Source: a virus
Lineage: Duplodnaviria > Caudoviricetes
Direction: 5' to 3' (one strand)
IMG/VR virus record: IMGVR_UViG_3300027808_002667
Span: 16,300-80,299 of that record
DNA length: 64,000 bases
Shown here: positions 1 to 64,000 of the stretch, piece after piece
Numbering within the stretch: the stretch's first letter is position 1
How the letters are laid out: every line of letters starts with the position of its first letter
Translations under genes and position numbers: made by a program
The notes under the pieces: model-generated
What the model saw: only the letters and a program-made list of their open reading frames with translations
What the model was told of the DNA's origin: nothing
Databases searched by the model: none

Positions 1-594
1 GTGAAAAGCCTTCTTCTTAGAAATTGTAACTGTATATGCATCAGGGAAGATTTTAAAGTTCTCAACTGCCATATGGCAATCAAAAGAATGTTCGCTCTTG
101 CCAATTACTTTCTTGTAGGTATTTGCTGTGTCGTTTTTCTTGTCACCGATAGTTAAAGAAACGTCGTCGCCTTTGCTGGAGATTGTGATTGTAGGTGAGC
201 TTGTAATAGCAGCCGCCTTCATAATCATATTAACATCTTCAGATGAGAGTTTAAACTGATAGTGATTATCAATCTCAATACTCTTGTCTGGTGCCGCAAC
301 AATAACTGTTGGACTAGAATAGAAGTACTCAAATTTGCCGTTGTCTTTAGAAATGTTTAGGCTCTTATCGCCAAACTCAACATGTTGATTTTCCATCAAT
401 GTTAGCAACGCCAACAAAGAGTTCAAATCATATACAGCCACTTCTGTGGGGAAATCTTCTACAACTTCAGCTTTAGCAAAAATGTTTTTTGCTGTACTAA
501 TTGTGGATAAAGTCTTGCCTTTACGGATCATAATATTACTATTAATCGCCGCAAAGTTCTTCAAGATTTGGATTGTTTCATTACTTATTTGCAT
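1..594 (-). CDS. gp45: DNA polymerase sliding clamp gp45 (runs off the window's left edge)
   Basis: Manual translation from ATG at 594 gives MQISNETIQILKNFAAINSNIMIRKGKTLSTISTAKNIFAKAEVVEDFP..YDLNSLL, a typical T4-like gp45 N-terminus. The frame stays open to position 1. Missing from the ORF track. Confidence 0.9.
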   Translation of the reverse strand, partial: MQISNETIQILKNFAAINSNIMIRKGKTLSTISTAKNIFAKAEVVEDFPTEVAVYDLNSLLALLTLMENQHVEFGDKSLNISKDNGKFEYFYSSPTVIVAAPDKSIEIDNHYQFKLSSEDVNMIMKAAAITSSPTITISSKGDDVSLTIGDKKNDTANTYKKVIGKSEHSFDCHMAVENFKIFPDAYTVTISKKKAFH

Positions 595-881
595 TATTTA
601 GCTCCTTGGGTTTCAATGTCGTGTACATATAATAGCATCAATGCATAGTGTAACACCTTTAGTACGTCTTGTCTATTGCTTCCGGCTTTCTTGCCGTATC
701 TTTGTGCATACTTCATTACGTTACCAACGGTAAAACCTACACCGTGTCCGCTATCAATTATAAATTCTGTCGCTTGGAATTTGTTTAAAGAATAATGCTG
801 TCCATAAGTAGCATCAATATATTGTTTGAATTCTTTTAACAATTCATCTTCGTTGTATTTGTAGTTTATTTCTTTCGCCAC
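594..881 (-). CDS. Conserved T4-like phage protein (DUF3310/SaV-like)
   Basis: YIDATYGQHY...GFTVGNVMKYAQRYGKK..DVLKVLHYA pattern; stop overlaps the gp45 start (TAATG). Confidence 0.6.
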   Translation of the reverse strand: MAKEINYKYNEDELLKEFKQYIDATYGQHYSLNKFQATEFIIDSGHGVGFTVGNVMKYAQRYGKKAGSNRQDVLKVLHYALMLLYVHDIETQGAK

Positions 882-1597
882 GGATAATCACCTTTGTACT
901 TTTGTTCCATAAATTTATTTCCTTGCAAGAAAAAATTTGCTTGCACGGAATCCGCTCTATTACCTACTCTATAATTTAGAGAATACTCACCATTCGTATT
1001 GTAGGTAAATCCATACTGAAGTAGAACTTGCATAATAACACGATCTATTTCAGGTTGATCGTCAGGATGTCTAGCTCTCCTATACCATAACGGAGAGATT
1101 TGTATTGCTATAGGTGTCGGTAAAAAGTATGCACCAACATCAACAAACAATTCCTGTTCACTTAGACAGGTTGGCCACAATCCAAGATTCTCACAATCAT
1201 CATTACAAATATAATTGTTATCTTTGTCTATAATTCTTCGCAAAGAAAAAGCCCAATCATGTTTCTCCGCAACCTTAACCAATGTTTCAATATGATTAGA
1301 ATCAATGTGATTATCTTCGTCTAGGAAAATGAGATAATCTGAATTGCAAATATAAGACATAGAACCATATATCCTATGTCCGTTGTATTGATTTGCCCCA
1401 GTATTCTCTGGAAGGCATAAAACAGTTTTTCCATCATAACCACCTATAACTTGTTGCGCATTCTTAATGTAACCAGGACCATCAATAACTACAAGATGTT
1501 CTACATTATCATATGTTTGCTCAGACACAGAACGAAGATTATCTTTTAAATAACTTGACCCTGTTGTCGGCGTAATCACCGTCACCTTTTTACTCAT
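866..1597 (-). CDS. Glycosyltransferase family 2 (GT-A)
   Basis: VTVITPT, HLVVIDG and IFLDEDN (DxD) motifs. Confidence 0.85.
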   Translation of the reverse strand: MSKKVTVITPTTGSSYLKDNLRSVSEQTYDNVEHLVVIDGPGYIKNAQQVIGGYDGKTVLCLPENTGANQYNGHRIYGSMSYICNSDYLIFLDEDNHIDSNHIETLVKVAEKHDWAFSLRRIIDKDNNYICNDDCENLGLWPTCLSEQELFVDVGAYFLPTPIAIQISPLWYRRARHPDDQPEIDRVIMQVLLQYGFTYNTNGEYSLNYRVGNRADSVQANFFLQGNKFMEQKYKGDYPWRKK

Positions 1598-2279
1598 ATT
1601 CTATAACCTCTATACCATCGGGTACTTTTACTGCAATACCGCCTTTATTGGGTTTTCTTGCATTGTGATAAAAGACTTTTCCTTTAATTTTATCTTTATA
1701 AAATAATTGGAATACTAAATTGTTTAGACCACTATTAATAACATGAACTTCTTTTGCATTGCAGATTGTATCTACATAATCTAATACGTCATCTGTATCT
1801 TCTTTGATAGCAATATGGCAAGGATAATTAGAATCTATTTTGAGGTCAAAACTACCGTATGTACTTGCATTGTGTATAAAGTTATAATCTTGCCCTAGCT
1901 TGCTAGATATTTTGTCATATAACTCTACTGAACCATCTAATCTTGTTGGCAAAACAAATCTATCATATTCATCGTTTGGATTTAGACCGGATGTAGTATA
2001 AAATGATTCTTCAAAATTATCATAGTCACAATTTTCAAAACCGACTCTCATTAAAGGATGAGATGTTTGTTGAGCATGCTTTAAACAATCTTCCATTTCA
2101 TTTTCAACAGGAATAATTGTTATATTAGGAAAGTCCTCATATAAATGTTCTACTGTCTTAGTATAATGTTTTTTGCAAATTAAGTCAATATCGTAGTGAT
2201 CCGTTAATGCATGAACTAGACCATTACATATAAAATGGTCACCCAGACCAGTGTGATGATGTACTATTATTTTTGTCAT
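1590..2279 (-). CDS. Putative glycosyltransferase-like protein (GT-B/GT9-like N-terminus)
   Basis: N-terminal HHHTGLGDHF motif; position in the glycan island. Confidence 0.5.
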   Translation of the reverse strand: MTKIIVHHHTGLGDHFICNGLVHALTDHYDIDLICKKHYTKTVEHLYEDFPNITIIPVENEMEDCLKHAQQTSHPLMRVGFENCDYDNFEESFYTTSGLNPNDEYDRFVLPTRLDGSVELYDKISSKLGQDYNFIHNASTYGSFDLKIDSNYPCHIAIKEDTDDVLDYVDTICNAKEVHVINSGLNNLVFQLFYKDKIKGKVFYHNARKPNKGGIAVKVPDGIEVIEYE

Positions 2280-2911
2280 ACTAATGCAGGATCATATATT
2301 GAGTTTTCGTGTTCGTCATATGTTTGACCTATAAAGTCTCGGCCAACTTCTTTATAACTTTCACGCATCCAGACGCGTTCTTTAATACCATGTACCATTG
2401 CGTCGTTACTTAAAGAAGGCCAAACCATATCTCGTAAATAGAACTGATCAACTAGATATTGATGTGTAGACCAATATCGTTTAATGCCTTCTACTAGATT
2501 GTCCGACAACCCATCTTTAATTCCCCACATACCTGCAAGTATCGGAAACTCGTAATGGTTAATATGATCTCGTATTACAGACAATTTACTATTTGAATCT
2601 AACCATTCATCAACAATTTGTCTTTCTCTTAGAGACAATCTAGAATCAGTATCTCTCGACAAAACAATGGTATCTTTTTGCATTGAGAAAAATCTCCAGA
2701 ATGCACCAAATGAACCATTGTCTATCTTAATTGTTTCTACATTAGAAAATTCATCTAATGCTGCAATGTAAATTTTTGGCACAGTCTGGTCATAATAAAA
2801 GTGACAAACCCATTCTGGAAAAAACTTTCTTGCCAATTGGGCATTTCTAATTGCACCAACACAATACTTAGGGTTGTCTCCCCACAAACTAAATGCTATA
2901 ATTTTTTTCAT
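2276..2911 (-). CDS. Putative GT-A glycosyltransferase-like protein
   Basis: KKIIAFSLWGDNPKY, WRFF and SRDTDSR (DxD) motifs. Start moved to the ATG at 2911, just after the upstream stop. Confidence 0.6.
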   Translation of the reverse strand: MKKIIAFSLWGDNPKYCVGAIRNAQLARKFFPEWVCHFYYDQTVPKIYIAALDEFSNVETIKIDNGSFGAFWRFFSMQKDTIVLSRDTDSRLSLRERQIVDEWLDSNSKLSVIRDHINHYEFPILAGMWGIKDGLSDNLVEGIKRYWSTHQYLVDQFYLRDMVWPSLSNDAMVHGIKERVWMRESYKEVGRDFIGQTYDEHENSIYDPALV

Positions 2912-2912
2912 T

Positions 2913-3623
2913 TTAGGTATAATACTTAGACAGAGCATCTTTGTTATTTTTAATAAGACCAAATGCTTCTTTTACATCTGGTGTTAAACTATTATACAAA
3001 TGCCACATTTCTTGTTCTGCTTGATCCGTATTATAGTTTGTCCCCCTTGGATGTTCTATAGTATGAGCATAGTCTCTTATAACAGGTCTCTTATTAATAA
3101 AACATAATGCAGGGAAAATGATATCCCAGCACCATCCCATTTTATATTGACTAAAATCCAAGTTGCGTTCCTTGTACCAATTGATTACATCTTTATGAAT
3201 AAACCAACAAGTACAATCTGTATTAGCAACAATTTTTAATTTATCTATAGGAAAATCTAAAGTGTTGACATCTGTGCGAGTAGAATCGTACCAAGTGTAA
3301 TCTACATTCGGAGCATAAATGCCCCAATCTGTTACATCATAATATTTTTCAGCATCGTCATATAACTTTTTCCAATCATTATATGATGCGTCTGCTTGTA
3401 TATGGAACATAACATCCGCATCAAATAGTTCAATTGCTTTTAAAAATTGAGCAGTGAAATAACTTTCTTCACCAATGTTGTGCCAATTAGGATCGTCCTC
3501 ACGGTGATTGTCGTCACTATTAATAACGACAGGCACGACCCCAATGGCACTCAGTTGCGTTTGCTTTTCTTTGGTCTTTTCATACTGACCTTGCCAATTA
3601 AAGATAAAGGTCTGTATTTTCAT
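2913..3623 (-). CDS. Putative glycosyltransferase-like protein
   Basis: FHIQADA motif, GW.WD motif near the C-terminus, island context. Confidence 0.45.
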   Translation of the reverse strand: MKIQTFIFNWQGQYEKTKEKQTQLSAIGVVPVVINSDDNHREDDPNWHNIGEESYFTAQFLKAIELFDADVMFHIQADASYNDWKKLYDDAEKYYDVTDWGIYAPNVDYTWYDSTRTDVNTLDFPIDKLKIVANTDCTCWFIHKDVINWYKERNLDFSQYKMGWCWDIIFPALCFINKRPVIRDYAHTIEHPRGTNYNTDQAEQEMWHLYNSLTPDVKEAFGLIKNNKDALSKYYT

Positions 3624-4498
3624 TAAGCTCTCATATCAATTTTATTATACACCACAGAATCAAACCAATTTAAGAAATTGTTCAATATCATATAATCGCG
3701 AGGTACACCACCAGCAAGCTTAGGTGAATTTAAGAATCTGTTATATAGATCTTCATCTTCATCTAATTTCTGAATAAAGTACATAACCTCGCTCATGTTA
3801 CCAAAGTCGTGTACATTGATAAAAGAGTTAGTATTAAAATCTGATGCAACTGTTGGACTGCCCCAGTAAATAGGAATAGTCTGTGCATAGAATGCGTGTA
3901 AAATTTTCTCTGTGACGTAACCAGGATTTGACCCCGATTCAAAACAGATATTAAATTTCCTTGTGGATAAGAAATCAATCTTAGCAACTTCTCCATCTAA
4001 TTTTGCTTTAATATTGTTATACAATGCCCCGCCGCTATCTACAGGCTTAACAGCATTTAGTTGTTTAAAGAACTCATTACGTTCTTCACATCCGGGGTTT
4101 GATACAACAAAAGAACAAAATCCTGTTTTCTCTTTAGGCGTATGCTCGCCTAGAATATGATAATACTTATAATCAGTATTGTGAATCATATCCAATGACC
4201 ACATATAGATAACAAACAATGGCAAACGATAATGCCAATTATTGTAGTTGTGATCAAATGATATTGCGTAGTGGCAATCGTAATTATCTGGTCTACGATT
4301 TTCACCTGTATAGAAAATCTTAACGCAATCCTTTTTAGACCATTTTTTATTTTCTGTACCGAAATTTTCGTCACCGAAGATCAAATAGTCAGGATTTTCA
4401 TTGTCAATTTCAATGTCATACCGATTAGACAATAAACTATAGAAGAACTGACTTAAATGATCGTGGGTGTCAGCAAACCCCAATTTTAATTTTTTCAT
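3623..4498 (-). CDS. Alpha-1,3/4-fucosyltransferase-like, GT10
   Basis: FCSFVVSNP, VDSGG and KFNICFESGSNPGYVTEKILHAF (GT10 alpha-1,3 motif). Confidence 0.85.
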   Translation of the reverse strand: MKKLKLGFADTHDHLSQFFYSLLSNRYDIEIDNENPDYLIFGDENFGTENKKWSKKDCVKIFYTGENRRPDNYDCHYAISFDHNYNNWHYRLPLFVIYMWSLDMIHNTDYKYYHILGEHTPKEKTGFCSFVVSNPGCEERNEFFKQLNAVKPVDSGGALYNNIKAKLDGEVAKIDFLSTRKFNICFESGSNPGYVTEKILHAFYAQTIPIYWGSPTVASDFNTNSFINVHDFGNMSEVMYFIQKLDEDEDLYNRFLNSPKLAGGVPRDYMILNNFLNWFDSVVYNKIDMRA

Positions 4499-5454
4499 AG
4501 GCTATCAGTTAATTCTTTCAAAGAGTTATGAATGTTAGCAATATCATCTGAAGACAAAGTACTAATATCACTAATAGGTGTAATAGTATATTTACACTTA
4601 ATGTCTAACCCATTTGACATTGTTTCTGTAGGTGGCTTACCAATGCCCCAGCTTACATTGTAAGACAAGAACTTTTTATTAGGATCCATATAATTTTTAT
4701 ATGTTTCGCAGAAAACAAATGGTCCTGAATTCTTACCTACAATCGCATCGCAATGTTCGCTTAGATAAGAAATTTCCTGTAAGTCGCAGTTGTTAACTTC
4801 TCGATCTTCCCATGGCGCTCGTTTATCTTCAACTTCATTATCTACAATAATATCATCAGTAAATAGAACATTGTTTAATGTAGTATCAAATTTTGTAGTG
4901 CAAATAAAGTCAATATTAGGAGATTCTTCTGCAGCAAGATTGATGAAGTCTTGCATATTGTCTGAGAATGATTGTCCAGATTTAGGTGGACCATTACAGA
5001 TTAGAATCTTTTTATTGGTATGGGTCTTTAAAAATTCATCGATACTAGATACATCAAATTTTGTAAAATCAATCTCAGGTAAATATGATTCTTTATCTGT
5101 TCTTAATGCTATTTCTGTATTAAAATGCCCATTGATTGTATCTAAGATTTTATCCCATTGATGCCATAATGAGTTCATGTTAATACCACCATGCTCACAG
5201 AAAATATCCCAGAAACACCCAATCCAAGTATTAATATACAACACACCATCGTCTTGATAAAAAGGAGTTTTTGCATCTAAATTTTCAGGTGCACCAATTA
5301 CAGGAATATTTAAATCCCTAGTTAATTTAGGATGATTAAAATGCATATACTCAAAAGTAAAACCAGGCATTTCATTCTGTAGTTGACGAATAAACTCTTT
5401 ATGTGTTAACAAATCACCTCGGTGATAGTGATTAAAGAAAATAATTTTAGACAT
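4495..5454 (-). CDS. Hypothetical protein, possibly glycosyltransferase-like
   Basis: N-terminal FFNHYHRGDL resembles the 1590..2279 protein; GKNSGP motif; island context. Confidence 0.4.
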   Translation of the reverse strand: MSKIIFFNHYHRGDLLTHKEFIRQLQNEMPGFTFEYMHFNHPKLTRDLNIPVIGAPENLDAKTPFYQDDGVLYINTWIGCFWDIFCEHGGINMNSLWHQWDKILDTINGHFNTEIALRTDKESYLPEIDFTKFDVSSIDEFLKTHTNKKILICNGPPKSGQSFSDNMQDFINLAAEESPNIDFICTTKFDTTLNNVLFTDDIIVDNEVEDKRAPWEDREVNNCDLQEISYLSEHCDAIVGKNSGPFVFCETYKNYMDPNKKFLSYNVSWGIGKPPTETMSNGLDIKCKYTITPISDISTLSSDDIANIHNSLKELTDSL

Positions 5455-5798
5455 TACTTAACACCTTTATATAATTTTACAGAATCTTCTACTAAAGATC
5501 TGTTTGTTCTGATTGCATTGTCAACCATTAAATTAACTGCTTGCACATAACGAGGTCTTTTAACTTTAAAGCAAATGTCGCATTTGCGTTTTAAGTCTGC
5601 AATTTCTTCATCTGATTTTGCAGCTTGAATCGCATCTTCCAACATCCACATACGAATATGAATGATTGCGAGTTTTTCAATAACTTCGCCTAGGTTATCT
5701 GTTTCAATATATTCAGAATCAGGAAGATCTCCCTTTGCCAATACATCATGAACAGTTTGTTTAATTATTGCTTCTATGCTATTACCGAAATCTATCAT
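5454..5798 (-). CDS. DUF4254-like helical protein
   Basis: ETDNLGEVIEKLAIIHIRMWMLED pattern; start moved to the ATG at 5798. Confidence 0.45.
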   Translation of the reverse strand: MIDFGNSIEAIIKQTVHDVLAKGDLPDSEYIETDNLGEVIEKLAIIHIRMWMLEDAIQAAKSDEEIADLKRKCDICFKVKRPRYVQAVNLMVDNAIRTNRSLVEDSVKLYKGVK

Positions 5799-6951
5799 CA
5801 ATTTTCTCCACAACTTGTTTTAAGAACGCCATATCTTTTTCAGTTACAAAATGATTGTTACCAATATATACACCTTGAGCATTAATCAAATCCGCATTTG
5901 TTTTGTCTTTAGATGTTTCAATTTTATAACCATTTAAAAATGGCTGTGCCAATAGATTGCCAGCAACAACTGGTCTATATTCAATACCATTTTCAGCAAA
6001 TGTTTCTTTCATAGCCATCATAATCTCTTTAGACTTGCAGATGAAAGGCAAACAAAAACTACTATTCGTTGCTGAATTTTTAATATTATAAAATAAATGT
6101 TCGTATTTGTCTATAATATCAGTAAATAATTTATGATTTCTGTTCCTAATTTCAATCATTTTATCTAAACGCTTTAACTGCGATGAACCTAGAACAGCAC
6201 AAATCTCATGATTTCTAAAATTGTATCCATCAGTAACAAACAAGAATTGTTTATCAATGTCTGGATAAAGCGCAGCATAATCGTCGAATCTTGTAGAATA
6301 TCTTGCCATACCGTGACTGCGTTTTAATTGCATTAAATCATATAGGTCGGTATTGTTTGTCGAAACCATGCCACCCTCAACTGTGGACATATGATGTCCG
6401 AAATAAAAGCTAAAGGTTGCACCTAAATCATTTGCTCCGCGCTTAACACCGTTGGGATCAGTGCAACCATGTGATTCACAAACGTCATCTATAATAATTG
6501 CTTTAGGAAAAATCCTAGACAACGATTCGTTGTCTGCAGAGAACCCTAATAGATGAGTAACAAAGATCATTTTAATGTCATGTTTCTTGGAAATCTTTAT
6601 TGCGTCTACAAGATCAAAACTAAAATTATCAATATTAATATCGCAGAATACAGGTTCAAGCCCTAGTTGCATAATTGGTGCAACATTAGTTACCCAAGTA
6701 CAGGCTGGCAACAATACCTTATCGCCATTCTTCAATCCATACAATTCTTTAACTGCCGCTACCAATAAGAAGTTTGCTGTGCTACCAGAAGAAACATACA
6801 ATGAATGTTTAGCACCAAGCCATTCACTCCATTCTTGCTCAAACTTTTTAACCTTTTCACCGAAGGTAAATTTTTTAGCTGTTAGCGCAAAATGCGCCAT
6901 TTTTAGTCTGTCACCAAAGGTGATTGTTTCACCCATTAAAGGCCATTTCAT
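5782..6951 (-). CDS. colD: PLP-dependent DegT/DnrJ-family enzyme, ColD-like GDP-4-keto-6-deoxymannose 3-dehydratase
   Basis: VSSGSTANFL, DDVCESHG and TFSFYFGHHMSTVEGG, with His in place of the Schiff-base Lys. No DdhC-type Cys cluster. Adjacent to gmd/fcl. Start at 6951 overlaps the fcl stop (ATGA). Confidence 0.75.
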   Translation of the reverse strand: MKWPLMGETITFGDRLKMAHFALTAKKFTFGEKVKKFEQEWSEWLGAKHSLYVSSGSTANFLLVAAVKELYGLKNGDKVLLPACTWVTNVAPIMQLGLEPVFCDINIDNFSFDLVDAIKISKKHDIKMIFVTHLLGFSADNESLSRIFPKAIIIDDVCESHGCTDPNGVKRGANDLGATFSFYFGHHMSTVEGGMVSTNNTDLYDLMQLKRSHGMARYSTRFDDYAALYPDIDKQFLFVTDGYNFRNHEICAVLGSSQLKRLDKMIEIRNRNHKLFTDIIDKYEHLFYNIKNSATNSSFCLPFICKSKEIMMAMKETFAENGIEYRPVVAGNLLAQPFLNGYKIETSKDKTNADLINAQGVYIGNNHFVTEKDMAFLKQVVEKIDDRFR

Positions 6952-7883
6952 ACTAACCCCTTTTCTTTTTTGTACCAATCAATAGTTTGTTTTAAGCCCA
7001 CATCAAAAGTAACTTTAGCTTTCCAGCCTAGTTCTTTTAGCTTAGTGTTATCCATTTTGCGTCTTGGTGTGCCGTTTGGTTTGTCTTTGTTCCAAACAAT
7101 TTTACCGGAAAAGCCCATTTCTTTTTTGAGCTTATTAACGAGATCTTTAATTGTAAGTTCTTCGTCACTACCAACATTAACAAATTCTGGTTTATCATAA
7201 TTTTGCATTAACCAGAAACAAGCATCTGCTAGATCATCTACATATAAAAATTCTCTAGTGGGTGTACCATCACCCCAGCACTCTATGCTGTTATCCCCTG
7301 TCTTCATAGCATTATGCATCTTAGTAATGATACCAGGAATTACGTGACCATGTTCTGGAATAAAGTTATCATTAGGTCCATATAAATTGGCAGGCATACA
7401 ACTAATAGCATTAAAGCCATATTGGCGTCTGTAATATTCGCACATACGTAAACCTGTAATTTTTGCTAGTGCATAACCTTCATTGGTTGGTTCAAGTGGC
7501 GCTGTTAATAAGTATTCTTCTTTAATTGGCTGAGGTGTTACCTTAGGGTAAATGCAAGCAGAACCTAAGAACAACAATTTCTGACAACCATTTCTATATG
7601 CAGAATCAATTACATTAGTTTGAATCTGCAAATTGTCATAGATGAATTCGCCAGGATTTGTCCAGTTCCAGTTAATGCCACCAACCTTAGCTGCTGCTAA
7701 GAAAACAAAGTCTGGTCGCTCTGTACTAAAGAAGTTTTTAACTGATCGTTGGTCTCTTAAATCTAATTCGCTTTTTGATCTCAGAATTAAATTTGTATAA
7801 CCTTCTTCTTTTAATTTTCTTACAATTGCTGATCCAACTAATCCTTTATGACCCGCAACAAATATTTTGCTATTCTTTTCCAT
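6948..7883 (-). CDS. fcl: GDP-L-fucose synthase / ColC-like epimerase-reductase
   Basis: IFVAGHKGLVGSA, FLAAAKVGGI, LGSACIYP, YALAK and WGDGTPTREFLYVDD. Confidence 0.93.
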   Translation of the reverse strand: MEKNSKIFVAGHKGLVGSAIVRKLKEEGYTNLILRSKSELDLRDQRSVKNFFSTERPDFVFLAAAKVGGINWNWTNPGEFIYDNLQIQTNVIDSAYRNGCQKLLFLGSACIYPKVTPQPIKEEYLLTAPLEPTNEGYALAKITGLRMCEYYRRQYGFNAISCMPANLYGPNDNFIPEHGHVIPGIITKMHNAMKTGDNSIECWGDGTPTREFLYVDDLADACFWLMQNYDKPEFVNVGSDEELTIKDLVNKLKKEMGFSGKIVWNKDKPNGTPRRKMDNTKLKELGWKAKVTFDVGLKQTIDWYKKEKGLV

Positions 7884-7890
7884 GATATCC

Positions 7891-8904
7891 TTAATTAAAA
7901 TTAATACACATATCTTCTACAAGGGCATTAAAAGAATGCTTAGGAGTCCAACCAAGTACACTCTTAGCCTTAGATGAATCACCCAATAATGTTTCTACCT
8001 CTGCAGGGCGGAAATATTTTTCATCTACACGAACAATAATTTTTCCTGTGTGTTCGTTAATACCGACTTCATTTAGGCCTTCACCTTCCCATCGAATTTT
8101 TAATGCAAAATATGGTGCACATCTTTCAACAAATTCTTTAACCGAATATTGCTCGCCTGTAGAAATAACAAAATCGTCAGGGGCGTCTTGTTGTAGCATC
8201 AACCACATTGCTTCAACATAATCTTTAGCGTGACCCCAATCTCGTTTAGCATTTAAATTACCTAAATACAAACACTCTTGACGACCTGAACCAATTGATT
8301 CTAAGCCATTTACAATTTTCTTAGTTACAAAATTATGTCCACGACGAGGAGATTCGTGATTAAATAGAATGCCAGAACAAGCAAACATATTATATGATTC
8401 TCGATAGTTCTTAACGATCCAGTATGCGTAGAGCTTAGCTACACCATACGGCGATCTAGGATAAAATGGAGTTGTTTCTTTTTGTGGTATTTCTTGTACC
8501 AGACCATATAACTCAGATGTAGATGCCTGATAAATCTTACATGTCTTTTCCATGTTAAGTAATCTAACAGCTTCAAGAATACGTAATGTACCTAAGCCAT
8601 CAACCATTGCAGTATACTCGGGGGTTTCAAAAGAAACCTTAACGTGACTCTGTGCTGCAAGATTATAAATTTCACATGGATTGTGTTTCTTCAATACGTT
8701 CATAATAGACAAAGAGTCTGTTACATCACCATAGTGAAGATGCAAATTTGGATTGCTGTAGATATGGTCAATGCGACCTGTATTGATTGACGAGCTGCGA
8801 CGGATAATACCGTGAACTTCGTAACCTTTAGACAATAAAAGTTCTGTTAGATAAGAACCGTCTTGTCCTGTGATGCCCGTGATTAGAGCTACCTTTTTTT
8901 CCAT
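7891..8904 (-). CDS. gmd: GDP-mannose 4,6-dehydratase
   Basis: [42 protein letters not shown] and [19 protein letters not shown] before the ATG at 8904. Confidence 0.96.
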
Positions 8905-8905
8905 A

Positions 8906-9742
8906 CTATAATCTCCTGAATAATATATCTTCGTTATACTGTAAAACCTTGGCAATGGTATTCTCTGAGTAATTCCACTCACCTACTCTTATATATTTAT
9001 CACCATTGATATCCATGCTATACACATCAAGATGCTCTTTTAACATACTTGGATTGAGTGCATTAGGTATCGATAAATTGGTGCAATATAATTCCTTAAT
9101 ATTCTTTGAACATATTGCCGCAGCTAAAGCAAATGTCCCTATTCCCGATGTTGCTATTGCCTTTGCTCTTAGTAATAATGTTAAACTTTGTTGTACATCC
9201 AACACATTAACATTGACACCATTATTTTTTAATACTTGTGTTATTGGACTTTTATCATCTTCAGTAATAAAAATTACTTTCTGATTAAATCTTTTATATA
9301 ATTCTAAATAAAAAGATAAAGGATTTTGTACATAAGATGGATGCGGTGCATGTGAATACACGTCTCCGCTTCGTATATGTGCAACACAAACATCATCTCC
9401 TATAGGCTGATCTAACTCATCATGATTAACTTTTAAATTAGGCAGAATATACTTTTCACATATTTCTTTTCTTTTAAAATTTAAATCAGTAATATCTGCA
9501 TCGAAATCTTTATCTGGGCCTTCAAAAAAATAAAACCAATTGTGAGATGATTCACTTATTTTAAATTCATTGTCCCCAAATGTCAATTCAATTGCATTAA
9601 TAAATGGATGATCTGGCGATGTAAATTTTACGTTATTCTTTTCGCAGTAATATATTCCATTAGATATTTGTTGAATGTTATTACCAAGACGCCCAAACCA
9701 CCTTGGGATAAATGTGTCGTGTACTATTTCATTAGTGTGCAT
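8906..9742 (-). CDS. Alpha-1,2-fucosyl/colitosyltransferase-like, GT11-like
   Basis: GRLGNNIQQ and VAHIRSGDV resemble the GT11 GxLGNQ and HxRRGDY motifs. Confidence 0.65.
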
Positions 9743-9754
9743 AAAGAAAGGTGT

Positions 9755-9770
9755 AGGCGCCGAAGCGCCC
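9755..9770 (-). terminator. C(UUCG)G tetraloop hairpin (terminator or RNA-stabilising)
   Basis: Minus strand GGGCGC-TTCG-GCGCCT followed by ACACCTTTCTTT, between the AAA ATPase and the glycan island. Such hairpins are typical of T4-like phages. Confidence 0.7.
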
Positions 9771-9791
9771 TTGTGTTAGATTAATTCAATA

Positions 9792-10964
9792 TTAGAATGG
9801 AATTTCGTCATCCACTTTAATTTCTGGGGGAAGTTGTGCTTCAACAACAACTTCAGGTGTACTCATTTTAACATACAAATCCATAAATGCAGTCTTTGTA
9901 TCGTCGTCAAACCTATTGATACAATAAGTAATTGCATCTTCTCTGTTATTAAAGATTGAATATGCCTGAACAATATTTACCAAACGACGTGTACTGATAA
10001 TCTCATCCACGCCACCTTCTTCAAAAGTTTTACGAATAACTTCTGCCCAGCTAATCAATTTGTCTGCAAATTCTGTATCCACTTTGCCAAAGAATTCCAT
10101 TTTGTTGGCAATGATCTTTTTCTCAGTTGCGGGCGACGGATATTCTTGTTCTACAGTAATTGGGAATCGCTCAAGGAACGCATCATCCAAAATCTGAGCT
10201 GCAATAAAACGACCGTCTTCTGTACCACGACCTTTAGTGTTAGCAGTTGCTACAATAGTGAAACCTTTTTCCGCATAGATCATTTCGCCTGTCTTTTTAT
10301 TGAAGTAAGGTTTGCCTTCTAGGATACTCTGCAAGCACATCATTTTATTTGAACCACGATCAATTTCGTCAATCAAAAGAATTGCGCCTCGGCGCATTGC
10401 CATTAGTACAGGGCCTTCACGATAAATTACATTACCGTCTTGCAAAGTATTGCCACCAATAAGATCATCCTCATCCGTTTCAATACTGATATTGACCCTA
10501 ATACATTCGCGGCCCAATTTAGCCGCAGCTTGTTCTACCATTGTTGTCTTGCCATTACCTGATAGACCAGTAACAAATACGGGGTAGAATGTCTTAGATT
10601 TTAAGATCATTTCCAATTGCTTAAAAAAGCCAAAAGGGACATAGGTATTATCTTTTGCTGGGATAGTACTATCAATTTCTACTGCTAATCGTTTTTTCAA
10701 TGGAATAATTTGAGCCTGCAATGCTGGGAAAACATCTTCAGATTGCATAGTCTCACCTTTTGTAGTTTCAAATATCTGGTTCAAATCATATTGACTTTTA
10801 CCAATTTTAATTTCTCGGCAGGCAACAATAAAGTGCGGATTAGGCAATTTATTAGTTTCACAATAAGAAAGAATTTGTTCTTTAGTTACAACTTTGCCAA
10901 ATTCGGCAATCAATTTAGCAACCAATTCTTTGCGCTGTTCTTCAGAATAATGAGATTTAGACAT
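9792..10964 (-). CDS. MoxR/CobS-like AAA+ ATPase
   Basis: Walker A GLSGNGKT, Walker B LLIDEID, ATANTKGRG and AFLERF; C-terminus DDEIPF. Confidence 0.9.
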   Translation of the reverse strand: MSKSHYSEEQRKELVAKLIAEFGKVVTKEQILSYCETNKLPNPHFIVACREIKIGKSQYDLNQIFETTKGETMQSEDVFPALQAQIIPLKKRLAVEIDSTIPAKDNTYVPFGFFKQLEMILKSKTFYPVFVTGLSGNGKTTMVEQAAAKLGRECIRVNISIETDEDDLIGGNTLQDGNVIYREGPVLMAMRRGAILLIDEIDRGSNKMMCLQSILEGKPYFNKKTGEMIYAEKGFTIVATANTKGRGTEDGRFIAAQILDDAFLERFPITVEQEYPSPATEKKIIANKMEFFGKVDTEFADKLISWAEVIRKTFEEGGVDEIISTRRLVNIVQAYSIFNNREDAITYCINRFDDDTKTAFMDLYVKMSTPEVVVEAQLPPEIKVDDEIPF

Positions 10965-10999
10965 GATATAAAGTTCCAATTAAGTTCAATTCACAATTA

Positions 11000-11028
11000 A
11001 TTATAACACCTTTTTAATTGCGTGTCAA
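11000..11028 (-). promoter_or_regulatory. Sigma70 consensus (early) promoter for the AAA ATPase
   Basis: TTGACA-cgcaattaaaaaggtgt(17)-TATAAT with an extended TG. Confidence 0.85.
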
Positions 11029-13283
11029 GCAATTTTATCAATAAATCTGCTCAAAAGCACACGATTCACACTCTTGCTTTTTTGCATTTTCATGAATGCT
11101 GTTTTCAATTCATTCCTTGAACTATTTGAATTGACATCCATTTTATCTTCTTTAATTTCCAAATCTTCACCGCCAGGAATAATATAATAATCGTCATAAC
11201 CCACATTATTCAACATAAAGAATTTAGTCTTTCTAAATGATTTAAATTTCTCATCGAAATCGATTATATGTGTACCCGATCTTTCAATCCTAGATAGAAT
11301 ATATCTTTTAACATGTTTAGCTTGCGGCGTAATAAAAAATCCAATTACATTTACTCCAGTAATATTTTTAAGCAAATTTAATAAACCAACTGTGAGATCA
11401 GCGCCTGGCGGTTTTTTGCCTTCAGTCATTGTACTAGTATCACGAATAATTACATTTGAGCTAAGAACATTATGGCTAGTTCCAATAAATGCTTCGCCAT
11501 TTGCTCTTTGTTTATCTATAATTGTATGGGTATCATTAGATTCGCCATCTGTTAAAAACACAGTATTAACTACATCTAATTTATATTTGTCTTTGAATTG
11601 TTTTACAATTGATACACTAGAAACAATTGCCTCATTTAAAGGTGTACCATTTAATACCTCAAATTCGCCCAATTTAAATTCGCGAGGAAGATTAACATCA
11701 CTTTCTTTATAATTCCAGCTACGATTAGCATGCAATTCGCCAACCAATAACCAATATTTAACTGCTTCTTTAAATTCTGTTCCAGACATTTCGCTTGAAA
11801 TATATTCTCTCAATCTAAATCCATTGGCATTCATAGATAGCTCTTTTTCATTTTCAGAAAACTTAGCATATTTTGGAGCAAGTTTAGGATTGTTTATATA
11901 CCTTGAAGTTGCCAAATACTCTCTATATTCTTCACTATTAGGATAGTTCATTTCTTCTACTAGATCATTTGACATCAAATCTGTAAAGGCGTATACTCGG
12001 AATGGAATATTTACTTTGCGGCAAAATGTCGCAAGTACTAGTGTTTGTTCAATAGTAGATTTAATATTATCTGTCATTGAACCAGAGTAATCGATAAACA
12101 TTAGTAAGCCATGAGATTTGCCTTTTGGCACAACTGTCATTCGACGAAACAGGTCATCGTTAAACTTATAACCAAATACTTTTTTCATATCTAGTTCACC
12201 AGTTTTAGACACACTTGCTCTCGCAAATTGACGAGCGTTTCGTTTAAGCTCAAATTCCTTAATTAGATAAGACACATACTTTTTATTTGTGTCATGAAAC
12301 CGTTTCAACAATTTTGTTTTAGACGTTTCAATAAGTGCCATTGCTTCTTCTTCGGTATATCCATATTCAGGCAAATCAGAATTTAACTTAATTGGATATT
12401 TAAAATCTTTATAATATTTTGCAATATTTTTATAAGGAACAATAATATTTTCTAATTTGGGAGTAGGCATATTAACATAGTAATATGGCTTTGTTTCATC
12501 GCTTAAAAAGTCTTTTTCGCGCTTCCGAAAATTTTTATCAGTAATAGACTCTGGTTCTAAATCGTTAAAATTATCTGGAGAGCCGGGTTTCCATCCACTA
12601 CGAGTGCCTTTACCATATTCGGTATCGCCGTCGTCCTCTTCTTCGCCATCATAATCATAATCATTGTCATCCTCGTCTTCATCATAGAATTGTTCTTCTA
12701 ATTCATCTCGCAACTCTTGTTTGCCGTTTTCAAATAAATCTTTGGCAATATTATATACATCTTCCCAAGTATCAAGTGTATCTAAACGATTTAAATACTC
12801 TTGTTCGTCAGAAGAAAATTGTACATTAAGATATGCACCAATTTTATAATGCAGATTAATTCTATCAATAAGTGGAAGCGTATCAATATCTAGTTCTCCA
12901 GAATTAACACCGAAGAAATCGTTATGCATGAGTTCAGAATAACCTTTGACAAAGGATGTTTTAAGCCCGGGAAATTTTCTTTGAATTAGCTTTTCGATTC
13001 GAACATCTTCAACGACATTCAAATAGGTCTTAAAACCTTTGCTAACATTTCCGGTAACAGCATCATGCCAACCTTCGGCAGGAGTAAAAAGAGCGTGACC
13101 TACTTCGTGACCCAATAACAGATCATTTAGAAATTCAGACATGGTCTTCCAAATAGGAAGTACCATTACTCTATTCTTAGTATCGAAATATGCGGTCGGG
13201 ACTTTACGATGCTCAATCGTAATATTCTCAGAAGCGAGAAGTTTTGCTAGAAGGGATTTTGAAGATTTAGATGTATTTAACAT
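11025..13283 (-). CDS. Metallopeptidase-like N-terminus plus VWA domain protein (MoxR partner, CobT-like)
   Basis: GHEVGHALFT (HExxH), an acidic linker, MIDAS FIDYSGSM, GTPLNEA and VFLTDGES. AGGAG RBS before the ATG at 13283. Confidence 0.8.
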   Translation of the reverse strand: MLNTSKSSKSLLAKLLASENITIEHRKVPTAYFDTKNRVMVLPIWKTMSEFLNDLLLGHEVGHALFTPAEGWHDAVTGNVSKGFKTYLNVVEDVRIEKLIQRKFPGLKTSFVKGYSELMHNDFFGVNSGELDIDTLPLIDRINLHYKIGAYLNVQFSSDEQEYLNRLDTLDTWEDVYNIAKDLFENGKQELRDELEEQFYDEDEDDNDYDYDGEEEDDGDTEYGKGTRSGWKPGSPDNFNDLEPESITDKNFRKREKDFLSDETKPYYYVNMPTPKLENIIVPYKNIAKYYKDFKYPIKLNSDLPEYGYTEEEAMALIETSKTKLLKRFHDTNKKYVSYLIKEFELKRNARQFARASVSKTGELDMKKVFGYKFNDDLFRRMTVVPKGKSHGLLMFIDYSGSMTDNIKSTIEQTLVLATFCRKVNIPFRVYAFTDLMSNDLVEEMNYPNSEEYREYLATSRYINNPKLAPKYAKFSENEKELSMNANGFRLREYISSEMSGTEFKEAVKYWLLVGELHANRSWNYKESDVNLPREFKLGEFEVLNGTPLNEAIVSSVSIVKQFKDKYKLDVVNTVFLTDGESNDTHTIIDKQRANGEAFIGTSHNVLSSNVIIRDTSTMTEGKKPPGADLTVGLLNLLKNITGVNVIGFFITPQAKHVKRYILSRIERSGTHIIDFDEKFKSFRKTKFFMLNNVGYDDYYIIPGGEDLEIKEDKMDVNSNSSRNELKTAFMKMQKSKSVNRVLLSRFIDKIA

Positions 13284-13308
13284 TAGGTACTCCTTGGGGA
13301 CATACCTT

Positions 13309-13337
13309 ATTATAACACCTTTAGGGGCAGTTGTCAA
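13309..13337 (-). promoter_or_regulatory. Sigma70 consensus (early) promoter for the VWA gene
   Basis: TTGACA-actgcccctaaaggtgt(17)-TATAAT; shares AAAGGTGTTATAAT with the promoter at 11000. Confidence 0.85.
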
Positions 13338-13367
13338 GCCCCCAGTAAGCCATATAGTATGTGGGGT

Positions 13368-13643
13368 CTAGGACCTCGTTATAGCCAAAATGCGTTCAAT
13401 TTGCTTTTCTATTAAAGGAATACGGTTTGGCCAATGGATGTAATCTTTATCGGGATTCTTCATCAAATTAACCAAAAGAGGCAGAATTAGCTTTTCAACG
13501 CTGGCAAGCTTCTCTTTAACTTTCGAATCAGCAGTTTGATTCGCTTCACTTATAAGTGGATCTGCAACATCCGACTCATGTACTGCCGTAAATCCGAAGT
13601 CGTTACTTAAATCTAAATATTCTGCAGGGATTTTACTTGACAT
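13368..13643 (-). CDS. Conserved hypothetical T4-like phage protein
   Basis: DFGFTAV...LILPLLVNLMKNPDKDYIHWPNR pattern. Confidence 0.6.
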   Translation of the reverse strand: MSSKIPAEYLDLSNDFGFTAVHESDVADPLISEANQTADSKVKEKLASVEKLILPLLVNLMKNPDKDYIHWPNRIPLIEKQIERILAITRS

Positions 13644-13644
13644 A

Positions 13645-14238
13645 TTATTTCCAGCGTGGGCCATGCACCCAACCTACTAGCGCCTTACGTTGGCCTTTAG
13701 TGATATGTTTTACATCATGTAATGTGTATGAAGGAAACAAAGTAATAGTTCCTTTTGTTTGTGGAATAGGAAACGGATTCTGTGATGTATGCAAACGAGT
13801 TTCGCCACCCTCATATTCGGAGGGGTCAGTTAATTGTAATGAAAAACTTAATTTTCTTGGGTACTGGCCTGGACCTTGATAATGATGATCGACGTGCGCG
13901 TCATAGAAATCGCCTTCATTGTAAACTGAATACTGAAGACCTTCAATGTTATGAAGTTCAAACCCAAACCATTTTTCATTTGCAGCTAAAATAACGTCTG
14001 TCAATTTTCTATATAACCAAGCGTTTTCTTCATTACCTGGAATCCATGCAATTTTTGTACTGCGAATAGTGGGATCAACTCTACCTTGTTCGTCAGGTCC
14101 ACCTCCAACATATGCCTGATCTAGTCCCGCTTTTTCGCCTGCTGCAATAATACCATTTACCATATCCTCATCAAAAACGCCTTCGTAATAAGCAAACGCA
14201 TTTACTGTATGTGTTGTTAGTTGCCATCCTAATGTCAT
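13645..14238 (-). CDS. 2OG-Fe(II) oxygenase (prolyl-hydroxylase-like)
   Basis: HVD (HxD), RKLS, YEGGE and LFPSYTLHDVKHITKGQRKALVGW. Confidence 0.9.
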   Translation of the reverse strand: MTLGWQLTTHTVNAFAYYEGVFDEDMVNGIIAAGEKAGLDQAYVGGGPDEQGRVDPTIRSTKIAWIPGNEENAWLYRKLTDVILAANEKWFGFELHNIEGLQYSVYNEGDFYDAHVDHHYQGPGQYPRKLSFSLQLTDPSEYEGGETRLHTSQNPFPIPQTKGTITLFPSYTLHDVKHITKGQRKALVGWVHGPRWK

Positions 14239-14247
14239 AATATTCCT

Positions 14248-15963
14248 TTAAGTATTAATTCTGGAAAAATTTTGGTGCTTTTCAAATTTAATAATGCTTC
14301 TAAATTTATCAAAAAGCAAATCACCTTTGTGACTAATAACGAATACATTAGTCTCTTCTCCCAATGTATTTATTAAGTTCATCACATAATCTGTGCCGTT
14401 AGCATCAAGAGATGAATCAAAAACCTCATCAAGTAACAGAAGGTTTGTGCTAGCACAATTCTTCATTTTAGCAATAGTTCTCCAGGTAAACAATAATGCC
14501 AAATCAATTCTTTGTTTTTCACCTTCACTGAATGAAGCATATGAAAATTCATCTCTGTGTCTAGATTTAATTGTCTCATTAAAAGTTTCATCCAATTCAA
14601 AGTGACAAAAGAAATCCATCGCAACAAGATATTTATTAACTAATTTATTGATGACGGGAAGATATTGTCTAATAATTTTAGTCTTAATACCTGTGTCTTT
14701 TAACAAAATGCTTGCAATATCTAAATAGTGTTTATCCTCCGACAATTTACTTTTTTCGCCCGCCGCAATAACAACTTCTTTGGCCAGCGCTTTAAGCTTC
14801 GTCTTCTCATCGTCAAGGTTTGCCGTATCATTAGTATTGCTTGCCAATTCTGTTTGCAATTTTTGTATATAACTCTGATTTGCAATGATTTTTGTGTTGA
14901 GCTCGATGATAGTGTCGGTATGTTCAGAGATTTTCTTTTCGATAGCAGCAATCGCATCAAGTCTAGTTTCAATATCTTGCAATTGAGTGGTAATGGTTTG
15001 AACTGCTGTCTCAACTTCTTCGAGTTTATGTGTATGAAGTGAGATCGCGGAGTGTTTGTGATCTGTGTCAAGACTTTGGCTACACGTCGGACATACATCG
15101 TGTTCGTGGTAAAATTGTATGCTACTTTCTTGAGTCTTAATTCTTTCGGAAAGTTTTCTAAGGAGTTCTCCCATCTCAGTACGCTTGTTACGTTTCTCAG
15201 CTGAGTCCGATATCGAGGATTTAAGATTACTTTCTTTTTGTTTTTGGATAAGCACTCTGTCATTAAACTGTGATATCTCTGTAGACGTTTCAGATATTCG
15301 TTTTTGTACATCATCTAATTTCTTTCTCTTGTCTTGTTCAAGCGTACCAATATACTGTTGTTGTATTTTAACCTTGCCCTTACCTAACTCAATAGAAGAA
15401 TCAATTTCAGATATTTTAATTTTAATGTCATTGACTTTATTTTTTAACACGCTATTCATTACTGTAAAGATTTGAATATCTAGAATGTCTTCAATAATTT
15501 CTCTACGATGTCCCAACGGCAATTGCATAAAGGGGGTAAAAGAGGCACTACCCAAAATTACAATTTGTGTAAAAGATTTATAGTTTAATTTTAAGACGGT
15601 ATCTTCAAGATACTTTTGATAGTCTTTAGAGGCCGCATCTTGATTCAACAAAATACCCTGGCAATGAATCTCAAAAATGCCAGGTTTAATTCCCCTAACA
15701 ATTTTATATTCTTTTTGTCCAATATCAAATTCAATTTCAACCTGTAGATTTTTGCCGTTAATGCTATTCATTAACTGAGGTTTATTGATGTTTCTAAATG
15801 GTTTGTTAAATAAGCAAAAACAAATAGCATCAAGTATGGTACTTTTACCAGCACCATTCTCGCCTACAATAAGTGTTGTGGATGTTTTATCTAATTTTAC
15901 TTCTGTAAATTGACCACCCGTAGATAAAAAATTCTTCCACCTTACAGCTTTAAATCTTATCAT
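14248..15963 (-). CDS. gp46: Recombination endonuclease subunit gp46 (SbcC/Rad50-like)
   Basis: GENGAGKST, CPTC zinc hook, FSEGEKQRIDLA and LLLDEVFDSSLD. Confidence 0.96.
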   Translation of the reverse strand: MIRFKAVRWKNFLSTGGQFTEVKLDKTSTTLIVGENGAGKSTILDAICFCLFNKPFRNINKPQLMNSINGKNLQVEIEFDIGQKEYKIVRGIKPGIFEIHCQGILLNQDAASKDYQKYLEDTVLKLNYKSFTQIVILGSASFTPFMQLPLGHRREIIEDILDIQIFTVMNSVLKNKVNDIKIKISEIDSSIELGKGKVKIQQQYIGTLEQDKRKKLDDVQKRISETSTEISQFNDRVLIQKQKESNLKSSISDSAEKRNKRTEMGELLRKLSERIKTQESSIQFYHEHDVCPTCSQSLDTDHKHSAISLHTHKLEEVETAVQTITTQLQDIETRLDAIAAIEKKISEHTDTIIELNTKIIANQSYIQKLQTELASNTNDTANLDDEKTKLKALAKEVVIAAGEKSKLSEDKHYLDIASILLKDTGIKTKIIRQYLPVINKLVNKYLVAMDFFCHFELDETFNETIKSRHRDEFSYASFSEGEKQRIDLALLFTWRTIAKMKNCASTNLLLLDEVFDSSLDANGTDYVMNLINTLGEETNVFVISHKGDLLFDKFRSIIKFEKHQNFSRINT

Positions 15964-17024
15964 ACTTCCTCATAATGTTGTGCTTCTACGTACAGCGTTT
16001 TCAAAATACTTTTGAGACGATCTTTATCAGAATCAGTATCAACGCTATCTACATAGTTAGATAATAATGTCATTGTGTCTTCTAAGTCAATAGATTCATC
16101 AAGAGCTTCAGATTCAAATTCTGAAAAGTCTTCAATAATTTTCAATTCTATTGGGTTCTGTTTATATATTGATTCTATAAATCCGTCAAATTTCACAAAA
16201 TCTTTTTTGTTAACTACAATAATTTTTATTAGCTTAGATGCGAATCTAGTAATATCAATGTTTGCTACATCTTCTTTTTCATCGTCGTAATAATACTTCT
16301 CAAAAATTGTAAAAGGATTTTTAACAAATTCCAATTCTTTAGTTTCGGTATCAAAGATATGGAATCCTCGATCATCGTCAAAATCATTCCAGAATAATTG
16401 ATAGGGGTTACCTAAATATTGAACATTGCCTTTACCGTGTTTGTGATGAAAATGTCCCGAGCAAACTAAATCAAAATTCTTAAAAATAATAGGATCCATA
16501 CCCGAATGATCTAGATGTGCATCTTGACCTTTAAACATCACAAACCCAGATAACTCCAAATGACCAAAGCATATTTTTGCTTTAGTATTTTTAATCATGT
16601 CAGATGCTTCTTGAAAATTATCTGCACATAACCAAGGCATCATCAAAATACTAGTACCATCAAAATCTAATTCAATAGGGCTATCCCAGGCATTTATATT
16701 TGTGTACTCGCCTAATAACAAATCTGGCGAATTTACATCATTGGTATTTTTAAAAAACGTATCATGATTACCTACAATCATATCCATTTTAATATTGCGA
16801 GTTTTTATTTCGTCAAAGAAATAATTTTTGCAAGACTTTAATGAATTGAAATTAATATACTTTCTACGATCAAAGCAATCGCCCAAGTGTATTACATTAG
16901 TAATACCTCGTTTGTCTAATTCCGGAAAGAATATTTCACTATAGAATTTTTTAAAAAATGCATCAAATGGTTGAGAGTCGGATCTTGCCCCAAAGTGTGT
17001 ATCAGTTACCAATGCTATCTTCAT
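15960..17024 (-). CDS. gp47: Recombination endonuclease subunit gp47 (SbcD/Mre11-like)
   Basis: DTHFG, HLGD.FD, VGNHD and SGHFH phosphoesterase motifs. Confidence 0.95.
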   Translation of the reverse strand: MKIALVTDTHFGARSDSQPFDAFFKKFYSEIFFPELDKRGITNVIHLGDCFDRRKYINFNSLKSCKNYFFDEIKTRNIKMDMIVGNHDTFFKNTNDVNSPDLLLGEYTNINAWDSPIELDFDGTSILMMPWLCADNFQEASDMIKNTKAKICFGHLELSGFVMFKGQDAHLDHSGMDPIIFKNFDLVCSGHFHHKHGKGNVQYLGNPYQLFWNDFDDDRGFHIFDTETKELEFVKNPFTIFEKYYYDDEKEDVANIDITRFASKLIKIIVVNKKDFVKFDGFIESIYKQNPIELKIIEDFSEFESEALDESIDLEDTMTLLSNYVDSVDTDSDKDRLKSILKTLYVEAQHYEEV

Positions 17025-17484
17025 CAATATACTCCCATGTTGAATCGCCTTTTTTCCTAACACTTGCGACATATGTTAAATGTTCGCCAGGCCCAGCGCA
17101 CCACTCAGTTGGACCAATGGGTGTTAGAATGTTTTTATCTTTATATGAATTAAAGTATATATGATATGCTTTACTATGTATAGTTCTTATACCATATTCT
17201 GCGGCATGCACTAATTCTGTTGCGTCTAGTCTACTAGCAAGTTGTTTTGCTTGTTCTTGTAAAATAGCAACCATTTCCATGATTCTATTATACTCTTGTT
17301 TAGCGTGTTCTTTTGCTACATTTAGATCTAAATCTTTTTGGTCTTGAACATTAACAGGAGCAAAAAAAGCAGCGCCAACTTCAACAGGATATTCACTAGA
17401 ACTACGATTAATGAAAGCAACTAATTGCCCGCCAATGACCGCATCTTTACTATTACGACCTTTTAAAACATTACTTTCTTTCAT
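17002..17484 (-). CDS. DUF2452-like protein
   Basis: YPVEVGA..FAPV, AKQEYNRIME...QA and YHIY pattern. Confidence 0.6.
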   Translation of the reverse strand: MKESNVLKGRNSKDAVIGGQLVAFINRSSSEYPVEVGAAFFAPVNVQDQKDLDLNVAKEHAKQEYNRIMEMVAILQEQAKQLASRLDATELVHAAEYGIRTIHSKAYHIYFNSYKDKNILTPIGPTEWCAGPGEHLTYVASVRKKGDSTWEYIDEDSIGN

Positions 17485-17932
17485 ATTTTCCTTCTAGGTA
17501 TTTTTCATTTTCTACCCATTTATTATCAACCAAGAAACCCCATTCTCTTGTTTGCTTACCAGGCATAAACAATGTCCAACATTCGATAGCTGGATCTAAT
17601 TCTATACGATGATATGAATTAGCACTGCAAGTCCTAAAATGCCCCGGTTTTCTCCAACTAGCAACTTCACTAATTTTCTTATTGTTATCATCAAAAATAG
17701 GTACCCACTCGTAGTATCCACCTTTAAGTATTAGTGTTGTATAAGACCAAGGGTGATCGTGAACATCATCAGGATCACCTTTTAAAAATTTGTGTAGAAA
17801 AATGTTAAACGGAAACTTTTTTCTATCTTTGAGAAAAAGATAATAGCGTTCAAGATATGGTTCGTTATTTACACGATCCATAATAATTCTTTTTCTGTCT
17901 AATTTTTCTAAAATATTCAAAAACCATTTCAT
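17471..17932 (-). CDS. Cupin-like protein
   Basis: LHKFLKGDPDDVHDHPW and LKGGYYE...YHRIEL metal-binding double-stranded beta-helix pattern. Confidence 0.6.
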   Translation of the reverse strand: MKWFLNILEKLDRKRIIMDRVNNEPYLERYYLFLKDRKKFPFNIFLHKFLKGDPDDVHDHPWSYTTLILKGGYYEWVPIFDDNNKKISEVASWRKPGHFRTCSANSYHRIELDPAIECWTLFMPGKQTREWGFLVDNKWVENEKYLEGKYERK

Positions 17933-17954
17933 ATTAAATCTCACTATTTATTCA

Positions 17955-18644
17955 TTATTTTCTATCACCAAACAGTTGTAATAGATTAATAAACAAATTG
18001 ATAAAGTCCATATATAAAGTCAATGCTCCACGTACCTCTGCGCTATCGCTAGTTTCTATACTGAGTTCTTCTCGAATCTTCTGTGTGTCGTATGCTGTCA
18101 ATCCGAGGAAGATAATAATTGCCAATGCACTAATAACCATTTGCATTACAGTACTACCGATAAAGATATTAACGATACTAGCAATAATGATAGCAATCAA
18201 TCCAACAAACATAAATTTACCAAGACTATCTAGACTTTGTTTAGTAAAATAACCATATCCACTCATAACACCAAACAGCACTGCCGCACCCATAAAAGCA
18301 CTAACAATACTTCCCATGGTGAACACAGCAAAGATCATTGCAAAGCTTAATCCCATCAATGACGCAAAGCCATGTAGGCAAAGTTGCGCAACACTTTTAC
18401 TCGGATTTTTACCTAACACATAGCTAACACCAAAGATTGCTGCAAGTGGGGCAAAGATCACAATCCACTTTAATACACCCGTAAAAAAGAATTGTAGTAA
18501 CTCTGGACTAGTGCCTACAAAGTAACTGACAAACATTGATACAATAACAGCAAGACTCATATGCCCGTAGACACGACCCATTGCTGAGTTAATTTCGCTT
18601 GCAGAGCGATATGATATTCCGCCTGTGTAATTTGTTCCAAACAT
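17955..18644 (-). CDS. Bax inhibitor-1/YccA family membrane protein
   Basis: About 7 hydrophobic segments, GLTAYDTQKI and ALTLYMDFINLF. Confidence 0.92.
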   Translation of the reverse strand: MFGTNYTGGISYRSASEINSAMGRVYGHMSLAVIVSMFVSYFVGTSPELLQFFFTGVLKWIVIFAPLAAIFGVSYVLGKNPSKSVAQLCLHGFASLMGLSFAMIFAVFTMGSIVSAFMGAAVLFGVMSGYGYFTKQSLDSLGKFMFVGLIAIIIASIVNIFIGSTVMQMVISALAIIIFLGLTAYDTQKIREELSIETSDSAEVRGALTLYMDFINLFINLLQLFGDRK

Positions 18645-18654
18645 TTTTGTTCCT

Positions 18655-19239
18655 TTAAATATCTTTTAATAAAAACCCTAACCTATCTCCAGCAGCGCTG
18701 GGATAGAACTCATCCTTCCAAACCGGTATAATTGTATTAGCTTCATGATTGGAAAAATCATCGTTGTATCTAAAATGTACTTCAATTATCTTATCCCCTA
18801 TCACCTCTACATTAAACCAAGGATATCTATCTGCAATGTCTTGTAGTATTTTGGGAAGTTTAAAAGCTTCCTCAATCTTTGTCCATCGACTAAATCTATC
18901 TAATCGTAATGGATCGTTCCTAAAACCCTCAACTGCTAGCACTTGCTTACCCCTAAAATAATCAAAACTAAGATGGCGTCCGGTAAATACTTCACACCAA
19001 AAATAGCCATCTGGTATTGAATCTGAGTCTAGGTATTGAATACTTGCACCCTTAGACATCATCTTTAGATTCATAATAGGTCTCACCGCATACTGACCGG
19101 GATAGGGAGGAACGATGCCGGCAGGACCACATTTGTATCCTAGCTTCTTTGATAAGATTAATTTATCTACACACCAAAGATCATCGAATGATATTTTTTC
19201 AAATACATCTACATCGCCAAGTTGAGGTACGTAAGTCAT
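18655..19239 (-). CDS. Conserved phage protein, possibly ATP-grasp-like
   Basis: DKLILSKKLGYKCGPAG, VRPIMNL, FWCEVFTGRHLSFDY and NVEVIGDKIIEVHFR. The fold assignment is tentative. Confidence 0.4.
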   Translation of the reverse strand: MTYVPQLGDVDVFEKISFDDLWCVDKLILSKKLGYKCGPAGIVPPYPGQYAVRPIMNLKMMSKGASIQYLDSDSIPDGYFWCEVFTGRHLSFDYFRGKQVLAVEGFRNDPLRLDRFSRWTKIEEAFKLPKILQDIADRYPWFNVEVIGDKIIEVHFRYNDDFSNHEANTIIPVWKDEFYPSAAGDRLGFLLKDI

Positions 19240-19246
19240 TTATATA

Positions 19247-19723
19247 TTATTCGAACTCGTTGTCTTCTCTGTGCCCAACTCTCATTGCCATGTTTGCATC
19301 TGTTTCTCGTACTTCAACCTTGCTGCACCAGATTCGTTCTGCTTCGGTTTTGCCGTACATTGGGAGGAAGATAGTATTAATATACTCATAAAGAAAATCA
19401 GAAATCCCCTCACAACCTGTTTTCTCCACCTCTGTAATTTTTGCTAATTTTAATCTGCCTAATTCAAGTAAATGTTCCCGCATAGGATCATCCTGTGCGA
19501 CTAATAGAGTATGGTCAAACCAATCCTCTAATTTTTCTTTTAATGGTTTAAGTCCACCGAAATCCATACACCAATTACGAGCATCCAGTGTGTCACATTC
19601 AAATTCAAAATGAAATGATAGTGCATATCCATGAACTAGATTACAATGACTGTCAGCTCTCCATTGTCTGTACGCTACGGGACCTATTTGTTTATATGTT
19701 TTTGTTGAGATATATTTTGCCAT
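19247..19723 (-). CDS. queD: 6-carboxy-5,6,7,8-tetrahydropterin synthase
   Basis: SHCNLVHGY (CxxxHG), DFGGLK, FDHTLL, GCEG and VEVRET. Confidence 0.9.
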   Translation of the reverse strand: MAKYISTKTYKQIGPVAYRQWRADSHCNLVHGYALSFHFEFECDTLDARNWCMDFGGLKPLKEKLEDWFDHTLLVAQDDPMREHLLELGRLKLAKITEVEKTGCEGISDFLYEYINTIFLPMYGKTEAERIWCSKVEVRETDANMAMRVGHREDNEFE

Positions 19724-19768
19724 CTCTTGCCTCTCTGAGTAAGTTTGATGGCATGCAGAGTATTTAGA
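19724..19768 (-). promoter_or_regulatory. Late-promoter-like TCTAAATA plus a structured 5' leader of queD
   Basis: Minus strand TCTAAATA CTCTGCATGCCATCAAACTTACTCAGAGAGGCAAGAG ATG. CTCTG/CAGAG and TGCC/GGCA pairings overlap the SD region. Confidence 0.45.
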
Positions 19769-20795
19769 GAGGGGTGAATGCCGGAGACCTCTTTGTCATT
19801 TCCTGAAAAGCCCTAGAATCATACCAATCGAATAAATCTTCGATAATTTTATCTAAGTTACATTCTGGCTTCCAAGAAGTTTCAGATTGTAATTTTTCAG
19901 AATTTGCAATTAATATTGCAGGATCACCATCGCGGCGAGGTGCAACATTGAAAACAATACCGTCGCCAATTCTTTCCGCATCTAATAAAAAGTTTTCTGT
20001 TTTAACAAATACTTCAAGATTCGAATGTCCTTTGACTGATCCTATATTATATATGCCTTTGAGATTATTCTCAATAGCTAAGATGTGTGCTTTGGCAATA
20101 TCCGTGACATGAATATAATCTCTGACACAAGTTCTATCCTTTGTCGGATAATCTATACCATACATTGTAAATGCTTCGTTAGACATTGCTGCTTCAAAAA
20201 TTTTAGCAAAAATATGAGTAGCATTTGGTTCTTGACCGTGTATGCCACCTTCTACTGCACCGCAAGCATTGAAATATCTAAATGACACATACTCTAAACC
20301 ATATGCCTTATTGTGCCAATTAAGCATCATCTCAGTCATTAGTTTAGATTCACCATATGGTGATATCGGATTTGTATCTGATTTTTCGAATAGCATATGA
20401 CTTTTTTCAGGGTCACCATAAACCGAAGCGCTGCTACTAAAAATGAATTTTGTTTTAGGGGAATATTTGTTAATGTGTTCTAAATACTTTGCAGTTTTAG
20501 CAACATTGTTATCATAATATTCTATTGGGTTAGTCATACTTGGACCAACTAAACTAGTGCCAGCACAATGAATAATTGCATCTGGCATATTATTCATTAC
20601 GCTTTTTAATGAATCAGCATCAACAAAATCACATTGAATGAATTCATCATAGTATGTTTTTAAATGTGGACTAACTCGTCTGTCAATACCAACAACTCTA
20701 TAGCCTTGATTTTTTAGTTCAATGCAAATAGCGCCACCGATATAACCGGCGGCACCTGTAACTATAACTGTTTTAATATTTTGCTGCTGGGACAT
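19764..20795 (-). CDS. galE: UDP-glucose 4-epimerase
   Basis: TGAAGYIGG, FSSSASVYG, YGESK (YxxxK), FRYFNACGA and RDYIHVTDIA. Confidence 0.9.
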   Translation of the reverse strand: MSQQQNIKTVIVTGAAGYIGGAICIELKNQGYRVVGIDRRVSPHLKTYYDEFIQCDFVDADSLKSVMNNMPDAIIHCAGTSLVGPSMTNPIEYYDNNVAKTAKYLEHINKYSPKTKFIFSSSASVYGDPEKSHMLFEKSDTNPISPYGESKLMTEMMLNWHNKAYGLEYVSFRYFNACGAVEGGIHGQEPNATHIFAKIFEAAMSNEAFTMYGIDYPTKDRTCVRDYIHVTDIAKAHILAIENNLKGIYNIGSVKGHSNLEVFVKTENFLLDAERIGDGIVFNVAPRRDGDPAILIANSEKLQSETSWKPECNLDKIIEDLFDWYDSRAFQEMTKRSPAFTPL

Positions 20796-21945
20796 GATCT
20801 CTATAATCCTTACCACCTCGCCACCAATGTGATCCTTCGGCATTAAACATAATATCTATACAACGATCAATAGTATTAGATGTCCAAGTAGCTAATTTGC
20901 CTAGATTGGCTCGCTCTTGAAACAACAAACTATTCAATTTAAATATGGCATCATCTTGTGACCATGGGATGTAAAGACATTCACGATCATTAGCAAATGT
21001 TTCTGGGAATGATCTATACGCAGGATACAAACAATTTGTACCTAGTGCATCTGCTTCTGATGCTGTATTACTTACCCAATCTTGTAATGCACAATTAAAT
21101 AATACTCGAGAATCACCCAACAACTCATAGTACTCATTCTTTTTAAGATTCTCATATATTTTAAAATTGTGAGTCTTTTCCAATGCTCGCGCGCGATCCA
21201 AATACTTTTGGTTGTTGCTACGTAATGGTCCACCTGATAAAACGGCAAACTCTACTGCAGGATTAAGTGTATGATAACGCTCAATTAGATCCATAAAGAA
21301 ATCAGGTTGTTTTTCTTGATCAAATCTTGCCGCAAACACTACACGAAGTTTTCGCTCATTAAATGGAATCAACGACTCAACACGGCTGCGAACTTCATTT
21401 TTGTCAAACGCCAAACCAGAGATATTAAAGATTGGTGCTTCCCAGCCCGCAATTTTCATATGGGCAACCATCTCTTCGTTAGATGCAAGTACACCTGTAA
21501 CGAATTGGTCTGTCATTTTCTCATATAGACCCATCCACTTCTGCATGTCCCATACGTGTACAAAATCATCTGGGTCAATAGATTGTGCAAGACAACGAAC
21601 AAATATTCGAGGTTGATATTCATAATTTACTTGATCCATGATGTAAGGCAATGCCTCAATACCCGGAGTAAACATATCTTCAAAAAAGATTGTATCTTCG
21701 TATGTAATTTCACCAGCTTTCATCTTCTTAATAAGATTAGCCATTTGTGTCAACGAATAATAACTACGACCATGTGCATCAAGTACTTGCCCAGTTACAA
21801 TTGCTTTAGAGTCATCTAAAATATCACCATGAATTACTTCATAATCAATACCACGACGTTTAAATGCTGCCTCGCTCCAATGTTGAAGCTGTAAGGTATA
21901 ACGACCTTCATACGGCTCCAGACCCATATAATATAATTTTCCCAT
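20773..21945 (-). CDS. GT-B fold glycosyltransferase (GT4-like)
   Basis: VFAARFDQEKQPDFF, LFNCALQDWVSNTASEADALG and YPAYRSFPE. Confidence 0.8.
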   Translation of the reverse strand: MGKLYYMGLEPYEGRYTLQLQHWSEAAFKRRGIDYEVIHGDILDDSKAIVTGQVLDAHGRSYYSLTQMANLIKKMKAGEITYEDTIFFEDMFTPGIEALPYIMDQVNYEYQPRIFVRCLAQSIDPDDFVHVWDMQKWMGLYEKMTDQFVTGVLASNEEMVAHMKIAGWEAPIFNISGLAFDKNEVRSRVESLIPFNERKLRVVFAARFDQEKQPDFFMDLIERYHTLNPAVEFAVLSGGPLRSNNQKYLDRARALEKTHNFKIYENLKKNEYYELLGDSRVLFNCALQDWVSNTASEADALGTNCLYPAYRSFPETFANDRECLYIPWSQDDAIFKLNSLLFQERANLGKLATWTSNTIDRCIDIMFNAEGSHWWRGGKDYRDHVPAAKY

Positions 21946-21947
21946 TA

Positions 21948-22346
21948 TCAATCCCTAGTAAAATACATTCTGCAACCGTTTTCGCCATCTTCTGATACTT
22001 CAATTACATAATCTCGATCAGGCCACTGTGCAATTAATTTCTCATGCAAATCTTTAGCAATCATCTCACAAGACTTATGATTCAATTTTAATGTGTCTTC
22101 ATTATACCAGCGTTCAATAGTACGCTTTGCTTGTATAAATTCAACATCTCTATCATCATGAAATACTTCCATCTCAACACGGAAATGAAAAATATGTCTA
22201 TGTAGATCAGCTAAGAATGAAACATCCAACCAATGTTCTTCCGGTTTACCAAAACGCTTTGTTGCTAATTTTGGATCCGTTGCCGCTGCTGGGTAACGAT
22301 GAATACCTTCCTTCTGAAAGGTAACAAAAATAAAACTCTTGTTCAT
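21948..22346 (-). CDS. dpdL: QueD paralogue, T-fold, DpdL-like putative 7-carboxy-7-deazaguanine decarboxylase
   Basis: LADLHRHIF (LxxxHRHxF) replaces the QueD CxxxHGH motif; SCEMIA and VSEDGENG T-fold motifs; adjacent to the DpdA-like gene. Confidence 0.7.
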   Translation of the reverse strand: MNKSFIFVTFQKEGIHRYPAAATDPKLATKRFGKPEEHWLDVSFLADLHRHIFHFRVEMEVFHDDRDVEFIQAKRTIERWYNEDTLKLNHKSCEMIAKDLHEKLIAQWPDRDYVIEVSEDGENGCRMYFTRD

Positions 22347-23632
22347 GCAAATAAGTCCTCAAGTGTTGAAGGGGCGACTTCGCTAACAGGCTCTGAATCC
22401 ATAAACCTGCCAACATTCTTTTCCCAATAAAGAAAATCATCAGTATTTTTTACATCGAATAATGTCGAATATTCGTTTTCACAATTTTTATCTCTGCAGA
22501 ATCTTAAAAATTCTTCTTTAGAATTCATAAGTGTACTAACATCCAATGTAAAGTTATGTACATTAGTTAAAATAAATGCAAGTCTGGCTCTCATAACATC
22601 TACAAATTTACCACCATTCTCAAGATATTCACCTACAGAAATATTCATTAATTTATGATATTGTTCTGCAGTATATTCTGTACCACATACCGCATTAATT
22701 TCCGCGACAACTGTTCTATAGATATTTGAAAATGGTCTTCCCATTTTTACAGATGAGCCACCATAGTCACCAGGATTCTTTTTCTTGCTATGTGAGAAAT
22801 AAAACAATCCATTATCTAAAGACATAGAATGAGTAGTTGAATCATATGAAATATCAATGCCATCATATAAGCCAGTTTGACTAAATAACAAATATGGCAA
22901 GATACGCTTTAACGCACCAACGCCCAATACGTGTAAATGAAATGGTCTTTCAAATGGCACAGCATTAACAAAGAACGCTCGCTTAACATCTTCAAGTGGC
23001 CCCATACCCAAGGCAGCTGATCCCATAGCTACACCGCCAATACGATGATGTAAATCTTTTGGAATTTCATCAAGCATTGCCTCGCCCCACAATTTGTAGG
23101 TATCTTGGCCTGACCCCTGAATAATAACAAAAGGTCTGCAAGAACTTTTCATATCATCAAATCTTTGAATTTGTTCTAATACATTTTTGCCAGTTTGCCT
23201 AGCATAGCTCTCAAAATTTTCCATATCTACATATCTACGCTTAGTATCAATTTTAGATGATACTCCAGAAGCAGATGTAGACTTAACAGGAATCTCATCA
23301 AACGCCATTCCGATATCTGCGTATGTTGCTTGATTCTCAAAAACCTTATTACGAGTTTCAGATGTATTAGGCAGACCTCTAGTAATAATCTGCAACCCAC
23401 CAGAGTCAGCATGAATGTTTTTAATTACTGGTCTAAATTTTTGTAATTTTGCACCAAAGTTCTTTTCTGTAAATCCATTATACAATAAAGAAAATTGATG
23501 GTTGTTTTTATTGTGAACAGTTTTGGAAATCATATCTTTAATCATTTCCAATGTCTCTGGGTCATTACATTGTTCTGCACCTAACCTCAGATACGCCGGT
23601 CCTGAAATAACATATTCTAATTGTCTGCTCAT
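22343..23632 (-). CDS. dpdA: TGT-fold deazaguanine DNA transglycosylase (DpdA-like)
   Basis: ADSGGLQ (TGT DSGGFQ), MAFDEIP, IIQGSG, HLHVLGVG and SYDSTT (second catalytic Asp). Clustered with folE/queD/queE. C-terminus STLEDLFA. Confidence 0.82.
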   Translation of the reverse strand: MSRQLEYVISGPAYLRLGAEQCNDPETLEMIKDMISKTVHNKNNHQFSLLYNGFTEKNFGAKLQKFRPVIKNIHADSGGLQIITRGLPNTSETRNKVFENQATYADIGMAFDEIPVKSTSASGVSSKIDTKRRYVDMENFESYARQTGKNVLEQIQRFDDMKSSCRPFVIIQGSGQDTYKLWGEAMLDEIPKDLHHRIGGVAMGSAALGMGPLEDVKRAFFVNAVPFERPFHLHVLGVGALKRILPYLLFSQTGLYDGIDISYDSTTHSMSLDNGLFYFSHSKKKNPGDYGGSSVKMGRPFSNIYRTVVAEINAVCGTEYTAEQYHKLMNISVGEYLENGGKFVDVMRARLAFILTNVHNFTLDVSTLMNSKEEFLRFCRDKNCENEYSTLFDVKNTDDFLYWEKNVGRFMDSEPVSEVAPSTLEDLFA

Positions 23633-24531
23633 AAAAATAAACTTTCTAATGAAGACTTTTGTATGTCTCCAGCTTTTTCTGTCAAATTGACTGTAATCTG
23701 TTTTAGCTTAGGGTTCTTTTGCTTGAACATTCTCATCCAAGTTCCCTTTGCCACTGTATCTTGTTTAGGCAAATTCCATATCTCTGATATGAACTTTAAT
23801 CCCGATGCTGTTCTTTCCCATCTTTGTTCTGCAGTCATTCCAGTTGACCAAGTAGACTTTTCGGCAGTTGCTTGTTCTTCTTTAAAAATAATATTGTTGC
23901 AGATAAAAACACCCAAACCATTTTGGATAAACTCTATACCAAAATTTTGATCTTCACATGGAATAAGGGTACCATCAGAATTAACGAACTTCTCATCAAA
24001 ATATATTTCTTTATTGTGATGTTTCTTAATATTCTTAACAATCAGAATACTTGTCTTTGTCATAAATGTTGGTCTGAATCTCCATCTAATTATATCACCT
24101 TCAGCGTTTTCTGTCAAGTCTTTTGTGAAAGGCTGATTGGCAGGATTGACAGGCAAGAACATATCTACGTCTGCAAGATTCTCAAATGGAATATTTCTAA
24201 ATGTTTTTACGAATGTATCATTTGCCCCATACTTTTGACCAGTATAAAGGTATGTGTCATTGTCAGCAAAAATGGCATAGTCCTCATCCGAATTATAAAA
24301 TTCTTTCAAAAGGATATTTCTTGCATCACCGGGAGTTAGTACTTTACCTTGATGTTTAATATATTGAACATCTGGTTCATATTGTTCTTCTTTATAATTT
24401 TGCGCAAACACTACAGGTTGAAGATCATTTTTCTTGACCCAATCCAATTGCCGTTTGTGTATTTCGGCACGTCTTGCATTTGTACTGTCAGGTCCGAACC
24501 ATGATATAATATAGCATTTCTCAAACTTCAT
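23629..24531 (-). CDS. GT-A fold glycosyltransferase, putative DNA-base glycosyltransferase
   Basis: DARNILL, IFADND (DxD) and CEDQNF; C-terminus SSLESLFL. Confidence 0.6.
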   Translation of the reverse strand: MKFEKCYIISWFGPDSTNARRAEIHKRQLDWVKKNDLQPVVFAQNYKEEQYEPDVQYIKHQGKVLTPGDARNILLKEFYNSDEDYAIFADNDTYLYTGQKYGANDTFVKTFRNIPFENLADVDMFLPVNPANQPFTKDLTENAEGDIIRWRFRPTFMTKTSILIVKNIKKHHNKEIYFDEKFVNSDGTLIPCEDQNFGIEFIQNGLGVFICNNIIFKEEQATAEKSTWSTGMTAEQRWERTASGLKFISEIWNLPKQDTVAKGTWMRMFKQKNPKLKQITVNLTEKAGDIQKSSLESLFL

Positions 24532-25041
24532 TTACTCACCTAGCATTTTAATTAAGTGTTTTGTTTGATGCATTGCATCGTCAAGCGCATTATGGTAAAC
24601 GCCTTCTCGTTCGTCAGCTGGGATCCAATTGAACAAAGCCTTTACTGTACGATAACATCTGTCATCCCAGCATTTCCAAGGTGGTTCTCTGTTCGTAATA
24701 AAATATGCATTTGATAAAATTGTGTTATCAAAGACAGCACCGTTTCCCCAAACAGGCAAACTCTTAGGCCCAAACCATTCCTCAAAATCATCTAATGCTT
24801 GATTCAAAGGAATGTTATTGCGAGTAAGTTCTCGCAAAGCTTCTTTATTTTGCTCTGACCACCATTTAATAGTTTCTTTTGAGACATGCATACCTACATC
24901 TTTGCAGGTTTTAAGATCAATGGTACAATAGAAAGTATCTAAAATTTCTTTACCTTCAAATTTTACTGCACCAATTGAACATATAGCGGCATTTGATCTT
25001 GTTGACATTGTTTCCAAGTCAACCATTATATTAACTGTCAT
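24532..25041 (-). CDS. DEDDh 3'-5' exonuclease (DexA/Rv2179c-like)
   Basis: [21 protein letters not shown] and HNALDDA. Confidence 0.88.
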
Positions 25042-25718
25042 TTACATCCTTGTCTTGCAATCTGGTAAAATTCGTTTCTAACTTCTGGGTGATTTTTAAA
25101 TCCACCACCTAGACGAACTGTTACTGTAGAACTACCTGTATCTTCAACGCCTCTAGATTTTACGCAATAGTGTTGTGCATCAATTAATACGGCAACATCT
25201 TCGGTATCAAGAATATATTGTAGTGTGTGAAAAATTTGTTCTGTTAATCGTTCTTGAATCTGTGGTCGTTTGCTAAAATATTCAACAATACGATTAATTT
25301 TAGATAGACCAAGAACTTTGTCTTTTGGCACATATGCAACAGTTGCTAAACCGTCAATAACGACAAAGTGATGCTCACAATTAGATTGTACATTAACATT
25401 GCGTTCAACAACCATTTCATTATATTTCATTTTGTTGTCAACAGTTGTGCATTTAGGGAATGCATCATAATCGAGACCCCAAAAGATTTCGTTAACATAC
25501 ATTTTGGCAACACGCTTAGGTGTTTCCATCAAACTATCGTCATTTAGATCGAGTCCCAACACTTGCATAATATATGAAAAGCTTTTTTCAATTTCTGCAA
25601 TTTTATCTTTGCGATCCATTGATACTTTAAATGTCGGTGTTTCCACTCCCATTTTAACTAAGTGTTCGTGAACTTGTTGTCCCAATACTGGGTCTGTTTT
25701 TGTCTTGTTATATGACAT
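25038..25718 (-). CDS. folE: GTP cyclohydrolase I
   Basis: [32 protein letters not shown] and HYCVKSRG. Confidence 0.97.
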
Positions 25719-25786
25719 TTTGAATCCTTCCTAACTCGGATATGATGATTGAAATTTGTTACCTTTGTGTAACACTATTATTTATA
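25719..25786 (-). promoter_or_regulatory. T4-type late promoter (TATAAATA, 25779-25786) plus a structured folE leader
   Basis: TATAAATA ATAG TGTTAC-ACAAAG-GTAACA ... ATCC-GAGTTAGGAA-GGAT TCAAA ATG. Confidence 0.6.
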
Positions 25787-26635
25787 TTAAGTACCCCAAG
25801 CATTTTTGAATAATGGGATTTGTAATCTGTCGGAATATCTCCAACCTTTTTTCATTGCCAATTCTGCAACACCACGATTGTTCAATGAATACATTTCTTC
25901 TGTGCCACCACAAGGCATAATATAAACGACGCCGCCAAAACCAAATTTGCGATATTCATTTACTGCTTGTTCTGCTTCTTCGGCATCTTCTTTAGTTGCA
26001 ACTACAAATTTAAGGTATGTATTACCTAACAATTGATATTGTTGAATAACTTCTGGTCTAATTGCATCCTCCCATTTTTCACCGCTGATTGATAATTTAG
26101 GGGATACTGAAAATGTTATGTTGCCATAGTCTCGACCAAATCTTGTCCACTCCTGAAATAGATATTCATCGAACTCATCAGTTATAAGTTGCGTGCCATT
26201 AGTTTCAAAAGTAAGTTCTTTTAGACTTTGCATCTTTGGATGTTCTAAAAGATCTGGATAAGCTTTTTGCCAACCCAATAAAGGTTCACCGCCAGTAATT
26301 ACCAGATGTTCGTCACGCCATTCCTTGTACGGTAGCGTATCCACAATAGCATCGGCAATCGAATCAGTAGAAAGAACGGGAGACAAATGCTTAAAACGAG
26401 GATCCCAAGAAGCATAACTATCACAACCCGTAGACACCAAAGGTAACGAACCATATTCTTTATACTTAGAAGGGTCAACATTGTTTGCTTCATTACTAAG
26501 TTCTCCCTTAGGCATCCCAAAGCCAGCACATTTAAAGTTACAACCAAACGTTCTCAAAAACACTGAAGGCACGCCCATATAGCGACCTTCACCCTGTATG
26601 CTATAAAATAATTCTGCAATCTTAATTTTGCTCAT
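25787..26635 (-). CDS. queE: 7-carboxy-7-deazaguanine synthase (radical SAM)
   Basis: ELFYSIQGEG, FLRTFGCNFKC...GCDS, VITGGEPLL, FETNGT and SVSPKL. Confidence 0.93.
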   Translation of the reverse strand: MSKIKIAELFYSIQGEGRYMGVPSVFLRTFGCNFKCAGFGMPKGELSNEANNVDPSKYKEYGSLPLVSTGCDSYASWDPRFKHLSPVLSTDSIADAIVDTLPYKEWRDEHLVITGGEPLLGWQKAYPDLLEHPKMQSLKELTFETNGTQLITDEFDEYLFQEWTRFGRDYGNITFSVSPKLSISGEKWEDAIRPEVIQQYQLLGNTYLKFVVATKEDAEEAEQAVNEYRKFGFGGVVYIMPCGGTEEMYSLNNRGVAELAMKKGWRYSDRLQIPLFKNAWGT

Positions 26636-26912
26636 ATTCACTTCCAAAAATAGTAGACCATTTTTTTAATTTGGCAATTTTATTATCAGCGGCAATACTT
26701 ACTTGTTCGCTATCTACAAGATCAAATGTAATACATAAGTCAATCATGGCTTGTAGATCACCCAACTCTTCGGCTAGATGTTCTCTGTTTGTTTTTGGTT
26801 TGCCGGGTTTAAAATTGTCAATACCAAAGCGGTCGCATTTGCTAACTGCTTGTATAACTTCAGCACATTCTTCTTGTAGAATGTTCAATATTTCTTTGGT
26901 TTTTGTAATCAT
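26622..26912 (-). CDS. MazG-like nucleotide pyrophosphohydrolase
   Basis: LQEECAEVIQA and LAEELGDL (EExxE...EExxD). Confidence 0.7.
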   Translation of the reverse strand: MITKTKEILNILQEECAEVIQAVSKCDRFGIDNFKPGKPKTNREHLAEELGDLQAMIDLCITFDLVDSEQVSIAADNKIAKLKKWSTIFGSEYEQN

Positions 26913-26929
26913 AACAAATTATATGACAT

Positions 26930-27550
26930 TTAGTCAGTAATGTCAATTGTGGGATTGTCCTTTTCAGCAGCAGCTTTCTTTTTGCGAGTTTTTGTCTCAG
27001 ATGCCGTTTCTCGTTTTTCCGGATCTATTGTGTCCAATTGCTTTTTCAAATAATCAATCAAATGACGGCCTGCTTCTGAATCTTCTGCATTTTGAATAAT
27101 AGAATCAATGTCCATATTCTCCATGAGTTTATATTTCGTTGCCTGTTGTTTCTTTTCTTTTTGAATTCTGCGAATAAAGGCAAAGTAAATAATTTGAGTA
27201 TAATAGGCAAAGGGATTAGATGATTTTGTGGGATCAAATTTTGCAACAGCAGTTAGGCAATTTTCAATGCCGTCTGAAACCATATCATCTCTAAATGTGT
27301 AATTGATAAAATTAGATTTATAAGATAAGTGTGTTGCAATTTTAATAAAACATTCACCTATGTATCGAGGTACTCGAGTCGGTTCCTCTCCTACAGCTTT
27401 GGCTTTGTCTAATGATTCTTTATATTCTATAAGAGCAGCAAGAAACTGTTTGTTGTTTACATAATGAGCAGGGGCCTTAATGGAGGGTTCTTCTAGTTCC
27501 TCGATTAATTCTAATATCTCGCTCTCCGGTGTCGTCGTTGTTTTCGTCAT
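26930..27550 (-). CDS. gp55: Late transcription sigma factor gp55
   Basis: HYVNNKQF, YIGECFIKIA, NFINYTFRDDMVSDGIENC and NPFAYYTQIIYFAFIRRIQKEKKQ. Confidence 0.95.
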   Translation of the reverse strand: MTKTTTTPESEILELIEELEEPSIKAPAHYVNNKQFLAALIEYKESLDKAKAVGEEPTRVPRYIGECFIKIATHLSYKSNFINYTFRDDMVSDGIENCLTAVAKFDPTKSSNPFAYYTQIIYFAFIRRIQKEKKQQATKYKLMENMDIDSIIQNAEDSEAGRHLIDYLKKQLDTIDPEKRETASETKTRKKKAAAEKDNPTIDITD

Positions 27551-27959
27551 TCACATCTCCTAAAGATTGTTCAAATTTTTCAAATAATTCTTCAATAATT
27601 CCATCATCTGTTTCTTCAGCGTCATCGCTTTCATCATACAGCTCGTCTTGGTTGTCTCTACACATTATATACTCTAAGTAGTTATTTTTCAAGCTTTCTT
27701 TGATATTTGTAGCAACTACAATTTGATGTACAGGTATTTCATATACGTTTTCCTCAGAGAAACTGAATAAAGGAAACAATACGTATGATTCGATTAACAC
27801 ACCATCTCTAGGCAATCGTAACATATTTAAGATTACTGGGTCTGATACACTAATGATGCGTTTGCCTGTCAATTGTTTGCAATCATCTGTTGTTTTGCAG
27901 ATTATGCTATCGCCAGATGTGAGGCGTAAGAATTTGTAATTTACTTTTTCTTCTTCCAT
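27477..27959 (-). CDS. Conserved hypothetical protein between uvsW and gp55
   Basis: FLRLTSGDSIIC N-terminus and an acidic C-terminus; typical syntenic position. Confidence 0.6.
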   Translation of the reverse strand: MEEEKVNYKFLRLTSGDSIICKTTDDCKQLTGKRIISVSDPVILNMLRLPRDGVLIESYVLFPLFSFSEENVYEIPVHQIVVATNIKESLKNNYLEYIMCRDNQDELYDESDDAEETDDGIIEELFEKFEQSLGDVNDENNDDTGERDIRINRGTRRTLH

Positions 27960-29440
27960 TATAATGATACCTTTACTAATTTATAGTTAAAATGCTCATC
28001 ATTATAAATTTTTATTCGTTCAATCATATGTAATAATGTATAATTCTTTTTAGATTTCCATGTTAAATCATCTGCAATATCATATAGTTTACACGATGTT
28101 TTACTTTCACTTGTTCTTAAACCTCGGCCAATAGATTGTAAATTTCTTACTCTCGATTTTGAAGGTGACGCAAAAATAATATTATGCAGGTTTTTAATAT
28201 TTATTCCTGTAGAGAAAGTACCATAGCTAGCAACAATAATTGCATCAGTTTCTGTTTCAGTAATTCTACGAATATCTTCACGCTGCTCAGTATCAGTTCC
28301 ACCATAAACAAAAAACACTTTTCGATTGTCCGCCTTTTCTTTAATCATATCTTTTAAAACTTTGCCATGTTTTTCAACATACTGAAATAATACTAATGTA
28401 TTGCTCGTTTGTTTTATTGCAAGGTTTCTAATAAATTTATTTCTAGCTTCATGCTGAACTAAAAAATCCATTTCATCTTGATACGATTTTCCTTTTTGTG
28501 CCTTTTTAATTTCATCAGAATATTCCAAGATAATATTAAAAATTTCTAAGTCGGCAAGTGTTTTATCGTTAATTAATTTCTTAGTTGTTGTGACTTTATA
28601 AACTGGCCCAAACAATCCTTCTAGAACTAATTTATGGGTATGAGTACCATCCAATGTCCCCGTTGTCCCAACTCTGTATGGAGTGGTAGTACATTTATTT
28701 AGTATGCTTGTTAATGACTTTGCTTTAAATAAATGAGCTTCGTCACCATAAATTGCTTTAAAATCTACAAAGAACTGTTTGGGCAATTTATAAATTGATT
28801 GCCAAGTACTAATGACAATATCATATTCATTAGATTTTTCGTGACCACCATAAATGCGATGGCAATGTTCTGAAGCTTTCCAGCCATTCAAACAAGAATA
28901 ATCTTGAAAATCCGAATACATCTGTTCAACTAAAGAAGTCGTTGGAACAAGTATTAATTGTCTACGACCAACTCGCTCATGCCATCTGATTAAACAGTAA
29001 ATGATAAGAGATTTACCCGACCCCGTAGGGGACAATAATAATCTCCTGCCATCTTTAATTGCTTGAAATACCGCATCAAATTGATAATCCCTAATTTGTA
29101 TAGGTTTACCTTTTGAACCAACATTTAGATCTTCGCAAAACTTTCTAACTATGTCGTAAGTAACTGCATCGTTTTCTTCTACATAATTGGAATAATCAAT
29201 AACATAATCTCGTTCTTCACAGAATCGTTCTAGGTAACTTTTTAATCCAACATATAATTCTTGTGTGAACATAGAGTAAAGTCTTACTTTACCATCCCAC
29301 ATACGAGATTTATAAAGAGGATGAAACTTAGCACCAGGAACGTCAAAAGAAAAATGATCGTTTAACTCTTGACCTATTGAAGGCTCACATCTTACTTTTA
29401 AATATGCTTCGTCTTTTTTCGATAATTCGATATCTGCCAT
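27959..29440 (-). CDS. uvsW: UvsW SF2 DNA helicase
   Basis: RDYQ, SPTGSGKS, GDEAH, GTTGT, STGINI and LQSIGRGLR. Confidence 0.96.
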   Translation of the reverse strand: MADIELSKKDEAYLKVRCEPSIGQELNDHFSFDVPGAKFHPLYKSRMWDGKVRLYSMFTQELYVGLKSYLERFCEERDYVIDYSNYVEENDAVTYDIVRKFCEDLNVGSKGKPIQIRDYQFDAVFQAIKDGRRLLLSPTGSGKSLIIYCLIRWHERVGRRQLILVPTTSLVEQMYSDFQDYSCLNGWKASEHCHRIYGGHEKSNEYDIVISTWQSIYKLPKQFFVDFKAIYGDEAHLFKAKSLTSILNKCTTTPYRVGTTGTLDGTHTHKLVLEGLFGPVYKVTTTKKLINDKTLADLEIFNIILEYSDEIKKAQKGKSYQDEMDFLVQHEARNKFIRNLAIKQTSNTLVLFQYVEKHGKVLKDMIKEKADNRKVFFVYGGTDTEQREDIRRITETETDAIIVASYGTFSTGINIKNLHNIIFASPSKSRVRNLQSIGRGLRTSESKTSCKLYDIADDLTWKSKKNYTLLHMIERIKIYNDEHFNYKLVKVSL

Positions 29441-29880
29441 TACATCATGCCGTTGGTAAATTTATTCCATTCAATAGCATTTTTAATATCCCATGTTCTA
29501 CTATTCAAAGAGCGAATGATTTGTTCTAACTGATACATCACTGTTTTAAAGTATTCGACTTTATCTTGATATATTACAAGATCGTAGTCGACAGTTAGAA
29601 ACTCATCCATTTCGTTCTTTAATGGTTTATTGCCTTGCCATTGTTCCCACCCTTCGTCTGTTAATTCTGTTTGTGACATTTCGCCGCGATAATAACGATA
29701 TTTCTTACGGCGACAATTCAAATAATCAGATTCAGCTTTGCGAAGGTTGAGGCGTGTTGAGGTTAGGTAGTTCAAATACTTGGCATGAAGGTTAGGAGTC
29801 CTTGCAGACTCTTGGCCAAGATTCATCTCATTAATCCTACAATCCTCTACCCATGATTCTTGTAGATCGGATAATTTCAT
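29440..29880 (-). CDS. uvsY: Recombination mediator UvsY
   Basis: PNLHAKYL, KYRYYRG and RTWDIKNAIEW; adjacent to uvsW. Confidence 0.92.
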   Translation of the reverse strand: MKLSDLQESWVEDCRINEMNLGQESARTPNLHAKYLNYLTSTRLNLRKAESDYLNCRRKKYRYYRGEMSQTELTDEGWEQWQGNKPLKNEMDEFLTVDYDLVIYQDKVEYFKTVMYQLEQIIRSLNSRTWDIKNAIEWNKFTNGMM

Positions 29881-29896
29881 AATATAATTTACCTAT

Positions 29897-30790
29897 TTAA
29901 CCAACTTGTATAATTTGCGCAGGATTGCCCTGGAAGTTGAATGAACCGTAGTGGTTCAAGGAGATTGAAGGATCGAGCCAGATTTCTCCGCCGATATCTT
30001 GCCAGCGTCTGCTGAATGTGTAGTCCTCAGACAAATAACGCTTGTCTTTAGGATCAATCATTGTATCGAAGAATGCATAGAAGTGAGGGTTCAATTCTGG
30101 AGGTGTATTCAAATCGTTGTTGTATTTCAACTCTGGATACTTCTCAATCATCTGGTCGATAACTTCACGCTTAATCATCATGAAGCCTGTAGCTCCATCA
30201 TGTAAACGAATTAGACCATTCTCAATTGCAATTTGTTTTGCTTCACGATTTAGGAACTTAAAGTTAATTGCGTAATCGCTACCAAATGATGCAATTGCTT
30301 TGTCATCGATTGGATCGTTCGTTTGTTTAAGGCTTTCACGAATGCGCTGCCAATTAACGCCCTTCTTAGGGTAAGCGCCGACTGCAACATCTTTGTTGTG
30401 TGCAATTAATTTAATAACGTCTTCAACCTGAAATTCAATGTCGGCATCAATAAACATTAAGCGAGTGAAATTGCTTTGTAGAAAATATGCCACAAGAACA
30501 TTACGTGCTCTTGTAACTAAAGATTCATTTGCAATTGTACCAAACGCGATTGGAATTTGATGTTGATTGCAAAATGTTAGTAACCGAATTGTTGATCGGA
30601 AATACGCTTCCGTTAATTGACCGCCGTAGCATGGGGTCGCAATAAAGATTCTTTCTTTACGAAGAGCATCTAGACTGACTTCTAATTTTTTCTCATTAGG
30701 AGCAGCTGCGCTAGATTGTTGTCCCGCTTTAGGCAAGTTAGGAACAGGGGGCAAAGCCATAGGCGATACTTTTTTAATTTTTTTATCCAT
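29897..30790 (-). CDS. GT-A fold glycosyltransferase-like protein
   Basis: IFIATPCYGG, ESLVTRARN, MFIDAD (DxD) and YLSEDYTF. Confidence 0.7.
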   Translation of the reverse strand: MDKKIKKVSPMALPPVPNLPKAGQQSSAAAPNEKKLEVSLDALRKERIFIATPCYGGQLTEAYFRSTIRLLTFCNQHQIPIAFGTIANESLVTRARNVLVAYFLQSNFTRLMFIDADIEFQVEDVIKLIAHNKDVAVGAYPKKGVNWQRIRESLKQTNDPIDDKAIASFGSDYAINFKFLNREAKQIAIENGLIRLHDGATGFMMIKREVIDQMIEKYPELKYNNDLNTPPELNPHFYAFFDTMIDPKDKRYLSEDYTFSRRWQDIGGEIWLDPSISLNHYGSFNFQGNPAQIIQVG

Positions 30791-30807
30791 AATAACTCCA
30801 AGTTATA

Positions 30808-31395
30808 TTATAAAGGTTCTACTTCGAAAATAGTATATTTGAACGATGCTATCGCTGTAAAATATTCTACGCTTGCTGACGCAATATCAAAATCTAAGGC
30901 TTGTAGGGACACAGGGAATAGATTTTTAAATATTATATTTACTTTAGGCGTATTTGTCGAGTCGAGAATAGTCAAAGTACCATCCGAGTATGCCAAAACT
31001 TCTTCTTTTCCGCTTGTTTTTGTAACAAACGGGAATCTGCTCGGCCTATTAGTTGTAAATGTTTTGAATTGCGAATAATTGTCAGGAAATCCTAAAGCAA
31101 TTAACCACCTATACATTTCCAAATAATTGGACATATCCTCAGCTATAATGAAACGAATTGTAAATTCACCAAAATTAATTTTGTCACCTATTGTCGGTAC
31201 ATCGATAAAAGGCGTTGGTTGTGTAGCAAATCCTAATTGTAAGTCAGGGATGTTTGCTGATTGACAGGTAAAAGATGTCTTAGGCATGTCCTTAATACTA
31301 AACTTAAATGCGTTCGGTCTTAAGAAATCATTTGTCGTGGGTGTTGAATTTATCCAACTATCTTTTACGACATCAATGTTTGCAGTATAAGCCAT
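30808..31395 (-). CDS. gp3: Tail tube terminator / tail completion protein gp3
   Basis: FLRPNAFKF, CQSANIP, GDKINFG and EDMSNYLEMYRW. Confidence 0.8.
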   Translation of the reverse strand: MAYTANIDVVKDSWINSTPTTNDFLRPNAFKFSIKDMPKTSFTCQSANIPDLQLGFATQPTPFIDVPTIGDKINFGEFTIRFIIAEDMSNYLEMYRWLIALGFPDNYSQFKTFTTNRPSRFPFVTKTSGKEEVLAYSDGTLTILDSTNTPKVNIIFKNLFPVSLQALDFDIASASVEYFTAIASFKYTIFEVEPL

Positions 31396-31418
31396 CTTTT
31401 TCCTTTATGCTATCTATA

Positions 31419-31426
31419 TATTTATA
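31419..31426 (-). promoter_or_regulatory. T4-type late promoter
   Basis: TATAAATA upstream of gp3. Confidence 0.75.
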
Positions 31427-31450
31427 TAGCCTGTAGTGTGTGCAAAGATT

Positions 31451-31477
31451 AAAAAAGGGGGAATTGCTTCCCCCTTT
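31451..31477 (-). terminator. Rho-independent terminator after gp23
   Basis: AAAGGGGGAA-GCAA-TTCCCCCTTT followed by a T run. Confidence 0.9.
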
Positions 31478-31500
31478 AAATCCGATCTTTGCCGGCTTGA

Positions 31501-32787
31501 TTACATTAGGTTAATAACCTTAGTCTTACGATAATACTGATTGCGGCCTGCTGTAAATCTATCAGCATCTGCATCAGATAAAGAATCGCTAGATGTAACG
31601 TATGGGTTAGCAATTAAACCGTAACGTGTCTTGAAGCCAATCTTTGGCTGGAAGCTGTTAGGATCAATTGCACGAACCATTTGTAAAGGAACATATGGGC
31701 AGTAGAACATACCTGCGTCATATGGGCTAGAACCCTTATAACCAACCATGTAAAACTGATTAGAAGCGCCTAGGTTTGCAGAATACGGATCAATGTAAAC
31801 ACGATAGCGTCCGTTTAGAACACCTGCGAATGTATTGCCTGTATCGTCAACAGTTAGACCTGTGCTCAAAGCTGGAGTGTAGTCTAGAACACCAGACATA
31901 GCTAATGCACTTGCAACGTCTGCAGAGCAAACGATGAAGTTACCTTTACCACGACGTGTGTCTTGTGCAATGTGGTTAGCATCACGTTCAATGTTGAACA
32001 ATAGACCTTTGAAACGCTCTACAGACCAACGACCATTAGAATCAACGTCTAAGTCGAATGTGCCGGCAGTTGCTGTTGCTGGAGAACCGTTCTTTGCAAC
32101 TTTGTAAATTGTACGAACAACTTCGCGATTAATTTCAAACATAAACTCTTGTGACAAGATGTTTGATAATTCTGCTTCTGCGTCAAGACCGTGAATTGCT
32201 TTCAAGTCTTGTGCCAATTCAACTGTATATTCAGCTTTCAGTGCACGAGATTTTGCAGTAACTGTTGTTTTGTCAATAGAGAAAGACATTTCGCCGAAAG
32301 TATCTTGACCTTCCATTGAACCTGTTGTTGTAGCGTTACCAGTGTTGTATGTTCCAAATACTGGGTTATTGCCTGTTGCGTCTTGCATAGAGCTAGAGAA
32401 AGAAGTATTTGCCTCATTGTACAATGCTTCTTTTCTTGTCGATGTGTTGTTACGCTCTGAACCATATATAGAACGCATTGCAAAGATCAAGCCTGTTGGA
32501 CCTGTCATTGGCTGTACACCGCAAATGTCATATGCCATTAGGTTAGGCATTGCACGACGTACTAAACCGATCATGATCGGGTCATACTTGTCAATACCGC
32601 TAGTAGCAGAAATGTTGTTTGTTGGAGCTGCCTCAAACAATGCATTACGCTCTTCACGTAATGAACGCTCTTGGTTCTCTAACAATACAGACGTTACTTG
32701 ACGTTTGTAGCTGTCTTTAATTGGAGGAAGGTCTGGGTGATCCAGAATTGCTTCCCATTTCTTTTGGTAGTTTTCGGATAAAAACAT
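31501..32787 (-). CDS. gp23: Major capsid protein gp23
   Basis: LVRRAMPNL, GVQPMTGPTGLIFAMR, SRALKAEYTVELAQDLKAIHGLDAE and FQPKIGFKTRYG. Confidence 0.98.
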   Translation of the reverse strand: MFLSENYQKKWEAILDHPDLPPIKDSYKRQVTSVLLENQERSLREERNALFEAAPTNNISATSGIDKYDPIMIGLVRRAMPNLMAYDICGVQPMTGPTGLIFAMRSIYGSERNNTSTRKEALYNEANTSFSSSMQDATGNNPVFGTYNTGNATTTGSMEGQDTFGEMSFSIDKTTVTAKSRALKAEYTVELAQDLKAIHGLDAEAELSNILSQEFMFEINREVVRTIYKVAKNGSPATATAGTFDLDVDSNGRWSVERFKGLLFNIERDANHIAQDTRRGKGNFIVCSADVASALAMSGVLDYTPALSTGLTVDDTGNTFAGVLNGRYRVYIDPYSANLGASNQFYMVGYKGSSPYDAGMFYCPYVPLQMVRAIDPNSFQPKIGFKTRYGLIANPYVTSSDSLSDADADRFTAGRNQYYRKTKVINLM

Positions 32788-32827
32788 TTATGTCTCCTTG
32801 TTGTGACTGTTTTAAATAACTTTTACT

Positions 32828-32835
32828 TATTTATA
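32828..32835 (-). promoter_or_regulatory. T4-type late promoter
   Basis: TATAAATA upstream of gp23. Confidence 0.8.
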
Positions 32836-32837
32836 AG

Positions 32838-33965
32838 TTATTGTCTTTTGATTGTTCTCGATAAGGCATTTGCATAAGCTGAAACAACATCGTTGCTTTG
32901 CGTGAAGCTAGCTGGCGTGTCAGTCTCCTCTGTTAGCGCTTGCTTGGCTGTCTCTTTAATTACAGCGTCGCGTGGAAAATAATTTTCCTTAATAACAGAA
33001 ACTTTTTCTTTGTAGATTTCTTCATTCTCGAAATCGACACCTTCTAAAAGTTTTGTCAATTTATTTACTTCAGTATCTGCCAAATCCTTAGCCATTTCCT
33101 TAATAATAAGTTTGCGCTTTAGTTCTGTTACTGAAGTATTTAAGCCAACATTGTTTTCTACTTGACCATTTAGGCTTTCTTCCAACTCTGTTACCTTAGC
33201 TTGTAATTCACCTATTACATCATATTTTTCCTCAGGCACTTCAATATAGTGTTCTTTGAAGAGCGCCTTAAGACCTGTCATAAAGTCTTCAGCGATTTCA
33301 CCGCGAAGACCATTTTCTACTGCCAATTTATTTTCTTCTATGTAATTTTCAACTACATAGTTAAGATATGCATCTACTTTTTCAACAATGCTTTCCTTAT
33401 ACTCAAGGAATTCTTCAGCATATTTTTCTTCAAGTGATGCTGCAACTTTTTCCATTTCATTATTAACGCGAGCAATAACTGCTGCTTCAAAAATGGATGT
33501 TGCTTTTTGTCTAAAATCTTCTGAAAGTTCTTCGCCAAAGATTGGAGAAAGATCGATAGGTTCAACTATTGATTCTTCTGTAGTCTCTTCTTCAGACACA
33601 ACTTCTGCAGATTCATCAGTTTCTTCATCTTCATGAATACCCGTGTTCTGTGGGATAGTTGAAAGATCTTTTACTGTTGTGAAGTTAGGTGCATCGCCGA
33701 CCGGACCCTTCATTGCAATAGTATTTTTAGAAATACCCTTTGCAGTAATAGCTCCTTGGTTTACATCTTTCTCTTCACGATCTTCGTGACTTGCAGATTC
33801 CGAATCACCCTGTTTAGGGTTTGCTGTGTCGCCAGAATTGGCGGGCTTGATTGTGGAATCTTTTCCGCTAGTTGGAACCATTGGTCCTGCGCCCTCATTA
33901 ACTTCCTGCGAAGTCTTAACAGAAACGCGTTCTAGCAATTCCTTAACTTTACTTTCTACTGACAT
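32838..33965 (-). CDS. gp22: Prohead core scaffold protein gp22
   Basis: LSEDFRQKATSIFEAAV, VDAYLNYVVE and FMTGLKALFKEHYIEVPEEK. Confidence 0.93.
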   Translation of the reverse strand: MSVESKVKELLERVSVKTSQEVNEGAGPMVPTSGKDSTIKPANSGDTANPKQGDSESASHEDREEKDVNQGAITAKGISKNTIAMKGPVGDAPNFTTVKDLSTIPQNTGIHEDEETDESAEVVSEEETTEESIVEPIDLSPIFGEELSEDFRQKATSIFEAAVIARVNNEMEKVAASLEEKYAEEFLEYKESIVEKVDAYLNYVVENYIEENKLAVENGLRGEIAEDFMTGLKALFKEHYIEVPEEKYDVIGELQAKVTELEESLNGQVENNVGLNTSVTELKRKLIIKEMAKDLADTEVNKLTKLLEGVDFENEEIYKEKVSVIKENYFPRDAVIKETAKQALTEETDTPASFTQSNDVVSAYANALSRTIKRQ

Positions 33966-34000
33966 TAGAGTCTCCTAAATGTATGAATGTTCTCAATCTA

Positions 34001-34008
34001 TATTTATA
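34001..34008 (-). promoter_or_regulatory. T4-type late promoter
   Basis: TATAAATA upstream of gp22. Confidence 0.8.
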
Positions 34009-34015
34009 AGTTTTA

Positions 34016-34666
34016 TTACCTAGACAATTGATTGACGAATTGTTCAAAAATTTGTAATTTAACTTCGTCTAAATTCTTAGCTGAAGTCTTCCTTATTTGC
34101 TTTTGTGCATTTTCAATTTGTATTGCTTTCCACACGCCATTTTCAAGAATCCACTCCGCAGATTCCATGATTCCTTGAACAAAGGCGTCTGGGGCAGATG
34201 GGTCAGCAACAATGTCAACAGTTGCAAGGTGAAAATCGCCTTGTACTTCGTTGATTCCTTCGGAGTTCATTTTCAACGACCCTAAACCTCTTGTGGATAC
34301 GCCTAACTGAACTTCATTTTCTATTAAATTCTTTGCTATAATTCCCATAGGTGTATCCAATATTTTGGCTCTACCTATAACATCATTACCTTCCATTCTT
34401 AGACTGGTAATAAGGTGGGAAACTTGATGTAAGTTGATTGAAGGATTCTCAGGATGACCTAACTCTCCTAATGAACGTTTTTGCCCAATAAGCTCTTGAT
34501 ACTTTTGGACTTCTCGTTCCATAATACCTCTACCATAGGAACGATTGTTTCTATTTGGTTTTTCAGCTTGAGCAAAGATACCCTCAATAAAGATATTTTT
34601 TCCGCCACCCTGTTTGTCTTCTACAAGGTAGTGTAAATCTTGTGCGACTTCTTTAATTAATCTCAT
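34016..34666 (-). CDS. gp21: Prohead protease gp21
   Basis: IEGIFAQ, LGELGHP, GVSTRGLGSL and DIVADPSAPDAFV. Confidence 0.96.
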   Translation of the reverse strand: MRLIKEVAQDLHYLVEDKQGGGKNIFIEGIFAQAEKPNRNNRSYGRGIMEREVQKYQELIGQKRSLGELGHPENPSINLHQVSHLITSLRMEGNDVIGRAKILDTPMGIIAKNLIENEVQLGVSTRGLGSLKMNSEGINEVQGDFHLATVDIVADPSAPDAFVQGIMESAEWILENGVWKAIQIENAQKQIRKTSAKNLDEVKLQIFEQFVNQLSR

Positions 34667-34678
34667 ATTAGTTCCTAA

Positions 34679-35059
34679 TTATTTTTTAGTCTGTTGGTCA
34701 GGTTCTATAAAGCCTGCAGGTTTAGATAAATGCAAATAAACTAATGAATTTGCTGGCATGGCAAGAGAAATATTAGAATTTGTATTTGATGTGTCAGCGA
34801 ATCCAAACATTTGTGTCATAGACCAATTATCATTTCCATTGAGGTATAATGTTGCTATACCATTGCGAGAAACAACAACTGGCGATGTACCTGATGTAGA
34901 CCACATCATACCTGTAATATTCATTTGAACATTTGGTTGATCTACAGTTTCATCTGATAGTTTTAGATCTAAACTAGTAATATTTGCTTGTCCATCGCCA
35001 AGAAGTTTTATGACTGCTTGTTGTCTAACTTTTTTAAGTACTGTACGTGTTACTGGCAT
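34679..35059 (-). CDS. Hypothetical head-region protein
   Basis: Clean ORF tightly packed between the gp67/68 region and gp21. Confidence 0.55.
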   Translation of the reverse strand: MPVTRTVLKKVRQQAVIKLLGDGQANITSLDLKLSDETVDQPNVQMNITGMMWSTSGTSPVVVSRNGIATLYLNGNDNWSMTQMFGFADTSNTNSNISLAMPANSLVYLHLSKPAGFIEPDQQTKK

Positions 35060-35071
35060 CTTAATATCCTA

Positions 35072-35662
35072 TTAATCTTTAACTTCTTTAGCATGATGCT
35101 TAGAAAGTTCGAATGTGAAATTTCCGCCTTGAACTGGCTTACCAGTATGAATAGCCTGATGCTTAACATTTGTACCGTGAATAGCATTGGCAACAGAAAG
35201 ATTGGCATGTGTGTGAATATGTCCCTCGGAGTCTTTTGTAACAACAAGCGGATCCTCGTGTGTTGTCTCAACTTCTTCATTGACATCTTTATTCGATTGC
35301 ATATAATCTCTAACTGTTGATATATAATCAGCACTTAAAGTAATTTTACTCTGTACCCATTCTGCAAGGTTAGTATTATCTTCTAACATATCATGCACAG
35401 TTTGAGCATTGGCAATAATAGATCTCAGTTGAGACTTGGCCATATCGCCTTCATAATCATACTCACGAGAATCTTTTGCCTCATTCGTTTTCTTTGCACC
35501 ATAAGATGCACCCAACGCCATACGAATACGTTCTTTTTTAGATTTGCCGGCAAACTTAGGATTATCCGAATGGACAAAATCGCTAATATATTTGCCCGTA
35601 GGATCAGAAGCCTTTAGCTTTTCTTCTAAAGTTTCTTCTCTGATACTATTAAACGTTTTCAT
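35072..35662 (-). CDS. Putative prohead core / internal head protein (gp68 position)
   Basis: DFVHSDNPKFAGKSKKERIRMALGA and DYEGDMAKSQL motifs; E-rich segments. Confidence 0.55.
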   Translation of the reverse strand: MKTFNSIREETLEEKLKASDPTGKYISDFVHSDNPKFAGKSKKERIRMALGASYGAKKTNEAKDSREYDYEGDMAKSQLRSIIANAQTVHDMLEDNTNLAEWVQSKITLSADYISTVRDYMQSNKDVNEEVETTHEDPLVVTKDSEGHIHTHANLSVANAIHGTNVKHQAIHTGKPVQGGNFTFELSKHHAKEVKD

Positions 35663-35840
35663 TTTCTTGTTCTTCTACGTCTATTGTAGTTTTACCTATA
35701 GATGATGCAATCTCTACTTTTCTAACATCAAGGGCATCAGAAATTTTATCTGCCATTGCGGTATTAAAATCTTGTAAAGCATCAGCTTGCTTGTTATTGA
35801 TAATATTATCAATCATGTTTTGAATAACTGTGGATTCCAT
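35649..35840 (-). CDS. gp67: Prohead core protein gp67-like
   Basis: Small acidic ORF directly after the portal; ADKISDALDVRKVEIA. Confidence 0.65.
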   Translation of the reverse strand: MESTVIQNMIDNIINNKQADALQDFNTAMADKISDALDVRKVEIASSIGKTTIDVEEQENENV

Positions 35841-35849
35841 AATTTTTCC

Positions 35850-37394
35850 TTACTGTGAATTATTTATAGGTTGTTGTTGTCCCGGTGGCATACCCGGCAT
35901 TCCAATTTGCGGTGGAGGACCTTCATTCTCAATTTGTTTCTTCATTTCCTGAATCTCTTTATCAGACATTCTCAAAATATTTTTCATTACATAATCTTGA
36001 CTATAATATGCACCAACAAATGGTTGAACTTGATTTAATAAATCTACACGATTCCTCAAATTCTCAGCATTTTTCATTTCTTCAAAATATTGATCTTGTG
36101 CATATCTATATTGAATGTCATCTTTAATTTGATTCCAGTCTTTATCTGTCAGAACACCCTTTAAAATTAATTGGGTTCTCAACATATCACCAAATATTTC
36201 ATTAAACTTTTTGCGAAGTCTTCCAACAAACTTGGCAAATTTTAATTCGTCTCTTGTTATCTCGGTTGCTCTACCAAAAGAAATACCAGTTTGCGGCTGC
36301 ATTCTAGAAAGAGGAACATTTAATGCCTGATATAATTTACCCTGAAAGTAATTAATATCTTCAATCTGTCCCAAATTTTCGCCGCCAGGTAATGTAGTAA
36401 TCTCAGTACCTCTGCCGCCTTCTCTTCTTGGCAACCAAAAATCTTCCAACATAGACATCATTTTACGATCATCTCGTATCTCGCCCGTATTAGAATCATA
36501 AACGATCTTATTACGATAACGAGCCATGATATCTTTTAAATATTGCTCAGCTTTCAATTTAGGCAAATTGCCCACATCAATATAAAATATTCTTCTTTCA
36601 GGCGCTCTAGCCAATCTATAAATTACTAAAGCATCTTCCATCATCTTTAACTGATTCACAGGTTTAATGGCTTTATGTAAATGACTTAACACTACATTCT
36701 TATCCAAATCCATAACCCCAGAAGGCACAAATGTTATAGCATCTGTTGCTATCTTAATACCTTGTGTTGGGTTATTTGCAGTATAACCCGGATTATATGT
36801 AATACCTTTTTCATTATATAAGAAAAATTCTTCTACTGACTTGATAATTTCAACACCAGTCTTTTGATCTTTTTCTTTTTTAACTTCTCTGATCTTTTTA
36901 ATTTTTCTAGGATCTATAATCAATGTTTCCAAAATACCACGTTTTGGATTAGAAGTGTCTATAATCTTTTGAAAATAAATTCTCCCATCTATATACCATC
37001 TGCGAAAATAATCAAATCCTCTAGTATCAAATTCAATCAATTTGTAAATTACTTCAAATTCTTTAATGATACTATCTTTAATATCTTGAGGAATCTTAGA
37101 CTGATCCAAATTAATTTGTACTAATGCTTCATCATCAACTGCCGCAATAGCTTCAGTCAAAATTTCATCAATAGCTGCAGATGTATCTGAATACATTGCC
37201 GCTTCACGATATCGTGTAATAAGTTCATACTCAGATTTCGCTGTCGCATCTAGATCAACGTATGTGCCAAAATGCCCACCCGCTTGTACTGTTGATGCAC
37301 CGTCGTCAGAAACAGGAGTAGCGAAACCTTGCAGTTTACGATCTATCTCATCTTCCCCACGACTAATATTAAAACCAAATAATTTAATTGCCAT
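35850..37394 (-). CDS. gp20: Portal protein gp20
   Basis: FRRWYIDGR, LVIYRLARAPERRIFYIDVGNLP and MLEDFWLPRREGGRGTEITTLPGG. Confidence 0.98.
   Translation of the reverse strand: MAIKLFGFNISRGEDEIDRKLQGFATPVSDDGASTVQAGGHFGTYVDLDATAKSEYELITRYREAAMYSDTSAAIDEILTEAIAAVDDEALVQINLDQSKIPQDIKDSIIKEFEVIYKLIEFDTRGFDYFRRWYIDGRIYFQKIIDTSNPKRGILETLIIDPRKIKKIREVKKEKDQKTGVEIIKSVEEFFLYNEKGITYNPGYTANNPTQGIKIATDAITFVPSGVMDLDKNVVLSHLHKAIKPVNQLKMMEDALVIYRLARAPERRIFYIDVGNLPKLKAEQYLKDIMARYRNKIVYDSNTGEIRDDRKMMSMLEDFWLPRREGGRGTEITTLPGGENLGQIEDINYFQGKLYQALNVPLSRMQPQTGISFGRATEITRDELKFAKFVGRLRKKFNEIFGDMLRTQLILKGVLTDKDWNQIKDDIQYRYAQDQYFEEMKNAENLRNRVDLLNQVQPFVGAYYSQDYVMKNILRMSDKEIQEMKKQIENEGPPPQIGMPGMPPGQQQPINNSQ
35861..35868 (-). 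promoter_or_regulatory. T4-type late promoter
   Basis: TATAAATA at the 3' end of gp20, upstream of gp67. Confidence 0.6.
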
Positions 37395-37415
37395 AATTTA
37401 ATTCACTTTATATTA

Positions 37416-37991
37416 TTAAGCCAAAGTTGTAATTGCGTCTACCAATTGTTGTGCAGGATTATTAGAAAATTCAAAAGTTTGATACTGGAAAGATACCGAG
37501 AATGTCGATAACTGATCGTTGCTACCAAAGTCTAAACCAACTGCTCCCAATTCAACTGGGAAGGCGCCTATTAATTTATATTGTTTCAGAACTGCACCAT
37601 TACGGTCCAATTGAGAAATAAACATATCTGTTTGATATTGAGCAGGCTGTAATGCACCTGTTTTGTTTCCGAGATTTTCCATCCCGTTCATCCATTGTTC
37701 TATAGCGGATCTAATAGTAAATCCGGAGTCATTTAGAACTGTGCATTGGAACGGAGCAAATTCTCTGTCGCCAGCCATCTTAATTAGACGTCCTCTGTAA
37801 TATACAGGGGCAACACCAATGGTTTGCCCTGGTAATTCAGCTACACTAATTAAAAATGGGGACTTTGTTACGGCAGCTGCTCGCCCCGTAACATAGTTTG
37901 GAAATGTCAACTGAACCGCAAACTGATTGGGACGTGCCCCACCATTTGTTAGTTCCGATTTAAATCTCTCTACATTAAATGGTATTGCCAT
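37416..37991 (-). CDS. gp19: Tail tube protein gp19
   Basis: GGARPNQF, KMAGDREF, QLDRNG and FPVELGAVGLDF. Confidence 0.95.
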   Translation of the reverse strand: MAIPFNVERFKSELTNGGARPNQFAVQLTFPNYVTGRAAAVTKSPFLISVAELPGQTIGVAPVYYRGRLIKMAGDREFAPFQCTVLNDSGFTIRSAIEQWMNGMENLGNKTGALQPAQYQTDMFISQLDRNGAVLKQYKLIGAFPVELGAVGLDFGSNDQLSTFSVSFQYQTFEFSNNPAQQLVDAITTLA

Positions 37992-38006
37992 TTCTTATAC
38001 TCCTAT

Positions 38007-40679
38007 TTAGGCGCCGACTTCTTCAAACGACACGCCACTTCTTGTAGCTACAAAATTCAACTGAATAAAGTTGATTGCTCTTGCAGGCTTGATGAATATG
38101 TCCGCAACAAATTCATTACGGTCTACAACCGATCCTGGGTTATTCGTGTCATCACATATTACTCTAAAGTCTGTAATACCACGACGACCTTGCACATCTC
38201 TTAAGAATGGTTCAACAAGATTTCTAAATTGTGCTCTTGTGAATGGATCATTAAATTCAAATAATTGGAATTTAGATGCTGTAGAAATTGCTTTTTCTAA
38301 TACGATAAACAATCTACGAACATTGATACGATCAAATGCACTTGGTCTTGCCAATAGAGTTTTATCTCCAAATAACAATGTTCCTTGTCCAGGGAATGTT
38401 ACTACTGGATTAATACCTTTCTTGTACAGATCATCTCTGTCTGTCTTAGTAGGTGAGAAAGCCAATTTAACAACATTCTTAATAACGCCTCTGTTATAGC
38501 CTGCAGGAGAGAACCAAGGATCAGCAATGTAATCTGTTCTTGCAGCTAAGCCTGCGACGTCACCATTTAATGGAACATAACGATATTTATCATTGTAACG
38601 ATCGTACTGATATTTCCAACCAGAATCCAATACCGCAAATGAGGAGCTTGTTAAAGTATCTCTATATGCCGCAATTTTACTTGCTTGGTTCGTAGTGTTA
38701 ACAACATCTGTATATGGAGGAGATACAAATACTACACAATCTCTTCTTGATTCAGCAATACCAATAACAGTATTAACTACACCAACATTTGTTGTAGGTC
38801 CCATTGGAATTAAGCTTACATCATATAATTCGTCATTGCTAAATAATTCGTAACCGGCCTGTATATTTGCTGCAGAAACAGATGAACCTGTTACGCCGCC
38901 ACTTAATGTAGTTGTGATATTTGCAGATAATGTTGCAAATGCTTTAGCTGAACCTGTTGTGCCCCAATTTGTACCTGCCGTTGGGTGATCTAACCAACTA
39001 ATATATCTAGATTGATTGTTAATTACATCTTTGTAATAATTTGTAGAATTGTCAGAATTCTTGGCATCCGATGCTTTAGAAACATATGAGAATTTTTCAA
39101 GAATTGTACCAGCAGTTCCTGTCCAGTCGCCATTTGCATCTACAACAATTACGTGTAATTCGTCTGCAGAACCGTTTCTAGCAGAAACCCAAGCCGATGT
39201 GCTTGGAGCAGAATTGAATTGGTTAGCATATTGCCAGCCTGTAAATGTATTAGAATCTGCAACTGATACTTTTAATGAATTGCCCAATGTTCCTGGATAT
39301 TTAGCAATAAATTCCCCATATCCAAACCCACCTGTGCTATATTCGCTATCATATACATCTGAATTTTCAATTAATAATGCATCAAAAGATAGAGTTGCGT
39401 TTGCTGTTGCAGTACGATTTTGAGAATCAACGATTGTAACTGCAGGAACAGAAGTATATCCTGTACCGTTTCTCGTAATAGTAATACTATTAAGAGTGAA
39501 ACCAACTACTGCAATAGGATTTGCATTACTAGAAATAAATGCAGAATCGCCTAATACTGGAGTAATAATTACGTTGGGGGTAGATGTAAAACCCGAACCC
39601 GAATTCGTAACTGTGATACTACCTACTATTGCTTCTATTCTAGCAGTTGCGTTAGCAGTTGCACCACCTAAAAGATTATTTTTATTAATAGTAACATTTG
39701 GTGTAAAATTATAGCCACCAGCACCAATATTGATGATATTAATACTGTCAATAATACCGTAACCTAAATTAGCAGTTAAAACAGCACTAGTACCAGTGTT
39801 ACCATCTAAACGATTTAACACAATATTAGGTGCAGCGAGGTAACCGTTGCCATTATTTGTAATAGTGTAACCTGTAATAATATTGCCAGTAATAATAGGA
39901 TTCGCTGTTGCTTGTACGCCACCGGGCACTATCACGCCGCCAGAAATTGTAATATTACATGCTGTGCCTGCAGGTCCAAAATTTGAACCCGGGTTTGATA
40001 TTTGAATATCTTCTAACTTAAAGTGTATTACTAAATTTGCGCTTGCACTTGTTGACTGTTGATTTTGAATTACTACATTAGATAAACTATTATAGTTATT
40101 TCCTCCGTCTTGTACGTTGATTGCCCCAATGCCACCAGAAGTTAAAACAGCAATTGCTGTTGCGCCGGAACCGCCGCCGCCACTAACTGTGACTGTAGGT
40201 GTGGCAGAATATCCTGCGCCGCCAGTAGTTAAATTAATTGAATTAACTACACCGGTTGTTGATAGTACAGCATTTCCTAATGCTCTGGTACCACCTGCAG
40301 GTGCAGCAGCAAAAGTTACTGTTATATCAGCAGCTGATGCAAATGTGTTTGGTGTATTAGTAATTGTTACACCAGAAACTCTACCAGACGGTGTAGTAAC
40401 GGCGTTTCTTGCAACAGATTTATCTGCAACTCTAACTAATTTTAAATTATTTCCATATGATAAAAAGTTTGCCGCTGTGAAAAAATAACCTGCAGTATCG
40501 TCATTTGGGTTGCCAAATTGTTCTACAAGATTTCTCTCCGTGTCTACGGTTGTAACTTTTTCCACCGGTCCCCATTGAAAGGCTCCCGAAAATGCTCCAG
40601 CAGAAGTTGCTACCGCGGGAACAACCGTACTTTTATCTTCCTCGGTAACTAAAACGCCAGGTGAAAGCTGAAATGCCAT
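38007..40679 (-). CDS. gp18: Tail sheath protein gp18 with a large repetitive insertion
   Basis: MAFQLSPGV, FQWGP, AKYPG, WFSPAGYNRG, FDRINVRRLF and FIKPARAINFIQLNFVATR; 890 aa. Confidence 0.97.
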   Translation of the reverse strand: MAFQLSPGVLVTEEDKSTVVPAVATSAGAFSGAFQWGPVEKVTTVDTERNLVEQFGNPNDDTAGYFFTAANFLSYGNNLKLVRVADKSVARNAVTTPSGRVSGVTITNTPNTFASAADITVTFAAAPAGGTRALGNAVLSTTGVVNSINLTTGGAGYSATPTVTVSGGGGSGATAIAVLTSGGIGAINVQDGGNNYNSLSNVVIQNQQSTSASANLVIHFKLEDIQISNPGSNFGPAGTACNITISGGVIVPGGVQATANPIITGNIITGYTITNNGNGYLAAPNIVLNRLDGNTGTSAVLTANLGYGIIDSINIINIGAGGYNFTPNVTINKNNLLGGATANATARIEAIVGSITVTNSGSGFTSTPNVIITPVLGDSAFISSNANPIAVVGFTLNSITITRNGTGYTSVPAVTIVDSQNRTATANATLSFDALLIENSDVYDSEYSTGGFGYGEFIAKYPGTLGNSLKVSVADSNTFTGWQYANQFNSAPSTSAWVSARNGSADELHVIVVDANGDWTGTAGTILEKFSYVSKASDAKNSDNSTNYYKDVINNQSRYISWLDHPTAGTNWGTTGSAKAFATLSANITTTLSGGVTGSSVSAANIQAGYELFSNDELYDVSLIPMGPTTNVGVVNTVIGIAESRRDCVVFVSPPYTDVVNTTNQASKIAAYRDTLTSSSFAVLDSGWKYQYDRYNDKYRYVPLNGDVAGLAARTDYIADPWFSPAGYNRGVIKNVVKLAFSPTKTDRDDLYKKGINPVVTFPGQGTLLFGDKTLLARPSAFDRINVRRLFIVLEKAISTASKFQLFEFNDPFTRAQFRNLVEPFLRDVQGRRGITDFRVICDDTNNPGSVVDRNEFVADIFIKPARAINFIQLNFVATRSGVSFEEVGA

Positions 40680-40730
40680 CTTCTTCTCCTTGATAATTTT
40701 ATAGATAGCTCTATAATATGATTTTCTATT

Positions 40731-40738
40731 TATTTATA
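40731..40738 (-). promoter_or_regulatory. T4-type late promoter
   Basis: TATAAATA upstream of gp18. Confidence 0.8.
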
Positions 40739-40749
40739 AGTATGTTCAT

Positions 40750-42435
40750 TTAGACATTTTCAAGGAATTTTCTTTGCATTTCGTGAATCTCATCCGGAGA
40801 TTTCGAGGATGCTGTAAACCATATTTCGTCAGTTGTTATTACTGGGGCTTCGTGTTCTGGAACGCCCCTGTCAACAATACCAAACGGAGTCAGATTTTCT
40901 TCAATCTGTTTAAATTGTTCTTCGTACAGGGCTTTTCTTAAATTGCTATCAGTTAGGTCTTTAAAAAACGATTCGTTAGTTGCCCATGCAAACAGTACTA
41001 GAGTCATGACCAAATCGTCATGATATCCCTCGTCTGCTTTGTGTGTTCCTCGAACTTCAATAAACGTAGAAATTTCGTTTATAATATCTGGATCATGAAT
41101 TAGTAGTTTTGTGCCCTCAACTAAACTCTTGAACGATGTACATCCCAATCGTTTAACTTGTTTAGTTGTTCTCACACCAAGGGTTGCCCCATTTGAAAAT
41201 CCGCCAGACAGATACTGTCCCGATTTACTGTTATTTCCGACAAAGAATACATTTTCGTATTCTAAGTCCATGTATAATGTATCAGCCACTTGCTGGCCGT
41301 TGTCATTAATCTCAACTAAACAATATGCTTTGTTGTAATCTTTTGCTACTTTATATATTATATTTGGAAAAAGCAAAGGACTTATTTTATTGTTTCTATA
41401 CTTTGCAACGACAGAATACGGGTATGCTGTGATATCCAATACCGTAAATGCTGAGTAATCTCCCCCCACTCCTCTGGATGTATCAGCTACAAGCATATAC
41501 ACCTTGTCCTCTTCTGGTTCCTCAAATATATCTAAACCATCTTTACTATAGATATAGGGTTTAACCGACATTCTACCAATTGTATCCGGATTAACTAAAG
41601 TATTAGAAGACCCGAGGAATCTACATAAAACCTCTTGGTTGAACTTGAGTTCGCCCAGCATAGCTTTTTGTTCTGCGGCCCATTTCTCATCTCTACCAGG
41701 AATTTTGCTATATGGAATAAACAATGGAACAAACCCGTTTAATTTTTGCTCAGCTTCATTCCAGAATTTCCAGAAATGATTGTAGCCAAGCGGGGTAGAT
41801 GTCAATAGAATCTTTGTGGTATTACCAGCAGAAATTGTTGGATAAACAGATGTGAAGAAATCTTCTGCAACATTATTAGGAATAATTGCTGCTTCGTCAA
41901 TGTACAACCAGTTTACAGATTTGCCTCGAATACCAGATGAGCTTGTTGCAGCTGTAAATACTTTAGAACCATTCTCTAGTTCAATGTCACCTTTGTTGAA
42001 TGTCTTTACACCCTGTTGCATCCATATTGGAAGCATTTCATACATTAGTTCATATCTAGAAAGTACTTCTCGAGCAGCGGAGGATTTGTTTGCTAATATA
42101 GCAACTGTTTTATTTTCCTGAAATAATGTATACCAGAGAATACAAGCAGCCGCAGTAATTGTCTTACCTTGTTGCCGACCTTCCATCAGAATAACTTTAC
42201 GATTATTAAGTATAATGTCTACTTTTTCTTTTTGACAATCGTATAATTTAAAAGGAATTAAACCTTTATCCAATGAAACAATTTTACAATAATTCTCAAT
42301 AAAGTAAATTGGGTCTTGACTGCATTTTATAATTTCTTTAACCTGTTCCGGAGAATACGATATAATCGTACCAATCTGTTTTAGATTGGGGTTACCATTA
42401 TAGGATAATTTTTTACTGGTCGATGATTTTGTCAT
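40750..42435 (-). CDS. gp17: Terminase large subunit gp17
   Basis: RQQGKT, YIDEAA, STPLG, ADTSRGVGGDYS and HDDLVM. Confidence 0.97.
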   Translation of the reverse strand: MTKSSTSKKLSYNGNPNLKQIGTIISYSPEQVKEIIKCSQDPIYFIENYCKIVSLDKGLIPFKLYDCQKEKVDIILNNRKVILMEGRQQGKTITAAACILWYTLFQENKTVAILANKSSAAREVLSRYELMYEMLPIWMQQGVKTFNKGDIELENGSKVFTAATSSSGIRGKSVNWLYIDEAAIIPNNVAEDFFTSVYPTISAGNTTKILLTSTPLGYNHFWKFWNEAEQKLNGFVPLFIPYSKIPGRDEKWAAEQKAMLGELKFNQEVLCRFLGSSNTLVNPDTIGRMSVKPYIYSKDGLDIFEEPEEDKVYMLVADTSRGVGGDYSAFTVLDITAYPYSVVAKYRNNKISPLLFPNIIYKVAKDYNKAYCLVEINDNGQQVADTLYMDLEYENVFFVGNNSKSGQYLSGGFSNGATLGVRTTKQVKRLGCTSFKSLVEGTKLLIHDPDIINEISTFIEVRGTHKADEGYHDDLVMTLVLFAWATNESFFKDLTDSNLRKALYEEQFKQIEENLTPFGIVDRGVPEHEAPVITTDEIWFTASSKSPDEIHEMQRKFLENV

Positions 42436-42838
42436 CTTTTTTACCTAACAATTTCATTAGTTCGCTAGTAGAACCAGCAAACACTACATTATTTTGTGTT
42501 CCAATTTGAACCGGATCGTCCGCCTGTAGTTCTTTAACCTGTTTCTGCAACCCCAACAAATCTTTTGAAACATCAGATAAGGTTTTAATAAATTGCCCCG
42601 TTACCTCATAGCTTCTAGGATGCTCAGAATTTTTAGATAGACTAATTAATTCCTCTAAAGTGTCTTCACCTTTTAGCAACAATTTTCTCATTGTTTGTCT
42701 GGCCAATTGGTAATCATCTTCCTGATCCATTGCTTTTGTTGCATTTAAATTTTCAGGAATTGTGGGCAAATTTGTATTTTCAGTTTCATCCATCGGATTG
42801 ATATTAAAAATATCATTCAAATTTTCTATATTTTTCAT
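42413..42838 (-). CDS. gp16: Terminase small subunit gp16
   Basis: DYQLAR, EHPRSYEV and VFAGSTSELMKLL. Confidence 0.9.
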   Translation of the reverse strand: MKNIENLNDIFNINPMDETENTNLPTIPENLNATKAMDQEDDYQLARQTMRKLLLKGEDTLEELISLSKNSEHPRSYEVTGQFIKTLSDVSKDLLGLQKQVKELQADDPVQIGTQNNVVFAGSTSELMKLLGKKDDKIIDQ

Positions 42839-42840
42839 AG

Positions 42841-43590
42841 TTAAAAGTCTTCAAAGTTTTCAATATATCCAAACGAATCGGTTACATTTGCAGTTACCGG
42901 ATCGGGTTGTACTGTTATTATTTGTTGCTGAGATGTAAGCTCCGCATCATTAAAAATATTGGATGTTGTCTTTTTAATAATACCTTGTTTACTAACAGGA
43001 CCGTAAAAATTAAGTTTTAGTACAAAACTCAATGTCCATATGATAGATCTTCTTGTAGTTAGATCTCCCTCATAATCATCTTCAAATCCTATAGAACTTA
43101 AGATTATAGGCAAATCGTTTTTAATATTAAGTTGCGGTACAGCTTTAATAGTTAAATTATAATCAGGATTAAAATAAGGTAGAATTTGTTCTATTACTTG
43201 TAATCCATCATCTTGATTTTTTGCATATACATATAAAATTACATTTATATTATAAGGTGTTGGGGCATATTGAGCATTTGCTGCAGTTGAACTATTAATT
43301 GTTCTTGATTGTTGAATTGGACTTATTTTTCTGTTGGGATCATAATCCAGCGATATCATCTCAAATCCCATTCTAGGCAATAAGACTTGTACATTCTGAG
43401 TATCTACATCGGGTAGTTGTCTTATCTTAGTTAAGAATTTTTGTTTAGGCGAATATGATAACGGTACTTTTTGTAGTTGCACTACATTGCCATCAGCATC
43501 TGTTCTTTGTATGGTAATATTATTAAACATATTACCAAACGCAACGATTGCTTTACGGATTGTTCCCCAATAAAAACGTTGATCTAACAT
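42841..43590 (-). CDS. gp15: Tail sheath stabiliser / completion protein gp15
   Basis: FYWGTIRKAIVAFGNMFN, VPLSYSPKQKF, LPRMGFE and EQILPYFNP. Confidence 0.93.
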   Translation of the reverse strand: MLDQRFYWGTIRKAIVAFGNMFNNITIQRTDADGNVVQLQKVPLSYSPKQKFLTKIRQLPDVDTQNVQVLLPRMGFEMISLDYDPNRKISPIQQSRTINSSTAANAQYAPTPYNINVILYVYAKNQDDGLQVIEQILPYFNPDYNLTIKAVPQLNIKNDLPIILSSIGFEDDYEGDLTTRRSIIWTLSFVLKLNFYGPVSKQGIIKKTTSNIFNDAELTSQQQIITVQPDPVTANVTDSFGYIENFEDF

Positions 43591-44339
43591 TATTTGTTAA
43601 CCTCACCAAACGGATTTCTTTCAGAAAAATCCAAAACGTTATCTGCTTCAGCAGTAAAATAATCATTATCCGCGGCAGTTGGATCATTATTTGTAGATTG
43701 TGTTTCATTAATTATAGGAGACAATGCGTTTGCTTCTGTAACTAAAGTTTCACCATTTTCTTGTAGCATTTCAAAATTGTCTAATGGGTCGGCAAATTGT
43801 TTAAATATGTCATCAATCTCACTAACTCCCGTATCAAATACTTCATTAGAGTATTGCATCAATTCGCAACTCATTCTAAATACAAATAACTTACCTACCT
43901 GGAAAAAAGGACTTTGGCTATCTACTTTTCGAATCTCAAATAAAGATTTTGTCAAAGGCATATAAATTATATCACCTTCTGCTGGTCTAATACTTAATAC
44001 CGAAGTACCAGTTGATCCAACTGTCTCGACCCACCTTTTTCTAGCAACAACAAAATTAGCCTGATCTCTGATTTCCAAACCGAATTTAGTAATTATTTCA
44101 TCATCACCGTCGTAACCCGAAACATTTTCCATATACATCTCAATTGGATAAGCATGTTCATAACTATTATAAGGATCTTCAGTTAATATAGGATCGGGAT
44201 TATACGGTTTTCTAGGTAAATAGTAGACTTCTACGCCGTAAATCTTCATGGATTCGATAATCAAATCTTCGTATAAATTCTGTTCAGAAGAACGACCTAT
44301 TGTTCTACCTGACTGAAAATAATGATTAACTGTTGCCAT
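43590..44339 (-). CDS. gp14: Neck protein gp14
   Basis: EDLIIESMKIYG, KFGLEIRD, RPAEGDIIY and DFSERNPFG. Confidence 0.94.
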   Translation of the reverse strand: MATVNHYFQSGRTIGRSSEQNLYEDLIIESMKIYGVEVYYLPRKPYNPDPILTEDPYNSYEHAYPIEMYMENVSGYDGDDEIITKFGLEIRDQANFVVARKRWVETVGSTGTSVLSIRPAEGDIIYMPLTKSLFEIRKVDSQSPFFQVGKLFVFRMSCELMQYSNEVFDTGVSEIDDIFKQFADPLDNFEMLQENGETLVTEANALSPIINETQSTNNDPTAADNDYFTAEADNVLDFSERNPFGEVNK

Positions 44340-44346
44340 TTTACTA

Positions 44347-44375
44347 TTGACTTCCTATTGACATGATGTTATCAT
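44347..44375 (+). promoter_or_regulatory. Antisense sigma70-like promoter in the gp13-gp14 spacer
   Basis: Plus strand TTGACT-tcctattgacatgatgt(17)-TATCAT with an extended TG, opposite to all genes. Confidence 0.55.
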
Positions 44376-44407
44376 CATCTATGTACCGGTTTAATAAAGT
44401 CTACAAA

Positions 44408-45151
44408 TTATCCAGTAAACATATCTACTGGTAATTCAAATCTAGATTGCATCTCTGCTTCAATCTTGTTTATCTCATCTAATGCGTCTTCATAAATTTT
44501 ATCGGCATTAAGTGTTACACCTCCAGGAAGTTGAACTCCGCTGAATTTTTTAAGATTCTCTCCCCATTGTCTTTTAAATAGAGCAGTGGTATATTGCTTT
44601 AAGAATCTGTCGTTATATACATCTCTGTATGTATCTGGGTCTAATATTCTGTAGCATTCCACAATGATGTAATCCCCTACATTTACATCACCTGCCCAAT
44701 CCATATCAATGTACAACCTATTCATGTGCCTATTGAAACGGACTGGCTTTGTTCCAACCAATACTTGATTTATCAATTCTAATTCTTGTTTAACCTGATA
44801 GTAATATATTAGGTTTGTAGACATTAAACTATATAGATCGTTAATCAATATTTGGTAACGAATACTAAAAATATTCATACCATCTGATCTATCAGAAAAC
44901 GGTAAAATTCTACTAACACCTACAACAGAATCAGGTATTGGTACATATAAGTTTGCTATATCTTGAGCCGTTATTTGGTGTTTTAAGTAGACCATTTCTA
45001 CAGCATCATAATGATAATCTCTATAGAATTGAAAAGCATCATCTATACGATCTTCGATTTGATCGTCGTCTATATTAATTTCAATAACAGGCGCACCTAA
45101 TCTGCGCAAGCAATAATCTTTAAGTTGTTCTCTTGTTGTTACTGTTGCCAT
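44408..45151 (-). CDS. gp13: Neck protein gp13
   Basis: YCLRRLGAPVIEIN, KRQWGENLKKFSGVQLPGGVTLN. Confidence 0.95.
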   Translation of the reverse strand: MATVTTREQLKDYCLRRLGAPVIEINIDDDQIEDRIDDAFQFYRDYHYDAVEMVYLKHQITAQDIANLYVPIPDSVVGVSRILPFSDRSDGMNIFSIRYQILINDLYSLMSTNLIYYYQVKQELELINQVLVGTKPVRFNRHMNRLYIDMDWAGDVNVGDYIIVECYRILDPDTYRDVYNDRFLKQYTTALFKRQWGENLKKFSGVQLPGGVTLNADKIYEDALDEINKIEAEMQSRFELPVDMFTG

Positions 45152-45477
45152 TATTTTGTTACTCCTGGATTTACGGTAACTATACCTTCTGTTATTCTTA
45201 TAACACTATTAGCATTATATGCTTCAACATCATATAGGTATCTGCCTGCTACTAAATTTGTAGTAACGGTTGAATCTAAATTCAAAGATACTATTCCATT
45301 TGCAACATCTGTAATTTGTGAAGTAAAACTTATAGCGTTTGCGCTATAATATGAACGTCGTAGTTGAGATCTTACAGCATACCCCGTCAATGAGGTGGGT
45401 GTTTTATTGTCTATATAATAAACACTTGTAGTAAAGCTTGCGCCTTGATCTATATTTAAATTTTTAGTTGTAGCCAT
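45151..45477 (-). CDS. Putative virion structural protein
   Basis: NLNIDQGASF, QLRRSY, GRYLYDVE and RITEGIVTVNPGVT pattern. Confidence 0.6.
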   Translation of the reverse strand: MATTKNLNIDQGASFTTSVYYIDNKTPTSLTGYAVRSQLRRSYYSANAISFTSQITDVANGIVSLNLDSTVTTNLVAGRYLYDVEAYNANSVIRITEGIVTVNPGVTK

Positions 45478-45671
45478 TATAGCCCGTTATTTTTTATTTC
45501 GTTGTCAACTAATGTCATTAAATCATCGTTTATTGTTGTGTGGATTCCCGATAATATAACTCTTACTTTGTCTTTAACTTTCTGCAATGAACCCACGGTT
45601 TCATAAATTTCTGCAGTTATAGTTGTAGTATCCGCAACATGATCTGCGGTAAGTTGTGTAATATTAATCAT
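45477..45671 (-). CDS. Hypothetical protein
   Basis: Short ORF with overlapping start/stop junctions on both sides. Confidence 0.5.
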   Translation of the reverse strand: MINITQLTADHVADTTTITAEIYETVGSLQKVKDKVRVILSGIHTTINDDLMTLVDNEIKNNGL

Positions 45672-46150
45672 TTGAATCTTCCGTAATAAATTCTATATGC
45701 TAAGTTAATTATGTCATCGCCAGCAATATTAATAAATCCTTGTCGGTCAAACTTGTGCTTGCATACTATTTTTAAAATTCCAGGTTCAACTATTGTTGTT
45801 ATAATAGATGAACCAAGATACAATCCTGTACTAGGTTGTATAATTTCTCTAATCATAACTGAACCAGACCCACTAATTACAGAACTTCCTGAACCTGCAA
45901 CCCCACCATTTACTTTATAAAATGGCATAACAAAGTAGTCATCAGTATTTATTAAAGAATTATTAATCAGAATAAATTCGTCAGAACGATCTACATAGTT
46001 GGCAGTTGGACTTAACGCTAATACTTTTGGAATATTAATAACGCCCGGTGTGTTATACAGTATATGTGGCATTCTTCTATTCAAAGAAAACTTAGTATTT
46101 CCCGACCTATCGGTTATATTGAATGCGCCAGAATTTAAAGAAATACCCAT
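45668..46150 (-). CDS. Hypothetical tail-fibre-associated protein
   Basis: Beta-rich ORF in the tail fibre cluster. Confidence 0.5.
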   Translation of the reverse strand: MGISLNSGAFNITDRSGNTKFSLNRRMPHILYNTPGVINIPKVLALSPTANYVDRSDEFILINNSLINTDDYFVMPFYKVNGGVAGSGSSVISGSGSVMIREIIQPSTGLYLGSSIITTIVEPGILKIVCKHKFDRQGFINIAGDDIINLAYRIYYGRFK

Positions 46151-47292
46151 TATTGAATTCCAAGATAAACTAAATTGCCTGTTATCTCCACGCTTCCGTT
46201 TAGGAAATAATTAGTTGTGTTATATTTGTATGTTAAAGAAGAACCAAGACCAGCAAGAGTTTCTCCCTGGGGCCAAATAATAACGTCTGTCTGTAATGTG
46301 ACCGCACCATTTCGTTCATCATATAAACCACCACTTTGAGGATCCTCGCCACTAGCATTTTCTATAGTTCTGCCTTCATTATAACCAGTTGTTATATAGT
46401 GAATAGTTGCATTATAAGTATCATATCCGTACAATGATCTAATATCTGCATATTTGTTTAAATACGCAATAGGATCAAACGTAATTGTTCTATCACCTTT
46501 TTCATTTGCATAATGTAATTGACCTTTAGTGTAATCTGATCCGTATGCAAGAATTAAATCTGTATAACTAGCAATATATCTTAATGCATCCGCGGGTGAA
46601 ATATAAAATAAGTTTATTGGCAATACACCGTTTGTTCCTTCAGGTTCTCCCGGAATACTATTTAAATATGAGTTAGGATTTATAGTTGTCGGTATTGAAG
46701 TTATTTCCTCATTTCCGGAAAGACCTCTTAAGAATAGATTTAAATCTGTTGGTATATACTCATAAACACCATTTACTAAATTTGCAGTATACAATAAATT
46801 TTTGCTAATTTCTATAGCATATCCTAAATCATTTGGTTGTTCTGTATAAACGTATTTGGAACCAACTCTTTCCCAATTATAATATGTATACTTTGTTTGT
46901 TTAGTAATCAACCCTGTGAATGTTTGACCACCTACAAAGAATTGAAAAAATCCTGTTCTAACAGGTGGCTTATCTAATAGTAAAAGATTAATAAATGTAT
47001 TAGTATTTAAATCACCGTTAACAGAATAGTTTTCTATAAATGGTCCTAATACTGGAACATCCGGTCCAATATTTTCTCTTTTACTTATTTGACTGTAATC
47101 TGTAATCTTTATACCGGTCTGCGTTTCTTGATACAATCGCAAATCATTAGACTGTAAAGTTTTAGTAAAAGCGTAGTTTGCCGCAGATGAATATTGAGAA
47201 GTATTTTTGTAAAGATAACTATTGTCTGTACTAAATACATTACCCATTGAAACAAAATCTTGGGTTAAATTTAAAAGATATACATTAGCCAT
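46150..47292 (-). CDS. Tail accessory protein with bacterial-surface-protein-like repeats
   Basis: Two repeats, ALRYIASYTDL...HY and FDPIAYLNKYADI...HYITTGYNEGR; start moved to the ATG at 47292. Confidence 0.55.
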   Translation of the reverse strand: MANVYLLNLTQDFVSMGNVFSTDNSYLYKNTSQYSSAANYAFTKTLQSNDLRLYQETQTGIKITDYSQISKRENIGPDVPVLGPFIENYSVNGDLNTNTFINLLLLDKPPVRTGFFQFFVGGQTFTGLITKQTKYTYYNWERVGSKYVYTEQPNDLGYAIEISKNLLYTANLVNGVYEYIPTDLNLFLRGLSGNEEITSIPTTINPNSYLNSIPGEPEGTNGVLPINLFYISPADALRYIASYTDLILAYGSDYTKGQLHYANEKGDRTITFDPIAYLNKYADIRSLYGYDTYNATIHYITTGYNEGRTIENASGEDPQSGGLYDERNGAVTLQTDVIIWPQGETLAGLGSSLTYKYNTTNYFLNGSVEITGNLVYLGIQ

Positions 47293-47293
47293 A

Positions 47294-47797
47294 TTAGAAA
47301 GATGGTACCGATGCTGTATTTTCAAACGCTAACAATGTGTATCTTCTTGTTAGTGTTGTTAATGAATCTGTATTAACAATATTTCGTTCTTTAATATAAA
47401 ATTTAGTACTATCCATTGCTAATGATACAATCCTAAATGAATTGTTATTTACAATTTGTACATATGTGTGTCCTGCTATAATTTCTCTTGTGTCATAATC
47501 TATTAAAATTGCAGCAGGGACATAGCCAAAATTGTGTATTGCTATAGTATACTCATTTGTATTTTTAGTTGTTACTGTTGGATCGGGGTCCGCGGTAACT
47601 AAAGAATAATTTTGAACAAAATCTGTTTTCTGTATTATATTTAAATAGTCGAATCTAGTATCAAAATATATTCTATTCAAATATGTTGTTGGATTTGTCA
47701 ATGGTAAATTACTACCCTGTTGTCCCGTGGGATTATTGAAGATAGATACTACCTTTTTACCACCAGTTGTGCCCGCCCACAAAACATTAGTTGTCAT
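47294..47797 (-). CDS. Hypothetical tail-fibre-associated protein
   Basis: ORF directly after the tail fibre; resembles 45668..46150 in composition. Confidence 0.5.
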   Translation of the reverse strand: MTTNVLWAGTTGGKKVVSIFNNPTGQQGSNLPLTNPTTYLNRIYFDTRFDYLNIIQKTDFVQNYSLVTADPDPTVTTKNTNEYTIAIHNFGYVPAAILIDYDTREIIAGHTYVQIVNNNSFRIVSLAMDSTKFYIKERNIVNTDSLTTLTRRYTLLAFENTASVPSF

Positions 47798-49407
47798 ATT
47801 TCAATTCTGATAAATTTACTGTTTAAATCAATAACCATTCTACCATCAGTTGATCTTAAAATTCCTGAAGTAATAGTGCCAGCATTTTGAGAAACTTCAG
47901 ATAATGCGTTTGCCGTTACTGTAACACCGGTAAAAATATTTGCAACTAATTGAGATCTAGTAATAGTACCACTTACAATTTTTGTTCCACTAACAGAATT
48001 GCTTGCAATTTCGGTTCCTGTTATTGAACCAGGTTGTATTTTGCCAGAAGTAACTGCGTTTGTTCCTAATTTAATAGATGTAACAGCCCCACTAGCTAAT
48101 TCTCTTGTTGTAACAGTATTGCTTACTAATTTTTCTCCGGTAATAATATTGGCTAAAATTTTAGATGTTATAACTGCGTTAGATGCTAATTCTGTACTAC
48201 CTACTTGTCCTGCATTTAAAACAATATTTGTTACAGTACCACTTACGCCTGGGGAATAAAAATCCCAACTGGTTTTAGTTGTATTTAAAATATAGCTAGT
48301 ACCACCTACAATAATTAAATCGCCAGGGTTGTATAATGTTACATCTGATGGCAATGATGCTAATGTTCTAACTCTTGCTGTGCCAGTATTTGCTGTAAAT
48401 TGTTGTATTGTATTCCAACCACCAGAATAGATATATAACCCCGGATCTATACCAGATGTTTTTCTAAACAATTCAAACGCGTTTGCTGTTGCAGGTAACG
48501 ATCCACCTGCAGAAATTCCGCCACCTGTACCAGAAGAACTAGAAATATAGTCGCTTAGATTTTTCCAAGCGCCACCAATAAAGATATATGCAATTGTCCC
48601 TACTACAACTGTTCTACCTAAATAATTTCCTGCATCACCAACTACTGGTAATGAAACTAAAACTTCTAAACCTGACGGTGCGCTAGATGTTATAACACTT
48701 GATAATGTTTTCCATTGACCAGAAATAAACAAATACGGTTTGGCATTTGCTGTTTCATAGAAGACGGTGCCTTCTGGTGCTGTTTGAGGTTTAACCGCAC
48801 CTATAGCAAATGCAGTATCGCCTCTAAATCTTACCCATCTAGAATCAGAACCAGCCAATCTTGCAATTGCAGAATCTGCCGGCAATCCTGTACCATTTCC
48901 TGTGGGGTATTTAGAATAGACCCAAACATCTCCAGAATTGAATACTATTCTACCCTCATAGTTACCCAATGACGGCAAAGAAGAAACTACAGGAATACCA
49001 TTAACAGTTACATTCGCAGTACCGGATCCAGTAACAACAGTAATGTTTGCGCCACTTACGCCGCCAGTAAATGCGGCTAATCTAGCTAACACATAATCTT
49101 GTGTTGCCAATTCATTTGTGTACCATTTAATAGTACCGTTCTCATTTAATATTAGAGAATCTGCGCCGTTTAAAGAAAAGCCAATAACACCAGAGGCTTG
49201 TCTGTACATTCCGGTGTCTTTATCGCCTTGCCAAGTATAACCCGGTAATATTTTAGAATCAGATCCATGTCCTACAACCTGCCCGCCAGTATAAAGCGAA
49301 TTAAAATTGTCGTTTACTTTGATGAAGGCATCGCGAAGTAAATCGCCGTCTCCGCTATTAGGTGTTGTTCCTACAAGAACATTTGGTAGATTTTTTGGGG
49401 CAGCCAT
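47794..49407 (-). CDS. Tail fibre protein
   Basis: N-terminal attachment motif VGTTPNSGDGDLLRDAFIKVNDNF; C-terminal 10-aa repeats (ITGEKLVSNT, VTTRELASGA, VTSIKLGTNA...). Confidence 0.75.
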   Translation of the reverse strand: MAAPKNLPNVLVGTTPNSGDGDLLRDAFIKVNDNFNSLYTGGQVVGHGSDSKILPGYTWQGDKDTGMYRQASGVIGFSLNGADSLILNENGTIKWYTNELATQDYVLARLAAFTGGVSGANITVVTGSGTANVTVNGIPVVSSLPSLGNYEGRIVFNSGDVWVYSKYPTGNGTGLPADSAIARLAGSDSRWVRFRGDTAFAIGAVKPQTAPEGTVFYETANAKPYLFISGQWKTLSSVITSSAPSGLEVLVSLPVVGDAGNYLGRTVVVGTIAYIFIGGAWKNLSDYISSSSGTGGGISAGGSLPATANAFELFRKTSGIDPGLYIYSGGWNTIQQFTANTGTARVRTLASLPSDVTLYNPGDLIIVGGTSYILNTTKTSWDFYSPGVSGTVTNIVLNAGQVGSTELASNAVITSKILANIITGEKLVSNTVTTRELASGAVTSIKLGTNAVTSGKIQPGSITGTEIASNSVSGTKIVSGTITRSQLVANIFTGVTVTANALSEVSQNAGTITSGILRSTDGRMVIDLNSKFIRIEI

Positions 49408-49411
49408 ATGG

Positions 49412-49618
49412 TTAACTTAAATTTAAATGGTTTTTAATTTTATCAATTTCCGCTTTTAACATATTTATTTCGTCTTTCATATCCTGAATTAGTTTGGTCT
49501 GTTTTCTTTTTTGCTTGTACTCAATTAAAGCATGAGTATTAGTATTAAGAATTGCAGAACTTGCTGGGTCTACAACATACCCAGGATCGTTTTCTACGGG
49601 AATATATCTTGAATTCAT
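49412..49618 (-). CDS. Small conserved T4-like protein
   Basis: YIPVENDPGYVVDPASSAILNTN followed by a coiled coil. Confidence 0.55.
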   Translation of the reverse strand: MNSRYIPVENDPGYVVDPASSAILNTNTHALIEYKQKRKQTKLIQDMKDEINMLKAEIDKIKNHLNLS

Positions 49619-49619
49619 T

Positions 49620-51338
49620 TTATAATAATGAAGTTGCTACTAAGTTTTTAATCTTAGGTAAATAAACTGGATTGTTTGCGTAGAACACTATCTTAACTTG
49701 ATAATTTGCAAAAGTTTCATATGTGGACGTTATTGCAACATTTGAAACTAAGTTTGCAGAGTTTGAATATGTCAAAGCTGGTTCTAATAGTCTGTATGTT
49801 TCTTCAGTAAATAAATCGTCATTTGTCCCCGCATACGATTTACTCACAGGTGAAACCAATGGAAGTTTAATAAAAGGTCTTGTCTGTATACCGCCAACAA
49901 AACTTTTATCGTTTCTAGATAAAACTCTAACAAAAACTTCGATATCTGTACCAATTTTTCTATTGACATTTACCTTTACTTCCATCCCAGTGGAGTCAAA
50001 TTGGTCTGCAAGCGATACAACTTTACTAATATATCTTGCCTGTGCTGTTCCGTGATTTGCAGCCAACTCAGATGTAGAAATATCTGTACTATAAGGCAAT
50101 ACGTTGTTTCTAAATATTTGAGCTTTCATCAACTGTTTATCTAAGAATGGCGCAACATCTTTAGATTTTGTTGTCAATGAAACTTCTAATTTTAAATCGC
50201 CCTTGTCTTTTAAAGATTGTCTTCCTGTTAAATTTAATTCCGAACCAGGAATAATATCGGTAAATTTTGTTTTATCTCTGGAGTTAGTATCTTCAGTTGT
50301 TTGTATTTTATACGTAACTTTTGCTGTATCACCCAACGCAATTTCTGTACTTAACAAACGAATTCTATTATAATCTATTTCAGCAAGAGCCGGCGTTGTC
50401 ATTTCAAAAGTTACTGTACCAGGATCAAATTTTGCTTTACCTAACATAAAAGTCAAATCTTCATTTTCATCACCCAACCAGTCTGTAGTATTTTGTGCTT
50501 TAAATAATCTACCAGCAAACGGTTGCTTAACTGTTTTACCATCACCTGTTTTTGCAGACAATAATTGATACTTGTCTGATTTAGTATATACACAGAATGC
50601 ATATTCGCCAGGTTTCAAATATATTGGATGAGCAAAACCAAATGTTGTTGCTTTTGCTCCGACCGTTGCATCATATACATTTACATCCGCCGGTACTTTT
50701 GAAGATGTCGTGCCAGACATATATTCTGTTGTGGACGGTTTGCTACCAGACATAGGTCTCAATTCTATACTTACAGGTAACTTATCGTCTTTAGTATAAA
50801 AGAATAAATTAATGTAAGTTAAAACAATGCCCAATGGATACGTGCCTGCATCTATTGTAAATGTTTGAGATAACGGATCCAATCTTTTCTGAGTATTATT
50901 GGGATCTGCCGAAGATCCCAATGGAGAAGTTCTAAATTTTTCTGTTGTTCTTAGTGCAATTGTACCACCTTGTTCTGGATCTACGATATTTAATCCATGA
51001 TTCATTAAGGTGGTTTCAGAAATATACTTACATTTTTCTATACCATCTGCACTATCACCAAATGTTAGACGAATCTCACCAACATTGAATTTAAATTTGC
51101 CTTCGGTACTGGGGATATACACAAAACCAAGTGCACTACCCAATTGATCAGTAGTAATAGTATCACCTAATAATGCACCAGATGTTACCGGTGCGGTAAA
51201 AGGTGTAATATTAACCCCGTTCACATAAGTATAAATTTTTATACCCGGTGGCATCTGCGCCACCGTAAAAGACATAACCTCGGATCCTGCGTAGATTGGT
51301 ATTTCCGCATCTCTGGTTGATGTTATATTTGTCGCCAT
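49620..51338 (-). CDS. Baseplate/virion structural protein, C-terminal half of a DUF4815/VrlC-like protein
   Basis: DPLSQTF, FAHPIYLKPGEY, QPFAGRLFKAQN..W...EDLTF and ARYISKVVSL. Confidence 0.7.
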   Translation of the reverse strand: MATNITSTRDAEIPIYAGSEVMSFTVAQMPPGIKIYTYVNGVNITPFTAPVTSGALLGDTITTDQLGSALGFVYIPSTEGKFKFNVGEIRLTFGDSADGIEKCKYISETTLMNHGLNIVDPEQGGTIALRTTEKFRTSPLGSSADPNNTQKRLDPLSQTFTIDAGTYPLGIVLTYINLFFYTKDDKLPVSIELRPMSGSKPSTTEYMSGTTSSKVPADVNVYDATVGAKATTFGFAHPIYLKPGEYAFCVYTKSDKYQLLSAKTGDGKTVKQPFAGRLFKAQNTTDWLGDENEDLTFMLGKAKFDPGTVTFEMTTPALAEIDYNRIRLLSTEIALGDTAKVTYKIQTTEDTNSRDKTKFTDIIPGSELNLTGRQSLKDKGDLKLEVSLTTKSKDVAPFLDKQLMKAQIFRNNVLPYSTDISTSELAANHGTAQARYISKVVSLADQFDSTGMEVKVNVNRKIGTDIEVFVRVLSRNDKSFVGGIQTRPFIKLPLVSPVSKSYAGTNDDLFTEETYRLLEPALTYSNSANLVSNVAITSTYETFANYQVKIVFYANNPVYLPKIKNLVATSLL

Positions 51339-51339
51339 A

Positions 51340-54300
51340 TTAAATTCCTACTAAAGAATAGTTTACTGATTTATAACCGTTGCTCTCAATTTGGACAGCT
51401 TTAGGATAACGCTTTTCAACTTCGCGAGCCATATACCCTTCAAACACTCCGTGTCCCGCAATATCTTTGAATTCTTTTCTATATTCATATTGATATAGAT
51501 TTAATCCGTTTGGCATTTTTCTAACAAATTTAACGTTTGTTTTCATTCTTTCATCTGAGAATAATTTTTTAATGCCTTTCCAAACAGCTTTTACTACTTT
51601 AACTGCAACATACGCAACAGCAACAACAGCAACAACTTGAATAAGTACTGGTGCAGTACTAATATATGCAGCAAAAGTTGAAGCACTACTAGCAATTGCC
51701 GCAGTTACACTTCCCAAAATAGGTACACCGGTTGTTGCTGCAGCTAATGCACTTGCTCCTTGTGCAATTCCAGCAAAGACGAACGTTGCAGCACCCCCTA
51801 CAAGTTGTGTTAGTCCTGTTTGTAAACCCGATAATGTACTAGTAAAAGGTTGATTAAAAATGTTTCCTAGTGTTCCGGTTAAACTTGATACCCCAGCTTG
51901 AAATCCCGCAGCGCCCGAAGCTAGAAGTTGACTATTTAATGCATTTATAGCAGCAAATGCACCAGAGCCACCTGCGGTTGCGCTGGCTACTACAGTATTG
52001 GAGCCAGGTAACCAATCCGCTACAAATCTAGCTAGTCCATCTTTTATATATGTAAAACCAGAATTTACAAATTTAGATAGACCATCTATAGAACTTACTG
52101 CGTCAACAAAACTTAAACCAACATCTCGAACAGCACCCCACGCTACAGATAATACACTTTCTCCAAGATATGCTGCATGAAAGGCGGATCCCCCAGTAAC
52201 AGCGCCCGCTGCTACAAGACTATATGCTGAAATTATTTTTGCTGCAACTAAACCACCAAATAATAACAATCCGCCAGTTAACCACATATTAATATTAAAA
52301 GAATTTTTCTTTGAAATTTCTGCTCTACCCACACCATCATTAATAGCACCAGGGTTAACATTAATAACACTATTTGCCTCTAATTGTGATGCAAATACTT
52401 CATTGACATATTTCATAGTAATAAGATCATTTATTTCTAAAATGTCTATATCTGCTACCACATTTAAATCTATATTGTATACTGCAAAACCAGGGAAACA
52501 TTCTTGCTCGTCAGTATCAACAGCAACACCAAAATAACCACTTGTGAGATCTGCTTTATCGGTACCGGTAAAATCCTCAACTAAAATACCAGATTTCAAC
52601 AATGTATCACCGTTGTCATTTGTAACAATAGATCTCAAATTTGCAATTTCAATACTTTGTAATTTTACTGCTTTATCTAAATTAATTGTAAGAGTTTCAA
52701 TTTTACCTATGTCGCGCATAGTGAAACGCTTATTATCATCATATGTTATTTTAACATCAAAAGAACTTGTTGCATATGGTGGTACTTCTAAAACTGCAAG
52801 ACTCAATTTGCTAATATCTGAGATATCGTCAATTTCTTTTGGATTTGCAGATTCGACGCCTTGTTGTACATAGAATTTATTATATGGAGAATTATAATTT
52901 TGCAAGGTATTAGTTATATAAATTCTATCTTTTCTGCCAAGATAATAAGTAACATCTGCTTCAGTATTTACTGTGGATGTTGGTATAATTGAAGAATCAA
53001 AATTATAATATGGACTATCATCAATTCTTCTCGGTCTAAAATCTATCACATCTCTCAGATTAAATTCATTTGAATCAACAACCGATCTATAAGTGGGTAT
53101 TCTAGAATAATAAGAGGAAGGATATGATTGTACTGTAGCTGGCCCTTCACCTGAATGTGTGAAATAATCAAATAATACTAAAACATTTCCTGGAGGATTT
53201 GTGGCAGAAATAAATTTAACAGTACCGTGATCATAGAAAGTATCTGTTTGACCATTATTAAGAATATAATTCGAGGTAGTCTCAGGATTTAACGACGTCC
53301 ATGAATTGGCATTTATTGGAGAAACATTAGACGATGGCGCAATTGCAACATACGCTGTACTATCTAAAGTTACTATATCATTATAATTATATGATGTTGT
53401 AGATACCCAAGAACCAAGATATTTTTCAACATTTGTTAATGCATATAAATTCTTAAATACTGTAATATCAGATTTTCCTAAAGAATAAGCATAATCAGCT
53501 AGTGCAATATTTACAATTTTTGCATGATTTTCAACTAAAGTTTTTGTTCTTGGTTGTAAATCATCACTTTCAATTTTTAAAGATACATCCGCAATACCTG
53601 TGAATGAAGGGTCATTCATATTAATGGTTAGTGTGGCAGAATCGCCTGCAATTGTTGTTGTGCCTCTTTCAAAATTATAAGCACCTATGTTTGTATTAGA
53701 TGTTTCTCCACTTTTTACCAACACAATAAAGTTTGTTCTTGCAGTACTTGAAGGAATTATACCATCACCTAATGCAAATGTTTCTGGTACAGACAATGTC
53801 TTAGAAAACACACCGGAACTAAACACAGCATTAGTAAAAACTCTTATGTATTCAGTTCTAATAGTATCAACATTTTTTACATATGTTTTATTAATGGGAA
53901 ATAACAGTCGTTCTGCTGGTCTATTAGAATCAAATATTGTAGTTACGCCAGATGTAGCAATACCATCACTTGCAATATCTGCATAGAAGAAAGGTGTAGA
54001 ATATGTGGCTGAAGTGCCATGTGATGTAAGGCCGTTTGATACACCGATAACACTTCGTATGTGTTTTACGTTAACCAAACCATCATAGAATGGACTACCA
54101 TTTTCAACTTGTAAAAATGATTTAACATTAGTTAATGCTCTAGGTTTATCTGTTGGATCGGCGGTAGGTGAAGATACTGCCGCAACTACCTCGGCCTTGA
54201 CTTTTTCAATGTCTTTATTATTATTGATCCAACGATTATACCAATAGTATACACCGCCAGTATCAGGTTCTCTGAATAATCCATAATACGGAGTATTTGC

Positions 54301-55974
54301 TGGTCCATATCGCCCGAAAAGTTCATTTGACGTATAAATTACGTTTGCAATATATTGCCCATCGGCAACCGATGCTTTATATTTTGTAGACCAATCTGTC
54401 CATGTTGCAGGAACTTCTTTTACCGGAGAATATAAGTTATAGAATAATTTATATTGAGGTGCAACATTAACACCTCCGATATAACTGTCATATTCAATGT
54501 TTTTATATGCAAGCGTACCAATTAGTGTATTTGCGCTTGTTGGATTTTTCACACTATGCAATTCTAAAAATATTGAGCTTGCAGTTAGTTCTGTAGGTGA
54601 AATAATCTTATACTGCAAATTAGCTAATTTAAAATAATTACCCTGTGTAGTATTAATATTATAACCAGTCTTTGTTTCTGTCAAAGTAGACTTAGGAACA
54701 GAAACTTCTGTAGCACCTACAGTTCTTACTGGCAATCCCCCGACATATGCTTTGCCCTCAGATATAGAGAATTTTAAATCCGTATCTGTTTCTAACCCAA
54801 GAGTTGGTGAGATTTTAAATTGATTTACTACATAGCTTCCAGATTCATCATATGTTCGTTCTGCTAATTTTTTATCTAAATCGGCATCTGCAGTTAATTC
54901 TGCAAGGAATTCAATCTGTCCTTTATTGTAATTTAATAAAGGAATTACATCGCCGGCAACGGCGGTTTCAACTTTACCGTCTTCATTAACGTCTAAACTT
55001 ACAAGGTTTAGATCTACTTTTAATCTATCAGCGCCAGTTGCAAAATAATTTGAACTACCAAACGCAGGATCTAATAATGTAGTATCATCCTCGCTTGTAA
55101 TAATTTGTTGATCACTTAAATAACCAACCAATTTTGTTGGATATGCTGTTTTTTTATCCGGTACAATTCTTTGTAATGATGCTTTAACAAAAAATCCATA
55201 TTTGTAAAAGATTGCATCATCCTGTGATACTATAGTTGTTGGATTTGTTGGTTTGGTTACATAAGCAACATTTTGCCCACCAATAACAACATCCGGTGCA
55301 TCACTAATTTCTATTTCTAAAGTATTTACAATTTTAGTGACATACAGTTTCTTTGTTATAGAAGGATGTACTAATAAATCACCTACTTCAATAATTGTAC
55401 TTGGGTTTGTTAGTACAACCGTTTTAGAAAATTGTTTAAGTGTAGATATTGCATTTTTTGTAATATCGGTTTCGGTAATTGCAGTGTAGCTGGGTATTGC
55501 TTTGTTTAAAGCATCAGTGTAATCAGTATAAAAATACAGCTCGTCATTTTCTGCAAACATACCATCATTTACTATATTGAATTTCTTTAAAGAAATAACA
55601 ATACTAATAGGGTCACCTAAATTAGGATCGTCTGCTTCATACACAAACTCTACATATCCTAAAACTTCCGATGTTGCCGTAGTAACATACGTGTTTAATA
55701 AATTTGAAACAGTAATTGGTGTGCCGCGTGAATCTGTATTTTTTAGACGAATTGTTCTTGCATCAAGATTTACCGACGGGGCAGGTCCTGAAACTTTACT
55801 ACCATCTTTGAATAGAAAATTACCTACAGACTTAATTTGATTTTGTAATATTGTTTGAGATTGTGTTAGTTCTCTTGCTTGTACTGCAACACCGGGTTTG
55901 AATAACACTCGAACGAAGTTTTTATCTTCATCGAAGTCATCAAAGTATGGTGAAACATTTGTTAATACAGTCAT
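51340..55974 (-). CDS. Large baseplate protein (DUF4815/VrlC-like N-terminal half) with a hydrophobic domain and a C-terminal peptidase S74-like domain
   Basis: SPYFDDFDEDKNFVRVLFKPGVAVQARELTQ, ERTYDESGSY, DFRPR and RFTMRDIG; C-terminal FSDERMKTNV..GLNLYQYEY..GYMAREVE. Confidence 0.8.
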   Translation of the reverse strand: MTVLTNVSPYFDDFDEDKNFVRVLFKPGVAVQARELTQSQTILQNQIKSVGNFLFKDGSKVSGPAPSVNLDARTIRLKNTDSRGTPITVSNLLNTYVTTATSEVLGYVEFVYEADDPNLGDPISIVISLKKFNIVNDGMFAENDELYFYTDYTDALNKAIPSYTAITETDITKNAISTLKQFSKTVVLTNPSTIIEVGDLLVHPSITKKLYVTKIVNTLEIEISDAPDVVIGGQNVAYVTKPTNPTTIVSQDDAIFYKYGFFVKASLQRIVPDKKTAYPTKLVGYLSDQQIITSEDDTTLLDPAFGSSNYFATGADRLKVDLNLVSLDVNEDGKVETAVAGDVIPLLNYNKGQIEFLAELTADADLDKKLAERTYDESGSYVVNQFKISPTLGLETDTDLKFSISEGKAYVGGLPVRTVGATEVSVPKSTLTETKTGYNINTTQGNYFKLANLQYKIISPTELTASSIFLELHSVKNPTSANTLIGTLAYKNIEYDSYIGGVNVAPQYKLFYNLYSPVKEVPATWTDWSTKYKASVADGQYIANVIYTSNELFGRYGPANTPYYGLFREPDTGGVYYWYNRWINNNKDIEKVKAEVVAAVSSPTADPTDKPRALTNVKSFLQVENGSPFYDGLVNVKHIRSVIGVSNGLTSHGTSATYSTPFFYADIASDGIATSGVTTIFDSNRPAERLLFPINKTYVKNVDTIRTEYIRVFTNAVFSSGVFSKTLSVPETFALGDGIIPSSTARTNFIVLVKSGETSNTNIGAYNFERGTTTIAGDSATLTINMNDPSFTGIADVSLKIESDDLQPRTKTLVENHAKIVNIALADYAYSLGKSDITVFKNLYALTNVEKYLGSWVSTTSYNYNDIVTLDSTAYVAIAPSSNVSPINANSWTSLNPETTSNYILNNGQTDTFYDHGTVKFISATNPPGNVLVLFDYFTHSGEGPATVQSYPSSYYSRIPTYRSVVDSNEFNLRDVIDFRPRRIDDSPYYNFDSSIIPTSTVNTEADVTYYLGRKDRIYITNTLQNYNSPYNKFYVQQGVESANPKEIDDISDISKLSLAVLEVPPYATSSFDVKITYDDNKRFTMRDIGKIETLTINLDKAVKLQSIEIANLRSIVTNDNGDTLLKSGILVEDFTGTDKADLTSGYFGVAVDTDEQECFPGFAVYNIDLNVVADIDILEINDLITMKYVNEVFASQLEANSVINVNPGAINDGVGRAEISKKNSFNINMWLTGGLLLFGGLVAAKIISAYSLVAAGAVTGGSAFHAAYLGESVLSVAWGAVRDVGLSFVDAVSSIDGLSKFVNSGFTYIKDGLARFVADWLPGSNTVVASATAGGSGAFAAINALNSQLLASGAAGFQAGVSSLTGTLGNIFNQPFTSTLSGLQTGLTQLVGGAATFVFAGIAQGASALAAATTGVPILGSVTAAIASSASTFAAYISTAPVLIQVVAVVAVAYVAVKVVKAVWKGIKKLFSDERMKTNVKFVRKMPNGLNLYQYEYRKEFKDIAGHGVFEGYMAREVEKRYPKAVQIESNGYKSVNYSLVGI

Positions 55975-55983
55975 ATCTTTTCC

Positions 55984-57282
55984 TTAAAATTCTATTACAA
56001 GATGTAAATTATCTGTTTGATCTATTGTTCTAGTTACGGGGTTTCTATTTTCTAAATAGAGTATTTCGCCTGTATCTTGCATTACTTCTGATGATAATGA
56101 TTGTGTAACTATTGCTGTTGCTCCGGAAGTCCTGCCTATTACAGACTCTCCGATTGTAAATGATTTATAATTTTCTGTTGTCCCAAATGATTGAATATAT
56201 CTAATATATCCGTTTCCTGAAACCACATTTGATGTTACTGCGTAAGCATTTGCCTTACTAGTAATACCAACAAGGTATTCGTTGTTTATAAATGTACCAT
56301 TTACGTTACTTACATTTATACCAACCAATCCAGATAATGTTGCAGCGTTTGCCAAAACGCCACCCGGACTCATTGGATTCTTAACTATACCTACTTTTCT
56401 AAAAGAAAACCCTGTGGGAAAATCTCCATATCCTTCGTTGTATTCTGCTTTTACATTTAACATAACATAATATGCGCCCAATTCTGATACAGGATCATAC
56501 CCGTGACCATTAACAGGACTCAATATTGCTTTAATGTTTGCCAATCTACCTGTGCCTTGATTATCTGAAACATACGCATTTGCAAATCTATATTTTGATC
56601 CAGCATTGGTATATACGAAATCATAGATAACGCCCAAATTTTGTTTGGCTGAAATATTTGCATTTACACCATCGCCTTCAACGGTGACCTTAGAAAATAC
56701 TGAATAATCTAAGCCGCCGTTATAAATTTTAATATTTTCTATAGCACCATCTTTTGCAACTGTTGCAACATCGGGATTTGTTCTTACGGGCATCCAATTG
56801 TCAGTTAAGAACTTTAATTTGTCTGATGTAGATACACTATATAAGTATTTCCACTTATAACTATCAGATGTAGTAAATATATTTAAACTTTTTCCGGTAG
56901 GTTCTACTGTAGATACAGATCCACCTACATTGTCTATACATTTATACACATCAAGATCTCTATTGATAACATAGAAATTCTTTGTTAATAATTCTATGTC
57001 ATCGTGGTCATATTCAGCATATATTGTTTGAGCCGCCCAATTTATACGCTTAATGACATTAACCATATTGGTAGATATTATGCGTTTTAAACTAACAATT
57101 TCATCCCATGTTTTAGAATAATTTTGTTGCGAATCTTTAGGGTCCGGCGGAAAATCGTTAGCGCCCCAGGGGTCGGGTTTTGCTAAGAACATGTATAATG
57201 TGTTTTCTCCGGAAACAGTATAACTGTCCAAGAAACTCTTAGCATTACTGATTTTAAATTTGTTAGTTACTATATTAGGCAT
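55984..57282 (-). CDS. gp8: Baseplate wedge protein gp8
   Basis: YVINRDLDVYKCIDN, DSYKWKYLY and GEILYLENRNPVTR. Confidence 0.9.
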   Translation of the reverse strand: MPNIVTNKFKISNAKSFLDSYTVSGENTLYMFLAKPDPWGANDFPPDPKDSQQNYSKTWDEIVSLKRIISTNMVNVIKRINWAAQTIYAEYDHDDIELLTKNFYVINRDLDVYKCIDNVGGSVSTVEPTGKSLNIFTTSDSYKWKYLYSVSTSDKLKFLTDNWMPVRTNPDVATVAKDGAIENIKIYNGGLDYSVFSKVTVEGDGVNANISAKQNLGVIYDFVYTNAGSKYRFANAYVSDNQGTGRLANIKAILSPVNGHGYDPVSELGAYYVMLNVKAEYNEGYGDFPTGFSFRKVGIVKNPMSPGGVLANAATLSGLVGINVSNVNGTFINNEYLVGITSKANAYAVTSNVVSGNGYIRYIQSFGTTENYKSFTIGESVIGRTSGATAIVTQSLSSEVMQDTGEILYLENRNPVTRTIDQTDNLHLVIEF

Positions 57283-57292
57283 CTATTATTTA

Positions 57293-58750
57293 TTATAAGT
57301 TAAATAGCGATGTTACGGAATCTACTCTCAAATTACTGGATGCACTGCTTGCACGCAATGCAGGATTATCTATAGTGATTGAGGAGAACGTATCTATTTC
57401 TGTATCGTTTGTTACTTTTACTTCCAACGACTTTGCATTATACGGCATTGTTTCATTATTTATTTCGCTAAAAAGACTCAATCCTGCAGGATGTAGTACA
57501 GAGCGAATACTGCTACCCCATTCTTCTATAGACTTCGATGAACGTATAACATACGAAAATGGTTGATAAAATGCAATTGAATCTTCTGTTGCATATTGAG
57601 TCTTACCCTGCAAATACATATTTTCTGATAGTTGTCCCGATGTATCTTTCCAATATGATTTTGCAATAGCCATACCGCCTATATTAGCACGCAATACTGC
57701 GGGATCCAAAAAGCTAAGTATTACATTTCCAGTATGTGTAGCACCCGAAGCTAAATATGTATTTCCCGAATCTATGATTTCAATAATAGTAGATGACGCA
57801 TTCCTATTTGGTATTTCTATATAGAAAAATTCAGATTGCTCAAACAAATAATCGTCTCTAATTTCAAGAGTCAAATTTGCAATGTTTGAACTGATTGCAG
57901 GAAAATACCCATTTAAAGACCCTATTCTATCAAAATCACCTAAACTAATATCTCCTTTTTGCCCTATAATTCTCCAAGGAATTATAGTTCCGTCGGGTAT
58001 ATTTGAGGAAACTAATGTTATAGTGACATTGCTACCTTCAACTACTCTGTTCTTATTTGTTATAAGAGTAAAATCGGGTATAGTCGCAATCGATGTATCT
58101 AATACTGATATTGTACTTGATAATTGTAAAGAATATGGAAAATCTGGATTCAATATTAAAACTATTGTTTCTATTCCCTCAGTTGTCTTATCGTCTAATA
58201 AAGTTAAAGTAACATTTGCTTGCGTTTGATTTGTAGTGCCGGTTGGCAAAAATGTAGCAAGCCCCGTAAGAACACCTTCTGCAATATCATCTGCTTGTAT
58301 ACCAACTATTCTATATGGCACAACTGTACCAGGAGCAAGGTCTACTGCCTTTATAAAGAAGTTAGCATAACTTCCTTCATATATTGCAGAAGAAACTGAT
58401 GTTATGGTAAATTTAACTAAATTGTTTGATGTTGTTTTAGACGTGTCTTTTATAATAATGCCAATATTTTCATTGCCACCGGAAGCAGTCAATCTTAAAA
58501 CAAATGTTTCATCAAATTCTGTTTTTAAATCTTTCTTGGTATCTAAAGTTATTTTGCCTTGATTGCTACGAACATTAAAATTTCCAGACAACGAAGTTAA
58601 CCCGGTAAAATCATCTGTACCTATACCAGTACCCGTAATTGTAAATGGCACCAATGTGTTATTAGGTACGCCGACAGTATCCAATATAATTGTTACATTG
58701 GAACCTTCGTTTACCGTAGATGAAGTTGTTGATAGAGTATACGTTGCCAT
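57293..58750 (-). CDS. gp7-like C-terminal baseplate protein with Calx-beta/Ig-like repeats
   Basis: Three (V/I)xEGS repeats, then FYQPFSYVIRSS..EWGSSIRSVLHPAG (gp7 C-terminal motif). Confidence 0.65.
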   Translation of the reverse strand: MATYTLSTTSSTVNEGSNVTIILDTVGVPNNTLVPFTITGTGIGTDDFTGLTSLSGNFNVRSNQGKITLDTKKDLKTEFDETFVLRLTASGGNENIGIIIKDTSKTTSNNLVKFTITSVSSAIYEGSYANFFIKAVDLAPGTVVPYRIVGIQADDIAEGVLTGLATFLPTGTTNQTQANVTLTLLDDKTTEGIETIVLILNPDFPYSLQLSSTISVLDTSIATIPDFTLITNKNRVVEGSNVTITLVSSNIPDGTIIPWRIIGQKGDISLGDFDRIGSLNGYFPAISSNIANLTLEIRDDYLFEQSEFFYIEIPNRNASSTIIEIIDSGNTYLASGATHTGNVILSFLDPAVLRANIGGMAIAKSYWKDTSGQLSENMYLQGKTQYATEDSIAFYQPFSYVIRSSKSIEEWGSSIRSVLHPAGLSLFSEINNETMPYNAKSLEVKVTNDTEIDTFSSITIDNPALRASSASSNLRVDSVTSLFNL

Positions 58751-60127
58751 TTAAAATCCAGGATATTTGTATCTAATTGATCTTACATTTGGAATAGATG
58801 TAATTACAGCATTATGTGAAGTGTTGTCAATTGGACTAAACACATTGCCGGTATAATATGCGTTTATATTCTTTTCTCTGACCAACCCGTGTTGTTGTGG
58901 GAATGTTAGTGTAACTTGTCCATTTTTAACAATATATGTCCCTGTTAAAGATTCAGTGGGTAACCCGGGCACAATTATTGTATTTGCGCTATAATTTAAT
59001 CCAGGTTCAATAATTTCTATATTTGTGATTGAACCAAATCTATTTACACTATTAATTTTTGCTTTTGCAAGAATACCTGTCCCGTCAGTAATAGTTATTA
59101 CATTGTCTTTTTTATAACCCAACCCACCGTCAACAATATCTATTCTACTAACAATTGAATATAGTCTTGCGGTTAATTTAGTTGTTGTGAATTGTTCGCC
59201 CGTGAGTAATATAGTTTTTGTTGCCGTAATTTGTTCGTCTGCTAAAAACTCTCCAATAATACTAGTTGTATCTAGCATTAGTTCATATACATCAAATCCG
59301 TTTAAATCAATTTTGATTACTTTATTGACAATTGCCTTTGCCTTTGACGTTATACCTACTATTTCAGTATTTTCAAAATCAAAAATGTTTTGTCTACCGG
59401 TAATTTGTTTAACCCGTAAGGCTCTCGGAGTAATCAATTTTCCATCAGATGATTTTAAAACTATATCATAAGGATAGAAGAAATCTATAGATTCTCTATA
59501 CAAAACATTGAACAATAATCTATATGCCGGCTCAGTTCCTTTTTTGCTATAGATTTCTCGTATTTTCTTTATTAACAACCTGTTGTTTGCACTGTTAGAA
59601 ACAGTTAAATCGCTTGCATAATTTTGAATAAATCTAGTAACTAAATTTTCTGTTGTTTCATCTATGTCGGCGTATTTAGAAATGTCTTGTAGTATTTCCT
59701 GCGCTTGATTGTTTTGTTCTAAAAATTCATAATATGCTTTTATAAATGTAACAAACATTCCATAGTCGGATTGTATAAAATCTGGTAATTGATCCTCAAC
59801 TAAAATCGACAATCTATTTTGTATTCGTTTAAAGGGATTTTCTGCACCATTGCCATCGTGCAAGGTATAAATTAAAGGATCTTTTAATTGTGCTAAATTC
59901 TTAAAACTATCGGGAATATAAAATTCACCTGTTCTACCATAGAATGTTAGTGTTTGATAAATGCCTTTGCCTGTTCTATCTATATCCGCTTGTATTGCTT
60001 CTTTACGTGTAGTGTATAACGGATAAAACCATCCTTCTTGATAGCCAGCAAAACTTTCGGGTCTAGATGTCCCGTATAATTTTAAAGGGCCCAATAATGC
60101 ATCGAGCGCAAAAATATTTTCTGCCAT
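58751..60127 (-). CDS. Baseplate wedge initiator gp7-like, N-terminal part
   Basis: EDQLPDFI, FIKAYYEFLE, IYSKKGTEPAYRLLFNVLY and SSDGK. Confidence 0.7.
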   Translation of the reverse strand: MAENIFALDALLGPLKLYGTSRPESFAGYQEGWFYPLYTTRKEAIQADIDRTGKGIYQTLTFYGRTGEFYIPDSFKNLAQLKDPLIYTLHDGNGAENPFKRIQNRLSILVEDQLPDFIQSDYGMFVTFIKAYYEFLEQNNQAQEILQDISKYADIDETTENLVTRFIQNYASDLTVSNSANNRLLIKKIREIYSKKGTEPAYRLLFNVLYRESIDFFYPYDIVLKSSDGKLITPRALRVKQITGRQNIFDFENTEIVGITSKAKAIVNKVIKIDLNGFDVYELMLDTTSIIGEFLADEQITATKTILLTGEQFTTTKLTARLYSIVSRIDIVDGGLGYKKDNVITITDGTGILAKAKINSVNRFGSITNIEIIEPGLNYSANTIIVPGLPTESLTGTYIVKNGQVTLTFPQQHGLVREKNINAYYTGNVFSPIDNTSHNAVITSIPNVRSIRYKYPGF

Positions 60128-60128
60128 T

Positions 60129-61973
60129 TTATTGTGTTGTTACTGTTACTGTTAACCCAGCTACACGTTTGGATGTTGTATCTAATGTGCCATCATCTAT
60201 AATAAGTATTAAATCTTTTGTTGCGTTAATATCCAATTCTTCAATTTTAGCATAGAATCGAATATCGTTAGTATTTTCAATATAACCTGCAGGTGTTAAA
60301 ACTGCAATAGTTATTGTTCCATTAATATAATCAACGGTTCCCAGTGATGATACCAATAAACTATCTTCATATAGATCATATAAATTTAATTTGCTAGTAC
60401 CAGACGTTGTTAGCACATCTTTAAAATATACCGCCTTTATCTCATCATTTATTTCGTAATAAAACCCCGTAGACTGTATGCTTCCTGATAATAATTTATT
60501 TGCAAATTTTATAATTGTTGCGCCGGTATAACTATTTGATATATTGACTACGGGCGTTATTCTTTTATGAATTCTAAAATTTGTTACGTTACCAACAATA
60601 GATGAGTTAATTGAATCTATTGTTTTAGATAATTTAGAATACACAAAATCTCTATCAAATTTTTGTAGTTCTGTAGAAAAATATTCCTCAATTTTTGCTT
60701 TAACTAAGATTTGTATTTCGGGTGTAGTATATCTTGAATTTGCGGGATCGAATTTTACTTTTGTGTCTAATGTAATATGTAGATAATTTGGGTCAACAAA
60801 TTCAGGTATGATAGACATTATTTTTTTATCTTGCAAAATGTCTTGTAATATTTTATTTTTAAGTTCTGTATTAATAGTGTAACCAAAATATGGCTTCAAT
60901 GAAATAATAACTTTACCATATTTTGGTGGGATGTTTTCTTCTCCGCCCCAAACCGATACAGATTCAACCAACGGATAATTTGATTCAATAATTGCCTTAT
61001 AATCTTTTGCTGTTACTGCTCTATTGAATGAAGATAGGAAACGAGGAGCTTTAAATTTAATGTCTTCTAGTGTGTCTGGTTCAGCACCGCCCGTTGAGTT
61101 TGTTGCTGCTATTATAGTAGACCCCAAATTAACACCGCCTACAAGAGCCCCCAACGAAAATCTTTGTTCTATCTCTCCAGATACATTACAAGCGGAACCA
61201 TTACTAATTAAGTATTCAATTTTTACTAAATTGCCAGATACCAATCTCTTGCCCAAAACATTGTCACCGAAGAATATTTCATAGAAACCAGATGGATTTT
61301 CTTCTAAGAAAAACACTTTTGATTCAGACGATAATGCTTCTAAATTATCTGTTAGAGTATAACTTTGAGTTGTTAGATCAGTGTACGAATTTTGAACTGT
61401 TACTCTAATTGTAGTTGTATCTATATTTTTATTTGGTATTGTATATTTTTCTTCAGGACCAGAAACATCAACTCTATAAACATAACTTAATGCCTCTCCC
61501 TCTACTATCTCAACATCCGTAAATGTATAAACACCATTTGTTGGTTTTATTGTTATTGAATCTAAGTTTGAAAAAGTATACTGAGTATTATTAATTGTTG
61601 TAGTAAACGGTGAAAACTTAGGCAGTGTTAAAATTGGAGGGGTATCTACCGGATTATTAATTGTGAATGAAACTTTTGCTTTAGCACTTCTATAAGATAA
61701 TGGTCTATATCCTAAATGTTTTGCAATCGATACTGCAGATTCTCTTTTCACAACAGAATCTAAAAACATTTCATTTGCGACCATATTTGCCAAGTACGCA
61801 TTATAATGTGTATTGTATGATAACAAATCTATAAGTATAGATAAACTAGATGCTTCAAAATCATAATCTTTAAAAATAAGATTATTATCTTTATCTCTAT
61901 AGTTTGTTAAAAATTGTTTGAGATTGACTTTAATATCATCAAAGTCTAATTCTGCTAATCTGTAATTTGCCAT
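60129..61973 (-). CDS. gp6: Baseplate wedge protein gp6
   Basis: ELDFDDIK, DYDFEAS, LSYNTHYNAY, RAVTAKDY and WGGEEN.P.YGKV. Confidence 0.96.
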   Translation of the reverse strand: MANYRLAELDFDDIKVNLKQFLTNYRDKDNNLIFKDYDFEASSLSILIDLLSYNTHYNAYLANMVANEMFLDSVVKRESAVSIAKHLGYRPLSYRSAKAKVSFTINNPVDTPPILTLPKFSPFTTTINNTQYTFSNLDSITIKPTNGVYTFTDVEIVEGEALSYVYRVDVSGPEEKYTIPNKNIDTTTIRVTVQNSYTDLTTQSYTLTDNLEALSSESKVFFLEENPSGFYEIFFGDNVLGKRLVSGNLVKIEYLISNGSACNVSGEIEQRFSLGALVGGVNLGSTIIAATNSTGGAEPDTLEDIKFKAPRFLSSFNRAVTAKDYKAIIESNYPLVESVSVWGGEENIPPKYGKVIISLKPYFGYTINTELKNKILQDILQDKKIMSIIPEFVDPNYLHITLDTKVKFDPANSRYTTPEIQILVKAKIEEYFSTELQKFDRDFVYSKLSKTIDSINSSIVGNVTNFRIHKRITPVVNISNSYTGATIIKFANKLLSGSIQSTGFYYEINDEIKAVYFKDVLTTSGTSKLNLYDLYEDSLLVSSLGTVDYINGTITIAVLTPAGYIENTNDIRFYAKIEELDINATKDLILIIDDGTLDTTSKRVAGLTVTVTTQ

Positions 61974-62372
61974 TTATCGTACTCTACTTAGTAAAGTTGT
62001 AATTGTTATTGGATTGTCTGTATTCTTTAAAGCAAATACTATATTCACAAGTAAATCGTTCTCTTCAACTGTTTCCGAAACATTCACCTCTATTAATCTA
62101 ACTCTTGTTTCAAATTTTGTTATTGATTGCTGTATAGTTCTTTCCATTGCAAGTTTTACTGCTGGCGAAAAGTTTTCAAATAACAATGAATGTACTTGTG
62201 TCCCTATCTCAGGGTGAAAAGGTCTTTCAAAATTTCGTGTTTGTATTAGATGTTTTAAAGCTGTTTTAACTGCCTCTTCATCTGTTTTTAGATATAGGTC
62301 TTTGGTAAAGGGGTTGACTTTGAACGAAAGATCCAAATCTACAAAAGTTTTTATCGATTTTTGTGTTGCCAT
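61974..62372 (-). CDS. gp25: Baseplate wedge subunit gp25
   Basis: DLDLSF, ERPFHPEIG, LLFEN and FETRV. Confidence 0.93.
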   Translation of the reverse strand: MATQKSIKTFVDLDLSFKVNPFTKDLYLKTDEEAVKTALKHLIQTRNFERPFHPEIGTQVHSLLFENFSPAVKLAMERTIQQSITKFETRVRLIEVNVSETVEENDLLVNIVFALKNTDNPITITTLLSRVR

Positions 62373-62384
62373 AATTGATATTTA

Positions 62385-64000
62385 TTAACCTAGATTTACC
62401 AATTTATTGTATTTGGATTGATGGTTCACAAATGTTTGAACAGGCGCTTTTGTTGATTTTACCAATGAGCCTTTGTCAGATAAGAAAGCAACGTGTATCC
62501 ATGCAACTCTAATTTTATCTGTTCCTTCATATGTTTCATATTCTAAAAGAACTTGTCTGTGGGGCACGTTTGCTGTAATCCAAGCTGCAATATCCTTAAT
62601 ATCGCTAATTTTTTTATTTGGCCAAACTAAATCTGCAGCAGCACCTATTCCATGATCGCTACCATTTGTGCCAATTCTAAATCCGCTACTAATAATCATC
62701 CCCGGATATTTTGCATTAATCGGCTCCAAAACATTTTCCGCCAACTGTATTAGATTACAAACAATATCTTGCTCCTGCAATCCTCGTTGTGCTTGCAAGG
62801 CTGGTCCAAATTTTCCAACTAACAAATTGCCAAGAGTAAACGATTTTGATAATTTAAATGATCTAGGAAAACTGTTATTAAACTTAGTGCATATCTCACA
62901 ATCTGCTTGTAATATTTTTGCGTTCGATGTACCACCAAAACTCCTAGTAGTAGCCAGGTCTGACGCTTTAGGAGTTAGTTGAATATCGTTTGATATTTCA
63001 CCTGCTGCTTCTCTTTGCTTATTATATGCATCCGCTTCTGGTTCTGCGGAATCGAATAAGAATGAATCATCATTTAAAGCTTTTCTTTGCAATACAGGTA
63101 TTTGTGTAGTATTGGGTGTCTTCTTTTTTGGCGGCGTTAATACACCCAATGCGATTGCTTTTATAATATTAGCACCCATTTTTGTTTTTATTATTGCAGC
63201 ATCAATTAATAATGTCAATCCACCTTTTAAACTTAATGTGCCAGTAGAACTAGACTGAAGATTTAAGTCGGCACTAGATTTAATATTAATTGCGCCGCCG
63301 CTAGATCTCATGCTTATACTTTTTCCTTGTATATTGATAGCACCTTCTGATGCAATATCTATACCTTTTTTTGCAGTTACAATCGCTGTTTCTGCAACTA
63401 CGGCCATATTGCCTGCAGATTGAACTAAAGTATCGCCGTGTCCTGTTACCGACAAATCTCCCTCAACTTCTATAACAGCATTGTCCTTGACTAATATACT
63501 TGTTTTACCTTCAACCGTTAAACAATGAGCGCCTTTAACATAAACAAAATTATTACGATCCATTATCTCATAATTTTCGCCTACCGTTTTTCTAACCATT
63601 GAACCATTAACATCTATTTCAATGTAGGTTCCTTTTTTGTGGAACACCTGTATTCTTTCAGCATTAGGTGTACTATCTATTTCTATTACATGGCCGGCTT
63701 CTGTTTCTATTACTTGATTATATGGGTAATTTCCTGCAAATGCCGATTCTGGCTCATCCCAAGTTTGAGATGTTTTTGCCAATTGTATATTTTCTATCTT
63801 ATTATTTTCTTTTACTTGAAAAGATAAATGCGACCTATCACCTACTGCAAGTTTATTAACATCGGATAACCCATCATATTCAAATTTTGGATATTTTTTA
63901 TTTGGATCTTCAAACCCTCTTACCTTAGACAACTCTTCATTATTTAGTGTAGATGTATTTGGTAAATAATTGCCCGCTTCTTCATATGTTCTAAGAAACT
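62385..64000 (-). CDS. gp5: Baseplate hub/spike gp5 with a C-terminal peptidase M15 domain (N-terminus outside the window)
   Basis: YPYNQVIETEAGHVIEIDSTPNAERI and beta-helix repeats; C-terminal LEPI..ISSGFR..SDHGIGAAAD..WIHVAF. The frame stays open upstream to the window edge. Confidence 0.88.
   Translation of the reverse strand, partial: FLRTYEEAGNYLPNTSTLNNEELSKVRGFEDPNKKYPKFEYDGLSDVNKLAVGDRSHLSFQVKENNKIENIQLAKTSQTWDEPESAFAGNYPYNQVIETEAGHVIEIDSTPNAERIQVFHKKGTYIEIDVNGSMVRKTVGENYEIMDRNNFVYVKGAHCLTVEGKTSILVKDNAVIEVEGDLSVTGHGDTLVQSAGNMAVVAETAIVTAKKGIDIASEGAINIQGKSISMRSSGGAINIKSSADLNLQSSSTGTLSLKGGLTLLIDAAIIKTKMGANIIKAIALGVLTPPKKKTPNTTQIPVLQRKALNDDSFLFDSAEPEADAYNKQREAAGEISNDIQLTPKASDLATTRSFGGTSNAKILQADCEICTKFNNSFPRSFKLSKSFTLGNLLVGKFGPALQAQRGLQEQDIVCNLIQLAENVLEPINAKYPGMIISSGFRIGTNGSDHGIGAAADLVWPNKKISDIKDIAAWITANVPHRQVLLEYETYEGTDKIRVAWIHVAFLSDKGSLVKSTKAPVQTFVNHQSKYNKLVNLG

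Follow-up and report, generated by a model that had tools for sequence, protein, structure and literature searches.

A DpdL-linked glycosyltransferase family of phages, a candidate for sugar tailoring of deazaguanine

The window, that is, the whole stretch of 64,000 nt of the contig of an uncultured aquatic T4-like tailed phage which was analyzed, carries a tightly packed minus-strand gene block with folE, an exonuclease gene, GT-A, DpdA3-like, DpdL, GT-B, GalE and queD. FolE, QueD, QueE, and DpdA are all present on the contig. The features are the following:

25787..26647, minus strand: QueE-like radical SAM enzyme (7-carboxy-7-deazaguanine synthase); phrog_2076 QueE-like match at 1.7e-53, Radical_SAM Pfam match weak
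25779..25786, minus strand: TATAAATA, box resembling a T4-type late promoter before folE; exact copy, putative in function
25038..25718, minus strand: FolE, GTP cyclohydrolase I; PF01227 at 4.7e-61
24532..25041, minus strand: Rv2179c-like 3'-5' exonuclease; PF16473 at 3.1e-47, syntenic in close relatives
23629..24531, minus strand: GT-A fold glycosyltransferase; predicted fold, Foldseek, family alignment, C-terminal tail scan
22343..23632, minus strand: DpdA3-like DNA transglycosylase; phrog_10773 at 1.3e-93, Tgt match weak (6.5e-6)
21948..22346, minus strand: DpdL, QueD paralogue and proposed CDG decarboxylase; LADLHRHIF signature, tblastn, alignment
20773..21945, minus strand: GT4-like GT-B glycosyltransferase of the DpdL-linked family, 390 aa; Glycos_transf_1, AF2 fold, DpdL linkage
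19764..20795, minus strand: GalE, UDP-glucose 4-epimerase; TIGR01179, PDB GalE 2c20
19247..19723, minus strand: QueD (CPH4 synthase); PF01242 at 3.7e-15, phrog_2389 at 3.5e-41
866-8982: glycan island with GT2, GT10 fucosyltransferase, DegT aminotransferase, epimerase, and GDP-mannose 4,6-dehydratase

The box TATAAATA is found in six exact copies in the window, on the coding strand in all cases, and scans for sigma-70 promoters and terminators across the gene block gave chance level only. The Rv2179c-like exonuclease was found in 20 related loci.

As the original prediction had it, the GT-B and GalE genes are placed between dpdL, recognized upstream by its signature, and queD, recognized downstream by the PTPS Pfam domain and phrog_2389, and the glycan island is indeed separate from them (~10.8 kb away). 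The dpdL stop codon TGA (21950-21948) and the GT-B ATG (21945-21943) have two bases between them, so that the A of the ATG is 3 nt away from the final base of the stop, which is the spacing originally given; a TTG at 21951 is an alternative GT-B start overlapping the dpdL stop. GT-B ends with a TAA at 20775-20773. The galE ORF opens at ATG 20843, with a 71-nt overlap with GT-B, and the start agreeing with homologues and with the TIGR01179 alignment is ATG 20795 (MSQQQNIKTVIVTGAAGYIGG), which retains an overlap with the GT-B 3′ end, as had been claimed, amounting to 23 nt, and has AAGGA 11 nt upstream. The abutting and overlapping layout is in line with the translational coupling proposed from it. 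However, such genes are normal in T4-like genomes, and thus the layout by itself is not above chance. What exceeds chance is the comparative linkage to DpdL, which is the strongest evidence.

In detail, DpdL adjoins GT-B in 108 of 110 IMG/VR loci, and the remaining two are cut off. In the first set, DpdL lies within ~2.1 kb of GT-B in 85 of the 87 loci (two truncated), and in a further set, where GT-Bs are 26-38% identical to the queries, it is present in all 26. The two genes are also found together in the phages BUCT-ZZ01, ACP17, Xanthomonas X1, Phosso, PA5oct, and BCSR5 with different gene orders, that is, DpdA3-GTB-DpdL in ACP17, GTB-DpdA3-DpdL in X1, DpdL-GTB in Phosso, GTB-DpdL in PA5oct, and DpdL nearby in BCSR5. 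Eleven compact operons have the order QueD-QueE-FolE-DpdL-GTB-DpdA. The gene located 3′ of GT-B in these operons gave no match by hhalign against DpdA3, PADLOC, Pfam, or PDB profile, and it is queuine tRNA-ribosyltransferase-like (phrog_887) in PHROGs. GT-B accompanies two different DpdA families, of phrog_10773 and phrog_887 type, and every cassette also carries QueE and DpdA. Rather than being a stray gene of glycan synthesis, GT-B is tied to dpdL at the level of the family in many unrelated phages, with a count which comes largely from related T4-like phages and could reflect synteny shared by descent. This linkage is an observation, as are the gene identities, the folds, and the conservation of the presumed donor-binding residues described below.

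The same distribution bears on an alternative in which the target of GT-B and GalE is not a deazaguanine but, for example, a pterin from the FolE/T-fold branch, a protein of phage or host, or an envelope glycan of the host, with the dpdL linkage resulting from a mobile cassette. FolE and the T-fold enzymes are pterin enzymes, the cyanobacterial pterin glucosyltransferase BGluT is a fold match (Z 24), the phage invests in glycans elsewhere (866-8982), and annotation pipelines label the homologues "cell wall biosynthesis." On the contrary, the BGluT score is equalled or exceeded by those of a dozen unrelated GT4 enzymes, the glycan genes of the phage are kept in their own island, QueE in every cassette, where DpdA is found too, commits the pathway to deazapurines, and the linkage persists despite full reshuffling of gene order and hosts ranging from Pseudomonas to Sinorhizobium. 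An acceptor of this kind seems improbable.

The GT-B family had no member within 8 kb of dpdL in Cellulophaga phage phiST, nor in RHph_I1_18, Bakedbeans, D479, Ahp1, or MA9V-3. The DNA of phiST contains dDG according to mass spectrometry (PMC10516641). Since GT-B is not found near dpdL in these six DpdL phages, including phiST with its plain dDG, it would be an optional step following DpdL and not needed for DG; judging by its distribution, GT-B seems to be a facultative tailoring enzyme, with its step following that of DpdL. The pathway is otherwise similar to that of phiST (PMC10516641), with FolE, QueD, QueE, a DpdL bearing LxxxHRHxF, a DpdA3 distantly related to TGT, and no QueC, and in the present phage it is predicted to exchange G for 7-deazaguanine. 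In contrast to the present phage, GalE and GT-A are also absent there, and DpdA3 is 259 aa long versus 429 aa here, the latter with a polymerase-like tail. The main text of the phiST dDG paper never mentions a glycosyltransferase (PMC10516641).

The DpdL of the window (132 aa) contains LADLHRHIF, a match to the published signature LxxxHRHxF (PMC10516641); H49-R50-H51-x-F53 is invariant in the DpdL alignment, and tblastn with this protein recovered the DpdL of ACP17 and phiST. The base is the predicted substrate of DpdL, whose activity is only proposed, having failed in Escherichia coli (PMC10516641). The DpdA3-like protein is homologous to an X1 protein annotated as queuine tRNA-ribosyltransferase and to the ACP17 neighbor. 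QueC (PF06508) was found neither on the 80-kb contig (45% complete) nor in four relatives at least 92% complete, and a ThyA-like hydroxymethylase neither on the contig nor in two close relatives which are 100% complete. As these two complete relatives have neither gene, no rival acceptor pathway is seen. An hmC or hmU acceptor was judged unlikely, because the ThyA-like gene is missing from the contig and both complete relatives.

GT-B is a predicted GT4-like retaining glycosyltransferase. Its AF2 model (pLDDT 93.7, pTM 0.92) shows two Rossmann-like domains with an interdomain cleft, and the sequence matches Pfam Glycos_transf_1 marginally (26.5 bits, gathering cut-off 26.4). A phmmer search against the PDB gave no glycosyltransferase match. 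According to VIA, the model matches 6kih (Z 27.4, rmsd 3.7, 345 aligned), MshA (26.6), and BshA (26.4), with Z ~27 for sucrose-phosphate synthase (SPS), MshA, and BshA; retaining GT4/GT5 enzymes match with Z 25-27 over ~320-345 residues, and other fold matches are SenB, LmbT, and BGluT. R207, E211, K212, and E297 show little or no variation among 42 diverse members and are kept in the most distant GT-Bs (ACP17, X1, Phosso, PA5oct, and BCSR5). We take them to be the usual nucleotide-sugar positions of GT4, as assigned from the alignment and common GT4 motifs and not from superposition. With MshA, BshA, SPS, and BGluT, GT-B shares the two-Rossmann fold (Z 24-27) and apparently also the R/K pair and the C-terminal Glu at the nucleotide-sugar site. 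It differs from them in its 9-15% identity, in an E-x4-R-Y-T signature of the N-terminal loop, where GT4 is usually glycine-rich, and in the first acidic position of EX7E, which in the family is D289 or Glu and not the canonical E.

At E<=1e-3, a search of 1.84 billion proteins gives only 819 family representatives, with ~800 clusters at 50% identity, an indication that the family is distinct and does not merge into the bulk of GT4. It is nevertheless very common in aquatic metagenomes, where over 8000 clusters are counted at 90% identity. Within the sampled data, the family is seen only in phage or viral contexts, including cultured phages of Pseudomonas, Burkholderia, Xanthomonas, Acidovorax, Sinorhizobium, and Synechococcus; two of the further IMG/VR scans for distant members returned none. 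A putative Rosetta-stone fusion, P0166 (655 aa), was discarded, its extra part being a low-complexity tail only.

The α- and β-glucosyltransferases of T4 act on 5-hydroxymethylcytosine DNA (PMC13216743). The resemblance to these enzymes (AGT and BGT) raised in the original prediction was not found. PF11440 and PF09198 have no Pfam match in GT-B even at E<=10, and PF11440 matched nowhere on the contig, as was also the case for the control. AGT and BGT are absent among the best 48-50 Foldseek or VIA matches, and in BFVD, those labelled DNA alpha-GT come only at ranks 31 and 50 (TM ~0.5). There is no PDB sequence match either, and the nearest folds are those of GT4, many with small-molecule acceptors. 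Assignment to the AGT/BGT family was rejected, the likeness being that of generic GT-B folds; kinship to QTMAN/DUF3524 was also rejected (no match at E<=10). The GT-B family is acidic (median pI 5.7), and a clamp-type C-terminal tail is absent from GT-B in every lineage. Charge was dismissed as a test of DNA binding, since DpdA3 is acidic too and the measure is non-discriminating.

GalE scores 289.2 bits against TIGR01179 (cut-off 262.3) and 1.8e-58 against the PDB GalE 2c20. Its GAAGYIGG (GxxGxxG), SSSAS (Ser), and YGESK (YxxxK) stretches align with 2c20 and E. coli GalE. The gatekeeper site, which bears on whether the substrates are hexoses alone or N-acetylhexosamines as well and is presumably Y299 in E. 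coli numbering, is a Leu of intermediate size. Judging from the sequences, the GT-B and GalE genes are both intact and have the catalytic motifs of their families. GalE is the commonest direct downstream neighbor of GT-B, within 150 nt in 49 of the 87 loci of the first set and within 3 kb in 61. Thus, a dedicated supply of UDP-Gal or UDP-GalNAc to a transfer step tied to the deazaguanine pathway is the most economical reading. The original claim of a dedicated UDP-sugar for a modified base gains from this and from the dpdL linkage, but GT-A is an equally good candidate for using what GalE makes.

This second transferase of the block (GT-A, 23629-24531) had been overlooked originally. Its AF2 model (pLDDT 89.5) has a disordered tail and a DxD motif (D90-N-D92), and Foldseek matches it to the GT2 enzymes TarS, TarP, and PcManGT. 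The C-terminus is SSLESLFL and that of the DpdA3-like protein STLEDLFA; an L-E-x-L-F tail is found in only three of the 268 contig ORFs, namely DpdA3, GT-A, and the phage DNA polymerase. The GT-A tail is thus polymerase-like and appears to be of the clamp-docking type. In T4, one DNA glucosyltransferase is clamp-bound and one is free (PMC13216743).

GalE might feed the clamp-tailed GT-A, or the 454-aa GT4-like protein found in its slot in some relatives, with GT-B using a host donor, for example, UDP-glucose. GT-B occurs without GalE in ACP17, X1, Phosso, BCSR5, and all compact operons, and GalE is restricted to aquatic T4-like phages, which commonly have a second transferase. However, in the 49 loci GalE directly follows GT-B and not the slot transferase, and many of these loci have no slot transferase within 10 kb on each side. 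Of the alternatives weighed here, this one is held to be the least probable.

The DNA of this phage probably carries a sugar-bearing purine. With slightly better than even confidence, GT-B is regarded as the signature tailoring enzyme of DpdL-type pathways, which would glycosylate deazaguanine with a UDP-hexose, with GalE supplying the donor. In this pathway, FolE, QueD, and QueE would produce 7-carboxy-7-deazaguanine, DpdL would convert it to 7-deazaguanine, and the DpdA3-like transglycosylase would exchange guanine in phage DNA for this base. GT-B would then place a sugar on deazaguanine, and the packaged DNA would contain glycosylated deazaguanine and not plain dDG. GalE, translationally coupled to GT-B, would draw on the host pool to provide UDP-galactose (or UDP-GalNAc), and GT-A, with its polymerase-like tail, would be a second transferase, probably adding to or extending the sugar on DNA. 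We infer deazaguanine as the acceptor, as well as the sugar, the atom, and the choice between DNA and free base. Support comes from the tails which DpdA3 and GT-A have in common with the DNA polymerase, pointing to a DNA context, and from PA5oct, a GT-B carrier with a modified G that is chemically unidentified (PMC12191111). The lack of a clamp tail, the acidic GT-B, the nearest solved folds, often of enzymes with small-molecule acceptors, and the missing likeness to AGT/BGT argue against it.

Transfer by GT-B on DNA is held tentatively, at below even confidence, and transfer on the free base before insertion is considered rather unlikely. In a broader version, unlikely to a slightly greater degree, GT-B would glycosylate free DG (or CDG) after DpdL, and either DpdA would insert the sugar-base or the glycoside would be a soluble storage, detoxified, or decoy product, with GT-A as the sole DNA-acting transferase. 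GT-B is coupled to DpdL, an enzyme predicted to use the base as its substrate (PMC10516641), lies between DpdL and DpdA in the compact operons, is acidic without a clamp tail, and resembles MshA, BshA, SenB, LmbT, BGluT, and SPS. The eukaryotic TGT inserts the bulky queuine. On the other hand, two unrelated DpdA families would both need a pocket for a glycosylated base, fold neighbors do not predict the acceptor, and the sugar modifications of phage DNA known to us are all made on the polymer. T4 β-glucosyltransferase also works on DNA without binding the clamp (PMC13216743).

Returning to the favored reading, the proposed enzymes resemble the T4 glucosyltransferases in being two UDP-sugar transferases, one of them clamp-tied, which act on a non-canonical base after replication, and in the GT-B fold class (PMC13216743); they differ in an acceptor which is a purine analogue without a hydroxyl and in a sugar which is probably galactose-type.

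Because 7-deazaguanine has no hydroxyl, it cannot form an O-glycoside as in T4 or base J, and the sugar would have to be N- or C-linked or attached as an ester to CDG which has kept its carboxyl. In one doubtful elaboration, DpdL would free the electron-rich pyrrole carbon by taking off the C7 carboxyl, GT-B would make a galactose C-glycoside (or an N2 N-glycoside), and in this phage the clamp-tethered GT-A would extend it to a disaccharide.

To our knowledge, galactosyl- and mannosyl-queuosine of eukaryotic tRNA, made by QTGAL and QTMAN, are the only sugar-bearing 7-deazaguanines. One of these enzymes is of GT-A and the other of GT-B fold, and the sugar is placed on the cyclopentenediol hydroxyl of queuosine. 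Unlike here, their substrate is RNA, and queuosine is beyond the present pathway, which is without QueC, QueF, and the later steps. The sugar decorations of phage DNA that we know of are all on hydroxymethylated pyrimidines, and the eight DNA deazaguanines known to us bear small C7 groups or none. No description of a glycosylated 7-deazaguanine in DNA was found in the literature searched.

END nucleases restrict PA5oct (PMC12191111). A glycosylated deazaguanine, if true, would add a new chemical class to the DNA bases and would bear on the evasion of restriction and CRISPR, on the targets of modification-dependent nucleases, and on artefacts in metagenome sequencing; GT-B may also serve as a tool for labelling deazaguanine in DNA. 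If the C-glycoside were true, it would be the first case of a purine analogue with a sugar in any DNA, and also of a nucleobase with a carbon-linked sugar in a genome.

The linkage of the GT-B gene, encoding a GT4-like glycosyltransferase, to dpdL is the main result of this analysis. The 87 loci compared were 80 from IMG/VR (fetched by family alignment), BUCT-ZZ01, ACP17, X1 and four distant loci. By HMM scan, 85 of them contain DpdL, nearly always immediately upstream of the GT-B and no more than ~2.1 kb away; the remaining two are contigs ending ~70 nt before the GT-B. DpdL also lies beside the GT-B in all 26 further loci fetched by divergent family members.

The gene order varies. It is DpdA3-GTB-DpdL-QueE in ACP17, GTB-DpdA3-DpdL-QueE in X1, GTB-DpdL in PA5oct and DpdL-GTB in Phosso, where the GT-B is annotated 'glycosyltransferase'. 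In BCSR5, the GT-B is located 2.7 kb downstream of dpdL and adjoins a weak match to DpdA3, the DNA transglycosylase. Eleven short operons are ordered QueD-QueE-FolE-DpdL-GTB-DpdA; their DpdA belongs to another family, phrog_887 ('queuine tRNA-ribosyltransferase'; four members scanned, E 1e-27 to 1e-36).

No GT-B family member was found within 8 kb of dpdL in six DpdL phages, including phiST, whose DNA contains plain 7-deazaguanine nucleoside (dDG) by mass spectrometry (PMC10516641). The GT-B was thus not seen without dpdL and dpdL was seen without the GT-B, a distribution that resembles that of a tailoring enzyme with the DpdL product as its substrate. The main text of the 2023 DpdL paper contains 'glycosyl' 0 times; in the same work, dDG was not obtained in E. 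coli with DpdL and DpdA3 of ACP17 and phiST, and further enzymes are perhaps required (PMC10516641).

In the window, the genes concerned are the following:

21948-22346, minus strand: DpdL, 132 aa, with LADLHRHIF, matching LxxxHRHxF
20773-21945, minus strand: GT-B, 390 aa, marginal Glycos_transf_1 match
19764-20795, minus strand: GalE, 343 aa, TIGR01179, most plausible start
40 nt past galE, minus strand: QueD

The motif LxxxHRHxF is the signature defining DpdL, a QueD paralogue with proposed decarboxylation of 7-carboxy-7-deazaguanine (CDG) (Hutinet, Cui and colleagues, PMC10516641). The coordinates of the original prediction for the GT-B and GalE are exact; two bases separate the TGA stop of dpdL from the GT-B ATG, and the last 23 nt of the GT-B overlap the most plausible galE start. 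Upstream, folE, an Rv2179c-like exonuclease and the genes of a 300-aa protein and a 429-aa DpdA3-like protein overlap or abut, up to and including dpdL. The minus strand carries all genes treated around the module. The folE-to-dpdL block is preceded by a TATAAATA box (25779-25786), which in turn has queE just before it. Exact TATAAATA boxes occur six times in the window (25779, 31419, 32828, 34001, 35861 and 40731), all on the coding strand. Their total is below chance (6 observed vs 12.5 expected at random), and it is their strand and placement bias, not their number, that marks them as putative late promoters. After queD, a 194-aa phrog_3577 protein is encoded (18655-19239), and directly downstream of the module (17002-18644) are a DUF2452 protein, a cysteine-dioxygenase-like cupin and a Bax1-I membrane protein.

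The surrounding viral contig is 80.3 kb long, with a completeness of 45% (CheckV). It belongs to a T4-like phage encoding gp23, gp20, sheath, UvsW, UvsY and gp46/47, with gp43, gp44 and gp45 immediately upstream of the window. Pelagibacter phage HTVC008M, Methylophilales phage Melnitz and several cyanophages have major capsid proteins ~62% identical to that of this phage.

The AlphaFold model of the GT-B is confident (pLDDT 93.7, 42-sequence alignment), and Foldseek and VIA-align placed it among the retaining GT4/GT5 GT-B enzymes. Its fold matches include sucrose-phosphate synthase (Z 27.4), MshA, BshA, PglA, glycogen synthase, SenB, LmbT and the cyanobacterial pterin glucosyltransferase BGluT (Z 24). 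A likeness to T4 AGT/BGT, for which the original prediction proposed to look, was not found: neither enzyme is among the fold matches listed by Foldseek and VIA-align, and there is no sequence match to them.

Less likely readings for the GT-B and GalE are a pterin glycoside or an unrelated glycan target; these fit poorly, as QueE and DpdA are present in every cassette and the glycan genes form an island of their own, which had been claimed and was found:

866-8982: glycan island with GT2, GT10 alpha-1,3-fucosyltransferase, DegT aminotransferase, GDP-fucose-synthase-like epimerase and GDP-mannose 4,6-dehydratase

The product of this island is probably a fucose or amino-sugar glycan, apart from the DNA module. 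Elsewhere, between uvsY and the head genes, a 297-aa protein (29897-30790) with a weak, sub-threshold match to Anp1 (mannosyltransferase, 5.6e-5) may be a further glycosyltransferase.

The GT-B family is sharply bounded, with 819 representatives at E<=1e-3 among 1.84 billion (phmmer). The query shares 77% identity or more with over 8000 of the family's clusters (built at 90% identity), and the phage group bearing it is therefore very abundant in sequenced waters. Invariant residues include R207, E211, K212 and E297 in the C-terminal domain, which we take to be the usual GT4 donor-site positions, and the N-terminal loop E10-x4-R15-Y16-T17, as well as Q67, D90, D127 and E142. All are kept in the most distant homologues (ACP17, X1, Phosso, PA5oct and BCSR5), and by this conservation the GT-B appears to be an active transferase whose acceptor site is particular to the family.

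With 289 bits, GalE exceeds the cut-off of the equivalog TIGR01179 (262 bits). It aligns at full length to solved GalE enzymes and has the motif GxxGxxG, the Ser and YxxxK. Leu occupies the position of E. coli Y299, with either UDP-Gal or UDP-GalNAc as the candidate product. Downstream of the GT-B, 49/87 loci have a GalE homologue within 150 nt, and 61/87 have one within 3 kb. GalE accompanies the GT-B only in the aquatic T4-like group; ACP17, X1, Phosso, BCSR5 and the compact operons lack it. It is thus an accessory rather than a core component, one that changes or secures the donor. The second transferase of the block might be its user instead, but galE comes after the GT-B and not after that gene. 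In PA5oct, a 172-aa protein just downstream of dpdL (L089:8645-9160) matches the GalE HMM built here (4e-14) and may, from this match, be a truncated Rossmann/SDR domain.

This second transferase is the 300-aa protein at 23629-24531, which has no Pfam match and a confident GT-A fold (pLDDT 89.5) resembling TarS, TarP and PcManGT, with D90-x-D92 invariant. Disorder is predicted for its last 15 residues, which close with SSLESLFL; the C-termini of DpdA3 and the 830-aa DNA polymerase are STLEDLFA and QATLEGLFG, respectively. The tail codons are at 22343-22366 (DpdA3) and 23629-23652 (GT-A), and gp43 is at window -10108..-7616. The contig has 268 ORFs of 50 aa or more, and none of them other than these three has the C-terminus L-[ED]-x-[LFIM]-[FYL] plus 0-2 residues. 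The pairing of polymerase and DpdA3 tails recurs in ACP17 and X1, and in close relatives the GT-A slot is occupied by an unrelated 454-aa protein with weak GT4 Pfam hits and the same LESLF tail.

The T4 polymerase docks on the gp45 clamp via such a C-terminal peptide. T4 alpha-GT also binds gp45 and beta-GT does not (PMC13216743). The common tails and this parallel suggest that DpdA3 and the slot transferase likely work on DNA at the clamp, and such tethering could explain complete G replacement by DpdA3. Since T4 beta-GT is not bound by gp45, the GT-B having no such tail is no argument against a DNA acceptor. A different C-terminal tail of the GT-B, R-x-x-x-[DN]-Y-R-x-[HY]-...-[SA]-K-Y (20776-20820), is conserved in the T4-like subgroup alone and missing in the distant homologues; it might act as a docking peptide of a different type.

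In the most likely order of the pathway, FolE, QueD and QueE would turn GTP into CDG, an established route, and DpdL would convert CDG to 7-deazaguanine (DG), as proposed in the literature. Clamp-tethered DpdA3 would then swap G in DNA for DG, the GT-B, judging from its linkage, would put a hexose from a GalE-equilibrated UDP-sugar on the deazaguanine, and the GT-A would add a further sugar. Two close relatives with complete genomes (190 and 222 kb) contain neither QueC nor a ThyA-like hydroxymethylase; a preQ0 branch and hmC/hmU as sugar acceptors are therefore unlikely. DG has no hydroxyl, so the candidate atoms are N2, C7/C8 or the carboxyl of CDG. The acidic charge of the GT-B and the small-molecule enzymes near its modelled fold would lean slightly towards a free-base acceptor; its coexistence with two DpdA families and all known precedent lean towards DNA.

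Other genes accompany dpdL in the compared loci. An unannotated ~175-aa family (FxGxEVEHT, TLFVVG, YxGAN) lies just upstream in 45/87 loci (e.g., L044:8812-9333, L037:7352-7894, L086:7505-7966, L002:4233-4715 and L003:5513-5941) and is fused to the DpdL C-terminus in L085 and L087. The window lacks this family, which has no Pfam or PHROG matches and may be another pathway component. DpdL forms the C-terminal part of longer proteins in Bakedbeans (gp176, L093:7191-8369, 383 aa) and MA9V-3 (L096:7428-8309, 294 aa), each with an additional N-terminal domain; in both phages the GT-B is not near dpdL. In BUCT-ZZ01, queD and queE lie on either side of a gene annotated xanthine-guanine phosphoribosyltransferase (L001:14404-14865), a hint that this phage may handle the deazaguanine base at the nucleotide level.

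Every part of the module belongs to a known family, and the combination predicts a DNA base, a sugar-bearing deazaguanine not found described in the literature searched. PA5oct, a carrier of the GT-B, has an unidentified modified G (PMC12191111). The cultured carriers PA5oct, ACP17, X1, Phosso, BCSR5 and BUCT-ZZ01 are material for a direct mass-spectrometric check of this base.

Follow-up and report, generated by a model that had tools for sequence, protein, structure and literature searches.

In an uncultured marine lineage of T4-like phages, the gene for the baseplate tripod protein is cut at the linker between its conserved core and its distal beta-sandwich half, the second half being translated from a start 0-4 nt beyond the stop of the first, and the first half has gained an Ala/Gly-rich, charge-poor helical module. 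Behind this module lies a minimal Peptidase_S74 domain, which likely cuts itself off the tripod. In the window (the whole 64,000-nucleotide stretch analyzed), all of the features described here are on the minus strand. The tripod (VrlC/DUF4815) protein is divided there into a first half of 1544 aa (ORF 51340..55974), recognized by PF16075, and a second half of 572 aa (49620..51338), which is assigned from phrog_358 and from an AlphaFold2 model with beta-sandwich distal domains. The junction of the two ORFs reads ...GGA ATT TAA T ATG.

The first-pass annotation had proposed that a VrlC-like protein is divided over these two ORFs, and the alignments bear this out. The 1544-aa ORF matches positions 7-1098 of phrog_358 (2056 positions in all) and the 572-aa ORF matches positions 1317-1614, while in the VrlC of phage phiM9, a single chain of 1737 aa, residues 1-979 align to the first ORF and 1092-1731 to the second. 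We considered whether the split might be an artefact, be it of assembly, of a frameshift in the gene or of pseudogene decay; the only point in favor is that such a split is unusual. In 24 of 24 independent related viral contigs, however, both halves are intact and the second-half homologue (50-96% identity) begins 0-4 nt past the first-half stop, a result that refutes an artefact and leaves that reading with a practically negligible probability. Since the spacing varies, a fusion by a conserved frameshift is excluded as well, and no fused form of the two halves was found among proteins of 849-2702 aa. Proteins of about 1265-1624 aa, in 32 clusters, retain the same C-terminus as the 1544-aa protein, which is itself present in exact form on contigs of up to 142 kb, again contrary to an artefact. 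A megablast search of the region against cultured phages gave no match.

Assignment of both halves to the tripod is based on profiles, structure comparison and gene order. PF16075 scores 152.8 bits on the 1544-aa protein, above the gathering score of 30, and is also matched by 30 of 31 relatives; the family profile finds chain 0 of PDB entry 9EUF, the tripod gp119 of Staphylococcus phage 812, by hmmsearch with E=7.5e-38. Alignment with the phage 812 tripod and phiM9 VrlC delimits a conserved core of residues 1-1206 (52357..55974), ending ...INVNP. Three stretches of it (1-63, 279-434 and 990-1214) correspond to residues 1-63, 102-247 and 388-597 of the phage 812 tripod. The first half as a whole covers tripod residues 1-597; the second half covers 585/785-1151. 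A phmmer search of the second half against the PDB gave no match, and its link to the tripod therefore needed structure comparison. The AlphaFold2 model of this half finds 9EUF chain 0 with E=1.1e-15 by Foldseek and with Z=18.0 by VIA-align (339 residues aligned, rmsd 9.0, chain residues 785-1151), the next unrelated VIA-align match having Z=10.

Immediately upstream of the split gene is that of a gp8-like baseplate arm-segment protein (55984..57282; PF09215, and phrog_438 with E=1.5e-107), and on its other side is that of a conserved 68-aa virion protein (49412..49618; phrog_473, E=1.4e-12), which lies downstream of VrlC in related phages. The order gp8 to VrlC recurs in phiM9, in HTVC008M and in a cyanophage, and these three have small genes of 69-74 aa at the same place after VrlC. 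With a gp7-like gene ahead of gp8, the locus in the window has the gp7-like, gp8, tripod order that is also found in phage 812 (PMC13433997). In double-layered myophage baseplates the tripod binds receptors as a trimer and is docked next to gp8 on the arm scaffold formed by the gp7-like protein. It is peripheral, sitting on the baseplate arms and not at the central hub (PMC13433997). Taken together, the PF16075 score, the 9EUF profile match, the structural match of the second half and the gene order identify the two genes as encoding a split tripod protein, which in the virion is predicted to form a homotrimer docked on the arm scaffold.

The phage 812 tripod is of the A511 gp106 type and belongs to Pfam DUF4815, whose members in T4-like marine and rhizobial phages are annotated 'VrlC'. 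It shares with the window protein the N-terminus and core, the distal beta-sandwich half, and the place right after a gp8-like gene. The window tripod differs in being made of two polypeptides, in the large insertions of its core (1206 aa, versus about 597 aa in phage 812), and in having the hydrophobic module and S74 domain, both of which are absent from the phage 812 protein and from the three unsplit VrlC proteins of phiM9, HTVC008M and the cyanophage.

The module occupies residues 1207-1472 (51559..52356), as delimited by composition, a charge-free run and AlphaFold2. Residues 1229-1472 (52290-51559) are 18% Ala, 12.5% Gly, 11% Val, 10.5% Ser and 10% Leu, and the module holds a run of 138 residues without Asp, Glu, Lys or Arg (chance about 1e-12), the next longest in the window being 65. 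Taking a Kyte-Doolittle value of 1.6 over about 19 residues as the threshold for a membrane-grade helix, we find two. The first, residues 1230-1256 (MWLTGGLLLFGGLVAAK...; 52207..52287), is preceded by a conserved GRAxxSKKNSFxxN motif and has its 19-residue peak of 1.95 at residues 1236-1254. The second, residues 1443-1461 (VLIQVVAVVAVAYVAVKVV; 51592..51648), reaches 2.57, with an Eisenberg mean hydrophobicity of 0.72 and a low moment. These values confirm the earlier description of 51559-52290 as an Ala/Gly/Val-rich stretch with transmembrane-like segments. The 2.57 ranks third among 77 minus-strand ORFs, and no other ORF of at least 230 aa in the window exceeds 1.61. (The two ORFs with a higher score encode 82 and 229 aa.) A survey of homologues, proposed with the first-pass annotation, found an equivalent helix in all 16 of the diverse aligned relatives (Kyte-Doolittle 1.67-3.07), alongside the split common to the related contigs; within the lineage the membrane-grade helix always lies 30-60 residues ahead of the S74 domain. 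Module length varies from 140 to 292 aa, and the middle of the module diverges fastest, with 37% identity versus 66% for the core and many indels, although its composition is retained.

In a 329-aa C-terminal AlphaFold2 model the module is all-helical, with helices of 21-38 residues in a generic bundle of moderate confidence (pLDDT about 55-74 in the better-predicted parts, and below 50 for model residues 1-22 and 80-136). Foldseek and VIA-align searches with this model returned only generic helical bundles for the module (best Z 7.5), and the ESM Atlas gave no usable match to it. A profile of the module found only 17 proteins among 1.84 billion. One candidate, P0077, a 619-aa repeat protein (unit AAATSGVPVVGQVTA) with a module-profile E of 2.7e-5, was set aside as not phage-like and probably a short-motif coincidence. 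Helical proteins that pass from a soluble to a membrane state, such as colicin pore-forming domains, offer the idea of a very hydrophobic helix that amphipathic helices could shield until it is triggered; we mention them by analogy only, as no colicin-type sequence or fold match to the module was found.

The module ends in a cationic amphipathic helix, VAVKVVKAVWKGIKKLF (residues 1456-1472; 51559..51609), which is the predicted C-terminus after cleavage. Its net charge is +5 and its helical hydrophobic moment is 0.66, a value reached by about 1 in 1000 shuffles, and it is strongly conserved inside its own clade. Among 16 relatives the net charge of the tail is +3 to +5 in 13 and -2 to -4 in three, the latter belonging to sister clades with the same architecture. 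The helix keeps an unbroken heptad in which all five Lys residues take positions b, e and f, where the outer face of a trimeric coiled coil would have them. The suggestion that this tail acts like an antimicrobial peptide thus holds as far as its amphipathic and cationic character in the window and its clade, but that character is not a property of the family, and given the acidic sister-clade tails and the coiled-coil fit, such a role is doubtful.

Residues 1473-1544 (51343..51558) form the minimal Peptidase_S74 chaperone/autoprotease domain, which begins with SDERMK and whose S-x4-K spacing gives a Ser1473/Lys1478 dyad. PF13884 scores 17.9-20.3 bits in a scan of the 1544-aa protein, under the 22-bit cut-off, and 23.9 bits, over that cut-off, in a six-frame genome search; Peptidase_S74 is matched in 31 of 31 relatives at E<=0.01 (best 4.1e-9). 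The Asp and Lys of the motif are invariant, and three relatives (P0028, P0030 and L035) have Cys, another nucleophile, for Ser, the only exchange seen there. Conservation in the protein is highest here (mean identity 76%). The S74 domain that had been proposed at SDERMK is very probably genuine. In the 329-aa AlphaFold2 model this part has a pLDDT of mostly 83-90, and 74-77 at the C-terminal end, and Foldseek links it weakly to the MyRF ICA domain (E 0.28, probability 0.84-0.89), while phmmer against the PDB returned only the tail-fibre tip of phage S16, with E=0.56. No S-D-x-R/K-x-K site was found by that pattern in the phiM9 S74 protein gp134.

Like endosialidase endoNF and the MyRF ICA, the window domain has the S-D-x-R-x-K motif, the Ser-Lys dyad and a C-terminal position on a (predicted) trimeric virion protein. 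For MyRF and endoNF, a trimer-dependent Ser-Lys mechanism with the cut on the N-terminal side of the Ser is established (PMC8326128), and the site predicted here, which would leave the ...KKLF terminus anticipated earlier, is at that position. The established mechanism, the invariant Asp and Lys, the exchange of Ser for Cys only, and the conservation of the domain make self-cleavage of the first half likely. There are two differences from the known cases. The main drive for MyRF trimerization is a C-terminal coiled-coil helix (PMC8326128), but the 72-residue domain of the window is predicted to have short helices only and no long helix of this kind. In addition, what precedes the window domain is a hydrophobic alpha-helix and not a triple beta-helix.

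The closest S74 sequences are the C-termini of P22-like marine podovirus proteins annotated as ejection proteins (phrog_4287, phrog_6121), such as gp17 of Pseudoalteromonas phage H6/1 and a protein of Vibrio phage PVA1. As in the window, a short S74 domain follows a long, charge-poor, Gly/Ala-rich region with a hydrophobic stretch right before the Ser. Unlike the window protein, these are either small (270-500 aa) or polyproteins, and their genes lie in a head-completion context; the low-complexity region in them is rich in Gln and Asn and has a lower hydrophobicity (maximum Kyte-Doolittle 0.3-1.6). Searches with tblastn found nothing in common with them upstream of S74 (21-23% of the query covered), and we rejected membership of the window protein in phrog_4287 or phrog_6121, as only the S74 part matches, at profile positions of about 320-387 of 392. 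A short S74 domain after a hydrophobic C-terminal helix might be a reusable, safety-capped membrane-insertion tip common to the tripods of this marine myophage lineage and to these podovirus proteins. Within the producer cell the cap would hold the ends of the three chains in solution and in register before cutting itself off, and at infection the bared tip would insert into the envelope of the host; this is a conjecture that we consider rather unlikely at present.

For the tripod itself, we propose the following scheme. S74 would align the three C-terminal helices in register as the trimer forms and then excise itself between Phe1472 and Ser1473, having served until then as a soluble cap keeping the greasy end off the membrane of the producer cell. 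In the virion, the hydrophobic bundle would lie on the threefold axis of the tripod, shielded by the trimer of second halves. On adsorption, the baseplate switch might swing the distal domains off, as with the leg, anchor and hook domains of phage 812, and the exposed tip could then be driven into the host outer membrane and anchor the baseplate, a role paralleling that proposed for the peptidoglycan-binding hook of phage 812. The scheme as a whole is tentative: plausible, if short of probable. Membrane activity of the module is possible, and its membrane-like character is suggested by the peak hydrophobicity, the presence of the helix in all 16 relatives, the pattern of divergence, the podovirus parallel and the module-free unsplit VrlC proteins. 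Several observations argue against membrane insertion: the best segment on a simplified Hessa-scale sum is about +1.9 kcal/mol, with none below 0 (that is, no predicted spontaneous insertion), the tail charge varies in sign, the heptad is clean, and the predicted bundle is generic and of moderate confidence.

The hydrophobic module could also be simply buried, and it is a realistic possibility that it is a structural hub that never meets a membrane, a trimeric bundle on the threefold axis holding the separate second half non-covalently, with S74 serving only to register and fold the bundle. Trimeric stalks are known to use S74 domains as chaperones for their folding (PMC8326128), the gene split demands a non-covalent joint, and the outward-facing Lys residues of the terminal heptad, the differing charge of the tail between clades and the generic bundle seen by AlphaFold2 and VIA-align all fit such a hub. 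On the other hand, for a soluble virion protein both a Kyte-Doolittle peak of 2.57 and 138 residues in a row without charge are extreme, and the N-terminus of the second half, which the hub would hold, varies and lacks hydrophobic character. The middle of the module outpaces both halves in divergence and ranges widely in length, behavior that a specific docking surface would not usually show; rapid divergence with many indels and a retained composition is a better fit to lipid-facing sequence.

If the module does meet a membrane, it need not be that of a new host. The membrane-grade helices, and the partly membrane-associated morphogenesis of T4, would suit a module that holds assembly intermediates of the tripod or baseplate at the inner membrane of the producer cell while particles are built, instead of working at infection, but we regard this as improbable: the S74 cut lies C-terminal to the module and could not free the protein from the membrane, no signal peptide or N-terminal anchor is seen in the translation, and the 72-aa Lys-rich folded cap speaks against tail-anchor insertion. 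More improbable still is the translocon-like device for membrane penetration or DNA entry, ending in an antimicrobial-peptide-like helix, that the first-pass annotation had envisaged. The module is big enough for several bilayer crossings and the window's own peptide is strongly amphipathic, but sister clades do not keep the cationic character, a gp5-like hub protein is separately encoded in the window, and a protein of the peripheral arm tripod, being neither hub, tube nor tape-measure protein (PMC13433997), is an unlikely conduit for DNA.

The combination of split, hydrophobic module and S74 was found in no cultured phage, three unsplit VrlC proteins having been compared, and we found no description of the architecture in the literature on DUF4815, on S74 in baseplate or transmembrane contexts, or on chaperone-tipped ejection proteins. 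Tripod (VrlC) proteins are core baseplate parts of abundant marine T4-like phages, and here the gene split, the membrane-grade module and the putative cap, with its presumed trimer-dependent self-cleavage, form a conserved package that yields a concrete lipid-anchoring hypothesis. The S74 domains described so far are chaperones of fibres with a beta-helical fold, and their uses would be widened by one at the end of a hydrophobic alpha-helical tip; the recurrence of this combination in podovirus proteins with an ejection-protein annotation suggests that a more general design principle may be involved. If such a safety-capped insertion tip is real, then a contractile-tailed phage would, by way of its tripod, adsorb irreversibly through an anchor in lipid.

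The tripod part of the window, in which every gene lies on the minus strand, contains a 1544-aa ORF (51340-55974) whose TAA stop is separated by one base from a 572-aa ORF (49620-51338). The 1544-aa ORF matches the Pfam family DUF4815 at 152.8 bits, and the first and second ORFs cover positions 7-1098 and 1317-1614, respectively, of PHROG family 358 (2056 positions). The profile of this tripod family matches one solved protein (E=7.5e-38), chain 0 of PDB entry 9EUF, the baseplate of Staphylococcus phage 812, where it is a 1152-aa chain labelled "DUF4815 domain-containing protein". In phage 812 the genes for the arm scaffold (gp117), the gp8-like arm segment (gp118) and the tripod (gp119) follow one another (PMC13433997); from this gene order, and from the presence of the chain in entries containing inner tripods, we infer that chain 0 is gp119. 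The phage 812 tripod is trimeric and docks onto arm-scaffold loops; it bears carbohydrate-binding sandwiches and rearranges strongly upon contraction (PMC13433997).

Residues 1-63, 279-434 and 990-1214 of the first ORF product align with tripod residues 1-63, 102-247 and 388-597, the last block closing on an ...NVNP... motif common to both proteins. Modeled with AlphaFold2, the 572-aa protein consists entirely of beta-sandwiches (mean pLDDT 66), and the model matches 9EUF chain 0 both by Foldseek (E=1.1e-15) and by VIA-align (Z=18.0 with 339 aligned residues; rmsd 9.0, identity 21%), the latter over chain residues 785-1151 and with the next unrelated match at Z=10. As both ORFs align to a single tripod chain, one encodes the proximal and the other the distal half of the same tripod protein. 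A CBM_5_12 carbohydrate-binding module is found in 10 of the 31 family members in our alignment (A1; best E 5.4e-5), which fits a receptor-binding role of the tripod, and no such match was found in the window's own C-terminal fragment.

The gene neighborhood agrees with this identity: genes for a gp5-like hub protein, gp6, a gp7-like scaffold and gp8 come first, then the two tripod halves, and after them a conserved virion protein of 68 aa and a fibre-like protein, with the neck genes following. Comparison of the large terminase places Pelagibacter phage Mosig (52%), Methylophilales phage Melnitz (51%) and cyanomyophages (48%) closest among cultured phages; the phage is marine and T4-like, without a close cultured relative, and its record is an 80-kb viral contig with an estimated completeness of 45%. 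The gp7-like arm-scaffold gene also appears as two abutting minus-strand ORFs (57293-58750 and 58751-60127; 458 and 485 aa), which respectively match positions 7-277 and 507-745 of the 765 in phrog_17744 and may be a second split baseplate gene in the cluster. Only about 4.5 kb (45152-49618) separates the tripod genes from the gp13-like neck gene. This interval holds ORFs of 68, 537 (fibre-like), 167, 391 and 160 aa and no gp12-like short tail fibre that we could see; at the corresponding position, pelagimyophages are reported to carry some 45 kb of host-recognition genes as a cluster (PMC7029224).

The first half ends in a hydrophobic helical module (residues 1207-1472) followed by a Peptidase_S74 domain. 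Residues 1229-1472 are 18% Ala, 12.5% Gly, 11% Val, 10.5% Ser and 10% Leu, and there is no Asp, Glu, Lys or Arg in residues 1321-1458, the second-longest charge-free run among the 55 window ORFs being 65 residues. In 19-residue Kyte-Doolittle windows the module peaks at 1.95 and 2.57, the latter the third highest value among 77 ORFs, and among other window ORFs of at least 150 aa only one, of 229 aa, exceeds 1.61. That ORF (17955-18644, minus; 2.78) and an 82-aa ORF (26299-26547, minus; 2.97) have the highest values and probably encode membrane proteins. The 17-residue tail that ends the module, directly before the S74 serine, has a charge of +5 and a helical hydrophobic moment of 0.66, reached by about 1 in 1000 shuffles. 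Every element that the first-pass annotation had observed here, from the split DUF4815 ORFs and the hydrophobic region to the cationic amphipathic tail and the S74 domain, was thus borne out.

The S74 match comprises the last 72 residues of the first half and scores 17.9-20.3 bits in the protein scan, short of the 22-bit cut-off, and passes it with 23.9 bits in a six-frame search of the record. In MyRF and endoNF the catalytic dyad is a serine and a lysine five residues later, the bond before the serine is cut, and cleavage requires the trimer (PMC8326128). In the dyad region of the tripod family the Asp and Lys are invariant and the Ser is replaced only by Cys. The domain was confidently modeled by AlphaFold2, with pLDDT mostly 83-90 (74-77 at the C-terminal end). 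It is unusually short: the Ser is followed by 72 residues, and no long coiled-coil helix is predicted at the C-terminus. We consider autocleavage between Phe1472 and Ser1473 likely.

The nearest S74 sequences come from podovirus proteins with an ejection or DNA-injection annotation, whose S74 ends are just as short. Proteins of 270-500 aa, some annotated as podovirus ejection proteins, have a short terminal S74 with a Gly/Ala-rich hydrophobic stretch directly before it (loci L037-L060; L002:3140-4216, gp17 of Pseudoalteromonas phage H6/1; and L001:3413-4234, an ORF of Vibrio phage PVA1 without annotation in KJ395778), and thus share with the tripod first half the logic of a hydrophobic end plus an S74 cap. 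On six podovirus-like contigs (L045, L048, L054, L057, L056 and L061), proteins of 1460-2130 aa contain S74 domains internally, one or two per protein (Ser at about 383 and 710 in L057; domain at 535 in L056), and every such domain follows a long Gly/Ala/Gln-rich region free of charges. These would be self-processing polyproteins, and we would guess that they are internal or ejection proteins.

Several cultured phages have an unsplit tripod protein, VrlC, after gp8 (1737 aa in phiM9, 2001 aa in HTVC008M and 2542 aa in a cyanophage). In phiM9 a polar Thr/Ser/Arg-rich linker connects the two homologous blocks. All three proteins stay at or below 1.47 in their hydrophobic windows, have no charge-free run beyond 36 residues and lack an S74 motif. 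The hydrophobic region and the ending ...VKVV..VWKG.KKLF/SDERMK are kept in 32 protein clusters (mostly 1488-1624 aa, one 1265 aa; 36-86% identity in the C-terminal region). Our scan of viral contigs gave 59 loci; in all 24 loci with this architecture, a second-half homologue of 549-634 aa (50-96% identity) begins 0-4 nt past the stop. This rules out an assembly error as the cause of the split, and we consider the chance that the feature is an artefact negligible. A conserved frameshift fusion is likewise ruled out, because spacing and relative frame vary among the loci, and the proteins of 849-2702 aa included no fused form. Distant clades (L022, L026, L030, L032 and L035) have the same design with a module of 140-292 aa, a cationic, mixed or acidic tail before the Ser and, in one clade, a Cys nucleophile. 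A membrane-grade helix (Kyte-Doolittle 1.67-3.07) lies 30-60 residues upstream of the Ser in 16 of 16 aligned relatives.

Mean identity to the window protein across 30 relatives is 66% in the core, 50% in the N-terminal part of the module, 37% in its middle, 61% in the terminal helix and tail and 76% in S74, so that the most conserved segment is the one presumably discarded. Searched against 1.84 billion representatives, a module-only profile gave only 17 proteins at E<=0.001, almost all of them members or fragments of the same family, so the module is lineage-specific. One library protein, P0077 (619 aa, a repeat protein not phage-like), has three copies of AAATSGVPVVGQVTAxMASG resembling the module's conserved AAATTGVPILGSVTAAIASS motif (E=2.7e-5), which may be coincidence or a common short motif.

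Our tentative preference is that the module would anchor the tripod in the host envelope. Its helices are membrane-grade, the region is charge-poor, and in the module middle composition alone is conserved, not sequence or length. Canonical S74 proteins carry the domain at the C-terminal end of a trimeric tailspike or fibre, and by analogy with such fibres we provisionally take the new C-terminus left by cleavage to be a host-facing tip; on contraction, the phage 812 tripod deploys its C-terminal domains axially toward the envelope. On the other hand, an unbroken pattern of five heptads has hydrophobic residues at a and d and places all five tail lysines at b, e and f, as would be expected of a soluble coiled coil of three chains. 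In addition, the tail charge changes sign among sister clades, a simplified Hessa-scale sum gives no favorable insertion window, and the monomer was modeled only as a helical bundle of moderate confidence, without a specific structural match. We rank a buried structural hub only slightly below the envelope anchor.

The envelope-anchor and buried coiled-coil readings need not exclude each other, as a very hydrophobic helix could be shielded by other helices and the second-half trimer until triggered. That the module acts as a tether in the producer cell seems unlikely to us. The DNA-entry or translocon-like device proposed in the first-pass annotation ranks lower still, as quite improbable, since tripods are components of the baseplate arms and the window has a separate gene for a gp5-like hub protein.

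The literature searched did not describe this architecture, and a survey of pelagimyophages that lists VrlC as a core baseplate gene makes no mention of a split (PMC7029224). Tripod proteins and S74 domains are each known individually; the novelty is that the gene split, the hydrophobic helical module and the minimal S74 cap occur as a conserved set.
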